Part shown: one piece after another, positions 1-64,000 of the stretch
How the letters are laid out: every line of letters starts with the position of its first letter
How positions within the stretch are numbered: position 1 is the first letter of the stretch
The notes under the pieces: model-generated
The model's input: only the letters and a program-made list of their open reading frames with translations
Databases searched by the model: none
What the model was told of the DNA's origin: nothing
Assembly: GCA_964409535.1 (NCBI GenBank)
Contig: CAYPDQ010000001.1
Coordinates: forward strand, 22,993 to 86,992
DNA: 64,000 nt
Direction of reading: 5' to 3'
Source of the DNA: an uncultured Candidatus Saccharibacteria bacterium
GTDB taxonomy: Bacteria > Patescibacteriota > Minisyncoccia > UBA6257 > 2-01-FULL-56-20
Position numbers and translations under genes: made by a program

Positions 1-22
1 CTCACCGTGAGCAGGGCTACTT

Positions 23-1270
23 TTATTCGAGATTTACCGGAAAGTAAAATTCAATCCCCTTCTCAATTAAAGAGCGGTTATTGGCCAAAATTTCTTTCTT
101 GAAGTTCCACGCCAAGACGTAATAAACGTCCGGTGGCTCACTAAGCTCTTTCTCTATCACAATCGGGATATGCGAACCCGGCGAATACAATCCGCGGCGC
201 AATTCGTTCTTCTCAACCAGACAATCCAGGTAGTCGGTGCCTATACCGAAGTAGTTAAGCAGGGTGTTGCCCTTGACCGGAGCGCCAAATCCGAATATCC
301 GCTTGCCTGCCTTTTTCGCCTCGCCAAGATATTCAAGATTTTTCTTTTTCATTTCTTTAATCTTCTCTGCAAATTTCAAGTAGGTAGAAAGTTCGCCCAC
401 CTTCGCCTTTTCCTCCTCTCCGATAAGCGTTAAAAGACGTGGCGACTTCTCCCTCGCGTTCTTATGAGTGGCGAAGCCAACAATGGATCCGCCGTGCACC
501 GGCGCAAGATAGGCGTCGAAGAGCGACAACTCGTGAAGATTAAGCAGCGTTTCCAGGTTTCTAAGGTTGTAGTAGAGCAAATGTTCATGATAGATCTGGT
601 CAAAAGCCAGATTTTCCAAGATCTTTTTCATATATAAAAACTGCACCACGAAGATGCCGTCCTCCGCCAAAACCTCTCTTACTCCGTCGGTCACGGAATG
701 AAGTTCTTCCAGATGGAAGAACACTCCTGCCGCGTTAATAACATTAAACTTCCGGCCGAGCTTTCTCGCCGATTCCAGATTGAAAAATGCATGGACGGTA
801 GGAATGCCCGCATCCATCGCCATTTTGGCCGGGGCCTCCGCTGACTCCACGCCCAAAACGTCGTAGCCAAGCTCCTTAAAGTGTTTGAGCTGGGTTCCAT
901 CGTTGGAACCGATATCCAATACTGACTTTCCCGGAGTATCCTTGAAGAACGTCCCGTCCACCTCTTCGGCTACCGACTTAAAGTGGTCACTTAACGTTTT
1001 GGTGACGCCGGAAAGGTAGGTATGCTCGCCAAACATAACCTCCTTGGGAACCGTATAATCAAGCTGAGGCGTCCGGCAGTCCATACAGAAAACAACCCGC
1101 AGGGGATAAAACGGTTCCTTGCCCACCTCTTCTCTCTTCAAAAAATGGTTGCCCCACGGCTGGAAACCGAGGTCCACCGCCGGCTCCAGCTTGGGAGAGC
1201 CACATACCCGGCATTCTTTTATGAGCCGTTCGGGGTCGCAGACGATGTTTTTGGTGATTGATTTTTCCAT
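23..1270 (-). CDS. NDP-hexose C-methyltransferase (TylC3-like class I SAM MTase with N-terminal Cys-rich zinc-binding domain and C-methyltransferase C-terminal domain)
   Basis: 415-aa ORF. N-terminal CxxC...CxxC cluster (CRVCGS...CMDCRT), a central SAM-binding motif (VLDIGSNDG) and a long C-terminal domain typical of the sugar C-3/C-5 methyltransferase family. Divergent from the adjacent dehydratase gene. Confidence 0.7.
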   Translation of the reverse strand: MEKSITKNIVCDPERLIKECRVCGSPKLEPAVDLGFQPWGNHFLKREEVGKEPFYPLRVVFCMDCRTPQLDYTVPKEVMFGEHTYLSGVTKTLSDHFKSVAEEVDGTFFKDTPGKSVLDIGSNDGTQLKHFKELGYDVLGVESAEAPAKMAMDAGIPTVHAFFNLESARKLGRKFNVINAAGVFFHLEELHSVTDGVREVLAEDGIFVVQFLYMKKILENLAFDQIYHEHLLYYNLRNLETLLNLHELSLFDAYLAPVHGGSIVGFATHKNAREKSPRLLTLIGEEEKAKVGELSTYLKFAEKIKEMKKKNLEYLGEAKKAGKRIFGFGAPVKGNTLLNYFGIGTDYLDCLVEKNELRRGLYSPGSHIPIVIEKELSEPPDVYYVLAWNFKKEILANNRSLIEKGIEFYFPVNLE

Positions 1271-1302
1271 ATATTTAGGGTATTTTCTATGAAAACATAT
1301 AT

Positions 1303-2364
1303 ATGCCTAAGTTGAAAGGTAAGACCATCCTCATAACCGGCGGAGCGGGCTTTATTGGGAGCAATGCAGTGGAATACTTCTTTAACAAGTACCCCAATTG
1401 CACTTTTATTGTACTGGACGCTTTGACCTACGCAGGTGATGTAAAAAACATCCCGCAAAACATTCGCAACAGTAAGAACTTCAGATTTTGGTACGGAAAC
1501 GTCAGGAACGCAAAGTTGGTCGAGCATTTGGTGTCCCAATCGGACATCATCATTCATTTCGCCGCCGAAACCCACGTTGCGAGGTCGATTTTTGACGACT
1601 TGAGCTTCTTCGAAACCGACGTCATGGGCACGCAAACCATCGCGAACGCCGTACTGCACAACAAGCGCAAAATTGAAAAATTCATCCACATCTCAACCAG
1701 CGAAGTGTACGGCACCGCGCTCACGCCAAAGATGGGCGAAAATCATCCCCTGAACCCTCAAAGCCCCTACGCCGCCGCCAAGGCCGGCGCCGACCGCCTT
1801 GTCTATTCGTACTTGAGCACCTACCGAATACCGGCCGTGATCGTCAGGCCTTTCAATATATTCGGACCGCGCCAGCATTTGGAAAAATTGATTCCCCGCT
1901 TCGTCACCAGCTGCATTTTAAACGAACCCCTGACTATTCACGGGAGCGGTAAAAGCAGCCGGGACTTCACTTACGTTGAGGACTTGATAAGAGCCCTGGA
2001 TGCCGTCGTAACCGCGCCGGACAAGAAGGTTTTGGGCCAGGTTTTCAACGTAGGTTCCGGTAAAAGCTATTCGATCCGTCAAATCGCAAACCTCATCATT
2101 AAGGTTATAAACAACAGGAGCAGGCATATCAGGTACAGTCAATCCAGTATGAATATCGGCGACCGGCCAGGGCAAGTTTTCCGCCACACTGCAGACAACA
2201 GGAAGATCGGGAAGATATTGGGCTGGCACCCACGCGTTGACTTCAAAGAAGGACTGATCCGAACTATCGATTGGTATACGAGAAACGATGAGTGGTGGCG
2301 CGATAAGATATGGATGCGCCACGTGCCGATCGAAACCGAGGAAGGAAAGACGGAGATGCATTAG
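1303..2364 (+). CDS. NDP-glucose 4,6-dehydratase (extended SDR; dTDP- or CDP-glucose specific)
   Basis: TGGAGFIGS Rossmann motif, YxxxK catalytic region and a length of about 353 aa. Placement next to the E1-type 3-dehydrase suggests a CDP-glucose 4,6-dehydratase role. Confidence 0.8.
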   Translation: MPKLKGKTILITGGAGFIGSNAVEYFFNKYPNCTFIVLDALTYAGDVKNIPQNIRNSKNFRFWYGNVRNAKLVEHLVSQSDIIIHFAAETHVARSIFDDLSFFETDVMGTQTIANAVLHNKRKIEKFIHISTSEVYGTALTPKMGENHPLNPQSPYAAAKAGADRLVYSYLSTYRIPAVIVRPFNIFGPRQHLEKLIPRFVTSCILNEPLTIHGSGKSSRDFTYVEDLIRALDAVVTAPDKKVLGQVFNVGSGKSYSIRQIANLIIKVINNRSRHIRYSQSSMNIGDRPGQVFRHTADNRKIGKILGWHPRVDFKEGLIRTIDWYTRNDEWWRDKIWMRHVPIETEEGKTEMH

Positions 2365-2387
2365 TCCGAGCAAGTCCCGGCCAGAAA

Positions 2388-3623
2388 ATGGGTCCTTCTC
2401 TTAAAAATAAAAAGTTTGTGGCGGGAAAAGATTGGATCTGGTACGCGCCGAACGGCGAGGACGCATTCGGTGATCCTGAAATAAGAGCCGTAACAGATAC
2501 CTTGAAAAAAGGGTGGCTTACAGTCGGAAGAGTAACGGCAGAATTCGAAAACAAAATCGCCCGCCTTTTTGGAAAGAAATACGGCCTTTTTACGAATTCC
2601 GGCTCCTCTGCAAATCTCTTGGCTTTTGCAGTCAGTGGATTTCCAAGGGGCAGCGAGGTGATCACTCCGGCGTGCAACTTCAACACGACAGTGGCGCCAA
2701 TCGTCCAAATGGGCCTGGTACCGGTATTCGTGGACGTAGAAATGGGAAGATACGTGATAGACCCTTCCGTGCTCAAGAAAGCTTTGTCCAAAAGAACCGT
2801 AGCGGTAATGGCGCCGCATCTCATTGGCAACTTCGTTGATCTTCAAAAAATCCGGTCTTTCACAAAGAGGCACGGTTTGGTTTTCATTGAAGACAGCTGC
2901 GACACCATCGGCGGCCTTTTCGACCGCAAAAGATCGGGTGCCTGGAGCGACATCACTACTACAAGTTTCTACGCTTCCCACATAATCACAACCGGCGGCG
3001 CTGGCGGAATGCTGATGACCAACGATAGGAATATAAGAGAAAGGGCCCGTGTTTTAAGGGATTGGGGAAGGGGGATTTCCCGGCACGACGAGAAAATCCG
3101 CTCTCGTCTTTCCACTTTCAGGATTGACGGGAAGCCATACGACAGCGCTTTCGTGTTCGTTGAGCAGGGCTATAATTTCAAACCTACGGAAATGCAAGCT
3201 GCCTTCGGACTGCAGCAACTAAGCCGTTTGTCTAAATTCGCCGGGATTCGCCGCCGTAACTTTAAAAAACTCTTCAACTTCTTCAAGCGGTTTGAAAATT
3301 ACTTTGTGCTGCCGCAAGAAACCCTCAATACCAAAACGAATTGGTTGGCCTTCCCCTTGACGGTAAGAAAATCAGCACCCTTCAAGCGGAACGAAATCGT
3401 CAAATACCTGGAAGACCGCAAAATTCAAACCCGCCCTCTTTTCTCGGGAAATATATTGAAACACCCGGCGTACAGGAACATAAAGCACCGAAGGGTAGGC
3501 AACCTGGAGAATTCGCAGTACATTCTTGAACAATCGTTTTTGATCGGTTTGCACCATGGCCTGAACGACAAAATGCTGGGGTATATGTTTGAGGTGTTCG
3601 ATAATTTTCTAAGTATAAAGTAA
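2388..3623 (+). CDS. DegT/DnrJ/EryC1-family PMP-dependent NDP-4-keto-6-deoxyhexose 3-dehydrase (E1; RfbH/DdhC-like)
   Basis: The frame is open from 2310, but a start at ATG 2388 (MGPSLKNKK...) avoids overlap with the upstream gene. The length (about 411 aa from ATG 2388; 437 for the full ORF from 2310) and the motif layout match the aminotransferase-fold class V family and the RfbH-type 3-dehydrases. Confidence 0.7.
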   Translation: MGPSLKNKKFVAGKDWIWYAPNGEDAFGDPEIRAVTDTLKKGWLTVGRVTAEFENKIARLFGKKYGLFTNSGSSANLLAFAVSGFPRGSEVITPACNFNTTVAPIVQMGLVPVFVDVEMGRYVIDPSVLKKALSKRTVAVMAPHLIGNFVDLQKIRSFTKRHGLVFIEDSCDTIGGLFDRKRSGAWSDITTTSFYASHIITTGGAGGMLMTNDRNIRERARVLRDWGRGISRHDEKIRSRLSTFRIDGKPYDSAFVFVEQGYNFKPTEMQAAFGLQQLSRLSKFAGIRRRNFKKLFNFFKRFENYFVLPQETLNTKTNWLAFPLTVRKSAPFKRNEIVKYLEDRKIQTRPLFSGNILKHPAYRNIKHRRVGNLENSQYILEQSFLIGLHHGLNDKMLGYMFEVFDNFLSIK

Positions 3624-3628
3624 ACAAG

Positions 3629-4561
3629 GTGAAAAAAATCCTGATAACAGGTGGGGCTGGTTTCGTCGGTTCCAACTTCGTTCACGCCCTTACCAAGTCG
3701 GGCGACGAGGTAAATTTAATTGTCAGACCCGAATCCGATCTTTGGCGGATAGAATCGGTCAAAAGCAAGTTGCAACTACACACCTTAGACCTGACCAAGG
3801 CCGAGGAGATAAAAGCATTCGTCGGCAACCTAAAACCGGAGATCATTCTGCATTTCGCAGCTTACGGAGCGTATCCCGGCAGGCCCGCTGACCCTCAAAC
3901 AATGATCTTGACGAACATATTAGGAACTGCAAACCTCTTGGAGGCGTGCGCGGAAACCGGATTTAAGTGCTTTATAAACACCGGCAGCAGTTCGGAATAC
4001 GGCGAAAAAGATCACCCAATTTCAGAAAAAGACTTGCTGGAACCGAACAACCTGTACGGGGTCAGTAAAGCCGCAGGCACCCTGTTCTGCCAGCTGATAG
4101 CAAGAAAAACTGGGTTGCCCATAATCACCGCGCGGCTTTTCTCTCCGTACGGTTATTTTGAAGAAGGCGGTCGTCTAATGCCGAACCTCGCTCAAGCCGC
4201 GCTTGGCGACAAAGAATTCAACGCTCTTTCCCCCGCCGCAGTGCGAGATTTCGTCTTCATAGAGGATGTTATAGATGCCTATATGAAAATGATTAATAGC
4301 CCAGATAGAATCAAGGGGCAGATTTTTAACATCGCATCCGGAAAGCAGTACTCTATCGCCGAGGTGGTCGCGGCAGTGGAAAAAATACTGAATAAGAAAA
4401 TACAAGTCACGTATGGGAAGGTGGAGGCAAAACAACGTGAGCCGAAAATGTGGGTTGCGGATATCTCTAAAGCAAGGGAGGTTCTCGGGTGGTCTCCCGC
4501 TCACTCCTTGGAAGACGGATTGCGCAAGTATATTACTTGGGCTGTCGAAACGAACTCATGA
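3629..4561 (+). CDS. NAD(P)-dependent epimerase/reductase, SDR family (CDP-paratose/abequose synthase-like)
   Basis: GTG start. ILITGGAGFVGSN Rossmann motif, about 310 aa. Its stop overlaps the next ATG (ATGA). Confidence 0.7.
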   Translation: MKKILITGGAGFVGSNFVHALTKSGDEVNLIVRPESDLWRIESVKSKLQLHTLDLTKAEEIKAFVGNLKPEIILHFAAYGAYPGRPADPQTMILTNILGTANLLEACAETGFKCFINTGSSSEYGEKDHPISEKDLLEPNNLYGVSKAAGTLFCQLIARKTGLPIITARLFSPYGYFEEGGRLMPNLAQAALGDKEFNALSPAAVRDFVFIEDVIDAYMKMINSPDRIKGQIFNIASGKQYSIAEVVAAVEKILNKKIQVTYGKVEAKQREPKMWVADISKAREVLGWSPAHSLEDGLRKYITWAVETNS

Positions 4562-5373
4562 TAAAAAAGGACCTGAAAAAGATCGCGAAAGAAGTAAGAC
4601 TGTCGGTCTTGGAGATGATCTCTCGCACGAAAACCGCGCACATAGGCAGCAGTTCCTCCGCTATAGAAATCTTAATCTCTCTATATTTTGAAGTACTAAA
4701 CGTTGATCCGGGCGATCCTTCGAATCCGAACCGGGATCGATTTATTTTGAGCAAAGGTCACGCCGCGGCCGGGCTCTACGCCACCCTGGCCGCAAAAGGA
4801 TTTATAGAAAAGGAGGATCTGAACAAGTACTACGCAAACGGCAGTTTTTTGCCCGGCCACGTAAGTCGGGGCAATATACCGGGAATTGAGGCGTCTACCG
4901 GCTCATTGGGGCACGGTCTGCCGATCGGAACCGGGATGGCGTGGCTGGCAAAAAAAGATGGTCGGCGACACCGCGTTTTCGTTCTCTTGAGCGATGGCGA
5001 ATGCGATGAGGGCTCTACTTGGGAAGCCGTTCTTTTTGCCGGACACCACAGATTAGATAACTTAGTCGCGATCATAGATTACAACAAGTGGCAATCGTTC
5101 GGACGAACCGAAGATATTTTGGATTTAGAACCGTTGGCAGAAAAATGGAGGGCTTTCAACTGGTCGGTCCGAGAAGTAGACGGGCACGATGTGGAAAGAA
5201 TCGTTTCGGTATTGAAGCAAGTCCCCTTTGAGGCATCTCGTCCCAGTGCCGTTATCGCTCACACGGTAAAGGGCAAGGGCTTGCCCTCTTTGGAGGACAA
5301 GCTGGAGTCGCATTACCTTTCCCCGTCCACTGAAGAAATCGAGAAAATCAAAGAAGAGCTTAACCGGCAATGA
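4558..5373 (+). CDS. Transketolase, N-terminal (ThDP-binding) subunit
   Basis: ThDP-binding region GDGECDEG and HxxxGxxLP-like motifs; about 271 aa. Start ATG at 4558 coupled to the upstream stop. Confidence 0.8.
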   Translation: MIKKDLKKIAKEVRLSVLEMISRTKTAHIGSSSSAIEILISLYFEVLNVDPGDPSNPNRDRFILSKGHAAAGLYATLAAKGFIEKEDLNKYYANGSFLPGHVSRGNIPGIEASTGSLGHGLPIGTGMAWLAKKDGRRHRVFVLLSDGECDEGSTWEAVLFAGHHRLDNLVAIIDYNKWQSFGRTEDILDLEPLAEKWRAFNWSVREVDGHDVERIVSVLKQVPFEASRPSAVIAHTVKGKGLPSLEDKLESHYLSPSTEEIEKIKEELNRQ

Positions 5374-6299
5374 GAAAAGCGTTTGTCAGCGCATTAACCG
5401 AGTTGGCCAGGGATAATAAAGACGTCTTCCTTTTAACCGGGGACCTTGGTTTCTCCGTTTTCGAGGATTTTATAAAAATCTTTCCAGGCCAATATTTGAA
5501 CTGCGGTGTTGCCGAACAAAATATGGTCGGAATGGCTGCCGGCCTAGCCATGAACGGCAAGCATGTTTTCGTATATTCAATAGTTCCTTTCGCGACAATG
5601 AGACCTTTTGAGCAGATCAGGAACGACGTTTGCTTGCACAATTTGGGAGTGAAAATAGTAGGCGTGGGCGGCGGATACAGCTACGGCCAACTTGGCGCCA
5701 CGCACCACGCCCTGGAAGATATAGCTATCATGAAAACCCTGCCGAATATGAGGGTTTTCGTGCCGGCGGATCCCATTGAAACGGCCTTGGCCGTTCGCGC
5801 AATTGCCTTTGACGGTCAACCGGCGTACCTGCGGCTCGGCAAGAGCAAAGAGGAAAATCTACATCCAGCACCGTTTGAACTGCAAGTAGGCAAAGCTAAC
5901 GTACTAAGAAACGGCGGCGATTTGACTGTCATCGGCGCCGGGCCCATTCTGCGCAATGCGCTGGGGGCGGCAGAAATTTTATCCGGCCAAGGCATAAACT
6001 GCAGAGTAATTTCCATGACAACGGTGAAACCCTTGGATAAGGATGAGATTATAAGAAGCGCGGGTATGGGCCCTCTCGTCACGGTAGAAGAACATAGCAT
6101 CATCGGCGGCCTCGGAGAATCCGTCGCTGCCGTCCTGACAGAAGCAAATTTAAATTGCGGCTTCAAAAAAATAGGGGTGGAAGACAAATTTATGAAAGTA
6201 GTCGGCGATCAGGACTACCTGCGCGAGCAGAACAAGCTCGGTCCGAGACAACTGGCTGAATCAATATCCGCTTTCTACAATACTATTTCAAAGAAATGA
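5370..6299 (+). CDS. Transketolase, C-terminal (pyrimidine-binding) subunit
   Basis: 309-aa ORF with transketolase Pyr and C-terminal domain features. Its start overlaps the stop of the N-terminal subunit, as in split transketolases. Confidence 0.8.
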   Translation: MRKAFVSALTELARDNKDVFLLTGDLGFSVFEDFIKIFPGQYLNCGVAEQNMVGMAAGLAMNGKHVFVYSIVPFATMRPFEQIRNDVCLHNLGVKIVGVGGGYSYGQLGATHHALEDIAIMKTLPNMRVFVPADPIETALAVRAIAFDGQPAYLRLGKSKEENLHPAPFELQVGKANVLRNGGDLTVIGAGPILRNALGAAEILSGQGINCRVISMTTVKPLDKDEIIRSAGMGPLVTVEEHSIIGGLGESVAAVLTEANLNCGFKKIGVEDKFMKVVGDQDYLREQNKLGPRQLAESISAFYNTISKK

Positions 6300-7258
6300 A
6301 TATTCTTCTTAGTATTTGCATTCCTACGTACAACCAAGTTGGTGAGTTGCGCGAGACCCTCAAAAGCCTCGTGCCCCAACTGAAGGAAGAAGTTGAAGTG
6401 GTAATCGGGGACGACAGTGATAACCTGGACTCCTCCGAAATGATCAAGAGAGAATTCAGCTCTTACCCGATCCGCCACTTCAAAAACGAAAAGCGTCTGG
6501 GTTTTGACAAGAATCTTCTATTCGTCACCGGCCAGGCGCGCGGCCGCTATATCTGGTGGTTCGGCGACGATGTTTTTGAACCAGATGCTCTATCTTATAT
6601 CTTGCCTGTCCTAAAACGGGATCCGGAGATATCTTTCCTATGGGTCAATTCCATCAACTCTTCTTCTTCGGGTCACCGCTTTCCCAGCCTGCCCTACACG
6701 AAAGACAAGATATGGCCGGACGGCAACGAGGTTCTAAAAGATGCTTCAAATCTTCTTGCTTTTGTCTCCGCGATTGTCTTTCGAAAGGAAGATATCGCTG
6801 ATCTAAACGTGGAAAAAATGGAAAAAATCGTGGATCTTGGGTTTATCAATCTTCACATCGTGCTTCATCTTCTTTCAAAGAAAAATAAATTTTATTGTGT
6901 CAGCAAGCCCTTGTTTGAAGTAAAACCTACCGCGCCCGGGATGCACAATTACAATCGTTTTCAAGTTTTGGGCATAAATTACTGTAAAGTTGCTTCCGCG
7001 TTCCGTGGTAAATTCGCTAGAAAATCAATGAGGGTTTTGCTGGCAAATAACTTTGGCCACGTGTGGCGCGGGGTGCTTGTGGGATGGCTGCGGGGATATG
7101 ACACGCCTCGCGGAAAAACCGGGGCGGTCTTAAGGTATTACTGGAGCTTTCCTGAAGCGTGGGCTGCAATGCTTCTCTTTTTGATGCCGAAGTTCGTAAC
7201 CCGGTTTTCGTATTTTTTCTATAAACGAATCCTGCGTCGGACCTATTCTACTGCTTGA
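6296..7258 (+). CDS. Glycosyltransferase family 2
   Basis: N-terminal ICIPTYNQ...DDSD motif typical of GT-A/GT2 enzymes. Confidence 0.75.
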   Translation: MNILLSICIPTYNQVGELRETLKSLVPQLKEEVEVVIGDDSDNLDSSEMIKREFSSYPIRHFKNEKRLGFDKNLLFVTGQARGRYIWWFGDDVFEPDALSYILPVLKRDPEISFLWVNSINSSSSGHRFPSLPYTKDKIWPDGNEVLKDASNLLAFVSAIVFRKEDIADLNVEKMEKIVDLGFINLHIVLHLLSKKNKFYCVSKPLFEVKPTAPGMHNYNRFQVLGINYCKVASAFRGKFARKSMRVLLANNFGHVWRGVLVGWLRGYDTPRGKTGAVLRYYWSFPEAWAAMLLFLMPKFVTRFSYFFYKRILRRTYSTA

Positions 7259-7276
7259 AAAACCCCTTAGGGACGA

Positions 7277-8482
7277 TCACTTCGTCTCATACTGCTCCTC
7301 CACATAACCTTTGCGAAGCCAGGAGGGAAATCGGTATGTCCGCCCGAACCCGCCCATCTCTCTTATTATTTTCGGAATGACAAGGCTTCTGTGTTCCGTA
7401 CCAGAAAATAAACGCGCCTGATGTTCATGGTTTATACTAAGCAGATACTTTGAGCACCTTTTAACTTTGTTCAAATAATCCTCAACAACTTCCTTCCCCA
7501 TCTCAGGAAAGGAGTCCTGGTTAAAAACCAAACCATGCTTTTTGTTGCCGAATTCCCAATAGGGTAAGATGCGAATGGCCTTCCCCTCATCGGGTTCTCC
7601 GTACAGAACAAGCTTAGCGTCCGGCAGCGCTTTGATCAGATGCCACGCTGTCATCACATTCATAACCGGGAGATCAAAAAGAGAATAGTCCCGGAAGCCA
7701 AATCTATGCGCATATACTGCAACTTTACCCAGCCCACCTCCGATTTCCCCAACGGGGGTCTCACTCCCCACTATACTGCTAATTCTCCACGCTGCATAAA
7801 GAGATTGTAGGTCCCGGAATTCAAACAACCCGCTCCTTAGTTCCAATTTAAACAAACCCCCGTCAACCTCGGGCGGAGCGATTTTTATACTCAACTTCTT
7901 TTCTATCTTTTCCACCAACCAATCGGGGTCCGCGTAGATATTCTTCTTTGCAACGTATGGAATGACTGTTTCGTAGGGCAAAATATCCAACGCTTCGGCA
8001 AGCGAAACAAGTATATCTTTTATCAGCGCGGCTTCCCTCCTCCTCAAGTAAGAACTTTTTCTCAAACTCCGGTACTCGGCAACATTACCCGACACACCAT
8101 ATGTGGATTTCCACCGATGCATGTTAGAGAGATAATCCGCGAGAGATTGCGAATCTTCGTCAAGAAGTATTTTAAGCAGCTCACTATGGTACGTCTTCCT
8201 GTTATCGTCCCACGCATCCGGGTATGCTTTTTGTGGTGCATATTTCTCCTCATCCGAGGATGCCCTACGAAAGGCTCCTAAGATTCTCTCTGCTACGGCG
8301 CGGTCCCTCTCACTGGTGTTAAATATAGACACACTTAACTTGCCGTAAGGAAACCCTTCGGGCATAGGATGAAAAAAGAGGTTTCTGTCGTATCGGACGA
8401 AAAATCTTTTAAAGACCTTCATTAGAAGAAGAGGCATACCCCCTTCTTCCAATACGAACTTTATCCTTGAGAAAATTCCCAT
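7277..8482 (-). CDS. Class I SAM-dependent methyltransferase-like protein (putative sugar O-methyltransferase), paralog A
   Basis: 401 aa with an EIGGGLGK glycine-rich SAM-binding motif. About 50% identical to the divergently transcribed ORF at 8566-9786. Confidence 0.5.
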   Translation of the reverse strand: MGIFSRIKFVLEEGGMPLLLMKVFKRFFVRYDRNLFFHPMPEGFPYGKLSVSIFNTSERDRAVAERILGAFRRASSDEEKYAPQKAYPDAWDDNRKTYHSELLKILLDEDSQSLADYLSNMHRWKSTYGVSGNVAEYRSLRKSSYLRRREAALIKDILVSLAEALDILPYETVIPYVAKKNIYADPDWLVEKIEKKLSIKIAPPEVDGGLFKLELRSGLFEFRDLQSLYAAWRISSIVGSETPVGEIGGGLGKVAVYAHRFGFRDYSLFDLPVMNVMTAWHLIKALPDAKLVLYGEPDEGKAIRILPYWEFGNKKHGLVFNQDSFPEMGKEVVEDYLNKVKRCSKYLLSINHEHQARLFSGTEHRSLVIPKIIREMGGFGRTYRFPSWLRKGYVEEQYETK

Positions 8483-8565
8483 TCCATAAATTAAAAGTCG
8501 AATTTATCCGGTTGTAAACCCATTATTTGCGAGCCATGGAGCGCTCTGATAGGATTTAGACGAAA

Positions 8566-9786
8566 GTGAAAGTACTTATCCAAGCAAAAAAAGCGATAAA
8601 CGAAGGAGGGTTGCCGCTCCTATTTGAAAAAATATGGCGGAAACTTCGAACGAGCTACCTGTACTACTTCGCTCCCGCTCACCAGATGCCGAAGGGCTTA
8701 CCTTCGGTACGCGTGGAATTCACAATAACGACGCCCGCCAAGGACGACGTTTTGATAGCAAAGAGAATACTGGCAGCTTTCCAGAAGGCATCTAAAGATG
8801 AGGGCGAACACGCAAATCTCCATAAGTCCGACAAGGATTCATGGGATAATATCGGGAACCAATACCATGCGGATTTCTACCGGATTCTATTTGCAAACGA
8901 TGCGTATCAGGTTGCTGATCGTCTGCGCAATATGCATTCGGACAAGTTGACGTTCGGAATATCGGGTGGTTCAACCGAGTACAATGATCTAATATCCAGC
9001 GCGAGGCTTAGAAGCGAAAAGGGGGTTATTGTAAAAGACATTCTTGTCTCTTTTGCCGAAACGTTAGGAATCTTGCCATACGAAACCAACGTACCGTATA
9101 TGGCAAAAAAGAACATTTATGCCGATTCCGACTGGCTCGTTGACGAAATCGAAAAGAAGATCGGTATCTCTATCATCCCGCCGGAAATCGACGGCGGGTT
9201 GTTCAAGCTCAGGCTAAAGAAAGGATTGTTTGATATGCGAGACCTTTGGTCTTTATATGCAGCCTGGCGTATCAGTCGGATTATCAAAACAAAATCCCGA
9301 GTATGCGAAATCGGTGCAGGCTTGGGCAAATCCGCTTTGTATGCAGACAGGTTCGGCTTTCGGGACTACGCCATTTTTGACCTGCCCATCATCAACGCCG
9401 TCCAAGCTTGGTATCTAATCAAGGCCCTGCCCAAAAGAGCCATTGTGCTCTATGGCGAAAAGCGCGACGAAAAAGATTCTATTAAAATAATGCCTTACTG
9501 GAAATTTATGGAAGGGACCGATTTCTACGAATTGGTGCTGAATGAAGATTCATTCCCCGAAATCGACCGAGAAGTAGTGGACAAGTACTTACAGAAAATG
9601 AAAGAGCGTGCAAGATACTTCTTGAGCATCAACCAGGAATTCGGAGCTCCTGCTTTTGCGGGTGCCAGTCAGAACCACCAAATTGTTCCACACAGGGTTG
9701 AAACTTCGGGTGGATATAAAAGAATCCACCGCTTTCCCTTCTGGCTAAGGAAGGGCTACGTAGAGGAACTGTATGAGATACCATAG
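8566..9786 (+). CDS. Class I SAM-dependent methyltransferase-like protein (putative sugar O-methyltransferase), paralog B
   Basis: 406 aa with an EIGAGLGK motif and the same C-terminal ...RFPFWLRKGYVEELYE ending as paralog A. Confidence 0.5.
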   Translation: MKVLIQAKKAINEGGLPLLFEKIWRKLRTSYLYYFAPAHQMPKGLPSVRVEFTITTPAKDDVLIAKRILAAFQKASKDEGEHANLHKSDKDSWDNIGNQYHADFYRILFANDAYQVADRLRNMHSDKLTFGISGGSTEYNDLISSARLRSEKGVIVKDILVSFAETLGILPYETNVPYMAKKNIYADSDWLVDEIEKKIGISIIPPEIDGGLFKLRLKKGLFDMRDLWSLYAAWRISRIIKTKSRVCEIGAGLGKSALYADRFGFRDYAIFDLPIINAVQAWYLIKALPKRAIVLYGEKRDEKDSIKIMPYWKFMEGTDFYELVLNEDSFPEIDREVVDKYLQKMKERARYFLSINQEFGAPAFAGASQNHQIVPHRVETSGGYKRIHRFPFWLRKGYVEELYEIP

Positions 9787-9788
9787 TA

Positions 9789-10874
9789 TTACAAAGGCAT
9801 CCCCATCATCCTGAATATATCCTCAAAACGCTTTTCCGTGGAGTGGTCGCGGATGGTGCGCTCGTAGCCCCGGCGCGCAATCTCCTCCCGCTCCCCGGGA
9901 TGAGCCAGATAATACCTTATCTTCTCCACTAAGTCTTTTTCGTCTTTATATACCACGATCTCTTCTCCAAGTTTGTAGTAATCCCGCAGGTCGTCCGCGT
10001 CCTCGGTAAGCTCGAACGTACCGCACGCGGGCACCTCAAAGTTCCTGGCTCTTACCCACGAATTCCGTTTCATAGACCACATCCGGACGTTGTCGTAGAA
10101 GTTCCAGATGTCCGGTTTGATGGGAAGTCCTCCTTCTCCCAAGTCTGCGCGACGCAAAAAGAGACGCACAATCGGCCGCCAGCCGACGTAAAACGGGGCT
10201 GTATTCAAAGACAGCACGATTTTACTTCGGTTGATAATGCCAACAAGCTCATCTTGGCTCACCGGCCCCTCCGGCCAACCGGTTCCCCGCACGAACACCG
10301 GTATGCCAGCATTTTTAACATAACTGATGACGCGCTGACGCGTCTTGTTCCAAAGACCGATAAAGCTTACATCGATGTCTTTTTTTCTGTTTTCCAGCTT
10401 CCTGAATTCCTCAAGATCCACGCCCGGTTGATGATGAATGACGTTGTTACACCCAATACTTTTATATTTTTTGACCGCGCGCGAATCGTAGGTCACAATC
10501 CACGTAAAATATTTGGCGACATGGCGGCCGAACCGCTCCCACCGCCATGTGTCGTCATCAGCGATGTAAACGAATGTTGTGAATTTCTGATTGCGCATTT
10601 TTTTGAAAAGTTCCCTGCCCCAATCGTTTTCGCTGAAGCCGGCAATACATACGTCGGGCTTCGCTCGCACGATATGTTCCCAGAGTTTCTTCCTTGCCTC
10701 CTCGCGTCCATAGGTAATAATTGCATCGTCAAAAAAGAAAGCATCCACCGTGTGGCCGCGCGGCTCCGCGGCTTTAGCGAGAGGCACTTGAAGGCGATAA
10801 TTCCCGTCAGCCACGCGAAGCTGTTTCCAGTCCCTGTCCCAGACGTATTTATATGTGACGATGAGGATCTTCAT
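9789..10874 (-). CDS. Glycosyltransferase (GT1-like / CgeB-DUF3880 family)
   Basis: Probable start at the internal ATG (MKILIVTYKY...). The C-terminal region matches the glycosyltransferase group 1 / CgeB family (E...L..Y..G..I). Confidence 0.55.
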   Translation of the reverse strand: MKILIVTYKYVWDRDWKQLRVADGNYRLQVPLAKAAEPRGHTVDAFFFDDAIITYGREEARKKLWEHIVRAKPDVCIAGFSENDWGRELFKKMRNQKFTTFVYIADDDTWRWERFGRHVAKYFTWIVTYDSRAVKKYKSIGCNNVIHHQPGVDLEEFRKLENRKKDIDVSFIGLWNKTRQRVISYVKNAGIPVFVRGTGWPEGPVSQDELVGIINRSKIVLSLNTAPFYVGWRPIVRLFLRRADLGEGGLPIKPDIWNFYDNVRMWSMKRNSWVRARNFEVPACGTFELTEDADDLRDYYKLGEEIVVYKDEKDLVEKIRYYLAHPGEREEIARRGYERTIRDHSTEKRFEDIFRMMGMPL

Positions 10875-11652
10875 GAGGCATATTCCTTTTGAAATTCTCA
10901 TATTCTTCAAGCCACGCGCCGAGCATAGCCGCGTTTTCTTTCCCGACGAGAGACAGCCCCAACATCTCGCGGACAATCGCCTCCTCATCGATCTCGGCAC
11001 GCGGGTCTTTCTCCGCCACTGCCAAGACATTTGGCATCGCATTGCCGCCGTACCGCTCGTAAAACGAATTCGGTGTTAGGCGCCCAAGCGGATTCAAAAT
11101 AGGCAAGTAGAGCGATTCGGGCAAGCGCGCAAATAACTTGCCGACGACGGGTAATTTTTGCGCGTGCTTCGCGACGCCATGCCAGTAGGAACGTATTTTT
11201 ATATTACGGAATCCGGTTTTGTGGAGCACGAATTTGAATTTCCGTTTGTCCCAAAAATCACGGTGTTCCGCCCAAGATGCTTCCTGTGACCCAAAAATGT
11301 GCCGCCCCAATTGGAAACGCCGCCGGAGCGAAGTGGCACGACAGTATTCACGGGCAGACATTTCAAAATCAGGCGTTTCAATGACGAGTATGCCTCTGGG
11401 CTTGAGCCACCGCCGCCAGTTGAGAAGTAAACCTAAAGCGACGGAACGCGTGAAATGTTCAAACAAGTGGTGACTTCGCACCTCATCGACGGTACCTTCG
11501 GGAAAAGACAGCGTCCGGATATCGGCATATCGGTCCGCCCTTGGACGCATTACGCTATGCTCGCTTGGCGGGAAATCAATATTCACATATCCCTCTAAAT
11601 ACTTTTCCCCGCTCCCCAGATGCAGTTTCACCGGCCGCTTTTGCATTTCCAT
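10849..11652 (-). CDS. Class I SAM-dependent methyltransferase
   Basis: 267 aa with a Methyltransf_11-like core (VLDLGCG-like region HLGSGEKYLEGYVNID). Overlaps the downstream GT start by 26 nt. Confidence 0.55.
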   Translation of the reverse strand: MEMQKRPVKLHLGSGEKYLEGYVNIDFPPSEHSVMRPRADRYADIRTLSFPEGTVDEVRSHHLFEHFTRSVALGLLLNWRRWLKPRGILVIETPDFEMSAREYCRATSLRRRFQLGRHIFGSQEASWAEHRDFWDKRKFKFVLHKTGFRNIKIRSYWHGVAKHAQKLPVVGKLFARLPESLYLPILNPLGRLTPNSFYERYGGNAMPNVLAVAEKDPRAEIDEEAIVREMLGLSLVGKENAAMLGAWLEEYENFKRNMPHEDPHRHI

Positions 11653-11661
11653 TCTCCAATA

Positions 11662-12195
11662 TCATACAAGGTTTTTGAACGGATTCACAGAACCTTTCGC
11701 CGCGTCGCGCGCACTTAAAACCGGGTTTTCTGTTGGCCAGTTTATCTTGAACCGCGGATCGTTCCACTTATATGCGAACTGGCGGCCCTGGTCGTAAGAG
11801 CCGGATTGCTTGTAATGCACGATTACACTCTCGGAGAGCGCCAGATAGCCGCTCGCGTGCTTGGGCGGCACGAGAATGCTCAATCTGTTTTCCTCCCCGA
11901 GTTCAACCGAAACCCAATCGCCGAAAGAAGGCGACGCTGTGTCCGCATTGAGCGCCACAAAGAATACTTTTCCCGAAACGCAGGTGATGAGCTTGTAGCG
12001 CACGTCGTCGCCGTGCAGGCCGCGTAAGACGTTCTTCTTTGAAACCGAGATGTCGTCTTCCTCAAAGTGAACGTTAATGCCTAACTCTTTGAGTTTGGTC
12101 TCGTTCCAAATTTCAAGAAAAATTCCCCGCGCATCCGAAAACGGCTCATGCTTCAAAAGCAGCACTCCTTTCAGTTTGGTCTTCTCGATCACCAT
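11662..12195 (-). CDS. rmlC: dTDP-4-dehydrorhamnose 3,5-epimerase (RmlC-like cupin)
   Basis: 177 aa. RGLHGD..., KLITCVSGKVF and conserved His/Lys/Tyr positions of the RmlC family. Confidence 0.85.
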   Translation of the reverse strand: MVIEKTKLKGVLLLKHEPFSDARGIFLEIWNETKLKELGINVHFEEDDISVSKKNVLRGLHGDDVRYKLITCVSGKVFFVALNADTASPSFGDWVSVELGEENRLSILVPPKHASGYLALSESVIVHYKQSGSYDQGRQFAYKWNDPRFKINWPTENPVLSARDAAKGSVNPFKNLV

Positions 12196-12258
12196 GGCAA
12201 GCGTGTCGCTATACTATAAACGCAGAACACAGGAGCTGCAACTTAAATTTAGCCGCGC

Positions 12259-13335
12259 CTAAAACTGCGGATTCCAAGGGATGAATCCCGATTGGTCGCC
12301 TGGATCGGGAATATAGCTGACATCGTCAAGAAGATCCAGGTTCTGGCCAAAATAATAATTCAGCAGAACGCGGAAAGTGTTAACCGGTGTTATGGAATCG
12401 TAAAGAAGCTTGTCTCCTCCATCGGGGAAATAATAGGCGTTAAGGATAGGAAGTGAGTTAATGCCCGGGACAATCAGCTTTTTGGCTCGATCCGGTTCAG
12501 CCAGATTTTTCAGCATATCCTCGTCGTTCGAGAAGCGAAAGCCGTGATCTCCCTGCAGTATTATGATAGGCTCGGGTTCGGAGCGTTCCAGCAACGTATC
12601 TACAAGCTTTACGACTTCTTTGTTGATATACGCTACCTGGCCAAGATAGTTTTCCACTGCGTTTCTCTCGGTGGCCTCTTTCCCTGTAACGAAGTTGCCG
12701 TCGGCGTCAAAAACGTACGGAGCATGAGGCAGTAAAAAGTGAGCGAATACGAAAACCGGAGCGCCTCTCTTCTCTGGAACTTCAGCAAGTTTCCGAAGTT
12801 GGAACTGCACTCTTTCCCACTGCAGGAACCGTCTGTCCAGAAATCTCATTTTCGCCGCGAAACGCACCTCGTTGTTCAGAAAATTTTCCACATGACTGAA
12901 TGCGGTATTTTCCCATACTGCCCATTGGTATGGAGAAAACAGGGTCAAATTTACGTTTTCATCCGCATATCGGTTGAAGTAAGTGAAAGCATCCGCCCCG
13001 AAGTGTAAATACCTGTATCCATAGTAACCCAAAAAGTCTTTAACTGCGTTATCCTCGACCATCTTCAAGTTGCTGTTTGACGCCTGTCGGCTTTGAAGAT
13101 AAATCATATTCAAAGAAGACGGTAGAGATAATCCGGTTGCGTAATAATTACTCAAGCTTTGCTTGGCCACAAAAAATCCCCTCTTTTCAAGCGAGGCCAC
13201 CATCTCATCCTCCTTCTCGAAACCCATTATTTGCCTTATAACGTCCGGCGAGGAGTATGCGTCCAGAATAATATAATATATGTCGCGGAGTTCGCCGACT
13301 GGACCGTTCAATACTACTTCAGCTCTAGCCGGCAA
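12259..13335 (-). CDS. Sulfatase / alkaline-phosphatase-superfamily domain (LtaS / phosphoglycerol-transferase-like), C-terminal part of a split gene
   Basis: 358 aa. It begins DIYYIILDAYSS, which is the metal-binding start of the sulfatase domain. No N-terminal membrane anchor lies in this frame. Confidence 0.6.
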   Translation of the reverse strand: MPARAEVVLNGPVGELRDIYYIILDAYSSPDVIRQIMGFEKEDEMVASLEKRGFFVAKQSLSNYYATGLSLPSSLNMIYLQSRQASNSNLKMVEDNAVKDFLGYYGYRYLHFGADAFTYFNRYADENVNLTLFSPYQWAVWENTAFSHVENFLNNEVRFAAKMRFLDRRFLQWERVQFQLRKLAEVPEKRGAPVFVFAHFLLPHAPYVFDADGNFVTGKEATERNAVENYLGQVAYINKEVVKLVDTLLERSEPEPIIILQGDHGFRFSNDEDMLKNLAEPDRAKKLIVPGINSLPILNAYYFPDGGDKLLYDSITPVNTFRVLLNYYFGQNLDLLDDVSYIPDPGDQSGFIPWNPQF

Positions 13336-13784
13336 TATTTCCCGCTGGGCAGCAAGGTAAGCCCCCCCACCCGGAAGAAGGATAGTAAAACAAACATCCC
13401 CGATGCAGCGAAGAGAGCGTGGTTCACGGCCGATAAGTCCATTGCGGTTTTTCTAATCGCATACAACGCGAAAATGAAAACGGACAAGAGGATAATAAGT
13501 GCCCAACTGTATTGAACTTTAATTAGCGAATTAAATAAAATTCTGTAGATATACTCAAAGGAAAGAGTGAACAAGAGAAAAAGCGAGGCCGCCGGCGCTG
13601 CTTTTTGCGGATCGCGAAGAAAAAACCGTAAAATCCCGAACACTATCGCTCCGAATCCGACGAGAACCGCAACGGCTGCGGGCACCTCTCGCAGGAAAAC
13701 TTCGGCGAAATTCCTGCCCCACAAGAAAATCGCCGGCAGTATAGCAAACAGAAAAGGATGGAAAAGTTGAATTCTTTTAATCAT
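13314..13784 (-). CDS. Polytopic membrane domain (4-5 TM), likely the N-terminal part of the sulfatase/LtaS-like protein
   Basis: 156 aa, hydrophobic throughout. It overlaps the sulfatase ORF by 22 nt in a different frame. Confidence 0.5.
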   Translation of the reverse strand: MIKRIQLFHPFLFAILPAIFLWGRNFAEVFLREVPAAVAVLVGFGAIVFGILRFFLRDPQKAAPAASLFLLFTLSFEYIYRILFNSLIKVQYSWALIILLSVFIFALYAIRKTAMDLSAVNHALFAASGMFVLLSFFRVGGLTLLPSGKYCRLELK

Positions 13785-15193
13785 GCGCTTATCTTTTTCA
13801 TAAGATAGATCAGCCTCTCTGAATCGGCCAATCTCTTTTTGCCCTTGATAGAGAAGTGTTTCCCAAACTTTTTCTCAAACTCTTCTTCGCAGTAAGCCGG
13901 GAAAACATCTCTTCTGGTTGCAAGCAAACGCCCAACTTGTGAGTCGGTTTTCGGAACGAACTCCACAATTAGATTCTTACACAACCTACTGAAATACTCC
14001 GCTATCTTCCCAAAGGGAACGCCGTTGGAGATAGCAAGGTGGTGAACAAGGGCGAGGGCCAGAACCACGTCAGCCCCTCCCCTGCTTTCCAAAGACATTC
14101 TTTCTTGGTTAGCCCAGCCAACGGCGGGACTGGGGTTCGTCAAGTCCAACAAAAGAGGCAACAGGTTTTTTTCCTTCCTCTTTTTCACTTCAAGGTAATT
14201 CTCCTCGACCGCCTTTGGGTCGATATCAAAGGATACGGTTTCGATGCCCCTGTCGCTCGCAAGGCGGCTGAACTTACCGGTGTTCGCGCCGAAATCCCAT
14301 ACGGTTTTGGGATTTGCAGTAGACAAAAAGCCGGAAACGGCTTCCGTCTTTTCCGAAAACGCTTCTACAGAATAATTCGTCTCCTCATAGTAGCTTTGCC
14401 ACTCAGTTCTCTGGTTTTTGAGCAAGAGCCCGTCAACCGCAGATTTCAGGCTGTCTATAAGCGCAATAAGATTCTGGCGCGGGATGCTCCAGTGCGGCAT
14501 AGCCTTGTTGGCCGAGAATCTCTTTTGGCCCATAGCGTGGAGATGCAGATGCGAAACTACAAGCGGGTGGAATAAGGTGCGCATTGGAAGCATGGAGGCC
14601 GCCAAGTCGAGAGGTACGCCGTCGATAAAAACGCGGAAAAATTGATTCATGCGTAAATCCCGGTAGCTCATAAGCGCTAAGGGTGCCAAAAAGTGCTGAC
14701 AGAACTGACGATACCCCACCCAGGGAGATCCCTCTATGTAATTCTCGAACGAGAGCGTATCTATAAACATGGGTTGGCCGTGCCAGAATTGCACATTAAA
14801 GGCGCTTGCGTCTTTCAAAATCATGTTATGATCAAGCGCTTTTTTCTGAACTTCCAAGGTCAAAAGAGCGGCGTCTTTCAGCTGGCTGAAAGACCATTCG
14901 TAAGGATATGATATGAACGGTATCTTTTCGGGAGAAATAATCTTGTAGACCTCTCTTCTTTTAGGGGAATTTAATTTGATTTCCCGATGAGGAACTAATA
15001 GTCCACTACCTATCAATGCTTCGTAAAGCCCAGACTCTTTTGCGCAGTCATAATGTTCCTTATAACAGTAATTTACGTTTCGGTATATCGTTCCGCCCTT
15101 CGCAAAAAGAGAGCCGCCTGGATCTCGAAAAGAACTCGGAATCTCCGTTCGATTAAACCTGCTCATCGGTTTTCTTATCCTCATCTTTTTCAT
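13781..15193 (-). CDS. Two-domain protein with a C-terminal class I SAM-dependent methyltransferase
   Basis: 470 aa. The DFGANTGKFS motif I and the downstream acidic motif place the MTase domain in the C-terminal half. The N-terminal half has no recognisable family. Confidence 0.5.
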   Translation of the reverse strand: MKKMRIRKPMSRFNRTEIPSSFRDPGGSLFAKGGTIYRNVNYCYKEHYDCAKESGLYEALIGSGLLVPHREIKLNSPKRREVYKIISPEKIPFISYPYEWSFSQLKDAALLTLEVQKKALDHNMILKDASAFNVQFWHGQPMFIDTLSFENYIEGSPWVGYRQFCQHFLAPLALMSYRDLRMNQFFRVFIDGVPLDLAASMLPMRTLFHPLVVSHLHLHAMGQKRFSANKAMPHWSIPRQNLIALIDSLKSAVDGLLLKNQRTEWQSYYEETNYSVEAFSEKTEAVSGFLSTANPKTVWDFGANTGKFSRLASDRGIETVSFDIDPKAVEENYLEVKKRKEKNLLPLLLDLTNPSPAVGWANQERMSLESRGGADVVLALALVHHLAISNGVPFGKIAEYFSRLCKNLIVEFVPKTDSQVGRLLATRRDVFPAYCEEEFEKKFGKHFSIKGKKRLADSERLIYLMKKISA

Positions 15194-15413
15194 CCAGTGG
15201 CGTCCCGGCTTGATCGGAGCCGAAAGGTTTTTTCAACCTCCGCCACAATACTCTGAGGTAAAAAGCTGCGCCCAAAATGCCCGCCAAAATTGCTTGAACT
15301 ATGAAGCTGCCTGTTCCCAAGTCAATATAAGCTTCGGCGGTTAGCGGATTCACCAGTCCCAAGAACGAAAGAAGCAAAATCCATGCCGTCATTTCTTGCT
15401 TAGAAAGTATCAT
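15153..15413 (-). CDS. Small membrane protein (2 TM)
   Basis: 86 aa with two hydrophobic helices and a charged C-terminus. Confidence 0.35.
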   Translation of the reverse strand: MILSKQEMTAWILLLSFLGLVNPLTAEAYIDLGTGSFIVQAILAGILGAAFYLRVLWRRLKKPFGSDQAGTPLDEKDEDKKTDEQV

Positions 15414-15437
15414 GGATGCGATAGGATAGGATAGGAT

Positions 15438-16004
15438 TCAGTGCAGTTGAGGGATTATTTCCTCGCACCAGGCGTGGAGCACCAGCGCGTGAATTTCCTG
15501 GACGCGCGCCGTCGTGCTGGACGGCACGATAATAGCTACGTCGCACTTCTCCCGCGCCGCGCCGCCGTCCCCGCCCAAGAGCCCGACGACTTGAAGCCCT
15601 TTTTTCTTTGCTTCCTCCATTGCTAAGAGGACATTCCGTGAATTGCCACTCGTCGTGATTCCCAAAAATACATCTCCTCTATCACCGAATGTCTGCACTT
15701 GCCTTGCGAATACGCCGTCGTATCCGAAATCGTTCGCCCAAGCGGTTAAAAAAGAAGTGTCCGTGGTAAGCGCCAAAACAGGATAGCCGCTGCGCTTTTC
15801 TTTCTTCAACGTCGCTACGAATTCCGCCGCGAAATGCTGGGCGTCGGCGGCGCTTCCGCCGTTCCCAGCGACAAGTATTTTCCCGCCGCCCAAAAGCGCC
15901 GCCCGGAGCAATTCCCCGGCCTTTTCAAAGCCGGTCCCGAAAGACGGGTCCGAACCGACTTTCCGGAGTAAATCTTCCAATTCCCGCGCGCTTTCTGCAA
16001 ACAT
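15438..16004 (-). CDS. gmhA: D-sedoheptulose-7-phosphate isomerase (SIS domain)
   Basis: 188 aa. GNGGSAADAQHFAAE and SGNS motifs typical of GmhA. Confidence 0.85.
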   Translation of the reverse strand: MFAESARELEDLLRKVGSDPSFGTGFEKAGELLRAALLGGGKILVAGNGGSAADAQHFAAEFVATLKKEKRSGYPVLALTTDTSFLTAWANDFGYDGVFARQVQTFGDRGDVFLGITTSGNSRNVLLAMEEAKKKGLQVVGLLGGDGGAAREKCDVAIIVPSSTTARVQEIHALVLHAWCEEIIPQLH

Positions 16005-16014
16005 GGTGCTAAAA

Positions 16015-16908
16015 TTATAACTTGATCCAGCCCTCGGACACTATCTCCGCCGGATGCCCGTCTGCGTACCATCTCTCCGGCGCAACCACGATCTTCCCGG
16101 GGTTCTCGTTCAACCATGCACCCCACCAAGAGAAAGTGCTGTTGGCGACAATATTGTGTTTACAAAGCGACATAAACCGCAAATGAGAAGCGCCGCTGGG
16201 TCCGCCCAAAGACTCTTCAACAAAGGTCGCAGGGGAGGTTATTTTCAGATTCTCACGGCACCACGGGACATCGTCGGAGAAAACGAAGAAATGTAACTGT
16301 TTGACGCGAGAGGAAACATAAGTAATCGCGCGGCTGTAGTAATTAAGGTCGGTTTTCCCGTGCAGGTCCTCCACTCTTTTCATAGTCGCATAATCCCCCC
16401 GGCGGATATGCACGGAAACGGAGTTGGTTTTCCGAATTTCTTCTGCGAACCGCGCCGCTTCGCCAGTCAGTCCGTCCCTGAATCTGAACGCCGCCTTTAC
16501 ATCCTCCGCCGCCTCGCGGAAATATTTTTCCGTCTGCCAGCGGCCCCAGAGCACTGCATTGTCCCGGGTCATAAGCACGTCTGGATCAAAATGCCGCTCA
16601 TCCTTTTCTTTTACGATGCGGCATATCCCAAGCGTGCGGCGCAGCTGCATTAAAGCGAGGTCAAGTCCGAGCCAAAAGCCGGGAACCGGCAGAGCGGAGG
16701 AAGTCCGGGAAAGGAACGAAAATCGCGGCTTGAGCATAAAACCGTCCAGCGCGTAAGTGCGGTAGGCAAAATCCCTTCGCGGAAAGCGGTCGTTCAAAAA
16801 TGTCGTATCCAAAAGGAGTTCGCTCTTGTTTTTCTTCGCGAGGTTCAAGCCCAAAGCGTATTGGAACATCTGGTTGCCCAGGCCGCCGCGAAGGAAAACG
16901 GTTATCAT
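16015..16908 (-). CDS. Glycosyltransferase family 11 (alpha-1,2-fucosyltransferase-like)
   Basis: GGLGNQMFQYA motif near the N-terminus. The start ATG overlaps the stop of the upstream epimerase (ATGA). Confidence 0.75.
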   Translation of the reverse strand: MITVFLRGGLGNQMFQYALGLNLAKKNKSELLLDTTFLNDRFPRRDFAYRTYALDGFMLKPRFSFLSRTSSALPVPGFWLGLDLALMQLRRTLGICRIVKEKDERHFDPDVLMTRDNAVLWGRWQTEKYFREAAEDVKAAFRFRDGLTGEAARFAEEIRKTNSVSVHIRRGDYATMKRVEDLHGKTDLNYYSRAITYVSSRVKQLHFFVFSDDVPWCRENLKITSPATFVEESLGGPSGASHLRFMSLCKHNIVANSTFSWWGAWLNENPGKIVVAPERWYADGHPAEIVSEGWIKL

Positions 16909-17891
16909 GCACTCCGCGCTTTCACCACTTGCTCCGCGACCCACGCATATGTCTTGCGCAAACCGTCTTCCAGTTTTGCCGACGGCGCCCAGCCAAGTTT
17001 CTCCCGGATAAGCTTGTTATCCGAGTTCCGCCCGCGGACGCCCAAGGGGCCGGGAACGTGCTTTACCGAAAGTTTTTTTCCGGCAATCCGCATAACCGTA
17101 TCCGCAAGCCGGTTTATGCTAACCATCTCTTCCGAGCCGATGTTCACCGGTCCGGTAAAATCCGAGTCCATCAAACGCCTCACTCCTTCCAGGCATTCAT
17201 CAATATAGAGGAAGGATCGCGTCTGCTCGCCGTCGCCCCAAATCTCTATCTCTCTCCCGTCCGCAGTTTCCGCAACCTTGCGGCAGATCGCCGCAGGGGC
17301 TTTCTCTCTTCCCCCTCGCCACGTTCCCTCCGGCCCGAAAATATTGTGGAAGCGGGAGATGCGCACGTTCAAGCCGTAGTTTCTGTTAAAGGCGAGGTAT
17401 AAGCGCTCGCTGAAAAGCTTCTCCCAGCCGTACTCGCTGTCCGGTTCCGCAGGGTAGGCGGAGTCCTCCGAACATTTGGGGTTCTGGGGGTCGGTCTGAT
17501 TGCGAGCGGGGTAAATGCACGCCGAAGAGGAGTAGAAAACTTTCCTTATACCTTTTTTATGTCCGTAGAAAACGGCATGTAGGTTGATCTGGGCGGAATT
17601 GTGCATTACGTTAGCATCGTTGTCGCCGGTGAAGATATAACCCGCTCCGCCCATGTCCGCTGCGAGTTGATAGACCTCATCGAATGGCCGGTCCAAAACC
17701 TTTTCCCAGGTGCCCTCCAGTCGCAGATCGCCGATCACAAAATCGTCCGCCGCTGTTTGGCTGAACTCCGGGTATTTCAAATCCACGCCACGCACCCAGA
17801 AGCCCTCGTTTTTCAAGCGGCGGACCAGATGGCTGCCGATGAAGCCGCCGGCGCCGCAGACCAATGCATTCTTTTTATTGCTGCTTGCCAT
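16905..17891 (-). CDS. GDP-mannose 3,5-epimerase homolog (extended SDR; product GDP-L-galactose / GDP-L-gulose)
   Basis: 328 aa. Long colinear matches to plant and bacterial GME: GAGGFIGSH, SSACIYP, RFHNIFGPEGTWRGGREKAPAA.CRK, GPLGVRGRNSDN.LI.EKLGWAP. Confidence 0.75.
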   Translation of the reverse strand: MASSNKKNALVCGAGGFIGSHLVRRLKNEGFWVRGVDLKYPEFSQTAADDFVIGDLRLEGTWEKVLDRPFDEVYQLAADMGGAGYIFTGDNDANVMHNSAQINLHAVFYGHKKGIRKVFYSSSACIYPARNQTDPQNPKCSEDSAYPAEPDSEYGWEKLFSERLYLAFNRNYGLNVRISRFHNIFGPEGTWRGGREKAPAAICRKVAETADGREIEIWGDGEQTRSFLYIDECLEGVRRLMDSDFTGPVNIGSEEMVSINRLADTVMRIAGKKLSVKHVPGPLGVRGRNSDNKLIREKLGWAPSAKLEDGLRKTYAWVAEQVVKARSA

Positions 17892-17894
17892 TTG

Positions 17895-18518
17895 CTATTT
17901 GTCGCTCTCCGGCAATTCTTCTAAAACGCCTTGAACCCTTTCGTCCGATGACCAGTTGTTCGCGATTCTCTCTCCCACTTCTCTGGCTTTCTCAAAATCC
18001 CCGACCAAGCGGTAAGCGTCGAAAAGTCCGTAAAGGAACTGGGGCCGATCCGGCGAAAGACGCAAGCCCTTCTCGAAATAAGCTATGGTTGCGGCGAGAT
18101 GCCGTCCGTCCCGGGTTTTCATGAGCGCCGCCTGATGCATCAGGCCCAGTACATAGAGATCCTGGCTGAAACTCATCCCCCGGCCGCGCTCAATGATCGG
18201 AGTATAGAACGACTCCGCAAAATTGACCAACCTTTCCGGCTCGGCGGTTCCTCCCTGGATCAAATCCAAAACCATCCCGGTCGCCTGGCGCACGAGTTCC
18301 TCCTGGCCTATCGGCGAGGGCGCAAGAAGCGGACCGGACATTATGCTCTCAAACAGTTCCGGAGTGAGCTTGTCGTTTGCGGAAATCGTCTCCACCGCCC
18401 GCATCCCGCGAATGAAAGCGGCGGACTTTCTCATTGGAAGGAAACTGCCCAAGTACGCGAGAGCGACGAGCATCGCCGCGAGCGTCACGCCGATGGTTTT
18501 TCTAATGAGCGGTTGCAT
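17895..18518 (-). CDS. Hypothetical membrane-anchored protein
   Basis: 207 aa with an N-terminal hydrophobic segment and no recognisable domain. Confidence 0.35.
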   Translation of the reverse strand: MQPLIRKTIGVTLAAMLVALAYLGSFLPMRKSAAFIRGMRAVETISANDKLTPELFESIMSGPLLAPSPIGQEELVRQATGMVLDLIQGGTAEPERLVNFAESFYTPIIERGRGMSFSQDLYVLGLMHQAALMKTRDGRHLAATIAYFEKGLRLSPDRPQFLYGLFDAYRLVGDFEKAREVGERIANNWSSDERVQGVLEELPESDK

Positions 18519-19854
18519 TCTTATATAGAATATGGCTGGCGAACGCGAGGAAGATGAAAACGTTCATATATATCGGCAGGACGTCAAAAAGCACCAGGCC
18601 CTGAACGAGATAACCGACCGGCAGGGCGAGCATCAAACCCTTCAAAACCGGCCCGCGCTGCGCCTTCTTGAGCAACTCCCAAAAGAAAGTCGCCCAAATC
18701 CCCAGGAAAGCCGCGAGGCCGAGAATTCCGGTTTCCGCAAGGTAGTCGAAGACGATACTGTGCGCACGATCGAACCAGGTCTCGGTGTTTTGACCGGGCA
18801 CGAAGTGGCGCGGATCGAGATACCTGTCAAAAACTGCGCTGAAATTTTCCGGTCCCCATCCCAAAAGCGGCCGCTCCTTGAATCCCTGCCACGCCGAATT
18901 CCATGTCCAAAGACGGGTTTGCACGGTTTCGGCGCCGAAGTTCAAGTCCAAAAGCCGGCCGCCGGCGAAATTATTTAAGAAATCGGCGCCACGCACGGAA
19001 AAAAGAACACCTCCGGTCAAAACTAAAACTAAGAGTGCCGCTATGCTGAATTTCCGGAGCTGGCCTTCGTCCTTCAGGGCCGCGAACGCCAGAAACGCGA
19101 CAACTGCCGCGCCCAGCCCCAAAAAGGCGCCGCGTGTCTGGCTCAACATAAAGAAAAGAAGGAAAACAAAGAGCAACCCCGAGTAGGCAAGGGCGACTGG
19201 GAGTCGCCGGCTTTTTCCGCTCCACCAAAGCCACAATGCGTAAAACATTGAGAACATAAGATAAGGAGCCACGTAGGCGGGATTGCCCAAAGAACCTTGG
19301 AACCGCGCAAGGGGGTGAAAAAGACGGCCTAAGGTGGAAGGAGCAAAAGGTTTATCCTCGGCGCGATATTGGCCAAAAAATCCAGGCACGAATCCGGCAG
19401 CAAGCACGCCGTACAAAATCATGAGTATGGCGGCCGCAAGAGACAGCCAGAACAACTTTCGCCAGTCCTTTTCTTCCCGGAAAAGCAACGCGAGCAAAAC
19501 GAAGAAAGCGTAATAGTGCAGCATCTGAAATCCGCCGTCGCCGCGTTCGTAGTTAGACCAGAAAGCGGCGCTTGCGTCATAGGCAAAAATGGAAGCTAAA
19601 AGGAAAACGCCGACGAAGACACTTACGGCAATAACTAGCGGCTTACGGAAAAGTTCTTTCAACCGCTGGGGAGCAATCTTCGCTCCCTCCGGGTCAAATG
19701 CCCACCACAGGATGAAAGAAGCCAGCGCCATCTCCACCGCCACCCGGAAAAAGTAGTACTTGCCGCCGATGAACGGGAAGAAAGTGGAGGGCAAAACCAC
19801 GACCACGGCGAAGACCGAGGCGTAGAGAAAAAATTTGGAGAGCTTAAGGAACAC
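18502..19854 (-). CDS. O-antigen ligase / polymerase family (Wzy_C-like) integral membrane protein
   Basis: 450 aa, at least 10 TM segments and a large periplasmic loop typical of WaaL/Wzy. Confidence 0.6.
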   Translation of the reverse strand: MFLKLSKFFLYASVFAVVVVLPSTFFPFIGGKYYFFRVAVEMALASFILWWAFDPEGAKIAPQRLKELFRKPLVIAVSVFVGVFLLASIFAYDASAAFWSNYERGDGGFQMLHYYAFFVLLALLFREEKDWRKLFWLSLAAAILMILYGVLAAGFVPGFFGQYRAEDKPFAPSTLGRLFHPLARFQGSLGNPAYVAPYLMFSMFYALWLWWSGKSRRLPVALAYSGLLFVFLLFFMLSQTRGAFLGLGAAVVAFLAFAALKDEGQLRKFSIAALLVLVLTGGVLFSVRGADFLNNFAGGRLLDLNFGAETVQTRLWTWNSAWQGFKERPLLGWGPENFSAVFDRYLDPRHFVPGQNTETWFDRAHSIVFDYLAETGILGLAAFLGIWATFFWELLKKAQRGPVLKGLMLALPVGYLVQGLVLFDVLPIYMNVFIFLAFASHILYKNATAH

Positions 19855-19855
19855 G

Positions 19856-21349
19856 TTACTTGGCGTATTCCACCGCCCGGACCTCCCGTATGACGTTCAC
19901 TTTTATCTCGCCGGGATATTTGAGTTCCGACTGTATCCGGTTCGCGATCTCCCGCGCCAACTCCAGTGCCCGGAAGTCGTCCACTTTCTCCGGCACAACG
20001 AAGACCCGCAGCTCCCGCCCGGCGGAAATGGCGTAGGCCTGCTTCACCCCCGGGAACTCCAGCGCGATCTTCTCCAGGTCGGCCAGACGCTTGATGTAGT
20101 TCTCCACACTATCCCTACGCGCTCCCGGCCGGGCGGCGGAGATCACGTCCGCCGCGGTTATGACGTAGGCCTCGGGATTGGCGTAGGGATAGTCCTCGTG
20201 GTGGGACTGCATCGCTTCTATCACCCGGTCGTCAATGCCGTACTTTTTCAAAATCTTCCGGCCGATCTCCACGTGCGTGCCTTCCACTTCATGGTCGATC
20301 GCTTTGCCAATGTCGTGGAGAAGCGCGGCTTTTCTCGCCACCTCCACGTTCAGCCCCAACTCCGCGGCGATCATCGCCGCGATATAAGCCATCTCGACGG
20401 AGTGAGTGAGAACGTTCTGGCCGTAACTCGTACGGAAATGCAGACGGCCGATGAGTTGGAGTATCTCTTTAGGCATATCATACACTCCGACCTCCATCGC
20501 CGCCGCCTCCCCTATCTCCAAGATCCGCTTTTGCATCTCCTCTTTCGCTTCCTCCACCTTCTCCTCTATTTTCGCCGGCTGGATGCGCCCGTCCTTTATG
20601 AGCTTGGCCAAAGCCAGGCGCGCGATCTCCCGCCGGTAGGGATCGAAAGAAGAGATGACCACGGCATCCGGGGCTTCGTCGATTACGAACTCCACTCCGG
20701 TCGCCCGTTCCAGGGCGCGGATGTTCCGCCCTTCCCGGCCGATGATCTTGCCCTTAATCTCTTCGTTCTCCAGAGGGAAAACGCTCGTAGTCACCTCCGA
20801 TATGTGGGAACGGGCATAGCGCTGCAAGGCGACGGTGATCACGTCCATCGCTTTCTTCTCTATCTCCTCGTGCCGCTCCTTGTCCATTTTCTGGAGGGTT
20901 TGGGCAAGCTCCTGGGCGTTGTCTTCCCGAACCTTCGCCAAAAGCTCGCGCTTGGCCTCTTCCCGGCCCAAACCGCTCACCCGCTCCAATTCCGCAACCG
21001 CGTTCTTCCTGACCTCTCCGATCTTCTCCGTTTCCGCCGCGAGTTCTCCCGTCTTCCGCCGCAACTCTTCTTCGCTCTTGCCCAGAGCGGAAACTTTCTT
21101 GTCCAGATTTTCCTCCCGCTCCAAAAGGCGGGACTCCAACTCGGCGATTTTATCCCGCCGCTTTTCTTCTTCTTTCTTCGCTTCCTCTAAGAGGGAAGCG
21201 GCCTTTTCCTTGGCTTCAAGGATTACCTCCTTGGCCTGAGATTCCGCCGATTCTTTAAGCTTTTGCGCCCGCTGCCGGCGCAAAAGATACCCGAAGACGA
21301 CGCCCAAAACCAAGCCCAGCCCCGCAAGGGCTAAAGAGTTTATATCCAT
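19856..21349 (-). CDS. rny: Ribonuclease Y (N-terminal TM, KH and HD domains)
   Basis: 497 aa. Coiled-coil N-terminus, KH (IIGREGRNIRALE) and HD (LLHDIGKA) domains. Confidence 0.9.
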   Translation of the reverse strand: MDINSLALAGLGLVLGVVFGYLLRRQRAQKLKESAESQAKEVILEAKEKAASLLEEAKKEEEKRRDKIAELESRLLEREENLDKKVSALGKSEEELRRKTGELAAETEKIGEVRKNAVAELERVSGLGREEAKRELLAKVREDNAQELAQTLQKMDKERHEEIEKKAMDVITVALQRYARSHISEVTTSVFPLENEEIKGKIIGREGRNIRALERATGVEFVIDEAPDAVVISSFDPYRREIARLALAKLIKDGRIQPAKIEEKVEEAKEEMQKRILEIGEAAAMEVGVYDMPKEILQLIGRLHFRTSYGQNVLTHSVEMAYIAAMIAAELGLNVEVARKAALLHDIGKAIDHEVEGTHVEIGRKILKKYGIDDRVIEAMQSHHEDYPYANPEAYVITAADVISAARPGARRDSVENYIKRLADLEKIALEFPGVKQAYAISAGRELRVFVVPEKVDDFRALELAREIANRIQSELKYPGEIKVNVIREVRAVEYAK

Positions 21350-21689
21350 GGAATTTGATATTTAAATTCTTCATGAGGTTGACGTTTTAGATGACTCCAT
21401 CATAGCACTTCGCTGCGCCCCCGGTCAACTGCGCTCCGGCCTTCGCCCTCGGAGGCCCGGCGTCGGTTTTCGTAGAGCAGAAAACCGCGCCTGCATCTCG
21501 GCCAAATCGTTCCTACTCTTCTTGCACGGGTAGATGTTTAGTTGTGGACGATGATTCTTTTAACCACGTCGTATCTGACGTCAGAACCAATGTAGATTTG
21601 GCCTCCGATAGCGCCTCCTCCGGGCGAAGGCCTGCGCGCTGGGCAGGCATTGGATCTATAGGCCGCTCCTGATTCCGCTAAGCAGACCG

Positions 21690-21805
21690 TCTCGCAGGCC
21701 GAGCGGGCAGGGTGTCCGAAGGACGAGCGAGGCCGAATGGCCAGCGAAAACCCTCGCTGGGGGTTTGAGCGGTAGCGAGGGCATAGCCCTGCGTGGCGCG
21801 AAGCC
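21690..21805 (+). ncRNA. Candidate structured RNA (weak SRP-RNA-like hairpin motif GUCC-GAAG-GAC...AGC) in a 470-bp noncoding gap
   Basis: GC-rich noncoding region with extensive self-complementarity. GGGCAGGGTGTCCGAAGGACGAGCGAGG loosely resembles the domain IV hairpin of 4.5S RNA. The boundaries are guesses. Confidence 0.2.
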
Positions 21806-21822
21806 GTACAATATAAACCGAT

Positions 21823-23355
21823 ATGGCGAAAAGCGTAGTGCTTATAATCCTGGACGGCTGGGGTATAGGCCCGGAAAACGACGCCAATCCGATGCACGTG
21901 GTGAAACCGGAAATCTTCAAGTTTCTGGAGGAAAACTATCCGGTGACGAGCCTGCAGGCCTCGGGCATATCGGTGGGTCTCCCCTGGGGCGAGGTCGGAA
22001 ACAGCGAGGTCGGGCATCTCACTTTGGGCGCGGGCAAAGTCATCTACCAGTACTATCCCAAAATCACAATGGCCGTCCAAGACGGCACGTTTTTTGAGAA
22101 TCCCGCGTTAAAGAATGCCTTCACACATGCGAAACAAACCGGCAGCAGCGTGAATTTGGTGGGGCTTTTGACCAAAGCAAACACTCACGCGTCGCTCGAC
22201 CATCTTCAAGCGCTCCTAAAAATGGCGGAAAAAGAGGGTTTAGATCGGGTGAATCTCCATCTTTTCGCCGACGGCCTGGACAGCCCGCCCAAGTCCCTGC
22301 CGCAATTCCTTAAGCAAATCCCCCTGGACAAACTCGCGACCTTAACCGGCCGCTACTACGCAATGGATCGGAACGAGTCCTGGCAACTGGTAGGGAAGGC
22401 CTACGAGATAATGACCTCCCCCGGCGAGCCGACCGGAGAACTCGGCGCGCTTTTGGACACTTTTTATAAAAGGGGTATGTCCGAGGAGTTCCTACCGCCT
22501 TTACGGCTCCTCCCCGGCCGCGAGATAAAAGACGGCGATGCCCTAATCTTCTTCAACTTCCGAGAGGACGGAATCCGGGAGTTAAGCGCCGCCTTCCTCC
22601 AGCCCGATTTCCAAAACTTCCCCCGGAAACAATTCCAAAACCTGTACCTCGCTACCCTTACCCGCTACAGCGAAAGCTTCCAAAATCCCGTTGCTTTCCC
22701 GGCGGACAAGGTGGAGCGCCCCTTGGGCCGGGTCCTCTCCGAGGCGGGGAAGAGCCAGCTTCGCCTTGCGGAGACCTACAAGTACGCCCACGTGACCTCC
22801 TTCTTCAACGGCTATCGGGAAGAAGCGTTCAAGAACGAGTACCGGGCGCTCGTGCCTTCGCTCCAGATAACCCACCCGGACGAGAGGCCGGAGCTTATGG
22901 CCGCGGCAGTGACCGACCGCTTGGTCCAGGCGGTCCAAGGCGGCGGCTTTGACTTTATCCTCGTAAACTATTCCAACCCGGACACCATCGCCCACACCGG
23001 CAACTACGATGCCTGCCTCCAAGCGGTGCGGGTTATGGATCGGGAGATCGGACGGGTTTTGAAGGCAGTTGAAAGTACGGACACGACGCTCGTCCTCACC
23101 TCCGACCACGGTAACCTGGAGGAGGTTCTAAGTCCGTTGACCGGCATCATTGAGACCCAGCACGACCCCAACCCCGTCCCGCTCCATCTCGTGGGCGCGG
23201 AGTTCAAAGGCAAAAAGTTCGTCAACTGGCGGGACATTCGGAACGAAACCGTGGGTATTCTCGCGGATGTCGCCCCGACCGTGCTCGCGCTTATGGGCAT
23301 TCCGCAGCCGCCGGAGATGACCGGGAAAAACCTGCTCAAAGAACTAGTGTTATAA
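21823..23355 (+). CDS. gpmI: 2,3-bisphosphoglycerate-independent phosphoglycerate mutase
   Basis: 510 aa. N-terminal LIILDGWG and the iPGM metal-binding domain. Confidence 0.9.
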   Translation: MAKSVVLIILDGWGIGPENDANPMHVVKPEIFKFLEENYPVTSLQASGISVGLPWGEVGNSEVGHLTLGAGKVIYQYYPKITMAVQDGTFFENPALKNAFTHAKQTGSSVNLVGLLTKANTHASLDHLQALLKMAEKEGLDRVNLHLFADGLDSPPKSLPQFLKQIPLDKLATLTGRYYAMDRNESWQLVGKAYEIMTSPGEPTGELGALLDTFYKRGMSEEFLPPLRLLPGREIKDGDALIFFNFREDGIRELSAAFLQPDFQNFPRKQFQNLYLATLTRYSESFQNPVAFPADKVERPLGRVLSEAGKSQLRLAETYKYAHVTSFFNGYREEAFKNEYRALVPSLQITHPDERPELMAAAVTDRLVQAVQGGGFDFILVNYSNPDTIAHTGNYDACLQAVRVMDREIGRVLKAVESTDTTLVLTSDHGNLEEVLSPLTGIIETQHDPNPVPLHLVGAEFKGKKFVNWRDIRNETVGILADVAPTVLALMGIPQPPEMTGKNLLKELVL

Positions 23356-23793
23356 GGGCGCTCGGCCTCGCGGCTCGTCGGGGTCGGCGTTGTTTTGCTC
23401 CCCGCCCGAAACGCTGCGCGTATCGCTGCGGGCGGGCAGCGGCAAAACCCACCTGTGTCCCTGCCTGCCGGCAGGCAGGTCGGCCAGCCGACCGAGCACA
23501 TAAGGAACTTATGTACTCGGACCAAGCTCAGCTTGGCCTGCGACACACCCCGCCGAGCCGCCAGGCCTCGCCGTACGGGAGCGCAGCCCCGCTTCCCGAG
23601 GTAACCTGAAGCGGAGGCGGCGTCAAAATGAAGGAGGGAGGCGAAGATTTTACGGTAAGGAAATTTGATGGTCCGATGGTTGCGAGGGGAACTGTCAAAT
23701 TTCCCCGTAAAATCGAGCCGAGCGACTGTCATTTTCGCCGCCGGAGCGGGTTCTGAGGGAAGCGGGGCGGAGCGGCTGTGGTAGAATAGAGCT

Positions 23794-24150
23794 ATGAGGT
23801 TTTTGGCCAAAATAATCCTCGCGGTCGTCGTGAACGGCGTGGCGCTTATGGCGGCGGCGTACTTCCTGCCCGGTTTTGAGCTAAAGAACGACCTTGTCGC
23901 CGTCGCCTGGATCGCACTGGCGCTCACTGCCTTGAACTACACCGTGAAGCCGGTCCTCAAGCTCTTCCTGGGGCCGATAATAGTGCTCACCCTTGGCCTG
24001 GGGCTTGTTATCGTAAACGCGGTCATTCTTTATCTCCTTGACATTTTCTCGCCAGATCTTACCATTCAAGGCGCTTTGACCCTCATTTACGCCTCGGTTT
24101 TGATCGGCGTCGTGAACTTCATCTTCCACCTGGCGACCAAGAAAAGTTAG
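23794..24150 (+). CDS. Phage_holin_4_2 / DUF360-family membrane protein
   Basis: 118 aa, 4 TM, colinear with the PF04020 consensus (VNAVAL...PG...LTLGL). Confidence 0.6.
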   Translation: MRFLAKIILAVVVNGVALMAAAYFLPGFELKNDLVAVAWIALALTALNYTVKPVLKLFLGPIIVLTLGLGLVIVNAVILYLLDIFSPDLTIQGALTLIYASVLIGVVNFIFHLATKKS

Positions 24151-24166
24151 CATCTTATATACTTAT

Positions 24167-24379
24167 ATGCTCATCCCGATACTTCAGATAATAGTTTCCG
24201 TCGCGCTCATAGTCCTTATCCTGCTTCAGGAACGCTCGGCGGGGCTTTCCGGCATCTTCGGCGGAGAAGGCGGTTTTTACCAGACGCGGCGCGGTCTGGA
24301 AAAATTGATCTTTGTTGCGACTATCGTTCTTACGATCGTCTTCCTTGCGCTTGCGGTTCTGCAGTTGTACCTCGGCTGA
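24167..24379 (+). CDS. secG: Preprotein translocase subunit SecG
   Basis: 70 aa, two TM segments and the LLQ...G.GG motif. Confidence 0.65.
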   Translation: MLIPILQIIVSVALIVLILLQERSAGLSGIFGGEGGFYQTRRGLEKLIFVATIVLTIVFLALAVLQLYLG

Positions 24380-26010
24380 TGACATCGCTAAAAAAAATTT
24401 TCCTGGCGTGGAACCTGCGGGAGCGGTTCATCTTCTGGATCGCGGCCGGAGTGTTTTTCGTGAGCTCCGTCGCCCTCGCCGGCGCGGCTCTTCAGGAATC
24501 GACCACCGTCGTCCCGGCAAAAGGCGGGGAATACATTGAGGGCGTCGTCGGCCAGCCGACCTACGTGAACCCGGTTCTCGCCGCGAGCGAAGCGGACAAG
24601 GTCCTGGTTCGCCTCCTTTTCGCCAACCTCACTGCTCTTGCCGACAAGATCGAGCCGGAGGAATCTGGAAGGGTCTGGCGGGTGCGCCTCAAGGAGGATC
24701 TGCGCTGGTCGGACGGCGCGCAGCTCACCTCGGACGATGTGATCTTTACGGTAGAACGGATCCAGGATCCCGAAACCCAGTCGCCGCTATTTATGAGCTG
24801 GCAAGGGGTGGCGGCGAACCGCTTGAGCGAGCTGGAAGTCCAATTTAATCTGGTTGCGCCATACCCGTTTTTCACCCAGAACCTGGAAGGGCTGTATATT
24901 TTGCCCAAACATATTTTCGCGGACACGCCCTCCGCCAACTGGCGGCTTTCAAAATATAATCTGGAACCGGTCGGCAGCGGCCCCTATAAATACGAGAAAC
25001 ACCTCCTATCTCCGAATGGCTTCGTGGACAATTACCTCCTCGCAGAAAATCCGGCTTACGTCGGCGGGGCGCCGCTCATCCAAAAATTCGGAGTCCGCTT
25101 TTTCTCCAAAGCGGAGGATCTCGTAAAAGCGTTCAATGTCGGGGAGGTCGGCGGCTTTGCCGGCCTCACCCCCGAAGCCGTATCCCAGGTTAACCGCCCC
25201 TATCAATCCCTCTCTTTCCAGTTGCCTAGCTACTACGCGGTCTTCTGGAACCAAAGCCAGAACCTGGCGCTCAAAGACAAAACAGTGCGCAAGGCCTTGA
25301 GTTTGGCGGTGGATCGCAGCCAGCTTGTGCAAGATATTTTCGGTGGACGGGCGGCGGCAGTGGATGGCCCCGCTCCTTCGGCGGGCGAGCCGGTCGCGGC
25401 CCTCGCACCCGAAGAAATCGCATCCATTTTAGATGAAGCCGGTTGGAAGGCGGGCGAAAACGGCGCCCGGGAAAAGGCCGTAAAAAACGGTAAAATCCCC
25501 CTGGAATTCACCCTGACCCTGCCGGATGTGCCCTTCCTTCTCAAAACCGCGGAAGAGCTTAAAACCGCCTGGGAGAAAATCGGCGCGCGGGTGAATCTAT
25601 CGCCGGTCGCGGCCCAAGAGATCGCCCAAGGACCGATCAAAAACCGTGAGTATCAGGCGCTCCTCTTCGGTAACATAATGAACCCGCCCGGGGACCTCTA
25701 TTCTTTCTGGCATTCCAACGAGCGTTTCTACCCGGGATTGAATCTTTCCCTCTATAGCAACCCGGAGGCAGATAAAATTATGGAATCCATCCGGCGCGAG
25801 TTCGATCCCGCGACGCGGGAAGAAAAACTCGCGGAACTGAATACGATCATCAAAAGCGACTACCCTGCGGCGTTCCTCTATTCTCCGAGCTATGAGATGA
25901 TCGCGACCAAAGACCTGCGCGGCGTATCTACCGGCCTCGTCTCCGACCCGGCGGACAGGTTCCGGAACGTGAATCAGTGGCACCTCAAAACCGCGCGGGC
26001 GCTTAAATAA
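24379..26010 (+). CDS. Extracellular solute-binding protein, family 5 (peptide/nickel ABC-type SBP fold), membrane-anchored
   Basis: 543 aa, N-terminal TM/signal, SBP_bac_5-like core. Confidence 0.65.
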   Translation: MTSLKKIFLAWNLRERFIFWIAAGVFFVSSVALAGAALQESTTVVPAKGGEYIEGVVGQPTYVNPVLAASEADKVLVRLLFANLTALADKIEPEESGRVWRVRLKEDLRWSDGAQLTSDDVIFTVERIQDPETQSPLFMSWQGVAANRLSELEVQFNLVAPYPFFTQNLEGLYILPKHIFADTPSANWRLSKYNLEPVGSGPYKYEKHLLSPNGFVDNYLLAENPAYVGGAPLIQKFGVRFFSKAEDLVKAFNVGEVGGFAGLTPEAVSQVNRPYQSLSFQLPSYYAVFWNQSQNLALKDKTVRKALSLAVDRSQLVQDIFGGRAAAVDGPAPSAGEPVAALAPEEIASILDEAGWKAGENGAREKAVKNGKIPLEFTLTLPDVPFLLKTAEELKTAWEKIGARVNLSPVAAQEIAQGPIKNREYQALLFGNIMNPPGDLYSFWHSNERFYPGLNLSLYSNPEADKIMESIRREFDPATREEKLAELNTIIKSDYPAAFLYSPSYEMIATKDLRGVSTGLVSDPADRFRNVNQWHLKTARALK

Positions 26011-26088
26011 GGGTCTTTGCCCGCGAGGACGAGTCCCTTGGCGGCGAAGTCCGAGCGTCGCAAACACCTTAATTTTAACAAAATTGGC

Positions 26089-27174
26089 ATGGATCCGTTT
26101 CTAAAAAACATCCTGGAATTCAACCGCCAGCTTACGACGGCCGGGCTCCAGCTCTCCAACCTCAAGCGGCTGAAAAAAGGCGGCTATGACTCCGTTCTCA
26201 TAGTCGGAATGGGCGGCTCTGGCCTCGCCGGCGAACTTCTGAAAGATGTGCAGGAGGAATTGGGACTCAAGGTTCCGGTTTTCACCTGGAAAGATTACGG
26301 CCTGCCCGAACCGGAAACGTTCGGTGCAAAGAAACCGCTCTACCTCTTCGTCTCTTTCTCCGGCAACACCGAAGAAACACTCTCCGGCTTCAAATCTGCT
26401 CTAAAACCTAAAACCTATAACCTAAAACCTCATTCCATTGCGGCCGTTGCCCACGGCGGCGAACTCGCCCGCCTCGCGAAGCGCGCGGGAGCACCACTGG
26501 TTCTCTTTCCGGCCGCAGATCCCGTTAGAAGTCCGACATTCGGCCCCGCGAATGTCGGCAGAAACCGGGGGTTTCTTACTTCTAACGGGACAGACTTGAA
26601 TCCCAGGCAATATACTGGTAGGATGTTCTACGCACTGATCCAAGTACTCCGGGCCGCCCGCCTTATTTCTTCCGAGCCGCAGACCTACATCCGGCTCCAA
26701 CCCGCGTCTTTCAAAAAGGAGGGTGCATATCTCGCCAAACGCCTTAAGGGCAGGGTCGTGCTCCTCTACACCGACCGGCGAAGCCATGGCCTGGGCTATG
26801 TCTGGAAAGCTAAATTAAACGAAACCGCAAAGCAGCTCGCTTTCCTGAACGCCGTGCCTGAGATGAACCACAACGAGCTCACCGGCCTTGTTTTCCCAAA
26901 AACCAAGCTGGCCGCGCTATTCATAAGCGATACGTCCGCCCCTGCGGCCGGGGCAGGGCGGACGCGGAAAAGAATCCGGATCAATCTCAAACTTTTAAAG
27001 AAGAAAGGGGTGCAAGCAGAGGAAGTTCCGCTCCAGGGCAAGAGCCGGATGGAGAAGATGTGGAATTCCATAATGCTCGCGGACTGGACCGCATACGAAC
27101 TTGCCAAGATGAACGGCGCGGACCCGGCGGAGATCAAAATAGTTGAAGAGTTGAAAAGTTCGATGAAAAAATAA
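26089..27174 (+). CDS. Bifunctional phosphoglucose/phosphomannose isomerase (SIS domains)
   Basis: Start chosen at the internal ATG (MDPFLKNIL). SIS motifs GMGGSGLAGE and SFSGNTEET. Contains a heptamer-repeat insert (LKPKTYNLKP). Confidence 0.7.
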   Translation: MDPFLKNILEFNRQLTTAGLQLSNLKRLKKGGYDSVLIVGMGGSGLAGELLKDVQEELGLKVPVFTWKDYGLPEPETFGAKKPLYLFVSFSGNTEETLSGFKSALKPKTYNLKPHSIAAVAHGGELARLAKRAGAPLVLFPAADPVRSPTFGPANVGRNRGFLTSNGTDLNPRQYTGRMFYALIQVLRAARLISSEPQTYIRLQPASFKKEGAYLAKRLKGRVVLLYTDRRSHGLGYVWKAKLNETAKQLAFLNAVPEMNHNELTGLVFPKTKLAALFISDTSAPAAGAGRTRKRIRINLKLLKKKGVQAEEVPLQGKSRMEKMWNSIMLADWTAYELAKMNGADPAEIKIVEELKSSMKK

Positions 27175-27186
27175 TCTTGGCCGAGA

Positions 27187-27272
27187 GCCCAGGTGGTGGA
27201 ACTGGCAGACACGCAGCGTTCAGGGCGCTGTGGCCGCAAGGTCGTGGGAGTTCAAATCTCCCCCTGGGCACC
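27187..27272 (+). tRNA. tRNA-Leu (anticodon CAG), type II with long variable arm
   Basis: Folded by eye: acceptor GCCCAGG/CCTGGGC, 3-bp D-stem GTG/CAC, anticodon loop TTCAGGG, variable stem-loop, T-arm GGGAG-TTCAAAT-CTCCC, discriminator A then CC. Confidence 0.8.
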
Positions 27273-27278
27273 GAAAAA

Positions 27279-29030
27279 ATGATCAAAAAAACAATTAAAA
27301 CCAAAACGGTCTCTCCGCACGGGCGTCTGCACGTCAAGACGGCAAAGATAGCCGAAGACAAAGAGCCGCCGGTGCGCTGGGCGGCTTTGGGCGGCTTGGA
27401 GGAGATCGGCCGGAATATGATGTTCTTGGAGTACAAGAACGAGATCATCATAATTGACGTCGGCTTGCAATTCCCGGAGGAAGAAACACCCGGGGTGGAC
27501 TACATCATCCCCAACGTCTCTTATCTGGAGGCGAGGCGCGATAAGATCCGCGGCATCGTCATCACCCACGGCCACTACGACCACATCGGCGCCCTGCCCT
27601 ACGTTCTGGGGAAACTGGGCAACCCCCCGATATACGCCACCCAGCTCACCAAAGAAATAATCCTGAAGCGGCAGGAGGACTTCCCGAACATGCCCAAGCC
27701 GGTTTTCATCGTGGTCAAAGCCGGCGAGACCCACCAGCTTTCGGAACACTTCATCTTGGAGTTCTTCGCGGTGGAACACAACATTCCGGAGGGCGTAGGC
27801 ATGGTCGTAAGCACTCCGGCTGGCAAAGTTGTCCATCCCGGCGAGTTCAAATTTGACTACGACCGCGACGGCAAACCACGCAATATGGACGTCTGGGAAA
27901 ACGTCGGCAAGCAGGGCATCCACACCCTGTTCCTGGATTCCACCGGCGCGGAAGTCCCGGGTTGGTCCCTTTCCGAACGGGTGGTGGAAGAGGAGCTGGA
28001 GAAACTCTTCCGGGCGGCCAAGGGCAGGATAATCGTCGCGACTTTCGCCTCCCTCCTCGGCCGCATCGCGGAGATCGTGAAGATCGCCGAGCGTCTCGGC
28101 CGGCACATTGCTCTCTCCGGCTATTCCTTGAAAACCAACATGGATATCGCCTTGAGCTTGGGCTACGTCAAGGTAGAACAGGGTACCATAGTCCGGCTGG
28201 AAGACATCCACAAGTACCGGGATGACAAGCTCTTGATCCTCTCCACCGGCGCCCAGGGCGAACCGCGGGCAAGCCTGGTCCGGATCGCAAGCGGCGAGCA
28301 CAAACAGGTTACCTTAAAGAAAACGGATACCGTCATCCTTTCCTCGTCCATCGTCCCGGGGAACGAAGCCAGCGTCCAGATATTAAAGGACAATATCGCC
28401 CGCCAGTGCCCGAACGTTTTCCACTATAAGATGCTGGACATCCATTCGAGCGGCCACGCGCCGATAGAGGAATTAAAGACCGTGATGAAACTGGTGAAAC
28501 CGCATTTTTTCCTTCCGATCCACGGCTATTACTTTATGCGCATGCGGAACGCCCGCCACGCCCAGGAGGTCTTGGGACTGCCGCCGGAGAGAACCATCGT
28601 TGCCGACAACGGCCTAGTAGTAGAAATGCGCAAGGACAGGGTGGTGCTCACCGAAGAACAGGTGCCCGCCTCCTACGTGATGGTGGACGGCTTGGGTGTG
28701 GGCGACGTGGAAGAAGTCGTGCTGCGGGACCGCCGGAGCCTAGCCCAAGAGGGAATGGTCGTCGCCATCGTGACCATAGACCGCAACCGCGGCGGGCGTC
28801 TCCTAAAGAATCCGGACATCATCTCCCGCGGCTTCATCCTCCTCAAAGAGAACCAGGAAATTCTGGAAGGCATCCGCAAGCGCATCCGGGGCATCATTTC
28901 CCGCTTGCCCGCCCACCAGACAGTGGAACCGGACTATCTGAAGGCGCTCATCCGCGACCAGATCGGCCAGTTCCTTTATAACAAGACGAAACGCAGGCCG
29001 ATGATATTGCCCGTGGTTATAGAGATATAG
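27279..29030 (+). CDS. rnj: Ribonuclease J (metallo-beta-lactamase / beta-CASP)
   Basis: HGHYDHIG motif, beta-CASP and RMMBL regions. Start moved to ATG 27279 (MIKKTIKTK) so it does not overlap the tRNA. Confidence 0.85.
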   Translation: MIKKTIKTKTVSPHGRLHVKTAKIAEDKEPPVRWAALGGLEEIGRNMMFLEYKNEIIIIDVGLQFPEEETPGVDYIIPNVSYLEARRDKIRGIVITHGHYDHIGALPYVLGKLGNPPIYATQLTKEIILKRQEDFPNMPKPVFIVVKAGETHQLSEHFILEFFAVEHNIPEGVGMVVSTPAGKVVHPGEFKFDYDRDGKPRNMDVWENVGKQGIHTLFLDSTGAEVPGWSLSERVVEEELEKLFRAAKGRIIVATFASLLGRIAEIVKIAERLGRHIALSGYSLKTNMDIALSLGYVKVEQGTIVRLEDIHKYRDDKLLILSTGAQGEPRASLVRIASGEHKQVTLKKTDTVILSSSIVPGNEASVQILKDNIARQCPNVFHYKMLDIHSSGHAPIEELKTVMKLVKPHFFLPIHGYYFMRMRNARHAQEVLGLPPERTIVADNGLVVEMRKDRVVLTEEQVPASYVMVDGLGVGDVEEVVLRDRRSLAQEGMVVAIVTIDRNRGGRLLKNPDIISRGFILLKENQEILEGIRKRIRGIISRLPAHQTVEPDYLKALIRDQIGQFLYNKTKRRPMILPVVIEI

Positions 29031-32000
29031 CCAGCTTTACGCTTTTGCCGTTTATTCTTATCTCTTCCATGCCTGTCCCGACCTGCCCCGACTGAAACGT
29101 CGGGGCCGCAGCGTCGGGACTTTCGCCTTCGGAAACGCTCCGAAGGTAGGTTTTTTTACGGTCAAACAATTCCAGCGCTTTCTTAACGTCGGTGTCGTCG
29201 GTCTTATAGGTAAGCGCCGCCATTTCTCCCACCTTGAGTCCCTGCTTCTTGCGCAGTTCCTGAACTGCCCGTTCCAAAGCGCGCACCATACCTTCCAGGC
29301 GCAGCTCATCGGAAATCGAGGTGTCCAGATAGAAATTCAGAACCCGAGAGACCCCCGCCATCACTTCTATATTCTCCCCTTTCTCGCTCGAGAGGGTCGG
29401 GTCGAATTTCTTCACGTTCAACTCGCCCAAAAGTACCTGCATCAACTCCGCGCTGGGGGTCATATCTTCCTTGGTGAAGAACGCGAGGCGCGGCAGGGGC
29501 TGGCGCACCGGAACGTTCAGGGTTTTCCTCACCGCCTGGCCCAAGGACGCCGCTTCCCGGACGGTTGCCATATCCCGCAGGAGATCTTTCTCCTCCGGCG
29601 CAAGCTCTCTCGCTTCCGGCCAGTCCGAAAGATGCACCGATTCATCAGGTTTTAGGTTATAGGTTTTAGGTTTTAGATCCTGGTAGATAAGTTCGGAGAT
29701 ATACGGCATAACCGGTGCGATAACTTTGGAGGCGTTCAAAAGCGAGTGCCGCAGAACCGCGAAAAACTCCGTGTCCGTCCGGCCGCGGCTGCGGCGCAAG
29801 TACCAAGTGGAGAGATCGTCAACGTATTCGGAGATAATGCGCGTCGCGCGGACGGTATCGTATCGATCCAGATTTTCAGTCACTCCGTTAACTAACTCCT
29901 GGGTGCGTACGGCTATCCAGCGGTCAAGAATATTCGCGGTCTTCCCGGCCAAGCCGCCCGGCGGCGGCTCGTATCCCGCCTCCGCGGCGTATGTCTGATA
30001 ATAATTGAAGACGTTCCAGAGGATGAGGACCACCTTCCGGTACGTGTTCTGCACCTCTTTCTCGCTGAAGTTCAGATTATCCGCCTGCATCACCACCGAG
30101 TTCGTAAGATAGAAGCGCAACGCATCCACGCCGTATTTATTGATCACCTCCCACGGATCCGGGAAATTGCCTTTGGACTTGCTCATTTTGGAGCCGTCTT
30201 CGGCCAAAATCGTGCCGGTCGTGACCACGTTCTCAAACGGCGCCTTGCCGAAAAGGGCGTAGGAGACGACGTGCATCACGTAGAACCACGCCCGGGTCTG
30301 GGCGATGTATTCCGCCACGAACTGCGCCGGCAGGCGCTTGTCTCCCGACGCTCTCGGTCGGGACCCCGACTCCCGACTCGTCGGGACGTCGGGGAAAAAC
30401 TCCTTATTATCAAAAGGATAGTGATACTCCGCAAAGGGCATTGAGCCCGCTTCCACCCAGGAATCAAAGATTTCCTTTACCCGTCGCGCTTCCCCGCCGC
30501 AGGTCGGGCACTTTAAAACCACATCATCAATGTACGGCCGGTGGAGATCATCAATGCCCACGCTTATCTCAAACGGCTCTCCCGTCCTCGGATAGCCCAG
30601 CTCCGAGCCGTAGTACTTCTGGACCAACCACAGCGGGTCGCCATGGCCGACAATTAGAATCCTCTTGTTTTGGTAATTTTTATCCGCTTCCTTTATGAAG
30701 CTGACCATCCGCGCCTGGATCTCGGTCCATGTTTCCCCGCCCTCCGGCGCTTCCGTCCAACGGTCGCGTTTAGAAGCGAACTCTTCGTGATATTCTTTCT
30801 CACTCCTACCCTCAAAAGTGCCGGTGTTGTACTCCCGCAAGCGCTTGTCGGTCTTTGCCTCCACCCCAAGCACCTTGCCGACGATCTCGGCCGTACGCCT
30901 GGTTCTCAAAAAGTCGGAGGTGAATATTAGGTCCACGCCGCCCTTGGCCTTTATTTTCTCGGCAATTCCCTCCGCCTCTTTCACTCCTTTCTCCGTCAGA
31001 TCATATTTATCATTTTCTGTCCGTCCATTCACGACCTCCCGGACGTTCTTCTCCGCCTCTCCGTGGCGGGTGAAATAGAAAGTATTGGTGCTCAAGCCCA
31101 GTTCCTTAATGCTCCCCACCACAACCGGCGGGCAATTTTTATCACCTGCCTGCGCAGGCAGGCATTTCCAGACCGGAATCGGATTTCCCCAATAGCGGTT
31201 GCGGGAAATGTTCCAGTCCGGCGCGGATTCCACGCTTTTCTCATAGCGGCCGTGCTTCAAATGCTCCGGGAACCAGTTTATCTCCCTGGAGTTGGAGTCA
31301 ATCAGTTCTTTTTTCATCTTCTGGATGTTGATGAACCATGCCGGAATCGCATTGTAGTAGAGAGGATTGCCGCATCTCCAGCAGTGCGGATAGGAGTGGG
31401 TCACTTTTTCTTTGCGTAGAAGCAAGCCACGCTTCTCCAGGTCGGCGATTATGATTGAATCGGCATCTTTGAAATACTTGCCGCGCAGGAATTCCGGCGC
31501 CTTGTCGTTGAACTTGCCTCTGTCGTCCAGCATCGGCACGACCGGGAGCCCAACTTTCTGACCCAACTCGTAGTCCTCTTCGCCATAGACGACCGCAGTG
31601 TGCACGATGCCTGTGCCTTCCTCGGTGGAAACGAAGTCAGCTGCGTACACCTTAAAAGCGGCCTGCCCTTCGGAGCCTTGGCGAAGAATGGGGATGTCAA
31701 AAAGCGGTTCATACTCCAAACCGACGAGTTCCGAGCCCTTGAATTCTTCCACTATGTCATTGCGAGGCGCCGTAGGCACCGCGGCAATCCCTTGAGATTG
31801 TTTCCCGCCACTGCCCTGCATCGCGGTCGCAACGACGGCACTAACCCTATCTTTCGCTAAAATGTAAAACTCCTCCTCAACTCTAACTTTCACGTAATCA
31901 ATCTTTTCTCCCACCGCTAACGCAACGTTTCCAGGCAAGGTCCATGGTGTCGTAGTCCAAGCCAGAAGATAGGTGTTTGGTGTTAGGTTATAGGTTTTAG

Positions 32001-32643
32001 AATCACTTTTAACATTTGAGCTTTTAACCTTGAACTTCACAAAGACGGCGTCTTCCACGACGTCTTTGTATGAATTGTCCATCGCCACTTCAAAGTTGGA
32101 AACCGGCGTCTCGCATCTCGGGCAGTACATCAAAACCTTCCGGCCCTCGTACACCAGCCCTTTGTCGTAAATTTGCTTGAACGCCCACCAGACCGACTCC
32201 ATATAGTCCCTGTCCATCGTCTTGTAGGAGTTCTCAAAGTCAATCCAGCGCGCGATTCGCCGGACCATCTTCCCCCATTCGTCTGCGAACATAAGCACCT
32301 TCTCCCGGCAGGTGCGGTTGAATTTCTCTATCCCGATCTCTTCTATCTGCTTCTTGCCGGAGATGCCCAGTTCCCGCTCCACAACTTCTTCTATCGGCAG
32401 GCCGTGGCAGTCCCAGCCCCAGCGGCGACGGACGAAACGGCCCTTCATCGTCTGGTAGCGGGGAAAGAGGTCTTTGACGGTGGATGCCAAAATATGCCCG
32501 TAGTGCGGGAGGCCGGTAGCAAAAGGCGGCCCGTCGTAAAAAGTGTAGGGCTTGCCGCCTTTAGTCTTCTCTAATGACTTTTGGAAAACCCGGTTCTTTT
32601 CCCAGAAGTCCAGTATCTTTTCTTCCAGCTCTTTCGGATTCAT
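29017..32643 (-). CDS. ileS: Isoleucyl-tRNA synthetase (type 2, eukaryote-like) with an inserted histidine-phosphatase (PGAM-like) domain
   Basis: 1208 aa. HYGH/KMSKS class I motifs, editing domain and zinc-finger CPTCGG. An insert of about 170 aa with an RHGE His-phosphatase signature lies between ...VVVGSIKELG and GIDDLHRPY. Confidence 0.9.
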   Translation of the reverse strand: MNPKELEEKILDFWEKNRVFQKSLEKTKGGKPYTFYDGPPFATGLPHYGHILASTVKDLFPRYQTMKGRFVRRRWGWDCHGLPIEEVVERELGISGKKQIEEIGIEKFNRTCREKVLMFADEWGKMVRRIARWIDFENSYKTMDRDYMESVWWAFKQIYDKGLVYEGRKVLMYCPRCETPVSNFEVAMDNSYKDVVEDAVFVKFKVKSSNVKSDSKTYNLTPNTYLLAWTTTPWTLPGNVALAVGEKIDYVKVRVEEEFYILAKDRVSAVVATAMQGSGGKQSQGIAAVPTAPRNDIVEEFKGSELVGLEYEPLFDIPILRQGSEGQAAFKVYAADFVSTEEGTGIVHTAVVYGEEDYELGQKVGLPVVPMLDDRGKFNDKAPEFLRGKYFKDADSIIIADLEKRGLLLRKEKVTHSYPHCWRCGNPLYYNAIPAWFINIQKMKKELIDSNSREINWFPEHLKHGRYEKSVESAPDWNISRNRYWGNPIPVWKCLPAQAGDKNCPPVVVGSIKELGLSTNTFYFTRHGEAEKNVREVVNGRTENDKYDLTEKGVKEAEGIAEKIKAKGGVDLIFTSDFLRTRRTAEIVGKVLGVEAKTDKRLREYNTGTFEGRSEKEYHEEFASKRDRWTEAPEGGETWTEIQARMVSFIKEADKNYQNKRILIVGHGDPLWLVQKYYGSELGYPRTGEPFEISVGIDDLHRPYIDDVVLKCPTCGGEARRVKEIFDSWVEAGSMPFAEYHYPFDNKEFFPDVPTSRESGSRPRASGDKRLPAQFVAEYIAQTRAWFYVMHVVSYALFGKAPFENVVTTGTILAEDGSKMSKSKGNFPDPWEVINKYGVDALRFYLTNSVVMQADNLNFSEKEVQNTYRKVVLILWNVFNYYQTYAAEAGYEPPPGGLAGKTANILDRWIAVRTQELVNGVTENLDRYDTVRATRIISEYVDDLSTWYLRRSRGRTDTEFFAVLRHSLLNASKVIAPVMPYISELIYQDLKPKTYNLKPDESVHLSDWPEARELAPEEKDLLRDMATVREAASLGQAVRKTLNVPVRQPLPRLAFFTKEDMTPSAELMQVLLGELNVKKFDPTLSSEKGENIEVMAGVSRVLNFYLDTSISDELRLEGMVRALERAVQELRKKQGLKVGEMAALTYKTDDTDVKKALELFDRKKTYLRSVSEGESPDAAAPTFQSGQVGTGMEEIRINGKSVKLAISL

Positions 32644-32900
32644 CCCGTTAGAGACAGGAAACGCCTTAAGCGGTTCTCGAGGTAGCGTTTGCCTGGGCCA
32701 CTCTTTAGGTACTTTTCTCGCGACCTTGCGTCATCTTCATTGAGACACGCCTCGTAGTATACGAGGTTCCAGGGGGCACGGCTCTTAGTCCAGGTTGATT
32801 TGCCTTCGTTATGCTGCTTAAGACGTTTCCGTAAGTCGTTCGTGCTACCGGTGTACCAATAGCTGCTTTTCTTGCTTTGGATAACATAGGTGTAGTACAT
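32640..32900 (-). CDS. GIY-YIG nuclease-family protein (about 86 aa), bounded by terminal inverted repeats
   Basis: MYYTYVIQSKKSSYWYTGSTNDLRKRLKQHN is a canonical GIY-YIG motif. The frame is open up to GTG 32930. 14-bp inverted repeats ATCCCGTTAGAGAC lie at 32641-32655 and 32907-32921. Confidence 0.7.
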   Translation of the reverse strand: MYYTYVIQSKKSSYWYTGSTNDLRKRLKQHNEGKSTWTKSRAPWNLVYYEACLNEDDARSREKYLKSGPGKRYLENRLRRFLSLTG

Positions 32901-32921
32901 AAGCTTGCGGTCTCTAACGGG
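32641..32921. mobile_element. Small TIR-bounded element carrying the GIY-YIG ORF (putative founder of a MITE-like family)
   Basis: The left end TCATCCCGTTAGAGACAGGAAAC and the right end AAGCTTGCGGTCTCTAACGGGAT are inverted copies. The same ends recur without the ORF at 46780-46899, 51438-51512 and, degenerate, at 50906-50936. Confidence 0.55.
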
Positions 32922-32943
32922 ATTAAGCACGAATCTAAAAATA

Positions 32944-34707
32944 TCAGATTTTTTCCGGTGCGGAAATACCGAGGAGGCCGAGGCCGGTTTTCATAACACC
33001 GGCGGCTACGGCGACGAGCGCAAGCCGCGCCTCCCGCCTTTCCTTGTCTTCATCTTTGAGTATCGGCGTGGATTCATAGTAGGAATTAATCGCGTTCGCG
33101 AGTTCGTAGAGATAAACGGCGACGGCATTCGGGGCGCACGCCGCAGCCGCGGATTTCACTGCCTCCGGGAACTCCGCCATTTTCCTGATTAGCGCGAGTT
33201 CATTCTCTTCAATAAGGCGCGCTGCGTTCCACGTTCCACGTTCCACGCCCCGTGATTTGCGCAAGATACTGCGCAAACGTGCATAGGTGTATTGGAGATA
33301 CGGCCCGCTGTCACCCTGGAAAGAGATTGATTTGTCCATGTCAAAAACAATGTCCCGGCCGACGCCCTGTTTCAAGATGGAGTAACGGATGGCGGCCAGG
33401 GCCACTTTTTCTTCTATCTCTTCGCGTTCTCTTTTGGTAAGCTCCTTGCGTTCGGCTACTTTTTTAGCCACCGCTTCTTTCAGCTGGTCAATCAGCGCCT
33501 CCGCGGTGATAACCTCGCCGGTGCGGGAGGACATTTTACCCGAAGGTAAGCGCATCATGCCGTGGCTAAGATGGACTGTTTTCTCCGCCGCTTCCGGCAC
33601 TACCTGCTCCATCGCTTTCAAAACCACTCTGAAGTATTCATTGATTTCGTTTCCGGTCACGATAAACGATGCGTCCGGGTGATACAGGTCAAATTTTTTC
33701 TGGTTCAGTCCCAGCTCCTTGGCCTCATACGTCGGCAAGCCCTGGGAGTTTATAAACACTCTGTTGTGCAGGCCGTACTTCTCGCCGGGAAAGATAATCG
33801 CGCCTTCACTTTTTTGAAACACCTCCGGATGGGCCTTAACGAGCTTCACACCCACCGGTCCAACTTCGCTTTCAAAGAAATAATGGACGAACTTCGTGCC
33901 CAGCCGCCTATAAATCGTCTCAAAATAGTCTAAGCTCCACTTGCGGCCGAGATCGTATAATCTGTTTATTTCTTTGTCTGAACGGTTGTATACCTTGACG
34001 TTTATATCCTCCACTTGCTTCCTTAGCTCATCCTTATCTGGACCACCCCTCAAAGAACCGCTGATATCTTTCATATCGTAAGCGCCAGAGCCAACAGTAT
34101 ATGCATTAGCGAGATATCTTATTTTCTTATCTAGAGCGTCTCCTTTTCTGGGCAAGCTGCCTTGCAAAATATAGAGAATACCCCAAATGGTTTTAGCCAC
34201 ATGCAAACCAACGTCGCCCTGGTAATTCACGCGCAAGACCTTGGCCCCGGCGGCCTCGTGGAGGCGGGCGATGGCTTCGCCGATGACATTGGTCATGAGA
34301 TGCCCAATGTGAAACTGCTTGAACGGGTTGGGGTCGGTGTACTCCACCATCACTTTCTTGCCTTTGAGCAAATCCAGACGGCCATAATCGCGGCTTGCGG
34401 CAATCTGCGCGAACTCCTCTTGGATGGCTTTCTCCGACAGCCAAAAGTTTATGAATCCCGGCGGGGCGACCTGAACATTTTGAATAAATCTCTGCGGGGC
34501 GACTTTCCGGACTCTCTCCGCGATTTCTTCAGCCACCGCCATCGGGCTGCGGCCCTTTTCCTTGGCCAAACGCAAGGCGAGGTTCGTGGAGTAGTGGCCA
34601 AATTCAGATTTAGCAGCCAGAGACAAGTCAAAATCGGCATGTTTGCCTGCCTGCGCAGGCAGGCCTGCCGCCTTCTTCAAGAGTTGAGCAAGCTTTCGCC
34701 GTATCAC
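32944..34707 (-). CDS. argS: Arginyl-tRNA synthetase
   Basis: 587 aa with the HIGH-region (FHIGHLM), Add-1 N-domain and DALR anticodon-binding domain. Confidence 0.9.
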   Translation of the reverse strand: MIRRKLAQLLKKAAGLPAQAGKHADFDLSLAAKSEFGHYSTNLALRLAKEKGRSPMAVAEEIAERVRKVAPQRFIQNVQVAPPGFINFWLSEKAIQEEFAQIAASRDYGRLDLLKGKKVMVEYTDPNPFKQFHIGHLMTNVIGEAIARLHEAAGAKVLRVNYQGDVGLHVAKTIWGILYILQGSLPRKGDALDKKIRYLANAYTVGSGAYDMKDISGSLRGGPDKDELRKQVEDINVKVYNRSDKEINRLYDLGRKWSLDYFETIYRRLGTKFVHYFFESEVGPVGVKLVKAHPEVFQKSEGAIIFPGEKYGLHNRVFINSQGLPTYEAKELGLNQKKFDLYHPDASFIVTGNEINEYFRVVLKAMEQVVPEAAEKTVHLSHGMMRLPSGKMSSRTGEVITAEALIDQLKEAVAKKVAERKELTKREREEIEEKVALAAIRYSILKQGVGRDIVFDMDKSISFQGDSGPYLQYTYARLRSILRKSRGVERGTWNAARLIEENELALIRKMAEFPEAVKSAAAACAPNAVAVYLYELANAINSYYESTPILKDEDKERREARLALVAVAAGVMKTGLGLLGISAPEKI

Positions 34708-35210
34708 TTTTCAATTTTAACAAGGCGCAGCTCACCGCGGAAGAGCGATGCGAAAAACGTCTTCAAGGTGTCGTAGATGACCGGCAGTTCCAGGTAATCT
34801 ATCGCGATCGCCGCCCAGGCAAGCCAGAGCGGGAAGGCCACGAGCGAGCCGCCCATGAACTTCTGGAGTACGAACTCGTCCGTAATCCAAAGTATGTGCA
34901 GCCACTGGGAGTTCAAAAAGAGAAGCATCCAGACGCTCTTCCAGTTGAAGCCCCGGCGCAGCTCGTCTATGTAGATTAGCGAAACGCCCAAAAGCGCCGG
35001 GATCTCGGTGTAGTCCACGAGCACCAGGAGTGTTTGCCAGAAAGCGTGCAGCGGGAAATAGCTCTCCGCAAAAAGGCGCATAGCGACCACGTGCGCGGAG
35101 AGCCACCAAAGGTGAGTAAGTTGCAGCAAAAACAAGCCGGTGGAAAGTCCGACCGTCAAAAGGTAGTTCCGCTCGTACCAGGACCAGAATTTAGCGACAA
35201 ATTTACGCAT
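34704..35210 (-). CDS. Hypothetical integral membrane protein
   Basis: 168 aa with 4-5 TM. The stop and start are coupled with argS. Confidence 0.35.
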   Translation of the reverse strand: MRKFVAKFWSWYERNYLLTVGLSTGLFLLQLTHLWWLSAHVVAMRLFAESYFPLHAFWQTLLVLVDYTEIPALLGVSLIYIDELRRGFNWKSVWMLLFLNSQWLHILWITDEFVLQKFMGGSLVAFPLWLAWAAIAIDYLELPVIYDTLKTFFASLFRGELRLVKIEK

Positions 35211-35237
35211 TGGGCTATACTAATAAAGAATTCTACT

Positions 35238-35711
35238 ATGAGCAATGCTGACTCACCAAAAGTTCTCGCCGAAAACCGGCGTGCCAGATTCGACTACGAT
35301 ATCCTTGAGACATACGAGGCGGGATTGGAGTTGATCGGCCAAGAGGTTAAAAGCGTGAAGGGGGGCAAGATGCAAATTTCCGGAAGCTATGCGCTCATCC
35401 GCCCGCCAGCATCCGGGCGGGCAGGGGGCGGCGAGGCCTGGCTCACGAACTCCGTCATCCCGCCGTACCAGCCGAAAAATGCGCCGCCGGACTACGACCC
35501 GGAACGCAGCCGCCGCCTCCTCCTGCGCAAAGAGGAGTTAAAGAACCTCTCCGGCCGTCTGCACGAGAAAGGGCTCTCGCTTCTGCCCCTCCGGGCCTAC
35601 GCCAAGCGCGGCTTCGTCAAAGTGGAACTCGGACTCGGCCGCAGCCGCAAAAAGAGCGACAAGCGCGAGTTCCTGAAAAAGCGCGCCGCGGAAAGAGAAA
35701 TGAGGGGCTAG
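35238..35711 (+). CDS. smpB: SsrA-binding protein SmpB
   Basis: Start at the internal ATG (MSNADSPKVLAENRRARFDYDI). Colinear with the SmpB consensus (NR.A...Y.I.E..EAG..L.G.EVKS...G) and the basic C-tail. Confidence 0.85.
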   Translation: MSNADSPKVLAENRRARFDYDILETYEAGLELIGQEVKSVKGGKMQISGSYALIRPPASGRAGGGEAWLTNSVIPPYQPKNAPPDYDPERSRRLLLRKEELKNLSGRLHEKGLSLLPLRAYAKRGFVKVELGLGRSRKKSDKREFLKKRAAEREMRG

Positions 35712-36121
35712 CGTTTCGGCTCTGGCCCCTTCGATTCGCCGTCAAACCTGCCGCCGGTAAGGATCCAGGTGCCGCGCACCGTTTTCACGCTGTAGTAGAG
35801 AGCCAAGAGGAAAATTATCGCCAAAACCTGATTCACAAAGAAAAAGTATATTTCTTCCTCAAAATTGGCGTAGGCGCGGACGGTATAGTATTCAAAACTG
35901 ACTACCGCGAAAATAGAAACGAGAAGGTTCAGGACGTTGCTCCAGAATTTGGCCGGGGTAGTGACGCCGGCGGCGATGTCCACCACTATCACCGCGAATA
36001 TTGTCACGTAGAGCGGCAAAGAAATGTCCTTCCAGAAGAGAGGCAGAGAGAGCGCCATCACGAACGCCGCCACGAGAAAAAACCGCCGCACCTTGTCCCC
36101 ATAGTAATGCAACATCGGCAT
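35708..36121 (-). CDS. Hypothetical membrane protein (4 TM)
   Basis: 137 aa, hydrophobic. Confidence 0.3.
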   Translation of the reverse strand: MPMLHYYGDKVRRFFLVAAFVMALSLPLFWKDISLPLYVTIFAVIVVDIAAGVTTPAKFWSNVLNLLVSIFAVVSFEYYTVRAYANFEEEIYFFFVNQVLAIIFLLALYYSVKTVRGTWILTGGRFDGESKGPEPKR

Positions 36122-36147
36122 AGTTCTATAATTGTATCATAAGCGCT

Positions 36148-36975
36148 ATGGGTAGGTTATTAACATTTCTCGTTATTCTCTCGCTGCCTTCCGTCTCTTT
36201 CGCCGCCGCGACGGTGAACGTGCCATCCGCCATTTATCAAGGCGATGCTGTGGTTGCGAAAATCCAAGGCGGAACGCCGGTCTCGGCCGTCTTTGACGGC
36301 GCCGAGGCCGCGTTTTTCCCGTACCAAGGCGGGTACCGCGCGGTTTTCGGCATCCCGCCAGCCAAAAATCCGGGCGTATACAAGCTGCGCCTGGAGTTCG
36401 CGGACGGCACATCTTTAGAGAAGAAAATTGCTGTCCGCACAAAGAATTTCCCGAAAGTTGCCCTCGGCATCCCGGAAAAACTGGGGCTTACCCCAAGCGG
36501 CCTCGTAGAGAAACTCCAAACCAAGAAAATCAACTTGGATGAAATATTCGGCAAAAAGACAGGCGATATTTTCTTCAGCCAGCCCTTCGGCCTCGCGCTC
36601 GCGGATAACCGCAAAATCAGCAGCGTTTTCGGAGAAATAAGAAAAACCGGGGACACGGAGATCCGCCATTTAGGAACGGACTTCACTGCCGAAAAAGGCG
36701 CGGCGGTGGGCGCGATAAACGCGGGCGTGGTGCGCAAGGCGTACTTTGACACCGTCTACGGCAATTCGGTCATCGTGGACCACGGCCAGGGGATTTTCTC
36801 TTTCTACATCCACCTGGACAAAATCAAAGTTAAAGAGGGTGACGTTTTGAAAAAAGGCGCCATCGTCGGTACGGTGGGCTCAAGCGGCTACTCCACCGCT
36901 CCGCACCTGCACCTCTCGGTGAAGGTCGGCGGCGTCCCGGTGGACCCGGTTGGGTTTGTGAGAAGTTTTAAATAA
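36148..36975 (+). CDS. M23-family metallopeptidase (LytM-like), secreted
   Basis: Signal peptide. HxxxD and GSSG.S..PHLH motifs (HLGTDF...VGSSGYSTAPHLHLSV). Confidence 0.8.
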   Translation: MGRLLTFLVILSLPSVSFAAATVNVPSAIYQGDAVVAKIQGGTPVSAVFDGAEAAFFPYQGGYRAVFGIPPAKNPGVYKLRLEFADGTSLEKKIAVRTKNFPKVALGIPEKLGLTPSGLVEKLQTKKINLDEIFGKKTGDIFFSQPFGLALADNRKISSVFGEIRKTGDTEIRHLGTDFTAEKGAAVGAINAGVVRKAYFDTVYGNSVIVDHGQGIFSFYIHLDKIKVKEGDVLKKGAIVGTVGSSGYSTAPHLHLSVKVGGVPVDPVGFVRSFK

Positions 36976-36988
36976 CGAACTTCTTCCT

Positions 36989-38053
36989 CTATGGTATTTT
37001 GAAAACGAATGCGCCCCCTCCGCCGGCACCACCCGCCGGATTGCTGTTGCCCGTTGTAGACCCGCCGCCGCCACCACCGTAACTTCCGCTTAGACCGGAG
37101 GTGGTCCAACCTCCTCCTCCGCCGCCGGCGCTTTCGTTATACTGCTTAAAACCATAACCTGCGTCTTTCCAGCCCCAACAGCCTCCGTTTTGACCCGTGT
37201 AGCCGCTTGAGTTTCCCCACGGAGCCGCGCCCGCTGTCACGCCGTTACCACCATAGCCGCCCGCGCCGCCGGAACCGTCGATCTGCCAGTCGCAGGACCC
37301 GCCCGCGCCGCCGCCGCCGCCAGTGCTTCCAGAAACGCTCTCTCCCGCGCCACCCGCAAGGTACGTACCAGCGCCGTTTCCTCCTATTCCACCGCGCGTG
37401 CCCGTGCCAGCCAGTACTTGTCCGTACGTGCCGCCGCTTGGGCAACCCGCACCAGCACCGCCACTAAGCTGGACAATGTAATTCCCAAGATTGTCCCGCA
37501 AACTAGTCTCGCCGCCGCTCGCAGCCGACCCCCCGCCGGCGCCAACCAGCAAGGTGTAGGTTTTAGAGGAGTCAAGCGTTACCGAGGTTTGGAAATTAGT
37601 GCTTGCGCCACCGCCGCCGCCCGGCCCTGAATATCCGCAAAACGGGCCTCCCCCACCACCGCCAGCCGCGCCGCCGAAGGACACGGAGGTACTAGTATTT
37701 ATCGTTATCGTATAGGCGCCCGAGGTCGTGAGCGCCAGCTGGCCAACCCAGAGGTCCTGGCTGCCAGACGCAGCTCCGCTATAGGTGATAATGGGATGGT
37801 CAACGACGGTAGCGCAGCTTGGCTTGCCGGAACGGAAGCGCGACCACTCCGTAGTGGTGTTAGTGGGAACGAAGATCGGCTTACTGCAGTTGTTTGTAAC
37901 CCGCTTCAGGACACCGAATTCGTTGACGTCGGTGTAGTTGCCTACGGTTACCTGGTAACTCGTGGCGGCCTTAAGAAAGGACGCCCCGAAAAACGCAAAA
38001 GCGATAGTGAGAATCAGAATCTTTATTGCATTTATGTCGCGCAACTGCTTCAT
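36989..38053 (-). CDS. Glycine-rich secreted protein
   Basis: 354 aa. Signal peptide followed by long poly-Gly/Ser/Ala tracts. Confidence 0.45.
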   Translation of the reverse strand: MKQLRDINAIKILILTIAFAFFGASFLKAATSYQVTVGNYTDVNEFGVLKRVTNNCSKPIFVPTNTTTEWSRFRSGKPSCATVVDHPIITYSGAASGSQDLWVGQLALTTSGAYTITINTSTSVSFGGAAGGGGGGPFCGYSGPGGGGGASTNFQTSVTLDSSKTYTLLVGAGGGSAASGGETSLRDNLGNYIVQLSGGAGAGCPSGGTYGQVLAGTGTRGGIGGNGAGTYLAGGAGESVSGSTGGGGGAGGSCDWQIDGSGGAGGYGGNGVTAGAAPWGNSSGYTGQNGGCWGWKDAGYGFKQYNESAGGGGGGWTTSGLSGSYGGGGGGSTTGNSNPAGGAGGGGAFVFKIP

Positions 38054-39525
38054 CGTTGCTGTTTCAGCTCCCTCACCTCTTCCCTCAACTCACGCACTTG
38101 ATTACTTAACTCCTTAATCGCTTCAGTCATCGGCGCCGCGATAACGCCGTAGTCCACGCTCTTCAAGCCGGTGTTGGGATCGGTCTTTACCGCCTCCGGC
38201 AAAACCCTTTCCACCTCCTGGGCGATGAAGCCCACGCTTAGCTTCCCGGATTCTTTCCATCTAAAAGAGACGCCGTTCAGATTCTCAACAATTTCCAATC
38301 CGCCGACGGGCGCAACATCCGCTTTAAGCCGGGCGTCTGAAGGATAGTAGTATGCGTTTGCTTGGATGTTGCCATTCACGGTCAGCACCTCGGGAATCGT
38401 CGATGTCCCGATGCCGACGTAGCCGGCTCTTGTAATTCTCATTTTTTCATTAATATTTCCGCTTGAATCGGACGTAGCAAAATACATGTCGCCCGAAGCA
38501 ATGCCGGAACCGGGTGCGTTCCAAACGCCGACTTGTCCGATCGGATAGGCCGTCCCAGCCGACGTCGCACCTTCAAATTGCAAAGCGGTTCCCGCACCTG
38601 CTGTGGTGTTGAGATTGGTGAGGAATTGTGCGGCAGTCACGGTTTGTGGCTGGGTGCCGCTCTGATCGCGGCGCACGTCCAGCCTCGCCCCTGGCCCCGT
38701 TGTCCCGATGCCGACGTAGCCGCTGGTATCGATCCTCATCCGCTCGGTAGGCGTGATTTGGGTTCCGTCAGCTACTGTTGACGCAGCGTCCGTAAAGAAT
38801 TTAATACCTCCATTGTAATCCAAGCGGATTGCGTTTCGCCCAATGGAGCTGCCATAACTCGAGACATAAATATCTGCCGCAGTTCCACCGCGCAAACCCG
38901 TAGCCAGAACAAGACCTGCACTAGAATATGGCGCCCAGATATTCGCATAATTGGCCGAGGTACCGCCCCAAGCCAGCGCCCTGCCGGCTGTAGCGTTTCC
39001 CAAATCTAGTACGCCAGACGGGTTCGTCGTCCCGATGCCAACCAAGCCGTTCTTTACCGCCAGAACGTCCGAGGACTGGTTCTGGACGACGAGGGCGCCG
39101 TCAGTTCCTATTCTCAATATAGTGGAGGTGCTTGCCCCTCGGGAGAGCTTCAAGATGTTGTCGCCGGTGGAGTTGAACACTTCCAGGCGGGCGCCAAAGG
39201 AGGTTGTGCCTATCGCAACATTCCCGGAGTTGTAGTAAATATCACTGCCAGAGGTGGTCCATTGGGAGGTGCTAACCTGGGACCAAGCTGTTTTGCAGTC
39301 CCCGGCGATGCACAGAGTGGAGGTGGCGTTCACCCCTATCCCGGAGAGAGTGGACGAGGAATAGAAACTACCTACCTTAATCTGGAGAGATGAGCCGGTA
39401 TTAAGAAGCCCGGAGATGTTGCCGTTCGGAGGATCCTGGGTGGGGTTGGTCCAGGCGAATACGTAAGTTGCAATGCCCAGAACGAAAAGAGCAATGATAA
39501 ATGCCGCTCCAAGGATCCGCTTCAT
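38050..39525 (-). CDS. Secreted tail-fibre-like protein with C-terminal intramolecular-chaperone (peptidase S74) domain
   Basis: 491 aa. Signal/TM then AWTNPTQDPPNGN, repetitive beta-rich body, and a C-terminal DARLKADVAPV...GVSFRWKE...GFIAQEVE...VDYGVI...KEL matching the phage endosialidase/tail-fibre chaperone domain. Confidence 0.65.
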   Translation of the reverse strand: MKRILGAAFIIALFVLGIATYVFAWTNPTQDPPNGNISGLLNTGSSLQIKVGSFYSSSTLSGIGVNATSTLCIAGDCKTAWSQVSTSQWTTSGSDIYYNSGNVAIGTTSFGARLEVFNSTGDNILKLSRGASTSTILRIGTDGALVVQNQSSDVLAVKNGLVGIGTTNPSGVLDLGNATAGRALAWGGTSANYANIWAPYSSAGLVLATGLRGGTAADIYVSSYGSSIGRNAIRLDYNGGIKFFTDAASTVADGTQITPTERMRIDTSGYVGIGTTGPGARLDVRRDQSGTQPQTVTAAQFLTNLNTTAGAGTALQFEGATSAGTAYPIGQVGVWNAPGSGIASGDMYFATSDSSGNINEKMRITRAGYVGIGTSTIPEVLTVNGNIQANAYYYPSDARLKADVAPVGGLEIVENLNGVSFRWKESGKLSVGFIAQEVERVLPEAVKTDPNTGLKSVDYGVIAAPMTEAIKELSNQVRELREEVRELKQQR

Positions 39526-39587
39526 ACCTTAATTCTACCTCATCTAATATGAAGTCAAGCGAAGATGTGGATAAGCAGCTTTTTCAG

Positions 39588-39904
39588 TGGAGATGGGCGG
39601 AGTTGAACCGCCGTCTAAGGAAGTTATCGGAGAATCATCTACGAGCGTAGTTCGCCGAAAGCAAACGGAATGCCCCGCTAAGTTTAGTCCCGCGGTAGGC
39701 GGAGCCCTAACGTACGGAACGAGCCCCCTTGTATAAGACCGGGTTCCCGCTAAGAGACACAGCGAGACCGATCCTCCGGCTTAAGCGTAAGCGAACGCCG
39801 GAGCTGCAACTTTATTGTTGGCAGTTAATGTTTTGTGCGAGTTTTGCGCCATCGCGGGCGGCTCGCCGACTCCCGACTCTTCCTTATCGATGCCTTGCAT
39901 CCCC
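39588..39904 (-). ncRNA. ssrA: tmRNA (ssrA)
   Basis: The reverse complement begins GGGGAUGCAAGG and ends GACGGCGGUUCAACUCCGCCCAUCUCCA (T-arm GGCGG-UUCAACU-CCGCC). Acceptor pairing GGGGAUG/CAUCUCC. An internal ORF GCC AAC AAU AAA GUU GCA GCU CCG GCG UUC GCU UAC GCU UAA gives the tag ANNKVAAPAFAYA. smpB is 3.9 kb away. CCA is not encoded. Confidence 0.8.
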
Positions 39905-40068
39905 GGTGCTACAACCACTGCAATGACATAGGTGGCTGTGCCAAATTGTCAATTGCGAGAACGCTCGTTGCTAAACCCTTGTGGTTGTAGCACCGGGCAT
40001 CCCCGTATGCAATTTTCAATTGCAAGCGCATTATACCCCGGCACAGCGCAAAAATCAACCCCTACTCT

Positions 40069-40365
40069 TCACTCTTTCGCCGCCAGGTAGATAACCTCCA
40101 ATATTATATAAACCAATACGGGGTAGCCGATCATTGCCGAAATTGCGACCACGTCCACCATTCCCCCGCCGGTGAGATAAGCGTTCTTGAATATGCCGCT
40201 CCAGGGGTAGATAACGATGTCGCTCACCTTATATACCAGGTCAACTATCACCGCTATCGGGTTCGCCGCCAGGAACTTCAGAACTATCCGCACCGCAAGG
40301 AACACCTCGAAGAGGCCGAGGAAGTATTTTATGTACCGGGCCAGGGAATGGGCCGGGAAAGTCAT
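40069..40365 (-). CDS. YggT-family membrane protein
   Basis: The C-terminal 99 aa of the 174-aa ORF match the YGGT family (two TM). The upstream part of the ORF is probably spurious antisense of infC. Confidence 0.5.
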   Translation of the reverse strand: MTFPAHSLARYIKYFLGLFEVFLAVRIVLKFLAANPIAVIVDLVYKVSDIVIYPWSGIFKNAYLTGGGMVDVVAISAMIGYPVLVYIILEVIYLAAKE

Positions 40366-40399
40366 ACCCACAATCTTATCTTGCACTGCACAGAAATCA

Positions 40400-40939
40400 A
40401 TGCTATCCTCTGTGCGTAACAACTTTCCCATCCCCATACTTAAGCCGCGAATCAACAACCAGATAACCGCGCCGGAACTCCGGGTGATCGGAGAGAACGG
40501 GGAGAACTTGGGGGTGATGCCCAGGGACAAGGCGCTTGCGCTCACGAGAGCCGAAGAGGGTCTTGACCTTATAGAGGTTGTGCCCGGCGCCAATCCGCCG
40601 GTCGTGCGCCTGATGAGCTACGACAAGTACCGCTATGAGCAGGAGAAGGCGGAGAAAAAGGAGCGGCGGGCGATAAAGTCCGCGAGCATAAAGCGGGTGC
40701 AGATAAGCCCGCGGGCCGCGAGCCACGACCTCCAAGTGAGGATCAAGCAACTGGAAGAGTTCCTGGCGGAAGGCCATCCGGTGGAAGTGTATGTCCGCCT
40801 GCGCGGCCGGGAAAAATACAACAAGGGCTGGGCGAACGCCAAACTCCAGGAATTCCTGAAAATGATAAGCGTGGAATACAAAATAGTGAGCGCGCCGAAG
40901 TTCGCGCAAGGGTTAAGCGTCCAAATTGCAAAGAAATGA
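40400..40939 (+). CDS. infC: Translation initiation factor IF-3
   Basis: INNQITAPELRVIGENGE...DLIEV...PPV.RLM.Y.KY.YE matches the IF-3 N- and C-domains. The exact start is uncertain because infC commonly uses a non-AUG start; the ATG at 40400 gives 179 aa. Confidence 0.8.
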   Translation: MLSSVRNNFPIPILKPRINNQITAPELRVIGENGENLGVMPRDKALALTRAEEGLDLIEVVPGANPPVVRLMSYDKYRYEQEKAEKKERRAIKSASIKRVQISPRAASHDLQVRIKQLEEFLAEGHPVEVYVRLRGREKYNKGWANAKLQEFLKMISVEYKIVSAPKFAQGLSVQIAKK

Positions 40940-41091
40940 AAACGAGGAAAAGCATAACCAAGAGGATACGGATAACCCGACGGGGCAAGATCATCCGGCG
41001 GCCGATGGCGGTGGATCATTTCCGCACCCGCAAGAGTAAAAAGAGCATCCGCAGCAAACGCAAAACCCTCGGTTTGGATTTCCCGCTCTAA
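40936..41091 (+). CDS. rpmI: 50S ribosomal protein L35
   Basis: A 51-aa basic ORF (MKTRKSITKRIRITRRGKIIRRPMAVDHF...) missing from the ORF track because it is under 60 aa. ATGA overlap with infC and the expected position between infC and rplT. Confidence 0.75.
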   Translation: MKTRKSITKRIRITRRGKIIRRPMAVDHFRTRKSKKSIRSKRKTLGLDFPL

Positions 41092-41117
41092 AACCTAACA
41101 CCTAATCACTAATTAGT

Positions 41118-41462
41118 ATGCCCAGAGTAAAACGCGGCACAATAGCACATAAGAAGCGCGAGCGGGTTTTGAAACTGACCAAGGGTTTTCACTGGGGACG
41201 GAAATCCAAAGAACGCGCGGCGAAAGAGGCCCTGCTTCACGCGCTCTCCCGCAAGTTCCGCGGACGCAAAGAGAAAAAACGCAACTTCCGCAATTTGTGG
41301 AACGTCCGGATAAACGCCGGCGCACGCGCGGAGGGCGTTTCTTACAGTAAACTCATCGCCGGACTCAAAAAGAAAGGCGTAAAGCTGGACCGGAAGATCC
41401 TCGCCGACCTCGCCAAGAACGAACCAGCGGTGTTCAAGAAGGTGGTGGCGTTTACAAAGTAG
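41118..41462 (+). CDS. rplT: 50S ribosomal protein L20
   Basis: MPRVKRG...HKKRERVLK..KG..G is the canonical L20 N-terminus; 114 aa. Confidence 0.9.
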   Translation: MPRVKRGTIAHKKRERVLKLTKGFHWGRKSKERAAKEALLHALSRKFRGRKEKKRNFRNLWNVRINAGARAEGVSYSKLIAGLKKKGVKLDRKILADLAKNEPAVFKKVVAFTK

Positions 41463-41751
41463 CTCCGTAGCGTTTTAAATCCACTCTGCCGCGGAGAATT
41501 TTCACGCCCTCTTTTTCCAAGAGTTCGGTTTTCTTCTTTAGTCCGCCAGCGTAGCCGCCAAGCGACCCATCGGAGGCGACGACGCGGTGACAGGGCACGC
41601 GGGGAGCGCGCGGATTCTTGTTCAAGGCATTGCCCACCGCCCGGAAAGCCCGCGGCCTGCCGACGGCCCGGGCGACATCTTTATACGCGGCGACCTTACC
41701 GCGCGGGATGCGGCTTAGGGCGGCGAGTACTTTTTTCGCGAAGGAAGTCAT
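41452..41751 (-). CDS. ogt: Methylated-DNA--protein-cysteine methyltransferase (DNA-binding/active-site domain)
   Basis: 99 aa with the PCHRVV active-site motif and HTH region. Confidence 0.8.
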   Translation of the reverse strand: MTSFAKKVLAALSRIPRGKVAAYKDVARAVGRPRAFRAVGNALNKNPRAPRVPCHRVVASDGSLGGYAGGLKKKTELLEKEGVKILRGRVDLKRYGATL

Positions 41752-42193
41752 AAGCGTGTTTCAAGACCTTTTGGCTGTCGCGATATTTGCCCAAAATTTT
41801 CTGGCCCTCGGGATAGAGAAGCCAGGCGTAGCCCTGGTGTTCTTTGGAGACCTTGATTACGGGGTTCGACGTTTCCGCAAGATAAAAGATGACTATTTTA
41901 AAGTACGGCTGCCCCGCGCGCCGGAAGTAAAATCTCTCATAGGTTTTGAAATTCTTCACCAGGCGCAGGTCGCCTCCGGTGAGACCGGTTTCTTCTTTGG
42001 TTTCCCGGAGCGCTGCGGCCAAACTTCTTTCCTCCGACTCGATCTTGCCTTTGGGGAAGTTCCAATAATTATGGCCGTGGTACAAGATCAAAAATTTCGG
42101 GCCTTCCTCCGTCCGGCGGTAAACGATTATGCCAGCGGAAATCTCTCGCCTGGTCTTCACTTGAGCATTTTTAACGTCTTTTGGAGGGGCCAT
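41696..42193 (-). CDS. NUDIX hydrolase
   Basis: Nudix box GKIESEERSLAAALRETKEETGL; 165 aa. Confidence 0.8.
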   Translation of the reverse strand: MAPPKDVKNAQVKTRREISAGIIVYRRTEEGPKFLILYHGHNYWNFPKGKIESEERSLAAALRETKEETGLTGGDLRLVKNFKTYERFYFRRAGQPYFKIVIFYLAETSNPVIKVSKEHQGYAWLLYPEGQKILGKYRDSQKVLKHAYDFLREKSTRRPKPHPAR

Positions 42194-43923
42194 GCGTTTA
42201 TTACGTCTTTTTTCTCCGCCCAGCCGCGGCGGGCCTGGGCAATGCCGTATTCCAGATAGTCAAAATGGTTCGGGGCATGCGCATCGGAATCAACCGCAAG
42301 TTTCACCCCTACTGCGACGCATTCCCGAATGTGGTCGTCTTTCAAATCCAGGCGATCCGGGTAGGCGTCTATTTCCATAATCGTCCCGGTTTTCTTGGCG
42401 GTCTGTATGAGTTCCGCCATATCCACCTCGTAGGCCGCGCGCCGCTCTATCACCCGGCCAGTCGGGTGGAAGATTATGTCCACATGCCGGTTCGCCATCG
42501 CCCGTTTTATCCGCTCGGTTTGCTCCGTTTTCGGCAAGCTGAAGTAGGAATGGACCGACGCGCCGACCACATCCAGTTTCGCCAATACCGCATCTGGCAA
42601 ATCCAGCGAGCCGTCTTTCAATATATCACACTCCGTTCCCTTTAGGACGCGGAACGTGGAACGTGAAGCGCGGAGCGCGCGATTGACCAGGTCAATTTCA
42701 GCCATTTGCTTCAAAATCCGCTTCTCGTCCAAACCGTGGGTCATCGCCAGGCGCTTGGTATGGTCGGTAATCGCGATGTACTTCAACCCGCGGGCCATGG
42801 CGGCCTTGGCCATATCCAGGATAGACGCGTTGCCGTCGGTCCAGTCGGTCTGAACCTGCAAATCGCCTTGTAAATCCTCGTAGCCAATTAGTTTGGGCAA
42901 GGCGTGTTTCTTCGCCAGTTCAATTTCGCCCATATTTTCCCGCATCTCCGGCGGGATGTGGTCCATTCCCAAGGCCTTATACAGCTCTTCCTCGGTTCTG
43001 CCGGCGATCTGGCGTTTGCCCTTCCACAGGCCGTACTCGTTCAATTTATACCCCTTGTTCATCGCGATCTGGCGGAGGGCGACGTTGTGATCCTTGGAGC
43101 CGGTGAAGTAATTCAAGGCCGCGCCATAGGACTCCGCCGGCACCACCCGCAGGTCCACGTCCAGGCTCGCCTCGCCGAAGCCTCCGGCGTAGCGCGGGCC
43201 GGAGGCGATCTTTATCGCGGACTTGGTCTCGCCGTGGGCGTAGACCCGCACCACCTGCGGCATGTTCACAAAATAGTCCATCATCGCTTTCGGTTTGCGG
43301 GATACCGCAAGCACGTCCACGTCACCGATGGTCTCCTTCCGCCGCCGGACGGAGCCAGCGACGACGAGTTTCTCCACCCCCGGCACGCGCCGGAGCATCT
43401 CCTCCATCTTACGGATCTCCGGTTCGGAAAAGCCCAAAAGCCGCCGGCCGCCGGACTTTTTCAGGAACTCAATCCCCTTCAAGATGTTCTCTTCCGATTT
43501 CTTCCCGAAGCCGGCGAGGTTGCGGATCTTCCCCGCCTTCGCCGCCTTTTCCAGGTCGGCGAGAGTCTTCACGCCCAGCTTCTGATAGAGCTTTTTTATG
43601 GATTTCGGCCCCAGTCCTTCCACCGTGGTGAGGGTCGCGAGGTCCACTGGCGTTTTTTTCTTCAACTCCGCATGGTACTTCACTTTGCCGGTTTTCAGAT
43701 ACTCCTCGATCTTCTCCGCGATACTCGCACCAACGCCGGGAATATCCAGGAGCGCCTTCATACTGTCACGTTTGTAAACGTCGGCGACGCTCTCTTCCAT
43801 CCCGCTCACAATCTGCGCAACCTTCTCGTAGGCGCGGGGCTTGAACGCCACGTCCTGCATCTCCAAGTACTCCCCGATCTCGGCGAGGATCCGCGCGATC
43901 TCCTGGTTGGAAACGTGTCTCAT
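42157..43923 (-). CDS. DNA polymerase X family with C-terminal PHP domain (PolX)
   Basis: 588 aa. HhH N-domain, Pol-beta-like nucleotidyltransferase core (GS.RR.KETIGDVD) and PHP histidinol-phosphatase motifs (HTK, H.H). Confidence 0.8.
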   Translation of the reverse strand: MRHVSNQEIARILAEIGEYLEMQDVAFKPRAYEKVAQIVSGMEESVADVYKRDSMKALLDIPGVGASIAEKIEEYLKTGKVKYHAELKKKTPVDLATLTTVEGLGPKSIKKLYQKLGVKTLADLEKAAKAGKIRNLAGFGKKSEENILKGIEFLKKSGGRRLLGFSEPEIRKMEEMLRRVPGVEKLVVAGSVRRRKETIGDVDVLAVSRKPKAMMDYFVNMPQVVRVYAHGETKSAIKIASGPRYAGGFGEASLDVDLRVVPAESYGAALNYFTGSKDHNVALRQIAMNKGYKLNEYGLWKGKRQIAGRTEEELYKALGMDHIPPEMRENMGEIELAKKHALPKLIGYEDLQGDLQVQTDWTDGNASILDMAKAAMARGLKYIAITDHTKRLAMTHGLDEKRILKQMAEIDLVNRALRASRSTFRVLKGTECDILKDGSLDLPDAVLAKLDVVGASVHSYFSLPKTEQTERIKRAMANRHVDIIFHPTGRVIERRAAYEVDMAELIQTAKKTGTIMEIDAYPDRLDLKDDHIRECVAVGVKLAVDSDAHAPNHFDYLEYGIAQARRGWAEKKDVINAWPLQKTLKMLK

Positions 43924-46454
43924 TACTCTGCTTTTTGGAACTGGAAATTCTCGCCTGAAAAAACCAACCGGACTTTCTGCCCCCGGACAATGCCTTTCCT
44001 CAAAAGCGTCTCCGCCAAGGGCGCGCGAATTTGGTCATCTATCACCCGCCGCAGGGGCCGTGCGCCGAAAGCCGGGTTGTAGCCCAGTTTTGCGACTTGT
44101 TTGGTTGCGGATGGATCGACATCCAGGTAGATCCCCTGGTCCTCCAAGGCCTTGGCCAGGTCTTTGAGGTTGAGGAGCGCGATCTTCTCCACCTCGGGAG
44201 GCGTGAGGTCCCGGAAGACGATTATCTTGGAAAAGCGATTCAGGAGTTCCGGCTTGAAAACGTCGGTTAGCCGCGCCTTCAGGTACTCCGCGATCTGGCT
44301 CATATTCTGGCCCTGGCGTAGGGCGTCGTTTATGAGGTCGGAATGGGCGTTCGATGTGGCGATGATTATCGTGTTCGTGAAATCCACCGTCCGGCCGAGG
44401 TTGTCGGTCAGGCGCCCGTCGTCCAGAACCTGGAGGAAAAGATGGAGGATATCCGGGAATGCTTTTTCAAATTCGTCCAGGAGCACCAAGCTGTACGGCT
44501 TCTGGAGCACCGCATCGGTCAAGGCCCCGGAGATCGTTCCATCTGGAGAACCGATGAAGCGGTAGAAGCTCTGTTTGTCCTGATATTCGGTCATATCAAA
44601 ACGCACCATTGCCCCCTCCGAGCCGAACTGCACCCGGGCGAGTATCTTCGCGAGCTCCGTCTTGCCAACGCCGGTCGGGCCCACGAAAAGGAACCCGGCG
44701 ATCGGCCCGCCTTTGCGGGCGAGGCCGCTGCGATACTCCCGCAGAGCGTTCGCCACGGCCTTGACCGCTTCTTCCTGGTCTATCAGCCGCTCGTGAATGA
44801 TGTTTTCCAGGTTCAAGAGCTTTTCCGCTTCCGCGCCGGTCGCCTCGTGGATCGGGACATTGATCTTCTCCTCCGCCGCTTTTACAACCTCCTCTGGCCC
44901 CAGGAACTTCCCGCGCCCCTGGGCGACCGCGGCCAAGGCGCTTTTCAAAAGTTCCTCTGCGCTCGTCGGCAGGAACTTGTTCCTAAAATGTTTCTTCGCC
45001 AAACTCACCGCCATCTTCACCGCCCCGAAACTTATGAAAATCCCGGTGCGCGCCTCCAAAAGCAGGGCGTCGTAGATCAAAATTTTCTCCGCCTCCGACT
45101 CGGTCACCTCGTCCACCCGGATGACCTCAAAATTGGACGCGAAGTCGCTCCGCGGCTCTACGAACTGCTTGTATTCCCGCGGCCAAGTCGCGCCGATAAC
45201 CGGGAAAATGTTGCTCTTTAAAATAGGCATCAAGCCGTCCGCGGCGGAAAGGTACTCCGCGCCGGAGGTCTTGACCAGATTGTGAACATCCGGGATGTAG
45301 AGGATGACGTTCCCGGCCATAAATATCTCTTCCGCTATCGTCTGGATACGCTTTTGAACTTCTTCCGGCGAGGCGCCGGCGACAAGTTCTCCTAAGCGCA
45401 GCTCTACTAAGCGCCGGTCGAAAAGTTCCGGCGGAACGTTGTCTTTGGTGAGCTCCAGAGCCAAGTGCGCCACAAGCGTTTCCTTGCCTATCCCGGGTTC
45501 GCCGACTAAAAGCGCATTGGGATCCGTCGGCCTGGAAAGGGTCTCCACAAGCCGCCGGTATTCCGTTTCGTGCCCGACGAGAAACCCAACTTCGTACCTC
45601 CGGGCCGCGTCGGTGAGATCGGAGCTGAACCTGTCCAGGGTCAGGGTCGGACGACTGGTCCAGGCGCGGTTCATAACCCGATGGCGCAAGCCACGCTCGC
45701 CGCCCCGGACTACAGCGCTCAATGTATCCGGCAAGCGCCGCCACCAACCGGAGAATTGACGCCTGGCTCCGCCGAAAATCATCGCGTTCGCGATGTCGCC
45801 GGGCTTCAAAGAGAAAGTGCCGAAGATGCGCTTGACGAACGCGCAGCGCACATAAGGCAAGGCGGAGAAAAGATCGGCTACCTGTATGAATCTCTGCTTG
45901 TCTTCTAAAGCGTTACGCAATGCTTCTTTCATCAATGCCTGGAGTTCGCTTTGGGCCTCGTCCCGCCGGAAACCGCCGTTGCTTTTTCCGCTTTCCTCAA
46001 GCAGGTCTTCCAGTTTCTGCCTGAACTCCGGAAGCGGCACGTCCAAGCGACGCAACCCGTCCTTGACCTCTTTCGCGCCCAAGAGCTGCCTCACTACTTC
46101 CAGGAAAAAATCGCGATCCGTGACCGTTGCCCGGTCGTAAGCGTGCTCGATCACGGAAAAGGCCCGGGGGGTGATAAACCTTGCGAGATTCACTCTGCCG
46201 CTTTGGGGCAATTCGTGAAGCTCTCGATCGGCCTGATGTATGTGGACCACCCGGTCTATGAGAAATAGCGCGACAAGCACCCCCAGCCAGCTCAGCCAGT
46301 TAAGGTCGGAAACCAGGAAGGTAAAGCCGGCGGCAAGGAGGATGAGATAGCTCAAATAGCCCACGACTCGCGTGAGAAGCCGGCCGGGAAGAGTCATCCG
46401 CAGGCGCGGGTCGTCGAAATAGTATTCCGCCGGTTTAGAAACTCCTGAAGGCAT
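43923..46454 (-). CDS. ClpA/ClpB-family AAA+ ATPase with N-terminal transmembrane segments
   Basis: 843 aa with two AAA modules (GEPGIGKET... and GPTGVGKTELAK). Two hydrophobic helices near the N-terminus. The D1 Walker A is atypical (GKE rather than GKT). Confidence 0.75.
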   Translation of the reverse strand: MPSGVSKPAEYYFDDPRLRMTLPGRLLTRVVGYLSYLILLAAGFTFLVSDLNWLSWLGVLVALFLIDRVVHIHQADRELHELPQSGRVNLARFITPRAFSVIEHAYDRATVTDRDFFLEVVRQLLGAKEVKDGLRRLDVPLPEFRQKLEDLLEESGKSNGGFRRDEAQSELQALMKEALRNALEDKQRFIQVADLFSALPYVRCAFVKRIFGTFSLKPGDIANAMIFGGARRQFSGWWRRLPDTLSAVVRGGERGLRHRVMNRAWTSRPTLTLDRFSSDLTDAARRYEVGFLVGHETEYRRLVETLSRPTDPNALLVGEPGIGKETLVAHLALELTKDNVPPELFDRRLVELRLGELVAGASPEEVQKRIQTIAEEIFMAGNVILYIPDVHNLVKTSGAEYLSAADGLMPILKSNIFPVIGATWPREYKQFVEPRSDFASNFEVIRVDEVTESEAEKILIYDALLLEARTGIFISFGAVKMAVSLAKKHFRNKFLPTSAEELLKSALAAVAQGRGKFLGPEEVVKAAEEKINVPIHEATGAEAEKLLNLENIIHERLIDQEEAVKAVANALREYRSGLARKGGPIAGFLFVGPTGVGKTELAKILARVQFGSEGAMVRFDMTEYQDKQSFYRFIGSPDGTISGALTDAVLQKPYSLVLLDEFEKAFPDILHLFLQVLDDGRLTDNLGRTVDFTNTIIIATSNAHSDLINDALRQGQNMSQIAEYLKARLTDVFKPELLNRFSKIIVFRDLTPPEVEKIALLNLKDLAKALEDQGIYLDVDPSATKQVAKLGYNPAFGARPLRRVIDDQIRAPLAETLLRKGIVRGQKVRLVFSGENFQFQKAE

Positions 46455-46782
46455 AGAAGATCAAGATTGGAAGAACGAGTATCCAGACAAGATACGCTGC
46501 GGCGAAGATCGCCGCCCAAAAAAGATACACGCCTACACCGATGATTATCCGCACGGAGCGGAAAATTACGCCCAAGACCCGGCCGATCACGGAGTAGTCC
46601 TTGTACAGGGGTTGGAAGAAGTGTTTCAGAGTTATTTTCACTGCAAATGTCCGGTCCAGATATTCCAAAAGAGCGGTGAACGCATAAGCAAATCGCCGGG
46701 AAGCGTCCACGTACCAATGGTGAAAGAAGTCGGTCAGCCGGAAGAAAAACCGCCCGACAAGATATACCAGGGCAAAGTCCAT
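46435..46782 (-). CDS. Hypothetical membrane protein (2-3 TM)
   Basis: Start taken at ATG 46780-46782 (MDFALVY...), which lies inside the left TIR of a MITE copy. Confidence 0.35.
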   Translation of the reverse strand: MDFALVYLVGRFFFRLTDFFHHWYVDASRRFAYAFTALLEYLDRTFAVKITLKHFFQPLYKDYSVIGRVLGVIFRSVRIIIGVGVYLFWAAIFAAAYLVWILVLPILIFYAFRSF

Positions 46783-46899
46783 CCCGTTAGAGGCAGGAAA
46801 CTTTCGTTTCCGAAGGTTTTGCAAGCCGGTGCGACCACGGCTGTTTCTCCGCCCTGTGCACTATTACCCCACACACAAGCTTGCGGTCTCTAACGGGAT
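46780..46899. mobile_element. MITE-like, ORF-less derivative of the GIY-YIG TIR element
   Basis: CATCCCGTTAGAGGCAGGAAAC ... AAGCTTGCGGTCTCTAACGGGAT. Both ends are nearly identical to the ends at 32641 and 32921, with about 75 bp of unrelated interior. Confidence 0.55.
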
Positions 46900-46920
46900 C
46901 CATGCCTCAATTATACCCTC

Positions 46921-47541
46921 TTAGAACAATTTTGCCTGCGGCGGCGGTGGCTTTCTGGATTCAGCGACTGCCGGAGCTGCGGCGAGAAGCGCGTCCGCCT
47001 GCGTGAGTATCGCCGGCAGTTTCTTCACGCTGTCCAGAAACTGGTTCATCGCTTCCGTCCCGCGCAAGGCCGCCGCCGGATGAAGTACCGGCACGATGAG
47101 TCGCCCACCGGCCTTAAACACCTTCCCCTGGTCGCGAGTGATCTTCGCGGTCGGCAGGAAAAAATTCATCGCAAACCGGCCGAGGGCGACTATGACCTTG
47201 GGGTTTATTATTTCCACCTGTTTTGCAAGGTACGGCTTGTACACCTCAATTTCCTCCGGCAGAGGGTCGCGGTTGTCCGGCGGGCGGCGCTTCAAGATGT
47301 TCGTGATGTAAACGTCTTCCCGCTTCCAGCCGATGCTCTGGAGCGCCTGGTTCAAAAGCTGGCCGCCTCGGCCGACGAAGGGGCGCTTCTCCAGGTCTTC
47401 GTAGTAGCCCGGCGCTTCTCCGATGAACATCGCCTTGCAGTCCGGATTGCCCTCTCCGAAAACCAAATTGGTCGTAAGCGGGAGGGTTCTATCCGCCGCC
47501 ATTTCCGACTCCAAATTGCGCAAGGCCTCGCTTTTATTCAT
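46921..47541 (-). CDS. Uracil-DNA glycosylase, family 4
   Basis: GEAPG..E...G.PFVG..G.LL motif of UDG family 4; 206 aa. Confidence 0.8.
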   Translation of the reverse strand: MNKSEALRNLESEMAADRTLPLTTNLVFGEGNPDCKAMFIGEAPGYYEDLEKRPFVGRGGQLLNQALQSIGWKREDVYITNILKRRPPDNRDPLPEEIEVYKPYLAKQVEIINPKVIVALGRFAMNFFLPTAKITRDQGKVFKAGGRLIVPVLHPAAALRGTEAMNQFLDSVKKLPAILTQADALLAAAPAVAESRKPPPPQAKLF

Positions 47542-48007
47542 TTCGGCGCGCTCTCTTCTCTTGCGCCGTGACCGCGTGAATTTCCTCCGTGAGCCGGTTA
47601 TTGATCTTAATCAGGCGGTGGATCTCGTCCTCTAATTTCAAGATCGCTTCGGCGTCCTTGAAGGTTTGCTCCGCCTGTCTGTCGGAGGCGCGGCTCAACA
47701 CCTGTTGCCCTACCGCAAGAATTGGCAGGGCGAGGAGTTGAACTAGGTTGCTTAGAAAAAGCAGGAAGATGAACGGATACGGGTCCCGGCGGAAAATACC
47801 GATACCCGCCGATGCAAGAAGTATCCAGCCGAACATCCAGAGAACCAGGATGTAGAACGTCCACATGGAGCCGAACTTTTTCGCGACGAACGCCGCAATG
47901 CGACCGTTCAGACCCACACTCTCGTCGCTCGTCTTGCGCGGCCCTTCACTCTCCCGCTCACCTATCCGGGGATGGGGAGTATGTTTAAGCAAATTGCCGT
48001 CCATCAC
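47534..48007 (-). CDS. DUF1003-like membrane protein
   Basis: 157 aa with two TM and a C-terminal coiled coil. Confidence 0.4.
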   Translation of the reverse strand: MMDGNLLKHTPHPRIGERESEGPRKTSDESVGLNGRIAAFVAKKFGSMWTFYILVLWMFGWILLASAGIGIFRRDPYPFIFLLFLSNLVQLLALPILAVGQQVLSRASDRQAEQTFKDAEAILKLEDEIHRLIKINNRLTEEIHAVTAQEKRARRNE

Positions 48008-48370
48008 CTAAACAGTATACCAAAAGCCATCATATGTTTTTGTGTATCTTTACAACACGGCTCGAACTCATTTTATCCGAAATTCCTGACCAAAACCAGC
48101 TGCTCTGCCCCGCCGCGCCCGAGCCGCAAGCGAAGCCCCGCCGCTCTGTTCGTCCAGAACAGAGCCGAGCAGAAAAATTGCCTTCTCATTTTTTTGTTTT
48201 TTGCGCGCACCGATTTTTTCTTTTAGAAGGTAAGGCAATTTTTCTGCGAGGTAGTGCCACTTGGTGGCACAGCGGCGGGGTGGAGCGAATTGGATTTTTC
48301 AGGAATTTTTGCTAAAATAGTTTCTAACGTGGTTGTAAAGCCACACCACTACAAAACTGAACGGCTTTTT

Positions 48371-48409
48371 TGAGGCCAATTCGTGGGCGGCTCGCAGAGC
48401 CGCCCATTG
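48371..48409 (+). terminator. Terminator-like hairpin (10-bp perfect stem TGGGCGGCTC/GAGCCGCCCA, loop GCAG, then TTGATTTTG)
   Basis: Perfect inverted repeat followed by a T-rich tract, in the AT-rich noncoding region left of the recombinase. Confidence 0.3.
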
Positions 48410-48675
48410 ATTTTGCGGCGATGAATTCTCTCCGCTCGGCGGCCTGATGGTCGCCTCGCGATTGGCCAAAACGAGGTTCGCTCTTGTGCGATTTTAAATT
48501 CTGTCTTTTTTTGAATTTGCTTTGCCCAAAACAAAAAGAATTTTTGCTTTCTTTCTAAAAGTGATATACTGAAAATGCGCAAACTGAACGAGAATTCTTT
48601 TTTAATGGCCGTCCCAGACTTATCTAAGATTTCTTAGGTTTGCGCACTGGGGCGGTCATTTAAGTTTTAAAAATT

Positions 48676-50206
48676 ATGGAAAATATTTCACCGCAAAAAT
48701 TCTTTTTGTACGCCCGCAAGTCCACCGATGTTGAGGACAAACAAGTTTTGTCCATTGAGGCCCAACTAACAGAATTGCGCGCCTTTGCAAAAACAGAAGG
48801 GCTAAATGTCTTTGAGGAATTTGTGGAGAAGCAAAGCGCGAAAATTCCCGGCCGCCCCATTTTCAATTCCATGCTCAACCGGATTGAGAGAGGTGAAGCT
48901 AACGGCATAGTTTGTTGGAACCCCGACAGATTGGCGCGCAATTCTGTTGACGGTGGACGAATAATTTATCTTTTGGACTGCGGGCGTATTGTTGCGCTCA
49001 AGTTTCCAACGTTCTGGTACGAAAATACCGCGCAAGGAAAATTTATGCTCAATATCGCTTTTGGGTAAAGCAAATACTACATTGATTCACTTTCGGAAAA
49101 TGTAAAGCGTGGGTTGCGCCAAAAAGTAAGACGCGGAGAATATCCTGGCCTTGCGGCAGTGGGATATATCAATGACCCACGCACTAAAACTGTTGTGGTA
49201 GATAGAAAAAAATCAGTGGTAATTCGCAAGGCCTTTGAGTTATACGCGCAAAACGGCTCGCGCCTTGAAGATGTTTCAAATTTTTTGGCGCAACAAGGCA
49301 TTACCACGTCAGGCGACAAGAAGCTTCACCGAGACAGAATTTCTTTTATCCTTTCCAACCCTTTTTACTATGGACACTTTCGTTATGCCGGCGAAATTCA
49401 CGAAGGAAAGCACCAGCCAGTCATCTCAAAGAAAATTTTTGATAAAGTCCAAGAAGTTTTACGGCAAAGAGGAAGGTCGATGAAAGCCAAATGGGAGCCG
49501 CAAGCTCTGTGCGGGATTTTGAAATGCGGAACTTGCGGCATGAGCATTACCGGCGAATACAAGGTTAAGAAGCAGAAAAATGGCAATGTTCACGAGTATG
49601 TCTATTATCACTGCTCCAAACGCTCTAAAATTATGAAATGTCCCGAACCTTGTATTCGCCAAGAAGAACTGGACAACCAGCTTTCCTCTTTACTACAAAA
49701 ATTTTCTTTGAGAGCAGATTGGGCGGAACAAATGAACACGATGCTTGAAAAAGACAAAAAGGAATCCGCCCAATTCTGCACCGCTTTTGTTCAAGAAGCG
49801 AGCACCAAAATCCAAAGTATCAAAGTTAAGCTCCAGCGACTTTTAGACGGCTATCTTGAGCAAGTCATCGAGCAAGAAGTTTACAGAACAGAAAAAGCTA
49901 AACTTCTCTCCGAGAAAAAGTCGCTGGAGGAACAAATCACCAATCTTGAACAAAAGCGGACTGGCTGGTTAGAACCTATGGAGAATTGGATAAAAGAGGC
50001 AAGTTCCTTGCCTAAAATCGCACAAGAGAGCAACCTTTTTGCTAAAAAGGTTGCCTACCGAACTTTGTTCGGTTCGAACCTCATTCTGCACAACCGCGAG
50101 GCGCGGCTTGTCGCGCCGAGCAGAGAGGATTTGTCGGGGGAAAACGCTTGGGCGGCACTTCGTGCCGCCCATCAAATCGCTTCAAAAAAGCCTTTCAGTT
50201 TTGTAG
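48676..50206 (+). pseudogene. Large serine recombinase (resolvase catalytic domain, recombinase domain and zinc ribbon) interrupted by an in-frame TAA
   Basis: The N-terminal ORF (48676-49068) has the catalytic Ser motif YARKST and ends ...NIAFG-TAA. The same frame continues SKYYIDSLSENVKRGL... into the recombinase and Zn-ribbon domains (CGTCG...HCSKRSKIMKC). The frame then runs on through the tRNA with no natural stop. Confidence 0.65.
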
Positions 50207-50281
50207 TGGTGCCCCCGGCAGGAATCGAACCTGCATCACCTCCTTCGGAGGGAGATATCCTATCCATTGAACGACGAGGGC
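50207..50281 (-). tRNA. tRNA-Arg (anticodon CCG), CCA encoded
   Basis: The reverse complement is GCCCTCG-TC-GTTC-AATGGATA-GGAT-A-TCTCC-CTCCGAA-GGAGG-TGAT-GCAGG-TTCGATT-CCTGC-CGGGGGC-A-CCA. The T-loop TTCGATT is conserved and the anticodon loop reads CU-CCG-AA. Confidence 0.75.
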
Positions 50282-50298
50282 ATATCTCGTCTACTGCG

Positions 50299-51417
50299 CT
50301 AATTTACTACAAAGTAATAGACTTCGTAAACCGCGCCGAGGATGAAGACGAGTACCAGGAGATTGACCAGAAGCTTTTGGGCCGCGCTGAACGCAAGCGC
50401 ACGCTTACCCACGAGGAGGATCAGGAGGTACTCCAAGCCAAGGAACACGCCCCCGGCAAGACCGAGAACCTTCAAAAAATCGCCGAAGCCCGCGAGCAAG
50501 AGAAGAGGCGGCAAGAGAAACACCACCGCCGCAGCCAAAAGCCGCGAAGAGCCGAGGTCGTGAACCAGAGAGTTTCTTATCTCCAAGCCAATAGGGATGT
50601 AAGAAGTCCAGATAGCGAAAAACCCCAGAACCACGACCGACAGAAATTTCCACGCTGGCCACTCTCCCAGCCCGCTTACCGTGTCCGGCGTGACCGCAGA
50701 GATAGTTCCAAGTACACCCACGACGAAAAGAAGGTACAAGAAAGCAGCCGCGTAAATCCCTGCGGTCATTGCCCTGCGGGAACTCCCGGACGCCTGCCCC
50801 GCGCGTTTGCTGTAATCGAACGCGGGCTCCACCGCCGTCCAGGCGGCAAGCGAGAAAAGAACCGGGCCGAACGGCAGGAAAATCTCTTTCCAATTGATCG
50901 CCGCGAATCCCGTTAGAGAGTTTTTCTCTAATGGAACGAAAACGCCGAAGAAAACCAAGCCGATTATAAGCGCCATCATCACTGCGCCGAGGAATTCGGA
51001 GAACAAAAGCCGCCGCAGGCCCAAGAGAATGGGGAGTGAACCTGCAAGCCAGAAGAGGAACGTTCCCAAAGTTCTCGTGCCGGGACGGAGGAGTTCGGAA
51101 AATTCCCCGGCGAGTATAAGATAAGTGACGAGCGCCAAGGTCAGGCCTCCGATTATGACCACAACTCCGAAAATCCTCCCGCCAGTCCCAAAATATCTCG
51201 CCGTGAGTCCCAGAAGGCGCTTACTCCCGCCATCCGCCTCCAAAACCCGATAGTACAGGGAGTGGGCGAAGGACAAGAAAAATGCGATTACCGTGAGGTA
51301 CAAGACGCCAAGGAGCCAGCCCGACCGGAGAAACACGTAGGGTAAGGAAAAAAGACCTGCGCCAACCGCGGTCGCTGCGACCAGCACCGCTATCCACACG
51401 AAACGTCCTACTTTCAT
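50299..51417 (-). CDS. APC-superfamily-like amino-acid permease (10-11 TM)
   Basis: 372 aa, polytopic. Contains an in-frame copy of the TIR motif (PLEKNSLTGF) at 50906-50936. Confidence 0.45.
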   Translation of the reverse strand: MKVGRFVWIAVLVAATAVGAGLFSLPYVFLRSGWLLGVLYLTVIAFFLSFAHSLYYRVLEADGGSKRLLGLTARYFGTGGRIFGVVVIIGGLTLALVTYLILAGEFSELLRPGTRTLGTFLFWLAGSLPILLGLRRLLFSEFLGAVMMALIIGLVFFGVFVPLEKNSLTGFAAINWKEIFLPFGPVLFSLAAWTAVEPAFDYSKRAGQASGSSRRAMTAGIYAAAFLYLLFVVGVLGTISAVTPDTVSGLGEWPAWKFLSVVVLGFFAIWTSYIPIGLEIRNSLVHDLGSSRLLAAAVVFLLPPLLLLAGFGDFLKVLGLAGGVFLGLEYLLILLVGKRALAFSAAQKLLVNLLVLVFILGAVYEVYYFVVN

Positions 51418-51437
51418 CAGTAACTTTCGCTTCGTAA

Positions 51438-51512
51438 ATCCCGTTAGAGGCAGCCCGCCCTAAAGGCCCCTCCGGGGCGCGCTTGCGCGCGGGCTCGGCC
51501 TCTAAACGGGAT
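51438..51512. mobile_element. MITE-like copy of the TIR element (75 bp)
   Basis: ATCCCGTTAGAGGC ... GCCTCTAAACGGGAT flanking a GC-rich palindromic interior. Confidence 0.45.
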
Positions 51513-51762
51513 AAACCTTGTCGCCTTGCCGGACCTTTTCCCGGACTTTTATCCCGACCTCCTGGCCCTTTTTGGCCTTGTCTGCCGGCTTGTGGTCGTA
51601 CTGCATGGAGGAGATCTTATCTTCAAAATCGGTGGTCGCGCCGCGGAAGCGGACCTTGGTTCCGGTCTCAACCGGTTTCGTGAACCTGACTATCGCCACT
51701 TCCAGATGGCTGTAGTAGTGGGTCACTTCGCCGATGGGTTCTGGCTCCGAGTTTTTAGGCAT
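51502..51762 (-). CDS. Hypothetical small protein (beta-barrel-like)
   Basis: 86 aa, no confident family. Confidence 0.3.
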   Translation of the reverse strand: MPKNSEPEPIGEVTHYYSHLEVAIVRFTKPVETGTKVRFRGATTDFEDKISSMQYDHKPADKAKKGQEVGIKVREKVRQGDKVYPV

Positions 51763-51807
51763 AAAAATATTTTGAGTATCGACCTTTTGTTTATATGTTT
51801 AAACATT

Positions 51808-52404
51808 TCATAGTTCTCTCTCCTCCGCTTCAATCATTTTCACCAACTTATCCAAGAGCTTGGCCGGGTCGGTGTCAAAGACGACCTTGCCCGTGCCGCG
51901 GCCAGCGCGCTCAATTATCTCCGGGATAAGGTCGGTGGTGCCGCCGGTGCCCAAAAGCACCCCTTGCGGCTTCTGGTCCTCGAACGCATCGGTGAATTCG
52001 TTCAAGGTCCCGATCCTGCCACCGACAGTCACGACCGCATCCGCCGCACGGGTGAGAAGCAGGTTCCGGCCGGAGTAGCCGAAGCCGGTGTAGACGATGA
52101 GGTCGTGATAGTCCAAGGGCAGGCGGTAGGTCTTGACGTGCTGGATCTTGGAGTAGGCCGGGGAGAAGCCGATGACGATCCCCCGGGCTTTCTTCGCCCC
52201 CTTCGCCGCCCAGTATGGCGCGCCGGTCGTCGCTCCGGTCACGAGCACCATATCCCGCTCTGCGACGAGTTGCCCAAGCATCTCCGTTTTCTCCAACATC
52301 TCCGGCGGGAACTTGTCGGTAGAAGCAGTGCCGGAAATACAGATCTTATATTTGAGATATGAAAGGTCGCTGGCGTGTTCGTGGTTATGATTGTGGTTAG
52401 ACAT
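51808..52404 (-). CDS. LOG-family / TIGR00725-like Rossmann-fold nucleotide-binding protein
   Basis: GGRIGTLNEF corresponds to the LOG PGGxGTxxE signature. His-rich N-terminus. Confidence 0.55.
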   Translation of the reverse strand: MSNHNHNHEHASDLSYLKYKICISGTASTDKFPPEMLEKTEMLGQLVAERDMVLVTGATTGAPYWAAKGAKKARGIVIGFSPAYSKIQHVKTYRLPLDYHDLIVYTGFGYSGRNLLLTRAADAVVTVGGRIGTLNEFTDAFEDQKPQGVLLGTGGTTDLIPEIIERAGRGTGKVVFDTDPAKLLDKLVKMIEAEEREL

Positions 52405-52498
52405 GAGTTAAAAGTTTAAAAATCAAAATGCAAAGTTTAGGAATCGTTCCGCTTTGCGGAACTCGTTAATTTTTAACTTTGATATTTTCATTTTACAT

Positions 52499-53878
52499 TT
52501 ATTGTAGCATATAGCTCTCCCCCGCCTGCGGTATTGCCGTCTCAAGCGCCAGCTCATCTCTTATCCTCTGGGCAAGCGCCGCGCTTGATTCCGCCTCGCC
52601 CTGGACCACAAAGACCTTCTTGAGCGTTAGGCGCATCGGCCGGAGCCAGTTCAAAAGCCGGGGCTGGTCGGCATGGGCGGAGTAGCCGGATATTTGCCGC
52701 ACCCTGCATCGCACCGGAATCTCTTCCCCGAAAATCTTAACGCTTCTTGCTCCCTCTAAAATTTTCCTGCCCAAGGTCCCGGCGCTTTGGTAGCCGACGA
52801 AAAGGATGGTGCTCTTCGGGTCGGAGAGATACCGCCGCTCGTGGTGCAGAATTCGCCCGCCGTTCGACATCCCGCTTCCCGCGATGACCACCTTGGGCGG
52901 CGGCACATCGTTTATCGCCTTGGACTCCTCCGTGGTCAAAGTGAGGCGCAAACCGGGGAAGTTGAACAGGTCATCCCCGGCATAGGCCTGGGCGACGGTC
53001 TCCTCATCAAAGTAGTCCTTGTATTTTTTGTAGACCGCGGTGAGTTTGATCGCCAAAGGACTGTCTATGAAAACCGGCACCCGCGGCACGCGGCCCTTCT
53101 CCACAAGGTTGTTCAGGTGAAGCAGGAGGTCCTGGGTGCGCTCCATCGCGAACGCGGGGATCATCAACACCCCGCCTGCCTGGACCGTGTCCTCAATAAC
53201 GTCTTCCAGGAGCTCCTGGCGCTTGTCCTCGCCCTCGTGCACCCGGCCGCCGTAGGTGGATTCTATCACCGTATAATCCGCCGATTTCAGAATCTCCGTA
53301 TCCCGGATTATCGGCGCGGGGTAGTTGCCCAAGTCACCGGAGAAAAGAACCGTGCGACCCTCCGCCTCGATTCGCACTATCGCCGAGCCCAAGATGTGTC
53401 CGGCGTTGTAGAGGGTTGCCTCAATGCCGCCGACTTTGACCGGCTTGTGATACGGAACTCCTTCCCACAGCTTCATAACCTCGTCTATTTCGGAGACGGT
53501 GTAAAGCGGCGCTTTACCCTCGCGTTCTGCTTCCTTTTTAAGGAGGCCTTCGGAGTCGGTGAGGAGCAGTTCAGAAAAATCCCGGCAGGGCGGAGTAGAG
53601 TAAATTTTTCCACGGAAGCCGTCTTTCCAAAGTTTTGGCAAAAGGCCGATATGGTCAACGTGAGAGTGGGTTACGAAAACCGCCTTAATGTCCTTGGGGC
53701 TGTAGGGAAATGGCTCAAAGTTCTTGCGCTCCGCGAAGTTCCCGCCCTGATGCAGGCCGCAGTCAATAAGTATCCGTGTCGCTTGTCCCTTATCGCTTGT
53801 CTCCAAAAGATAGTTTGAGCCGGTTACCGTGCCCGCCCCGCCGTAGAAGATTATCTTCATATTGTTGCGATAAGCCAT
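52499..53878 (-). CDS. Beta-CASP family MBL-fold ribonuclease (CPSF73/RNase J-related)
   Basis: THSHVDHIG motif 2, beta-CASP motifs and a C-terminal RMMBL region; 459 aa. Confidence 0.7.
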   Translation of the reverse strand: MAYRNNMKIIFYGGAGTVTGSNYLLETSDKGQATRILIDCGLHQGGNFAERKNFEPFPYSPKDIKAVFVTHSHVDHIGLLPKLWKDGFRGKIYSTPPCRDFSELLLTDSEGLLKKEAEREGKAPLYTVSEIDEVMKLWEGVPYHKPVKVGGIEATLYNAGHILGSAIVRIEAEGRTVLFSGDLGNYPAPIIRDTEILKSADYTVIESTYGGRVHEGEDKRQELLEDVIEDTVQAGGVLMIPAFAMERTQDLLLHLNNLVEKGRVPRVPVFIDSPLAIKLTAVYKKYKDYFDEETVAQAYAGDDLFNFPGLRLTLTTEESKAINDVPPPKVVIAGSGMSNGGRILHHERRYLSDPKSTILFVGYQSAGTLGRKILEGARSVKIFGEEIPVRCRVRQISGYSAHADQPRLLNWLRPMRLTLKKVFVVQGEAESSAALAQRIRDELALETAIPQAGESYMLQ

Positions 53879-53983
53879 TATATCACACCCGGTTCTGCCC
53901 TTGACATTTGGTGTGTTTTTTAATACAATTTAGCCCGAATTGGATTCGCTCGTTGACCACTTAACTCACACGCGGGAGGTCGT

Positions 53984-54280
53984 ATGCGTTGTCGTCCGGA
54001 AGTTTCCCAAGGGTGCGTCCGGTTCACGACCGGCGCGAGCGTCGTCACCTACCGGCTCGGCCCCAGCGGCCGGGTGGTGAAGGCGAGTCAGGTTGACTTC
54101 GCGCCGGACTGCAGCCCCAGCGGGATGGAACTGCGGAAGTTCGAGCATCAGGCCGCAGCTATCCTGCACAGGCAGAGACGCGAGAACGAAGCGCGACCCA
54201 AGCGGCGGGATCGCGCTACGCAAACCAAGCCGGGCACGCACGCCTGGCGCAACGGGACGGCCACGGCGCGGCTGTTCTGA
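53984..54280 (+). CDS. Hypothetical protein in a high-GC islet
   Basis: GGGAGG Shine-Dalgarno 6 nt upstream of the ATG. Arg-rich and low complexity. About 66% GC against about 55% in the surroundings. Confidence 0.3.
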   Translation: MRCRPEVSQGCVRFTTGASVVTYRLGPSGRVVKASQVDFAPDCSPSGMELRKFEHQAAAILHRQRRENEARPKRRDRATQTKPGTHAWRNGTATARLF

Positions 54281-54291
54281 AAGGAGTTTGT

Positions 54292-54528
54292 ATGCGATTC
54301 GGACCTCTGCTCATCGGCGCCGGGTTCCTCATGATGTTCACTGGTGCGGGGACAAGTGACATGGAGATGGCGATCGGCGAGAACGTCCGCGCCTTCACCG
54401 GCCTGCCGCTCGCAGTTCTGGGCCTCATCACGCTCGCCGCGGGGATGTGGCTCCTCGCACCTGGCGACGAGCGACAAAGCGAGAAGCCGGAGGAGAAGAA
54501 AGAGTCCCGCCGTCAGCGGGCCTCCTGA
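54292..54528 (+). CDS. Small membrane protein (2 TM) in a high-GC islet
   Basis: AAAGGAG Shine-Dalgarno 7 nt upstream of the ATG, two hydrophobic helices and a charged tail. Confidence 0.4.
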   Translation: MRFGPLLIGAGFLMMFTGAGTSDMEMAIGENVRAFTGLPLAVLGLITLAAGMWLLAPGDERQSEKPEEKKESRRQRAS

Positions 54529-54578
54529 ACCTGCCGCACCGAACGAGAAGGCCGACTCCACCCCAGCGGAGCCGGCCT

Positions 54579-55892
54579 TTATACTTTCAACGCCTCTTCC
54601 ACTATTTTCTTATCGCTCCAAGGGATCTTTCTGCCGCCCGCGACGCACATCCAGACCTCGCCGCCCTTGCCGGTTAGGACGACCATATCCCCTTTTCCGG
54701 CCAGAGATATGGCCTTCGCTATCGCCTCGCGCCGGTCAGATATCTTGTAGGTTTTAGGTATTAGGTTTTGGGTTTTAGACGCAGAAAGCACGCCCTTCTC
54801 AACGTCGTCAATAATTTTCATTGGATCCTCGTCATAGGGATCTTCGTTCGTCAAAATCAGCTCGTCGCAGTATCCGGCCGCGATCTTGCCCATCGCCGCC
54901 CGCTTCCATACATCCCGGCCGCCGCCCTGGGAGCCCAAAATTCCTATCACCCGGCGCGGCTTGAAGAGCTTCGCCGCTTCGTATATCGCTGTCAAGCTTG
55001 CCGGTTCGTGCGCGTAGTCAACTATGACTTTGAATCCCCGCCCCTCCACGATTTCCGCCCGGCCCGGCAAAGCGCGGGCACCTGCAAGCGCCTCCCGAAT
55101 CTTCGCCATTGGAACGCTTTGAGAGAGCCCAACGCAGATCGCCGCCACTGCGTTGTACACATTAAACTCGCCGATTAGCGGTGTCACGAATTTCTCGCCG
55201 TTCAAACTGAACTCCGTCCCGCTCGGCGACAGCTTTACATTTGATATCTGGAACACTTTCTGCATCCCGAGCTCCACGTTTCGCGTTTTGAGAGAATATC
55301 CGTATTTCGTTTTTACCCCCGGTCCCAGAAAGTACTCCACGTTTGGGTCATCCAGATTGTAGACACCAACACCATTTTCCCTTTTCGCGACCTCCTTAAA
55401 AAGATTCAGTTTTGCCTCCCGGTACTTTAGAAAACTGCCGTGGCGCTCAATGTGTTCCGGCGTGAGATTCGTGAAAACCGCAACTCGGTAGTTTATAAAC
55501 TTGTGCCGGTATTGCAGTATGCCTTCGGAGGAGGTCTCAACCACTGCGTAGCGGCAGCCCTCCCGGACCATCTGCCGCAGAAGTTTCTGCAGGGCGAAAC
55601 GCCCGGGCATGGTTTGCTTGGTGTCATTCACCCACTCCCTGCTTCCAATCCGGTAATTCAGGGTGGTCAAAAGTCCGGTTTTATAACCCGCCGCGGACAG
55701 AATATCTGCGATGAGATTTGCCGTCGTCGTCTTGCCCTTGGTGCCGGTCACGCCTATCGCCGTAAGTTTCCGCGACGGGAAACCGTAGAAAAGCGCCCCC
55801 AAGAAAGCCAGAGAAAAGTGGTACGGCTTGGATAGAAATGGCAGCTCGGCGAGGAACCGCACGAAAGGTAGCCGCTTCAGAAAGGAGATCAT
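54579..55892 (-). CDS. Mur ligase family protein (MurE/MurF-like)
   Basis: GVTGTKGKTTT P-loop and the Mur ligase middle and C-terminal domains; 437 aa. Contains the heptamer-repeat insert (KTQNLIPKTYKI). Confidence 0.7.
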   Translation of the reverse strand: MISFLKRLPFVRFLAELPFLSKPYHFSLAFLGALFYGFPSRKLTAIGVTGTKGKTTTANLIADILSAAGYKTGLLTTLNYRIGSREWVNDTKQTMPGRFALQKLLRQMVREGCRYAVVETSSEGILQYRHKFINYRVAVFTNLTPEHIERHGSFLKYREAKLNLFKEVAKRENGVGVYNLDDPNVEYFLGPGVKTKYGYSLKTRNVELGMQKVFQISNVKLSPSGTEFSLNGEKFVTPLIGEFNVYNAVAAICVGLSQSVPMAKIREALAGARALPGRAEIVEGRGFKVIVDYAHEPASLTAIYEAAKLFKPRRVIGILGSQGGGRDVWKRAAMGKIAAGYCDELILTNEDPYDEDPMKIIDDVEKGVLSASKTQNLIPKTYKISDRREAIAKAISLAGKGDMVVLTGKGGEVWMCVAGGRKIPWSDKKIVEEALKV

Positions 55893-56470
55893 TTCTTGCC
55901 GCTTAAAATTTTGAGCGCCTCTTTGAGGCGGGCGGTTATGTCTTTTGTTTCGGCCGATACCTTTTGCAGAGCTTCCCGGGCGTCGTCCCTGCGGTAGCCC
56001 AGGCCGGTGAGCGTTTCCGCCAGATCCGCGTCCGTTTCCATTTTGCTTAGCGCCGCCTGGGAAAGTTCTACCTCCACCTTGTGCCGCAGCTCCAAAACTA
56101 TCCGCTCCGCGGTCTTCCTGCCGATGCCGGAGGCGCGGGTCAAAACGTCCGGCCGCCCTTCTTTTATCGCGGCGGCGATGCTTTTATGGTCCGCGAGGTC
56201 AAGTATCGCCAAGGCCGACTTCGGGCCCACTCCCGCGACGGAATTCAAAAGCTCAAAAAGATTAAGTTCTTCCGGGGACGAGAAGCCGTAAAGATCCAGG
56301 GCGTCCTCCCGCACGTGGAGATGGGAATACAAGGATACCTCTCCACCCGGCGCGGGGAGTTTGGAAAGCAAGCGGCCGTGGACCGACACCTTAAGACCGA
56401 TGCCGCCGACTTCAACCACTATAAAACCGTTGCCCTTGTGTTTTAATCTGCCAGCAACGCTCCAGATCAT
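55889..56470 (-). CDS. ruvA: Holliday junction DNA helicase RuvA
   Basis: OB-fold N-domain, tandem HhH (VAGVGPKSALAIL, ASGIGRKTAERIV) and C-terminal domain III. Confidence 0.85.
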   Translation of the reverse strand: MIWSVAGRLKHKGNGFIVVEVGGIGLKVSVHGRLLSKLPAPGGEVSLYSHLHVREDALDLYGFSSPEELNLFELLNSVAGVGPKSALAILDLADHKSIAAAIKEGRPDVLTRASGIGRKTAERIVLELRHKVEVELSQAALSKMETDADLAETLTGLGYRRDDAREALQKVSAETKDITARLKEALKILSGKK

Positions 56471-56536
56471 TTGCAAATTTTACAGCTTTCTATATACTAC
56501 CTACCACCTACTACATACTACATACTAATCCCCAAA

Positions 56537-56812
56537 ATGCCCATCACTCAATCTGCAAAAAAAGCTCTGCGCCAGTCCGCGCGGCGGCGGGAAAGGAATC
56601 TGAAGGCGAAGAAAGCGCTGAAGTCGGCGGTGAAGGACTTGCGCCGCCTGGTTAAGGCCAAGCAGGGGGAAGATGCGGTGAAGCTCCTGCCCAAAACCTA
56701 CAAAGTACTGGATAAAGCCGCCAAAAACGGCGTAATAAAGAAGAACGCCGCGAGCCGCCTCAAATCGCGCCTCGCTCAACTTATCAATAAGTCCACCAGG
56801 ACCTCCTCGTAG
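56537..56812 (+). CDS. rpsT: 30S ribosomal protein S20
   Basis: Start at the internal ATG (MPITQSAKKALRQSARRRERN). Colinear with S20. Confidence 0.85.
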   Translation: MPITQSAKKALRQSARRRERNLKAKKALKSAVKDLRRLVKAKQGEDAVKLLPKTYKVLDKAAKNGVIKKNAASRLKSRLAQLINKSTRTSS

Positions 56813-57543
56813 TCGCACTTGCCGGACTTTACCGCCAGGTCGTAGGCCGCGAAGCGCGGTAATTTTTCCGGCCATTGATAGGCAAGGATATTGAATATCT
56901 TTCCCGCCGGTTCGTTCCTCGCGAAAAGCCCCTCCAGGGTCGTGAGGCGCCGACCTGGGTTTGGGCTTGTGAGTCCCTGCATCGTCTCCCAAAAGTCCGG
57001 AGTGAGTAGAACATCCAAACGCTCCAAGTCCTCACGCTTTATAGTCCGTCGCGGGAGAAGAGAAAGTTTTTGGAGTTCGGTCATAAGCCGCCAGCTGTCA
57101 CCTTCGTAAGCCGCCGCCAGAAATTCAAACGCGGCTGGTGCGAGTTCCACGCTCAAATCCCCGGCCGCCTGCTTTATGAACGCCCGCCAGGACGCGCTCT
57201 TAAGGAGGGGGAATTCCTGGGTGAGGCCGCTCGCTAAGCCCTTCGGCGGTTTCTCCGAATCAGATATAAGCAGGGTGGCCGCTTTATCTTTGGAAAACTT
57301 TTTTATTTCCTCCAGAAATTTTTTATCCGAAACTTCGGAAAGACCGGTCAAAACCGCGAGTTTAAACGGCTCAAACATTGACTGGTTGCCGACAAAATCC
57401 CGGAATCTCGCAAGCGCGCCCTCCTCGGAAAGATCAAAAAATCCTACCCCTAAGCCGGAATGTTTTTTGCGGAACTCGGCGATCAGTTCCCGCTTCTTTT
57501 GTTCCCGCCGATAATCATCCGGGCCATATAGGAAAACGATCAT
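56776..57543 (-). CDS. holA: DNA polymerase III delta subunit (HolA-like)
   Basis: N-terminal LYGPDDY and the delta-subunit fold length; 255 aa. Confidence 0.6.
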   Translation of the reverse strand: MIVFLYGPDDYRREQKKRELIAEFRKKHSGLGVGFFDLSEEGALARFRDFVGNQSMFEPFKLAVLTGLSEVSDKKFLEEIKKFSKDKAATLLISDSEKPPKGLASGLTQEFPLLKSASWRAFIKQAAGDLSVELAPAAFEFLAAAYEGDSWRLMTELQKLSLLPRRTIKREDLERLDVLLTPDFWETMQGLTSPNPGRRLTTLEGLFARNEPAGKIFNILAYQWPEKLPRFAAYDLAVKSGKCDYEEVLVDLLIS

Positions 57544-59210
57544 CTCTTTGCGGCCGCCTTCATAAACTCAACGAAAAGAGGGTGCGGGCGGAGGGGACGG
57601 GATTTCAGTTCCGGGTGGAATTGGGTACCGAGGAAAAACGGATGCGCGTTCCGCGGCAACTCCGCTATTTCCATAAGTCGTCTGTCCGGGGAGACGCCAG
57701 AGAAAACCAACCCTTTTCTCTCTAAGCGTTTAGTGTATGCGGGATTCACTTCATAGCGATGGCGGTGGCGCTCGGAGATCACCATATTGGACCTATTGGT
57801 CCTATAGGACTTATCGGACCTATAGGAGCCGTAAGCCGTAGTTCCGGGCTTGAGCCGCGCCGGCCAGGCGCCCAAGCGCATAGTCGCCCCGTAGTGCTTC
57901 TCCGCAACGTTCTTTTTCTGCTCCGGCATTATGTCTATGACCGGATGCGGCGTCTTGGGACTTATCTCCGTAGTATGCGCGCCCCGCAGTTTCAGGACGT
58001 CCCGCGCGAACTCCACGACTGCGAGTTGCATGCCGTAGCACAGGCCAAAGTACGGGATTTTGTTTTCCCGGCAGTATCTCACAGCGGCAATCTTCCCTTC
58101 CACCCCGCGGCTGCCGAAACCGCCGGGAACGATTACGCCGTTATAACCAGAAAGCTCTTTGACGCTTTTCGGATTTTTCTCAAACTTCTCCGAGTCCAAC
58201 CAGACGATCTCGGGCTTCGCCCCGACCGCGGCCCCGGCGTGTTTTACCGCCTCAATAACCGAAATATAGGAGTCCTCCAAAACGAAATCCCCCGTGCCGA
58301 AATACTTGCCGACGATGCCGATTTTGACCGCGCGCTTCGCGTCCTTCGCCGCAAGGACCTTCTTCCGCCACTCCCGCATATCCTTCCGCCGGGTCTTAAG
58401 CCCCAAGCGGGTAAGCAGCTTTTCGCCCAAGCGATCTTTCTCAAAGTTCAGCGGCACCTCGTATACGCTTGAGACGTTCGGAGCGGAGATCACACAGCCC
58501 CGCGGGATGCTGCACATAAACTCAATTTTCTCCTTGCGCTTCTCATCCAGTGGCACCGCTGCCCGGGCGAGGATCATATCCGGGTGGACGCCGACGGAAT
58601 TCAAGCTCCGGACCGCGTGCTGGGTCGGCTTGGTTTTGAGCTCCGTCCCGCCCGCGCCCAGAGCCGGCAGGAAGCTCACAAGCACCAGGACCACGTCCTC
58701 CGGGCTTTTGATCTTCAGCATCCTCACCGCCTCCAGGAAAAGGATGTTCTCATACTCCCCGGCGGTGCCGCCGACCTCCACGATCGCGATCTCCGCCTTG
58801 TCTTTTTTGGCCGCGCGGTTTATCCGGTCAATGACCTCCAGCGGTATCCGCGGGACCACTTCCACCTGCTTGCCGCCGTATTCCAGATTGCGCTCCCGCT
58901 GTATCACCGAGAGATATACGCTACCGGTCGTCATATAGTTCGCCCGGCTCATATCCCGGTTCAAGAAGCGCTCGTAGTTGCCCATATCCTGATCGCACTC
59001 CGTGCCGTCATCCAAAACAAAAACCTCACCGTGTTCGGTGGGGTTCATTGTTCCGGCATCCACATTCACATAGGGATCAATTTTGAGGGCGGTCACCCCG
59101 TAGCCCCGGGACTGCAGGATCTTCCCGATGGCCGAGGCGGCGATGCCCTTGCCGACCCCGGACATCACGCCCCCGACCACGAATATGTACTTTGGTGTTT
59201 TACGTTTCAT
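57540..59210 (-). CDS. pyrG: CTP synthase
   Basis: 556 aa. Synthetase domain (GGVMSGVGKG) and glutamine amidotransferase (GLCYGMQ, HRHRYE). Contains a 9-mer tandem-repeat insert. Confidence 0.9.
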   Translation of the reverse strand: MKRKTPKYIFVVGGVMSGVGKGIAASAIGKILQSRGYGVTALKIDPYVNVDAGTMNPTEHGEVFVLDDGTECDQDMGNYERFLNRDMSRANYMTTGSVYLSVIQRERNLEYGGKQVEVVPRIPLEVIDRINRAAKKDKAEIAIVEVGGTAGEYENILFLEAVRMLKIKSPEDVVLVLVSFLPALGAGGTELKTKPTQHAVRSLNSVGVHPDMILARAAVPLDEKRKEKIEFMCSIPRGCVISAPNVSSVYEVPLNFEKDRLGEKLLTRLGLKTRRKDMREWRKKVLAAKDAKRAVKIGIVGKYFGTGDFVLEDSYISVIEAVKHAGAAVGAKPEIVWLDSEKFEKNPKSVKELSGYNGVIVPGGFGSRGVEGKIAAVRYCRENKIPYFGLCYGMQLAVVEFARDVLKLRGAHTTEISPKTPHPVIDIMPEQKKNVAEKHYGATMRLGAWPARLKPGTTAYGSYRSDKSYRTNRSNMVISERHRHRYEVNPAYTKRLERKGLVFSGVSPDRRLMEIAELPRNAHPFFLGTQFHPELKSRPLRPHPLFVEFMKAAAKR

Positions 59211-59229
59211 GTTTCACGCTGCGTGTCCC

Positions 59230-60561
59230 CTATTCCACTGCCACTTCCTTGCGCGGCACAAGCGCGGGGTCGGTCGGCAGGATGAAATAGAATGTGCTGC
59301 CGCGGCCGAGCTCCGACTCCGCCCACATCTCGCCGCCGTGCGCCCGGATGATGTTCCTCGCAATGTAGAGACCGAGCCCCGAGCCCTCGGTCTGGAATTT
59401 CAAAGCATTTGAGCTGCGGAAGAACTTGGTGAAAACCCTGGGCACCTCCTCCGAAGGTATCCCGATGCCCGTGTCCTTCACGCTAACCTCCACGTAGGGC
59501 TTGTCCGGAAGCGGAGCCGCCTTCACTGTGACGCTGCCGCCCTGGACATTATAGCGCACCGCGTTGTCCACAAGGTTCTGGACGACCATAGAGAGCTTCT
59601 GCGGGTCGATCGTAAGCTGGAGCAGTTTCTCCTTCGGCCGGTCAAAGTATAACTTCAGACCGGCGCGCTCCACCTGCGGCATGGCTTCCGTGAGGATCTT
59701 ATCCAAGAAAGGAACAATGTCCGCCGTCTCAAAGTTGTAGCCGAAGCGCCCTTCCTCGATCCTCGTTGTGTCAAGCAGATCCTCCACCAGGTTCATTAGC
59801 TTGCGGGAAGAGGTAAGGGTTTTTTTGACCAGTTCTCTCGTTGCGTCGTTCAAGCCCTCTTCCCCGGCGAGCGACTCCAGCGCCCAGTTGATCTCGCTTA
59901 TCGGCGTGCGCAACTGGTGGGAGGCGACGGTGATGAAATCGGTCTTGGCTCGGAGGAGGGTTATCTCCCGGGTGCGATTGCGGATTATTTTCATAAAGCC
60001 CAGGAGCTTGCCGCTCGCGTCCGCGATCGGCGCGGTCGCGACCCGCAACTCCAAAACCGGCGCGCCGAAAGACAAATCCGTAACCTGGGGGTACTCCCCC
60101 GGCTTGGAGCGGGGAGCGACGACCGGCGCCAAGGACGGGAACATCACCTGGGCAAGGAGCCGGCTCCTTTCGTTCTCCACATCCTGGGGCGTGAGCCGCC
60201 GGCCGATGACCTCCTCCGCCTTGAGGCCGAATATCGTTTCTGCGGCGGAATTAAAAAAGGAAACGACGAGGTTCTGGTCGTAAACCACTATTCCGTCCTC
60301 CAATCCCAGAACTATCCCCTTAAGCTTATTGCGTTCCAACTGCACATCCCGATTCAGTTTCGCCGTCCAAGTGGAGGTAAAGAAAACCGCGACCCCGACG
60401 AATACGAGCAAGCTCCCGGTGAGGAGCGGCCAGGGAAACGGCAGGAAGAGAATTTCCACGGCCAAAACCGCGAGGAGGAGGGGCAAGAGAAGCCAGAAAG
60501 CCTGCATCTCCCTGGCGCGCAGGAAAAGACCGGAGCCGAGGAATCTTTTGAAAAAACTCAT
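59230..60561 (-). CDS. Sensor histidine kinase (2 TM, PAS-like, HisKA, HATPase_c)
   Basis: H-box ASHQLRTPI and N/G1/G2 boxes (DNAVRYN, DTGIGI, GSGLGL). No response regulator is adjacent. Confidence 0.8.
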   Translation of the reverse strand: MSFFKRFLGSGLFLRAREMQAFWLLLPLLLAVLAVEILFLPFPWPLLTGSLLVFVGVAVFFTSTWTAKLNRDVQLERNKLKGIVLGLEDGIVVYDQNLVVSFFNSAAETIFGLKAEEVIGRRLTPQDVENERSRLLAQVMFPSLAPVVAPRSKPGEYPQVTDLSFGAPVLELRVATAPIADASGKLLGFMKIIRNRTREITLLRAKTDFITVASHQLRTPISEINWALESLAGEEGLNDATRELVKKTLTSSRKLMNLVEDLLDTTRIEEGRFGYNFETADIVPFLDKILTEAMPQVERAGLKLYFDRPKEKLLQLTIDPQKLSMVVQNLVDNAVRYNVQGGSVTVKAAPLPDKPYVEVSVKDTGIGIPSEEVPRVFTKFFRSSNALKFQTEGSGLGLYIARNIIRAHGGEMWAESELGRGSTFYFILPTDPALVPRKEVAVE

Positions 60562-60577
60562 TGCGTATATTCTAACA

Positions 60578-61480
60578 TTAAAAAATACTCCCCTGCGATG
60601 AGTTCTTGGCCAGCCGAGCGCCGTTTTGCATCCGCTTGATCAACGTCTCAAACCCCAGCTCCCTGAAATAGTCGGCGAGCTTCGCGGAGTCAAACTTGGG
60701 CGTCAAAGCCGCTATACTTTTCGCTCCGCCCCCGTCCCCGCTCTGGAGCGTGACCAGCTCCCGGTTCAGCTCCAGCTCCTTTTTGTACGGGAAAATTTTC
60801 TCCTTGAACCTTTTGTACTTCTCCGGACTTTTGAAGAACGTTTCCAGGCTTCCGACCTCGGAAAGTATTGCCTGGGCGGTTTTGGGCCCCACCCCCGGCA
60901 CACCTTTCACGTTATCCGACGGGTCGCCGACCAGTGCTTTGTAGTCAACCATCTGCTCCGGCTTCAGGCCGTACCTAACTCTGACCGCTTCCGTGTCGTA
61001 GGTCTGCGTCTCGCTCACTCCTTTCTTGAACGTGCGCACGACGACCTTGTCTCCGCGGACGAGCTGGAGGGTGTCCAGATCGCCGGTCAGGATTACAACC
61101 TTAACCTCCGGCTCCTTGCCAAATTTTCTTGCGAGAACCGCGATCAGGTCGTCCGCCTCCATCCCGGGCTCGTCAAACGTTTTCACGCCGAACTTGCGGA
61201 AAAGCTCCGGCGCTTCAATAAGCTGGGAAACGAGTTCCGTGGGCGTCGGCGGCCGGTGAGCTTTGTACTCCGGGTATTTTTCTTCCCGGAAGGTCGGCTC
61301 CGGCCGGTCAAAGCAGGCGGCGACGTAGTCCGGTTTACCCTCCCGGAAAATCTTGAGAAGCACGCTCGCCAAGCCGTACAAGGCACCCGTCGGCCTCCCG
61401 TCCGGCGCGGTCAAAGGCGGCAGAGCGTGGAACGCGCGGTGGATGATAGAGTTGGCATCGATGAGGAGAAGGGTCTTCAT
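60578..61480 (-). CDS. 5'-3' exonuclease (Pol I N-terminal / FEN-like)
   Basis: LLLIDANSIIHRAF..., acidic-residue clusters and an H3TH motif (GV.GVGPKTA). Start at the internal ATG MKTLLLID. Confidence 0.8.
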   Translation of the reverse strand: MKTLLLIDANSIIHRAFHALPPLTAPDGRPTGALYGLASVLLKIFREGKPDYVAACFDRPEPTFREEKYPEYKAHRPPTPTELVSQLIEAPELFRKFGVKTFDEPGMEADDLIAVLARKFGKEPEVKVVILTGDLDTLQLVRGDKVVVRTFKKGVSETQTYDTEAVRVRYGLKPEQMVDYKALVGDPSDNVKGVPGVGPKTAQAILSEVGSLETFFKSPEKYKRFKEKIFPYKKELELNRELVTLQSGDGGGAKSIAALTPKFDSAKLADYFRELGFETLIKRMQNGARLAKNSSQGSIF

Positions 61481-61504
61481 AAGTTTAAAACGCAAATATC
61501 AAAG

Positions 61505-61963
61505 TTAAAAATTTATGATTTTTAAATTTTTAATTTCTATCACCCGTTCGTTTTCCTTTCTCCCGTGTTTGAGCTTCACCCAAACTGCGTTCTTTGGTAT
61601 TAGGCGTCCCACCTTCTCCGCCCACTCCACGAGCACGATGTTCCGCGGGTCAGCCACTATTTCCTTGAACCCCAACTCTTCTAACTCCTGCGGTTTCTTC
61701 AGACGGTACGCGTCCACGTGGTAAACGTTGCCGAACCGCCGCATAAGAATGAACGTAGGACTCGCCGCCCTGCGCCGGATACCCAAGCTGCTCAAGAATC
61801 CCTGAACAAAAGTGGTTTTGCCCGCGCCGAGCTCCCCGGTCAGGGCGAAAACCCTATAACGGGATTTTGTCTTCGTCTTCCGCGCGAGGCGCCCCGCTAA
61901 TCGTTTCGTCTCCTCCGAAGAAAAACTGCGATAAGTGGCCATAGTCCTTTGCGGCACCATCAA
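61505..61963 (-). CDS. tsaE: tRNA threonylcarbamoyladenosine biosynthesis protein TsaE
   Basis: LTGELGAGKTTFVQG P-loop; 152 aa. Confidence 0.8.
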   Translation of the reverse strand: MMVPQRTMATYRSFSSEETKRLAGRLARKTKTKSRYRVFALTGELGAGKTTFVQGFLSSLGIRRRAASPTFILMRRFGNVYHVDAYRLKKPQELEELGFKEIVADPRNIVLVEWAEKVGRLIPKNAVWVKLKHGRKENERVIEIKNLKIINF

Positions 61964-62961
61964 AGCAACTCTCCGGGTCTTTTTATGCCAAGATGCTCGT
62001 AGGCGGCAGCCAAAACCACCCGGCCGGCGGGGGTGCGCTGGAGAAAACCCAAGCTCATAAGATACGGCTCATAGATGTCTTCAATCACCCCTTTTTCGTC
62101 GCTCAGGGCCGCCGCGAGAGTGCTAAGACCCACCGGCCCGCCGCCGAACTTGCCAATAATGATCTCCAGAAGCCGCCTGTCTTGAGGCTCCAGACCGCGC
62201 TCATCGATATCCAAAAGCTCCAAGGTCTTTCTCGCAACCGCCGCGTCAATCTCGTTTTTGCCCTGGACCTCGGCATAGTCCCGGGCACGTTTCAGAAGCC
62301 GGTTCGCGACCCGCGGCGTTGCGCGGGAGGCCCGGGCGAGGATCTCGACCGCTTCCGGAGAAATGTTCGCGCCCAAGATCGCCGCGGAGCGCGAGAGGAT
62401 CCTCTTGATGTCCTCCAAAGAGTAATACTCCAACCGGAAAGTCGCGCCGAAGCGCGAGCGCAGGGGCTGGGACAAGAGATTCTCCCGCGTGGTCGCGGCA
62501 ATGAGGGTAAATGGCGGCAAGTCCAAGTTCAAACTGCGCGCGGATGGACCCTTGCCGACCATGAGATGGAGTTTCCGCACCTCCATCGCCGGGTACAAAA
62601 CTTCCTCGATCAAGTGGTTTATCCGGTGTGCCTCGTCTATGAATAAAATGTCCTGCGGTTCCAGGTTGGTGAGGATGGCGGCGATGTCGCCCATCTTCTC
62701 CAGAGCCGGGCCGGAGGTGGTCTTGACCGCACCTCCCAATTCACGCGCGACGAGGTAAGCCAAGGTGGTTTTGCCCAGCCCGGCTTGCCCGCAGAAAAGA
62801 ACGTGATCCATCGCCTCGCCGCGCTTCTTCGCGGCCTCGATTATTATCCGGAGGTTTTTCTTGGTCTTGTCCTGACCAACGTACTCCGTCCAGGAGGCGG
62901 GCCGGAGCGCCTGCTCGACGCTCGAATCATCTCCGTTTCCGTTTTTAGGCCTGTTTTTCAT
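61960..62961 (-). CDS. ruvB: Holliday junction DNA helicase RuvB
   Basis: AAA+ motifs G.AGLGKTTLA and DEAHR with the winged-helix C-terminus; 333 aa. Confidence 0.9.
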   Translation of the reverse strand: MKNRPKNGNGDDSSVEQALRPASWTEYVGQDKTKKNLRIIIEAAKKRGEAMDHVLFCGQAGLGKTTLAYLVARELGGAVKTTSGPALEKMGDIAAILTNLEPQDILFIDEAHRINHLIEEVLYPAMEVRKLHLMVGKGPSARSLNLDLPPFTLIAATTRENLLSQPLRSRFGATFRLEYYSLEDIKRILSRSAAILGANISPEAVEILARASRATPRVANRLLKRARDYAEVQGKNEIDAAVARKTLELLDIDERGLEPQDRRLLEIIIGKFGGGPVGLSTLAAALSDEKGVIEDIYEPYLMSLGFLQRTPAGRVVLAAAYEHLGIKRPGELL

Positions 62962-62972
62962 ACTTTTTTACA

Positions 62973-63001
62973 CCTTGACAATAAGTGATTTATATGCTAA
63001 G
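62973..63001 (+). promoter_or_regulatory. Candidate sigma70-type promoter (TTGACA-17-TAAGAT)
   Basis: Near-consensus -35 and -10 hexamers with 17-bp spacing in the ruvB-pilB intergenic region. No plus-strand CDS lies downstream. Confidence 0.3.
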
Positions 63002-63229
63002 ATGTCTGCCGTTAACGTTGCCGGCCCAAACCTGGGGGCAGGAATTGTTTTATGTTAAGGACGGCTTGGTTTCGGCGAAGCCGCTCCTCGAAGCAATTCT
63101 AACCTCTTTTAACTACGTTAAAAAGAGACCCTTCTATCCCCGTTTATTCGGGAATAGCCCCCAGATCTGGTCCGGCAATCCCGACGTTTTGGTCGGCACC
63201 CCGACCTCCACAAGGAGCGTCGGGGTTTC

Positions 63230-64000
63230 CTATTTCTCCCACTTGATAGGGCCAGTGATCCTCTCTACTTCCTCTAAGCTGGTTATGCCGGTGATTGACT
63301 TCAAAATCCCGTCTTCCTGGAGGGTCACGATCCCCTGTTCCTGCGCCAGTTTCCACAGCGCCACTTCCGACGCATCTTTCAAGATCAGCTCTTGCATTTC
63401 CGGCCCGCCTTCCAAAAATTCAAATATGCCGATGCGGCCCTTATAGCCGGTGCCGTTGCACTCCGCGCAGCCGGCCGGAGCGTAGAGGACCGGCTTTCTG
63501 TAGCCGTCCTTCTCTACTCTTGAAGGAAGTTTTTGAAGGAACACGGCGATCTTGCTTTTCAATTCCGGCGCGAGTTCCAGTTCTTTCTTGCACGCGGGAC
63601 AGAGCTTCCGGACCAATCTTTGGGCGATGACCAAAGAAAGCGCCGGGCCCACCGTTTGCGGTTTGGCGTTCAAATTCAAAAGCCGCGGCACGGCGCCGAT
63701 CGCGTCGTTCGTGTGAAGCGTGGACAAAACCATATGCCCGGTGAGAGACGCCTGGAGAGCGATATCCGCCGTCTCGGCGTCGCGGATCTCGCCGACCAGA
63801 ATTACGTCCGGGTCCTGGCGCATTATGGAGCGCAGGCCGCCGGCGAAAGTGTAGCCCACCTCCGTGTTGGTCTGGGTCTGCTCAATGCCCTCTATCCGGT
63901 ACTCTATCGGGTCCTCAATCGTGATTATCTTTATCTCCGGGCTGTTCATATGCCGCAGGAAGGCGTACAGGGTCGTGGTCTTGCCGCTGCCGGTCGGGCC
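63230..64000 (-). CDS. Type II/IV secretion-system ATPase (GspE/PilB family), 5'-truncated by the window end
   Basis: Walker A GPTGSGKTTTLYA is encoded at 63950-64000, upstream of the ORF-track start. Asp box, Walker B, His box and the C-terminal tetracysteine motif (CPAC...CAEC) are present. Confidence 0.8.
   Translation of the reverse strand, partial: GPTGSGKTTTLYAFLRHMNSPEIKIITIEDPIEYRIEGIEQTQTNTEVGYTFAGGLRSIMRQDPDVILVGEIRDAETADIALQASLTGHMVLSTLHTNDAIGAVPRLLNLNAKPQTVGPALSLVIAQRLVRKLCPACKKELELAPELKSKIAVFLQKLPSRVEKDGYRKPVLYAPAGCAECNGTGYKGRIGIFEFLEGGPEMQELILKDASEVALWKLAQEQGIVTLQEDGILKSITGITSLEEVERITGPIKWEK

Follow-up and report, generated by a model that had tools for sequence, protein, structure and literature searches.

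A nuclease gene between inverted repeats at the start of ileS

The window, the whole 64,000-nucleotide stretch of DNA that was analyzed, contains a small nuclease gene between argS and ileS, enclosed in a repeat-bounded element (copy A; Table 1). The gene reads on the minus strand from an ATG at 32898-32900 to a TGA at 32640-32642, and its product matches the GIY-YIG family of Pfam (PF01541; E=1.2e-18). The sequence ATCCCGTTAGAGAC is present exactly at 32642-32655 on the plus strand and at 32910-32923 on the minus strand, giving perfect 14-nt inverted repeats around the nuclease gene; with up to two mismatches, it has 6 matches in the window against 0.41 expected. This confirmed three claims of the initial annotation, namely that an 86-aa GIY-YIG ORF lies between argS and ileS, that inverted repeats bracket it, and that the left repeat end overlaps the nuclease stop (the arm runs from 32642/32643).

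Copy A is closely interlocked with ileS. The last four codons of the nuclease gene (SLTG) and its stop are encoded by the arm and the flank, the TGA overlaps the ileS ATG (ATGA), and this ATG consists of the terminal A of copy A joined to the flanking TGAA. The TTAA on the argS side is a decayed copy of the start codon upstream.

Table 1. Positions of the element copies, their parts and the adjoining genes in the window
Feature	Position	Strand	Remarks
Copy A, complete ORF-bearing element, 280 bp	32643..32922	-	Terminal T to terminal A; architecture as in ~75 relatives
GIY-YIG nuclease gene, 86 aa	32640..32900	-	Pfam PF01541
Inverted-repeat arm, ileS side	32643..32655		T-CCCGTTAGAGAC on + strand
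Inverted-repeat arm, argS side	32910..32922		GTCTCTAACGGG-A on + strand; 9 nt 5' of nuclease ATG (gene orientation)
Direct repeat of copy A, ileS side	32639..32642		TTCA (TGAA in gene orientation)
Direct repeat of copy A, argS side	32923..32926		TTAA; 3/4 positions match
ileS, host gene	29017..32643	-	Start codon abuts copy A
argS, upstream neighbor of copy A	32944..34707	-	
Copy B, ORF-less, 117 bp	46782..46898	-	Same orientation as A; TCCA at 46778-46781 and 46899-46902 (TGGA in gene orientation)
Copy C, ORF-less, 73 bp	51439..51511		TAAA at 51435-51438 and 51512-51515 (TTTA on opposite strand)
Copy D, degenerate 29-bp mini-hairpin	50908..50936		CGAA at 50904-50907 and 50937-50940
Copy E, ORF-less, 71 bp	26520..26590		CAGA at 26516-26519 and 26591-26594

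The nuclease is a single-domain protein, with PF01541 spanning residues 1-67 of 86 (11-77 of the scanned 96-aa ORF), and its AF2 model (pLDDT 83) is one compact domain with a C-terminal helix. The best sequence and fold matches were to UPF0213/YhbQ/YazA (PDB 1zg2, 1ywl) and Slx1; the folds nearest to the model were UPF0213 and then Slx1, and the best match of known structure was UPF0213 1zg2 (E=9e-8; Foldseek E=2e-4). Slx1, in contrast, works with Slx4 on branched DNA, and in the one B. subtilis record examined, yazA lies between trmNF and rsmI. Pfam and NCBIfam scans of the element found no domain besides GIY-YIG and no recognized transposase (DDE, HUH, serine/tyrosine recombinase, or casposase), and the NCBIfam group I intron endonuclease model scored 19.6 bits against the nuclease, below its cut-off of 56. 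More than 100 Patescibacteria (CPR) proteins are 74-88% identical to the window nuclease.

ORF-less copies in the window

Copies B to E carry no nuclease gene. Copy B abuts the ATG of the gene at 46435-46782, and its two ends have 22 and 23 nt in common with those of copy A. Copy C, one arm of which has a 1-nt insertion, lies between two genes and gives the last codons and the stop to an 86-aa gene (51502-51762). Both had been placed correctly in the initial annotation, at 46780-46899 and 51438-51512. Copy D lies in frame within a permease gene (50299-51417), and its 29 bp together with the CGAA repeat make 33 nt. It had been described at 50906-50936 as an in-frame copy adding a 10-aa peptide; its sequence and frame were as described, but the added peptide was not supported. 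Permease homologs aligned at this site have a variable loop of similar length, so a net insertion remains undemonstrated. Copy E together with one repeat makes 75 nt, or 25 codons in frame, in a PGI/PMI (sugar-phosphate isomerase) gene (26017-27174), and this insertion, with clean edges, was missing from 11 of 11 PGI/PMI homologs. This fifth copy had previously been overlooked, and the direct repeats had likewise gone unmentioned.

A 4-bp direct repeat flanks each window copy (given for the plus strand in Table 1), with one mismatch at copy A. The hairpin folds of the ORF-less copies B, C, and E were stable (z = -3.8 to -7.9, with E at -7.9), and that of copy D was weak (z = -1.9). A scan with Rfam at its gathering thresholds had no match at the elements, tmRNA and one tRNA being all that it identified in the window.

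A family of elements across CPR genomes

The family was sampled in 80 genome loci retrieved by the nuclease protein alone, and the counts below refer to 74 ORF copies, 48 ORF-less copies, and up to 134 elements. The ORF was bracketed by CCCGTTAGAG...CTCTAACGGG in ~75 of the 80 loci with nuclease relatives, and exact CCCGTTAGAG in the fetched loci occurred nearly always in convergent pairs. This upheld the association between repeat and ORF that the initial annotation had put forward for a wider search. Counted from the initial C of CCCGTT through the final G of ACGGG, full elements were 273-283 bp long (~75 relatives), with terminal inverted repeats of 13-14 bp of the form Y-CCCGTTAGAGnn ... 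nnCTCTAACGGG-R. Across 125 elements, inverted-repeat positions -1 to 12 were 92-100% complementary and complementarity collapsed at position 13; compensatory changes were found at position -1 (T.A in 99 and C.G in 29 of 134) and at positions 10, 11, and 12. The C-terminus of the nuclease (..FLSLTG) is encoded by the 3' arm.

The ORF-less hairpin elements were 22-190 bp long. One of them (L054:3043) retains the N-terminal codons MFYTYLLQSVKDKRWYTG, and many others retain both subterminal regions. The ORF-less copies arose from the ORF copy by internal deletion. The earlier picture of an ORF-bearing element of ~290 bp with nonautonomous derivatives was thereby borne out, with a length of 280 bp and internal deletion as the origin of the derivatives. 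The ORF copy is nearly invariant in length and was the only protein-coding form seen; in ~2 Mb of CPR DNA, these arms did not convincingly bound any larger unit, and the search met only with lone arms here and there, carrying one mismatch, the interiors of which were not inspected for a transposase.

Nuclease identity was 65-88% across distant CPR lineages. The ORF was intact in 63 of 74 copies and broken in ~7 of 74. In the nuclease alignment, the columns of Y15, R36, H40, and E60 were invariant and those of Y26 and N86 nearly so; from knowledge of the GIY-YIG fold, we take these to be the catalytic residues. The intact ORFs and invariant columns, in so far as an alignment can reveal it, reflect selection on the nuclease protein. 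A tblastn search of plasmids with the nuclease gave only three weak UPF0213-type matches, and viral contigs held four distant relatives (41-53%), with exact CCCGTTAGAG absent from the viral contigs holding them.

Target duplication and insertion at start codons

When the elements were delimited by their Y...R ends, an exact 4-bp repeat flanked 67 of 134 and a 3-bp repeat a further 18, compared with 24.7 and 10 for shuffled left and right partners; 42 of the 134 had no exact repeat. Target-site duplications, proposed earlier as something to look for at each copy, are thus present well above the level of shuffled partners. For copy E, the length of the PGI insertion agrees, its 75 nt being the 71-nt element plus 4. 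The flanking repeat is typically TGAA, derived from a gene start that reads A|TGAA, and neighboring elements in tandem arrays have one TGAA in common. The flanks can be parsed in more than one way: many copies also fit arms of 14 nt with a 2-bp repeat, or a repeat of 5 bp plus one base. A 6-bp duplication was rejected, since position 6 of the flank hexamers matched at chance only (24-31%).

Of the 74 ORF copies, 61 have an ATG or GTG immediately after the 3' arm, as do 24 of the 48 ORF-less copies; most of the ORFs beginning at this rebuilt start are 90-1208 aa. The sequence GGGATGA, in which the nuclease stop overlaps the rebuilt start, was found in 52 of the 74 ORF copies. Host genes at insertion starts include those for a dTDP-sugar isomerase and a 67-aa protein, in addition to ileS. 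The idea that the nuclease ORF always begins at the upstream ATG was discarded, as the two shared a reading frame in just 28 of the 74 copies. The bias toward start codons could partly result from post-insertion selection in gene-dense genomes and not from targeting.

Empty sites and recent movement

Orthologous sites without an element were found at the ileS site, the 46.8-kb site, and the 26.5-kb coding insertion, so the comparison of empty and filled sites suggested in the initial annotation came out in favor of insertion. Four ileS orthologs (65-77% identity) lack the element. The argS-ileS order is kept in L171, L173, and L174; L172 has, before ileS, a partial gene without a Pfam call, the TAG of this preceding gene lying 4 nt from the ileS ATG. 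At the 46.8-kb site, ~43 orthologs of the gene at 46435-46782 are empty, with a plain TATAAT-N7-ATG. This site is filled only in the window and in one other locus (L099), and the two elements differ in interior and in repeat (TGGA versus TGAA), which points to independent hits on the same start codon.

Copies were also nearly identical within genomes. One MAG has three copies that are 99.6-100% identical over 275 bp in unrelated flanks, and two copies at L086 are 99.3% identical. On the strength of these comparisons, the elements constitute a family of recently mobile miniature DNA elements of the Patescibacteria, which are ultra-small bacteria.

The repeat could in principle be a widespread hairpin, acting in termination or regulation and having nothing to do with the gene, given the stable folds of copies B, C, and E and the position of copy C between two genes. 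The data on association and insertion already refute this explanation: the repeat goes with the ORF, it occurs as in-frame coding insertions, most copies lie at gene starts and not at ends, direct repeats and empty sites accompany it, and it has no Rfam match.

Patchy occupancy of orthologous sites is also what a free-standing GIY-YIG homing endonuclease would produce by cleaving empty alleles, with recombinational repair, in which case the inverted repeats would be incidental. I-TevI and the Seg homing endonucleases likewise have the GIY-YIG catalytic fold in a selfish element, and free-standing phage GIY-YIG genes are known as compact insertions between genes with overlapping stop and start. 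However, the 86-aa protein has no DNA-binding module and the element no intron, and homing yields no target duplications, ORF-less derivatives with terminal inverted repeats (TIRs), or identical copies in unrelated flanks. We therefore consider homing highly improbable.

Relation to Ssn and other known systems

Single-domain GIY-YIG nucleases flanked by dispersed hairpin repeats have been described as the Ssn family; the nuclease binds a hairpin in single-stranded DNA (ssDNA) and cuts beside it, and a resemblance to insertion sequences was noted (Chenal et al., Nat Commun 2025, PMC11893778). The earlier statement that no such family had been described is outdated in this respect. The terms Patescibacteria, duplication, and start codon are absent from the main text of that paper, which shows neither transposition signatures nor a split-stem architecture (PMC11893778), and no account of the element turned up in the open-access literature on GIY-YIG in Patescibacteria/CPR, MITEs, REPINs, and start codons.

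The two systems have in common a single-domain GIY-YIG protein of ~90 aa, a gene within inverted hairpin-forming repeats that are also dispersed in the genome, and a hairpin base of ATCCC...GGGAT. Alignment of the window-family nuclease with genuine Ssn by hhalign (probability 97.9%, 31% identity) supports homology of the core, without a cd10448 subfamily assignment. A CPR HMM scored Ssn at 30-42 bits and UPF0213 YazA at 48.6, and an Ssn HMM scored the window protein at 39.5 and YazA at 36.5; these are HMM scores only, without a CDD search or phylogeny. In contrast, the C-terminal third of the protein is unlike Ssn, and each Ssn flank is a full 28-31-nt hairpin with a 5' CGTC tail, whereas the two flanks of the CPR element are halves of one stem with the gene in the loop. 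The SRM consensus, scanned as the regular expression HGTCWYN(0-2)YYVSBRHN(0-5)WNVSBRGN(0-2)RNCYNB, had 0 matches in the window, and 1.2 Mb of CPR loci gave 8; among the controls, there were 3-7 matches per 1.5-kb locus at four of the five loci examined and none at Planktothrix L181. Neither this consensus nor the published NTS motif matched the CPR arms, which are half-stems of another sequence.

The core homology raises the alternative that the nuclease is a domesticated, Ssn-type host enzyme acting on ssDNA, for example limiting the integration of transforming DNA like SsnA in Neisseria, with hairpins kept by the host as recognition sites and transposon-like traits surviving as relics of an ancient element. 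Such domestication has been proposed for NTS-ssnA-NTS (PMC11893778), and both the conservation of the nuclease across distant CPR lineages and the hairpin base common to the SRM repeats would be consistent with it. On the other hand, near-identical copies occupy unrelated loci of one genome, orthologous sites are patchily filled, some ORFs are broken, the neighboring host genes vary by genome, and insertions occur within coding sequence, all of which indicates an element that is still mobile and not a fixed host function. A host system alone thus seems unlikely, although it and a mobile element are not mutually exclusive.

Other systems resemble the element in part. REP/REPIN-RAYT and IS200/IS605 also place a small nuclease gene within inverted palindromic repeats, have dispersed gene-less hairpins, and likely use a single-stranded hairpin substrate. 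The REP/RAYT enzyme is an HUH Y1 transposase and not GIY-YIG, so the resemblance is one of analogy; REP/REPIN insertion is extragenic, whereas the element inserts at start codons and even in coding sequence, and IS200/IS605 makes no duplication, whereas the element makes one of 4 bp. MITEs (Correia/CREE, RUP, BOX, ERIC) are short TIR-bounded nonautonomous units with target duplication, and Rickettsia palindromic elements insert in frame in protein genes, as copy E does. Unlike these, the element has a presumed autonomous partner of only ~280 bp that encodes a nuclease instead of a transposase and rebuilds the host start codon.

A model for movement

We consider it probable that the whole is explained by a family of miniature mobile elements, including movement driven by the nuclease. 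The analysis established the anatomy, the duplication, and the empty and filled sites, as well as that copying was recent and that the ORF-less copies arose by deletion; the nuclease as the mobilizing enzyme is inferred. In this model, by analogy with Ssn, the nuclease would recognize the stem formed by both arms in ssDNA or a cruciform and cut at its base, both binding and cleavage being inferences. The site strongly preferred for insertion is A|TGAA where the coding sequence of a host gene begins, and the nuclease gene is always co-directional with the host gene. A 4-nt staggered break in the target, with host repair or ligation, would complete the insertion, which duplicates 4 bp, sometimes 3. 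The original ATG remains upstream and begins either a short leader or a version of the nuclease with 95 aa ("MNPVRD"), while the terminal A/G of the element and the duplicated TGAA make a new ATG or GTG for the host gene. Because the nuclease TGA overlaps the rebuilt ATG, the host gene may remain translatable by coupling from the nuclease stop; expression and coupling are likewise inferred.

The lack of a separate DNA-binding domain in the 86-aa nuclease is a point against movement driven by it. To our knowledge, GIY-YIG enzymes are hydrolytic nucleases, and we know of none that performs strand transfer or joins DNA. TIRs with a fixed short duplication, here of 4 bp, are also the classical signature of DDE transposons, and the hairpins may instead be ordinary MITEs moved in trans by a DDE-type transposase elsewhere, with the GIY-YIG gene as captured cargo. 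A trans-acting transposase is not excluded, since only contigs were examined. However, the arm itself encodes the C-terminal codons of the ORF, the ORF-less copies derive from the ORF copy, that copy is of near-invariant length and the only protein-coding form seen, and no convincing larger unit with these arms was found in the CPR DNA searched, with the reservation about lone arms given above. We accordingly regard movement in trans as quite unlikely.

A stronger version of nuclease-driven movement is offered only tentatively, as a possibility we do not yet lean toward: the GIY-YIG nuclease would be the sole enzyme encoded by a new class of ~280-bp transposon, which would move via an intermediate of ssDNA or hairpin form, be guided to start codons within A|TGAA, and carry a start-rebuilding base. 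Insertion would then be nearly harmless, because the element brings the base that restores the start codon. By extension, the many "hypothetical GIY-YIG proteins" of the large Ssn/COG2827 assemblage would be transposases, either active or domesticated. At ~280 bp, the element would rank among the smallest autonomous mobile elements known to us.

Implications

If the nuclease does move the element, GIY-YIG would join the DDE, HUH, serine, tyrosine, and Cas1-type catalysts of transposition, and the lower size limit of an autonomous mobile element would move to 280 bp with a protein of 86 aa. Three features make up the strategy at start codons: TGAA is duplicated, a terminal A/G recreates ATG/GTG, and a stop overlaps the host start. 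This is a compact way to enter reduced genomes that are dense in genes while leaving the host alive. Signatures of transposition that the Ssn study lacked, namely duplications, empty sites, and deletion derivatives, are also provided by the element. A hairpin-guided nuclease with a defined 13-bp stem is predicted and may serve as an ssDNA tool.

The element offers an explanation for the many near-identical "GIY-YIG nuclease family protein" genes across CPR phyla that have been scored as horizontally transferred. CPR annotation is affected as well: starts are mis-called, peptides are inserted in frame, and spurious N-terminal extensions arise, as in the "MNPVRD" calls of 95 aa.

The GIY-YIG gene and its inverted repeats

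The small ORF lies on the minus strand in the order argS, GIY-YIG ORF, ileS, and its stop codon overlaps the ileS start (ATGA). The initial annotation had described this 86-aa gene as bracketed by inverted repeats; this was confirmed by its Pfam match and by exact ATCCCGTTAGAGAC sites on both sides, at 32642-32655 (+) and 32910-32923 (-). With up to two mismatches allowed, ATCCCGTTAGAGAC has six matches in the window against 0.41 expected, and the remaining matches mark the ORF-less units already reported at 46.8, 50.9, and 51.4 kb. A fifth unit (copy E), which had gone unnoticed, was found with a shorter-core search and a repeat finder. Folding of the units as single strands gives long hairpins for the three longer ORF-less ones (z = -3.8, -4.8, and -7.9) and only a weak structure for the 29-bp unit of the permease gene (z = -1.9). 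A regulatory hairpin as the explanation of the repeat was refuted. Among relatives of the window's proteins, the best-named come from Parcubacteria/Liptonbacteria metagenome-assembled genomes (MAGs), which places the source organism in the Patescibacteria (CPR).

Features of the window (positions in nucleotides)
Feature	Position	Strand	Remark
argS	32944-34707	-	Upstream neighbour of the small ORF
GIY-YIG ORF, 86 aa	ATG 32898-32900, TGA 32640-32642	-	Pfam PF01541, E=1.2e-18
ileS	29017-32643	-	Downstream of the small ORF
ORF-less copy B	46782-46898
ORF-less copy C	51439-51511
ORF-less copy D	50908-50936		In permease gene
ORF-less copy E	26520-26590		In PGI/PMI gene
AGGTTTTAGGTTATAGGTTTTAGG repeat	26400-26430, 29647-29677, 31978-32001, 54749-54772; weaker 37557-37590, 41064-41097
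Large serine recombinase, two ORFs	48676-49068; 49114 onward		Resolvase domain; Recombinase + Zn ribbon; in 47600-50300 island
98-nt inverted repeat	48344-48441 / 50114-50211		In 47600-50300 island

A search for relatives of the nuclease returned 2309 proteins (90% identity clusters, E <= 0.001), the top 120 of which share 73-88% identity with it and represent many lineages of the CPR (Patescibacteria). Many relatives are annotated as 95-aa proteins with the N-terminus MNPVRD, which is the translated upstream arm (ATG-AAT-CCC-GTT-AGA-GAC), while the downstream arm encodes the invariant C-terminus FLSLTG. From a one-genome-per-species scan, 564 loci were confirmed and 80 kept for analysis. The predicted association of repeat and ORF held, with CCCGTTAGAG...CTCTAACGGG enclosing the ORF in ~75 of the 80 as an element of 273-283 bp (first C of CCCGTT to last G of ACGGG). 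Across all fetched loci, the exact 10-mer of the arm occurs almost exclusively as convergent pairs. End-to-end complementarity is 92-100% from positions -1 to 12 but breaks down at position 13; pairing at position -2 is seen in 68-83%, and compensatory changes connect the arms at -1, 10, 11, and 12 (T.A/C.G; G.C/A.T/T.A and so on). Together these patterns delimit an inverted repeat of 13-14 bp, Y-CCCGTTAGAGnn. As judged from these comparisons, the repeat belongs to the nuclease gene across a phylum-level radiation. Near-identical elements were also seen on contigs binned as Planctomycetes, Syntrophales, Omnitrophica, Clostridia, and one Woesearchaeota archaeon (loci L075, L079, L052, L059, L066, and L087), reflecting either mis-binned CPR contigs or transfer past the CPR.

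In the AlphaFold model of the nuclease (pLDDT 83), a three-stranded sheet is combined with three helices, and the helix at the C-terminus is long and basic; we read the predicted fold as the GIY-YIG beta-beta-alpha-beta-alpha core. Among solved structures, the UPF0213 protein BH0048 is the closest, followed by Slx1 and the I-TevI catalytic domain. Alignment columns Y15, R36, H40, and E60 are invariant and Y26 and N86 nearly so; from knowledge of the fold, we interpret these as the catalytic residues. The protein contains no further domain, whether transposase, DNA-binding, or other. That the unit is a homing endonuclease gene is one rival explanation.

Signatures of transposition

The initial annotation had proposed target-site duplications and empty sites as checks, and both were found. 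With the element ends set at Y...R, an exact 4-bp flanking repeat is present in 67 of 134 non-redundant elements and a 3-bp repeat in 18, compared with 24.7 and 10 when each left flank is matched with the right flank of another element. This excess means that each insertion has its own repeat, beyond any common target preference. In gene orientation, the repeats of the five window copies are TTAA/TGAA (one mismatch), TGGA, TTTA, CGAA, and CAGA.

The element is absent at the four closest ileS orthologs (65-77% identity). Three of these relatives (L171, L173, and L174) retain argS upstream of ileS, and in L172 the ileS ATG lies 4 nt after the TAG of the preceding gene. Among about 45 orthologous loci recovered for the gene downstream of copy B, the site is filled only in the window and in locus L099; all others have a plain TATAAT-N7-ATG(G/A)A(T/C). 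The two interiors are unrelated and each repeat fits its gene's own start (TGGA in the window, TGAA in L099), which makes these independent insertions at one start codon. Copy E is an exact 25-codon insertion (75 nt; 71-nt element plus 4-bp repeat) that is missing in 11 of 11 aligned PGI/PMI homologs (46-78% identity).

Copies also recur within genomes: one Saccharibacteria MAG has, between unrelated flanks, three ORF copies with 99.6-100% identity over 275 bp, and two copies in L086 share 99.3% identity. The nuclease-selected loci hold 52 ORF-less units (22-187 bp), many of which retain subterminal sequences of the ORF copy; one (L054:3043) still codes for nuclease residues 1-18. In 767 kb of CPR DNA selected by an unrelated gene, UDG, there were 12 ORF-less copies and no ORF copies, a density ~2.7-fold below that of nuclease-selected loci. 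Taken together, the flanks, empty sites, and copy comparisons show that the unit is bounded by TIRs, is flanked by a short target duplication, is polymorphic among relatives, was recently copied, and is accompanied by deletion derivatives.

One widespread ORF-less subfamily has an interior that starts GCCGCGATCGC, ends GATCGCGATCTGC, and contains a GCGATCGC palindrome (L018, L057, L065, L068, L071, L082, L084, L095, and L153). Separately, copy C supplies an 86-aa EF-Tu-domain-2-like gene with its last two codons and TAG stop (..KVYPV*; 51502-51515). Relatives of this gene end in ..VYEA* or ..VYKA*, and the original stop position is now AAA in the window, which suggests decay after the insertion.

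Insertion at and rebuilding of start codons

The commonest flanks are atgaaT|CCC...GGG|Atgaa. Of 74 ORF copies, 61 have an ATG or GTG immediately after the 3' arm, as do 24 of 48 ORF-less copies. The frames that begin there are mostly 90-1208 aa long and are thus real host genes; among them are ileS, a gene for a dTDP-sugar isomerase, and one of 67 aa. Comparison of filled with empty sites, in which the target A|TGAA|N becomes A-TGAA-[T...A]-TGAA-N, shows that the original host ATG remains upstream and that the element's last base and the duplicated TGAA form a new ATG. Elements ending C...G make GTG instead (e.g., L072, L065, and L068). Of the 74 copies, 52 have the nuclease stop overlapping the rebuilt start (GGGATGA), 63 have a nuclease ORF that is intact from its internal ATG, and 28 have the upstream ATG in frame with that ORF. 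Two frames of CTCTAACGGGATGA contain stops (TAA and TGA) and the third enters the host gene, so that ribosomes starting at the old ATG would either stop a few nucleotides from the new start or produce an in-frame fusion. The arrangement is evident in the sequence itself, and its function is an inference.

No ORF copy was seen in opposite orientation to its abutting gene, and orientation to the abutting start codon was constant in 8 of 8 members of the GCCGCGATCGC...GATCGCGATCTGC subfamily. Tandem arrays with a single common TGAA (L087/L089, L054, L020, and L042) show that a rebuilt site can be struck again. The element thus lies preferentially, and in one orientation, on start codons and rebuilds them; whether the bias comes from targeting, selection, or both is undecidable here.

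In orthologs of the gene at 46435-46782, a TATAAT box lies 7-8 nt upstream of the ATG without a Shine-Dalgarno sequence (window 46899-46925 and orthologous loci), so their mRNAs are probably leaderless. A TATAAT-type box lies within 16 nt at 24 of 59 element-occupied starts, and leaderless gene starts may be favoured by the element.

Relation to Ssn nucleases and proposed mechanism

The observation of the initial annotation and its reading as a mobile element were upheld. It knew of no comparable family, however, and this no longer holds, since Ssn nuclease/hairpin-repeat systems were described in 2025 (PMC11893778). Ssn proteins are single-domain GIY-YIG nucleases of about 94 aa (CDD cd10448) that bind an NTS/SRM hairpin repeat in single-stranded DNA and cut beside it; such repeats flank the gene on both sides in 42% of homologs and reach up to hundreds of copies per genome (PMC11893778). 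Its authors note that NTS-ssnA-NTS resembles an insertion sequence and may be domesticated, and a domesticated Ssn-like host function is likewise a rival explanation for the CPR element. The words "duplication," "start codon," and "Patescibacteria" are absent from the main text of that paper. No description of the element was found in the searchable literature; as far as that literature shows, its transposition signatures and start-codon rebuilding are undescribed.

Ssn loci of N. gonorrhoeae, Azospirillum, Rhizobium, Photobacterium, and Planktothrix were fetched from public records. Seven NTS copies surround the N. gonorrhoeae gene. SRM hairpins lie close to the gene in Photobacterium and on either side of it in Azospirillum and Rhizobium; in Planktothrix, the 1.5 kb fetched contains no SRM hairpin. 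The CPR nuclease core is homologous to Ssn (hhalign 97.9%, 31% identity). Its profile scores 48.6 bits against UPF0213/YazA and 30-42 bits against Ssn (reciprocally, the Ssn profile gives 39.5 for the window protein and 36.5 for YazA), placing it equally close to both, with subfamily membership unresolved. Both systems have ATCCC...GGGAT at the stem base, but the CPR arms do not fit the SRM consensus as published, and Ssn cassettes carry a whole hairpin at each end, whereas the CPR ends are two halves of one stem. As read from sequence, the element is a distinct, demonstrably mobile variant of these recently described systems. In Azospirillum lipoferum plasmid AZO_p3 (L180, 255.4-256.0 kb), a proteobacterial ssn-type gene lies between sufB and sufC, with paired SRM hairpins on either side of it; the arrangement resembles an insertion in a conserved operon, hinting that Ssn cassettes are mobile too.

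We propose that the nuclease is the mobilising agent and, by analogy with Ssn, would recognise the arm-formed stem in single-stranded or cruciform DNA. A 4-nt staggered break and host repair would yield the duplication, and the host gene would be expressed through translational coupling. We know of no GIY-YIG enzyme able to join DNA, so integration must rely on host functions or an unseen partner. This missing joining chemistry is the main weakness of the nuclease-based model, and mobilisation in trans by a classical transposase is a further rival.

Other features of the window

A second dispersed repeat, AGGTTTTAGGTTATAGGTTTTAGG, has six hits against none expected. It lies in frame within PGI (ALKPKTYNLKPH) and twice within ileS (SKTYNLTPNTY and KPKTYNLKPDE), and may be a further family of mini-insertions tolerated in coding sequence. 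An island of roughly 2.7 kb (47600-50300) lies between the UDG gene and tRNA-Arg (50207-50281); since the tRNA directly adjoins UDG in three comparison loci (L112, L114, and L117), it looks like an integrated element. Finally, a histidine-phosphatase domain (PF00300) is inserted in ileS, as it is in the closest relatives (L171-L174), and several relatives have the gene annotated in two pieces.

Follow-up and report, generated by a model that had tools for sequence, protein, structure and literature searches.

A probable MITE-like insertion within the first bases of the tmRNA gene in a Patescibacteria genome

We found here that the tmRNA gene (ssrA) in a 64-kb stretch of DNA from an uncultured Candidatus Saccharibacteria bacterium (the whole stretch is referred to below as the window) most probably carries a MITE-like, non-autonomous transposable element that entered the tmRNA sequence within its first 6-9 bp. 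The gene is intact because the target duplication left one copy of GGGGATGC on each side of the insertion. Read in RNA sense on the minus strand, the locus consists of a promoter, a 25-nt leader, GGGGATGC, CCGGTGCTACAACCAC, a 62-nt loop, GTGGTTGTAGCACCGG and then the tmRNA. Under the insertion model the element is 86-92 bp long, has perfect terminal inverted repeats of 14-17 bp that end in CCGG, and has no coding capacity. It is MITE-like and of an undescribed family; the kind of element is known and its position is unusual. A preliminary description of this DNA had already proposed a small hairpin element that inserted at the tmRNA 5′ end and duplicated its target, and this proposal is now supported by empty sites in relatives and by a sibling element in one of them.

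The tmRNA gene occupies 39587..39904 on the minus strand. ARAGORN calls it as a one-piece, standard form of 318 nt with the tag peptide ANNKVAAPAFAYA (then stop), and Rfam family RF00023 matches 39585..39904 (-) over the full length of the model (positions 1-374) with 109.8 bits and an E-value of 5e-42, the gathering score being 47. The two methods agree with the minus-strand tmRNA of about 317 nt and the tag peptide that had been read from the letters, and both ARAGORN and Infernal set the 5′ end at the downstream, not the upstream, copy of GGGGATGC. The 3′ CCA is not encoded, the gene ending in ...CATCTCCA-CTG. An identical tag is found in the close-clade loci with a complete tmRNA (L003, L005, L006 and L009). 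The downstream GGGGATGC continues into AAGGCATCGAT and then the remaining tmRNA, and the GGGGATGCAAGGCATCGAT that lies 3′ of this copy is kept in six relatives; one or two substitutions occur in L005 and L002. The protein partner of tmRNA is encoded by smpB at 35238..35711 (+) (PF01668, E-value 1.3e-42; also a gene call in L001), and its presence 4 kb from ssrA shows that the trans-translation system is retained. Immediately downstream of ssrA, the slot at 36989-39525 (-) encodes two proteins, one of 491 aa that is secreted and has a Peptidase_S74 (endosialidase chaperone) domain at its C-terminus, and one of 354 aa that is rich in glycine and matches nothing in Pfam; other genes occupy this slot in relatives, namely a DUF2157/GDYXXLXY gene in L006 and a PAS sensor in L008. 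Elsewhere in the window, ARAGORN calls a tRNA-Leu(CAG) at 27187-27272 (+) that Rfam does not report at its gathering threshold.

The anatomy of the DNA directly 5′ of the tmRNA is that of a small palindromic element between two copies of its target. The perfect 16-bp inverted repeat noticed earlier is borne out: the tmRNA-proximal arm GTGGTTGTAGCACCGG lies at 39903-39918 (-) and the promoter-proximal arm CCGGTGCTACAACCAC at 39981-39996 (-), and a repeat finder extends the arms to 20 nt at 95% complementarity (39899-39918 and 39981-40000). The loop between them, the interior of the element, measures 62 nt (39919-39980) rather than the 56 nt or so first estimated. Flanking copies of the first eight tmRNA nucleotides had also been described, and these are present on both sides, at 39897..39904 and 39997..40004 (-), but the direct repeat is 9 nt long (CGGGGATGC, 39897-39905 and 39997-40005), and the feature, first drawn to end at 39990, extends to 40004-40005. 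The downstream copy of GGGGATGC makes up tmRNA nucleotides 1-8, that is, the entire 5′ strand of the acceptor stem plus nucleotide 8, and shares two nucleotides (G1-G2 of the tmRNA) with the last two bases of the tmRNA-proximal arm. The inserted segment proper is the 92 bp at 39905..39996 (-), made up of CCGGTGCTACAACCAC, the 62-nt loop and GTGGTTGTAGCACC; it contains no ORF, and the ends of the element read CCGGTGCTACAAC...GTTGTAGCACCGG. On its own the GGGGATGC 8-mer is common (three copies in the window against 2.5 expected); for two copies that exactly abut a perfect inverted repeat we estimate a chance probability of roughly 1e-4 to 1e-5. The arms pair over 17 bp in the RNA fold, and the leader RNA folds at -61 kcal/mol compared with -39.4 +/- 3.8 kcal/mol for shuffled sequences (z = -5.7), with none of 200 shuffles equalling it. 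The hairpin has no terminator-like site on either strand and no T-run, and is followed by GGGGATGCAAGG. Searching the element against Rfam at a permissive E-value returned only chance matches to miRNA hairpins (E 2.8-3.4), far under the gathering scores.

Comparison with relatives argues strongly that the hairpin is an addition to this locus. We fetched the syntenic loci (infC-yggT-ssrA...smpB) of relatives with IF3 homologues as anchors; by these homologues the window comes from a Parcubacteria genome (Paceibacterota, Liptonbacteria-like) of a groundwater bacterium. The sigma-70-like ssrA promoter of the window, TTGATT-17-TATAAT at 40030..40058 (-), was called in a promoter scan with 10 of 12 consensus matches and is seen in the alignment of the relatives: TTGATTTTT-N17-TATAAT is kept upstream in L003, L005, L006, L008, L009 and L014, six loci in which a −35 box of the form TTGATTTT(T/C) is followed by a 17-18-nt spacer and a TATAAT-like box. 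In the window 25 nt separate the −10 box from the upstream GGGGATGC, and these correspond to the native leader gcgcttgcaattgaaaattgcatac (40005..40029, -), an aligned orthologue of the L006, L009 and L003 leaders. Three relatives have the promoter, a short leader and GGGGATGC with no hairpin, and lack the 92-bp segment at the orthologous position; their −10 box lies 25 nt (L006), 27 nt (L009) or 9 nt (L008) from G1. We regard these as empty sites, and the upstream copy of the window stands where the mature 5′ end lies in such insertion-free genes, 25 nt past the −10 box. When 100 bp, from repeat copy to repeat copy, are removed from the window, the remainder aligns without gaps to L006 and L009 from the −35 box into the tmRNA, as insertion with target duplication predicts, and the same alignment identifies the downstream GGGGATGC as the copy continuous with the conserved GGGGATGCAAGGCATCGAT.

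A second element of the same kind was found when the 92-bp segment was compared by short-word BLAST with all fetched loci. In L008 (Logan SRR25547261), a relative whose IF3 is 77% identical, an inverted pair of the same 13-nt termini CCGGTGCTACAAC lies at 5602-5728, between rpmI and rplT. This element is about 127 bp long and without an ORF, has 22-nt arms at 95% complementarity around a 91-nt loop with the termini ATGCCCGGTGCTACAAC...GTTGTAGCACCGGGTATGC, and has a folding energy of -54 kcal/mol (z = -5.8). TATGCC(C) stands on both sides of it, a flank that includes the rplT start codon. At rplT the window, L003, L004 and L005 are all empty, each having a single (T)ATGCCCAGAG; in the window the unoccupied counterpart is TATGCCC at 41117..41123 (+), at the rplT start codon. 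Two related genomes, each with one element where the other is empty, are strong evidence for mobility. The elements of the window and L008 share ATGCCCGGTGCTACAAC as their left end and GTTGTAGCACCGGG(G/T)ATGC as their right end, and inside the common 13-bp ends their stems differ yet stay complementary (CAC/GTG in the window, TGCGA/TCGCA in L008). Their interiors are unrelated, which is unusual for one MITE family and counts to some extent against the insertion model, as does the single copy in the 64-kb window. Around the L008 element (5597-5736), the original ribosome-binding site of rplT and the rpmI stop (TGA-T-ATG coupling) have been left with an ORF of 16 codons that continues into the element (MPGATTATGKQFPKNA, then stop), and the real rplT ATG is now 3′ of the hairpin.

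A partial relative was the only match in a scan of metagenomes, a collection from which the window's own genome is absent. At 4367-4447 of L007 (ERZ1292632, Hainich H43 groundwater), CCGGTGCTACAACCAC...CAGTGGTTGTAGCA enclose an unrelated loop of 53 nt; 16 nt of the left end and 14 nt of the right end are shared, and the fold differs. The contig is phage-like, encoding RecT and a holin with three transmembrane segments, and the hairpin lacks a flanking repeat and shares part of its sequence with another long hairpin that could form instead (4345-4425). About 0.1 chance hits were estimated for such a match, to be multiplied by about 0.01 for the additional matching bases, and on this comparison of sequences we take the L007 hairpin to be a probable partial relative of the element ends. 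Copies are known from three genomes or contigs in all (the window, L008 and, in part, L007), with one copy in the 64-kb window, and the search for further copies suggested in the preliminary description has yielded one with its own direct repeat, that of L008, the window itself being single-copy. Scans of species-representative genomes for the inverted repeat (arms of 12+12 nt) gave no matches in a set from which the window's own locus is also absent, and a scan of the same genomes for the tag region likewise gave none. Pattern scans found no element in viral contigs, and blastn found neither a plasmid match for the window element nor a phage sequence that matches the hairpin region of L007. 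Pairs of arms with up to three mismatches and up to 2.5 kb apart, sought in the window as the ends of a full-length IS, occurred at chance level only; no autonomous IS with such ends and no DDE transposase was found, which also speaks against the insertion model, the sole recombinase seen in the window being a split large serine recombinase. Its two ORFs, at 48676-49068 and 49114-~49700 (+) (Resolvase N-terminal; Recombinase plus zinc-ribbon), lie beside tRNA-Arg (50207-50281, -) where the GC content of the window is lowest (0.44, 48-50 kb), and are probably a decayed integrated element next to a tRNA gene.

Leaders of ssrA are hypervariable across this clade: between 9 and about 105 nt separate the −10 box from G1, and strong, mutually unrelated hairpins lie just 5′ of G1 in L003 (3394-3435), L005 (2750-2787), L002 (57-112) and L014 (2890-2994). 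That of L003 has a 15-bp stem (z -5.3), and the L002 leader contains two hairpins. These leader hairpins fit either repeated colonisation of a niche or some benefit of a hairpin in this position. They raise a difficulty for the insertion model, being different hairpins that lack flanking repeats, and they are what favours the view that the window hairpin belongs natively to the ssrA leader, where it would have evolved in place under selection for a role in processing, stability or regulation, and is not mobile. We consider this distinctly improbable: the window hairpin differs from those of the four relatives in having a 9-bp direct repeat at its exact base, L006, L009 and L008 have no hairpin at all, and the same termini recur at rplT of L008 with another direct repeat. 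It is scarcely credible that the hairpin is an assembly or sequencing artefact in which a join was chimeric or folded back. Library artefacts can take the form of palindromes, but two Logan assemblies from different runs, SRR5161805 (9.1 kb) and SRR5161795 (3.3 kb), are 100% identical to the window with the element included. In addition, the structure is orderly and the duplication precise, and the sibling element comes from an unrelated dataset (SRR25547261).

In the insertion model, a staggered cut would have duplicated (C)GGGGATGC, leaving one copy with the promoter and leader and the other with the rest of the gene. The length of the duplication can be read in several ways, since identity runs through ATGC and the CCGG ends overlap G- or C-rich targets: as 4 bp (ATGC), as 6 bp (GGATGC in the window, GTATGC/ATATGC in L008), or as up to 8-9 bp for the window element and 6-7 bp for that of L008. 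The shared ATGC and the resulting ambiguity of the ends are a point against the model; whichever length is taken, the empty site comes out the same and a preference for ATGC is implied, and from the two target sequences the family appears to prefer ATGC-containing targets. It may be that an undescribed Patescibacteria family targets ATGC at the starts of genes of the translation apparatus (ssrA and rplT), and that it is tolerated because the duplication regenerates the gene start. A different origin, as a recombination site or scar at ssrA (an integron attC, a dif/Xer site or the att remnant of a genomic island), we hold to be very improbable. Serine recombinases are not known to make duplications of 6-9 bp, no integrase adjoins the element, and the outer ends of the arms do not fit the attC R''/R' consensus (RYYYAAC/GTTRRRY). 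While tmRNA genes are classic sites of island integration (PMC11915505) and a fragment of a serine recombinase lies 9 kb away, islands use and duplicate the 3′ end of ssrA and not its 5′ 8 nt. The identities attC, dif and island scar were accordingly ruled out on anatomy. Simple tandem duplication was also ruled out because the two 100-bp units are otherwise dissimilar, and templating of the loop from flanking DNA was unconvincing (p about 0.001-0.01 for the window loop against its upstream flank, p about 0.1 for the L008 loop against its flank).

How the tmRNA is now produced is less straightforward. Transcription would still start at the conserved promoter, which lies about 20 nt 5′ of the upstream copy, and would read through the element; the resulting 5′ leader of about 120 nt would form a very stable hairpin of 17 bp with G1-G3 in its base. 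RNase P would then release the tmRNA, possibly with RNase III cutting the long duplex. Since the leaders of RNase-P-processed RNAs are discarded, they would offer a niche that tolerates such insertions; this we infer from the position of the element. The duplication, however, copies all seven bases of the 5′ acceptor strand and so gives the precursor two alternative acceptor helices, which raises the question of which of two identical strands RNase P uses. In the minimum free energy fold of the whole precursor, the 3′ CAUCUCC pairs with the upstream GGGGAUG and the full 17-bp hairpin is kept. When the acceptor helix is forced with the upstream copy the MFE is -191.3 kcal/mol (ensemble -196.8), and with the downstream, canonical copy -180.1 kcal/mol (ensemble -185.9). 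Nearest-neighbour folding, which ignores pseudoknots, tertiary contacts and SmpB, therefore favours the upstream pairing by about 11 kcal/mol, and the assumption that the downstream copy must be the RNA 5′ end finds no thermodynamic support in these constrained folds.

These calculations open the possibility that the mature tmRNA starts at the upstream GGGGAUGC (40004), with RNase P cutting at whichever acceptor helix has formed, and retains the hairpin of roughly 100 nt between nucleotide 8 of the acceptor stem and the D-loop analogue. Besides the unconstrained and constrained folds, it is consistent with G1-G3 of the downstream copy being sequestered in the hairpin, where GAUGC can pair with GCAUC, and with the C at position −1 of both copies. 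Yet the features that lie outside the folding model (pseudoknots, D-loop/T-loop contacts and SmpB) favour the canonical tRNA-like domain, and an insertion between nucleotides 8 and 9 would fall in a crowded junction bound by SmpB. Cleavage by RNase P is irreversible, such that rare canonical folding, or a cut of the stem by RNase III, would drive canonical maturation. ARAGORN and Infernal pick the downstream end, and the known forms of the gene are only the standard, intron-containing and permuted ones (PMC11915505). Taken together, we regard a retained hairpin as unlikely, if still the most plausible of the alternatives considered here. If it were true, it would constitute a fourth, insertion-bearing form of tmRNA, with a transposon hairpin inside the tRNA-like domain after nucleotide 8, and it would raise the question of whether that domain tolerates a hairpin there.

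The loop of the element contains a motif, CTCGCAATTGACAATT (39944..39959, -), that matches 14 of 16 positions of the native leader motif CTTGCAATTGAAAATT at 40011-40026. Matches this good were reached by 6 of 5000 shuffles, or by 17 of 2000 when the local score was used, and by eye the motif is at least as near to the L003 leader (15/17). The direct repeat formed by loop and leader reads GCAATTGA(C/A)AATT; a related motif lies 3′ of the −10 box in L003 and L005 and is a perfect palindrome, ACAATTGCgcaGCAATTGT, in L002, and this repeat may be an operator-like site. With p about 0.001-0.01 before multiple testing, the loop motif may be due to chance, or be a promoter remnant or a protein-binding site. 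The motif holds TTGACA (39947-39952), which is followed 16 nt later by a weak −10-like TATGTC (39925-39930), and this perfect −35 hexamer, together with the 14/16 likeness to the leader, suggests that the element could carry an outward promoter, TTGACA-16-TATGTC (39952-39925), which would drive ssrA from a short leader without the upstream arm. Some known MITEs, such as the Correia elements, do donate promoters, a precedent that speaks for this idea. The −10 box is nevertheless poor (3/6 matches, without the invariant final T), the promoter scan did not call it, the conserved native promoter is intact upstream, and the likeness of the motifs is only marginally significant after multiple testing; we therefore judge an internal promoter to be improbable. 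A further likeness concerns the arm itself: CCGGTGCTACAAC and the complement of the tag-coding GTTGCAGCTCCGG (39798-39810 in the window) disagree at only 2 of 13 positions, and the same holds for L003, L005, L006, L008 and L009. Matches of this type are expected about 1.4 times per window, and the likeness (11/13) was judged coincidental because the same arms sit at rplT in L008; it is probably due to chance, and an arm in the leader could in principle pair with the tag region.

The element has counterparts among known mobile DNA. Like the bacterial MITEs (Correia/CREE of Neisseria, RUP of Streptococcus pneumoniae, ERIC/IRU of enterobacteria), it is about 100 bp long, non-coding, bounded by terminal inverted repeats and flanked by a target duplication; it occupies a transcribed intergenic or leader site, where the transcript gains a long hairpin, and it is present or absent at orthologous sites of relatives. 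Unlike these MITEs, it resides in a Parcubacteria/Patescibacteria genome, and the two copies found have unrelated interiors. Correia elements in particular use a TA target, have 26-bp repeats and are cut by RNase III when transcribed; measured against the target and repeats, the window element, with its CCGGTGCTACAAC ends and ATGC-containing target, is a different element. A second parallel is provided by the palindromic elements of Rickettsia (RPE), which are likewise palindromic mobile DNA and do not destroy the essential genes that they enter. Insertions of RPEs lie in frame within coding sequence and remain in the product, whereas here the tmRNA gene is saved by target duplication at its 5′ boundary. 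As for ssrA itself, the interrupted forms on record (PMC11915505) have a group I intron in the T-loop, are permuted into two pieces, or adjoin a genomic island at the 3′ end. The present case resembles them in associating a mobile element with ssrA, and differs in its site (5′ nucleotides 1-8 rather than the T-loop or 3′ end), in being a hairpin with terminal inverted repeats and a target-site duplication rather than an intron or an integrase island, and in involving no splicing.

If the insertion model is right, the locus shows that MITE-like DNA is, or recently was, active in a reduced Parcubacteria genome (the literature searched contained no description of MITEs in the host phylum) and that an essential RNA gene can survive a hit within its first eight bases. 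The combination of a hairpin with a duplicated gene start also provides a pattern for annotation, applicable at the 5′ ends of tRNA-like genes and at start codons. Finally, free-standing GIY-YIG nuclease genes (PF01541) occur in these genomes, one in L002 at ~150-420 (-), between yggT and the ssrA promoter, and another in the window at 32640-32930 (-), between the large ORFs 29017-32643 and 32944-34707. From synteny with L014 these ORFs appear to be tRNA synthetase genes (IleRS and ArgRS), and the GIY-YIG genes are a further sign of small mobile DNA near translation genes.
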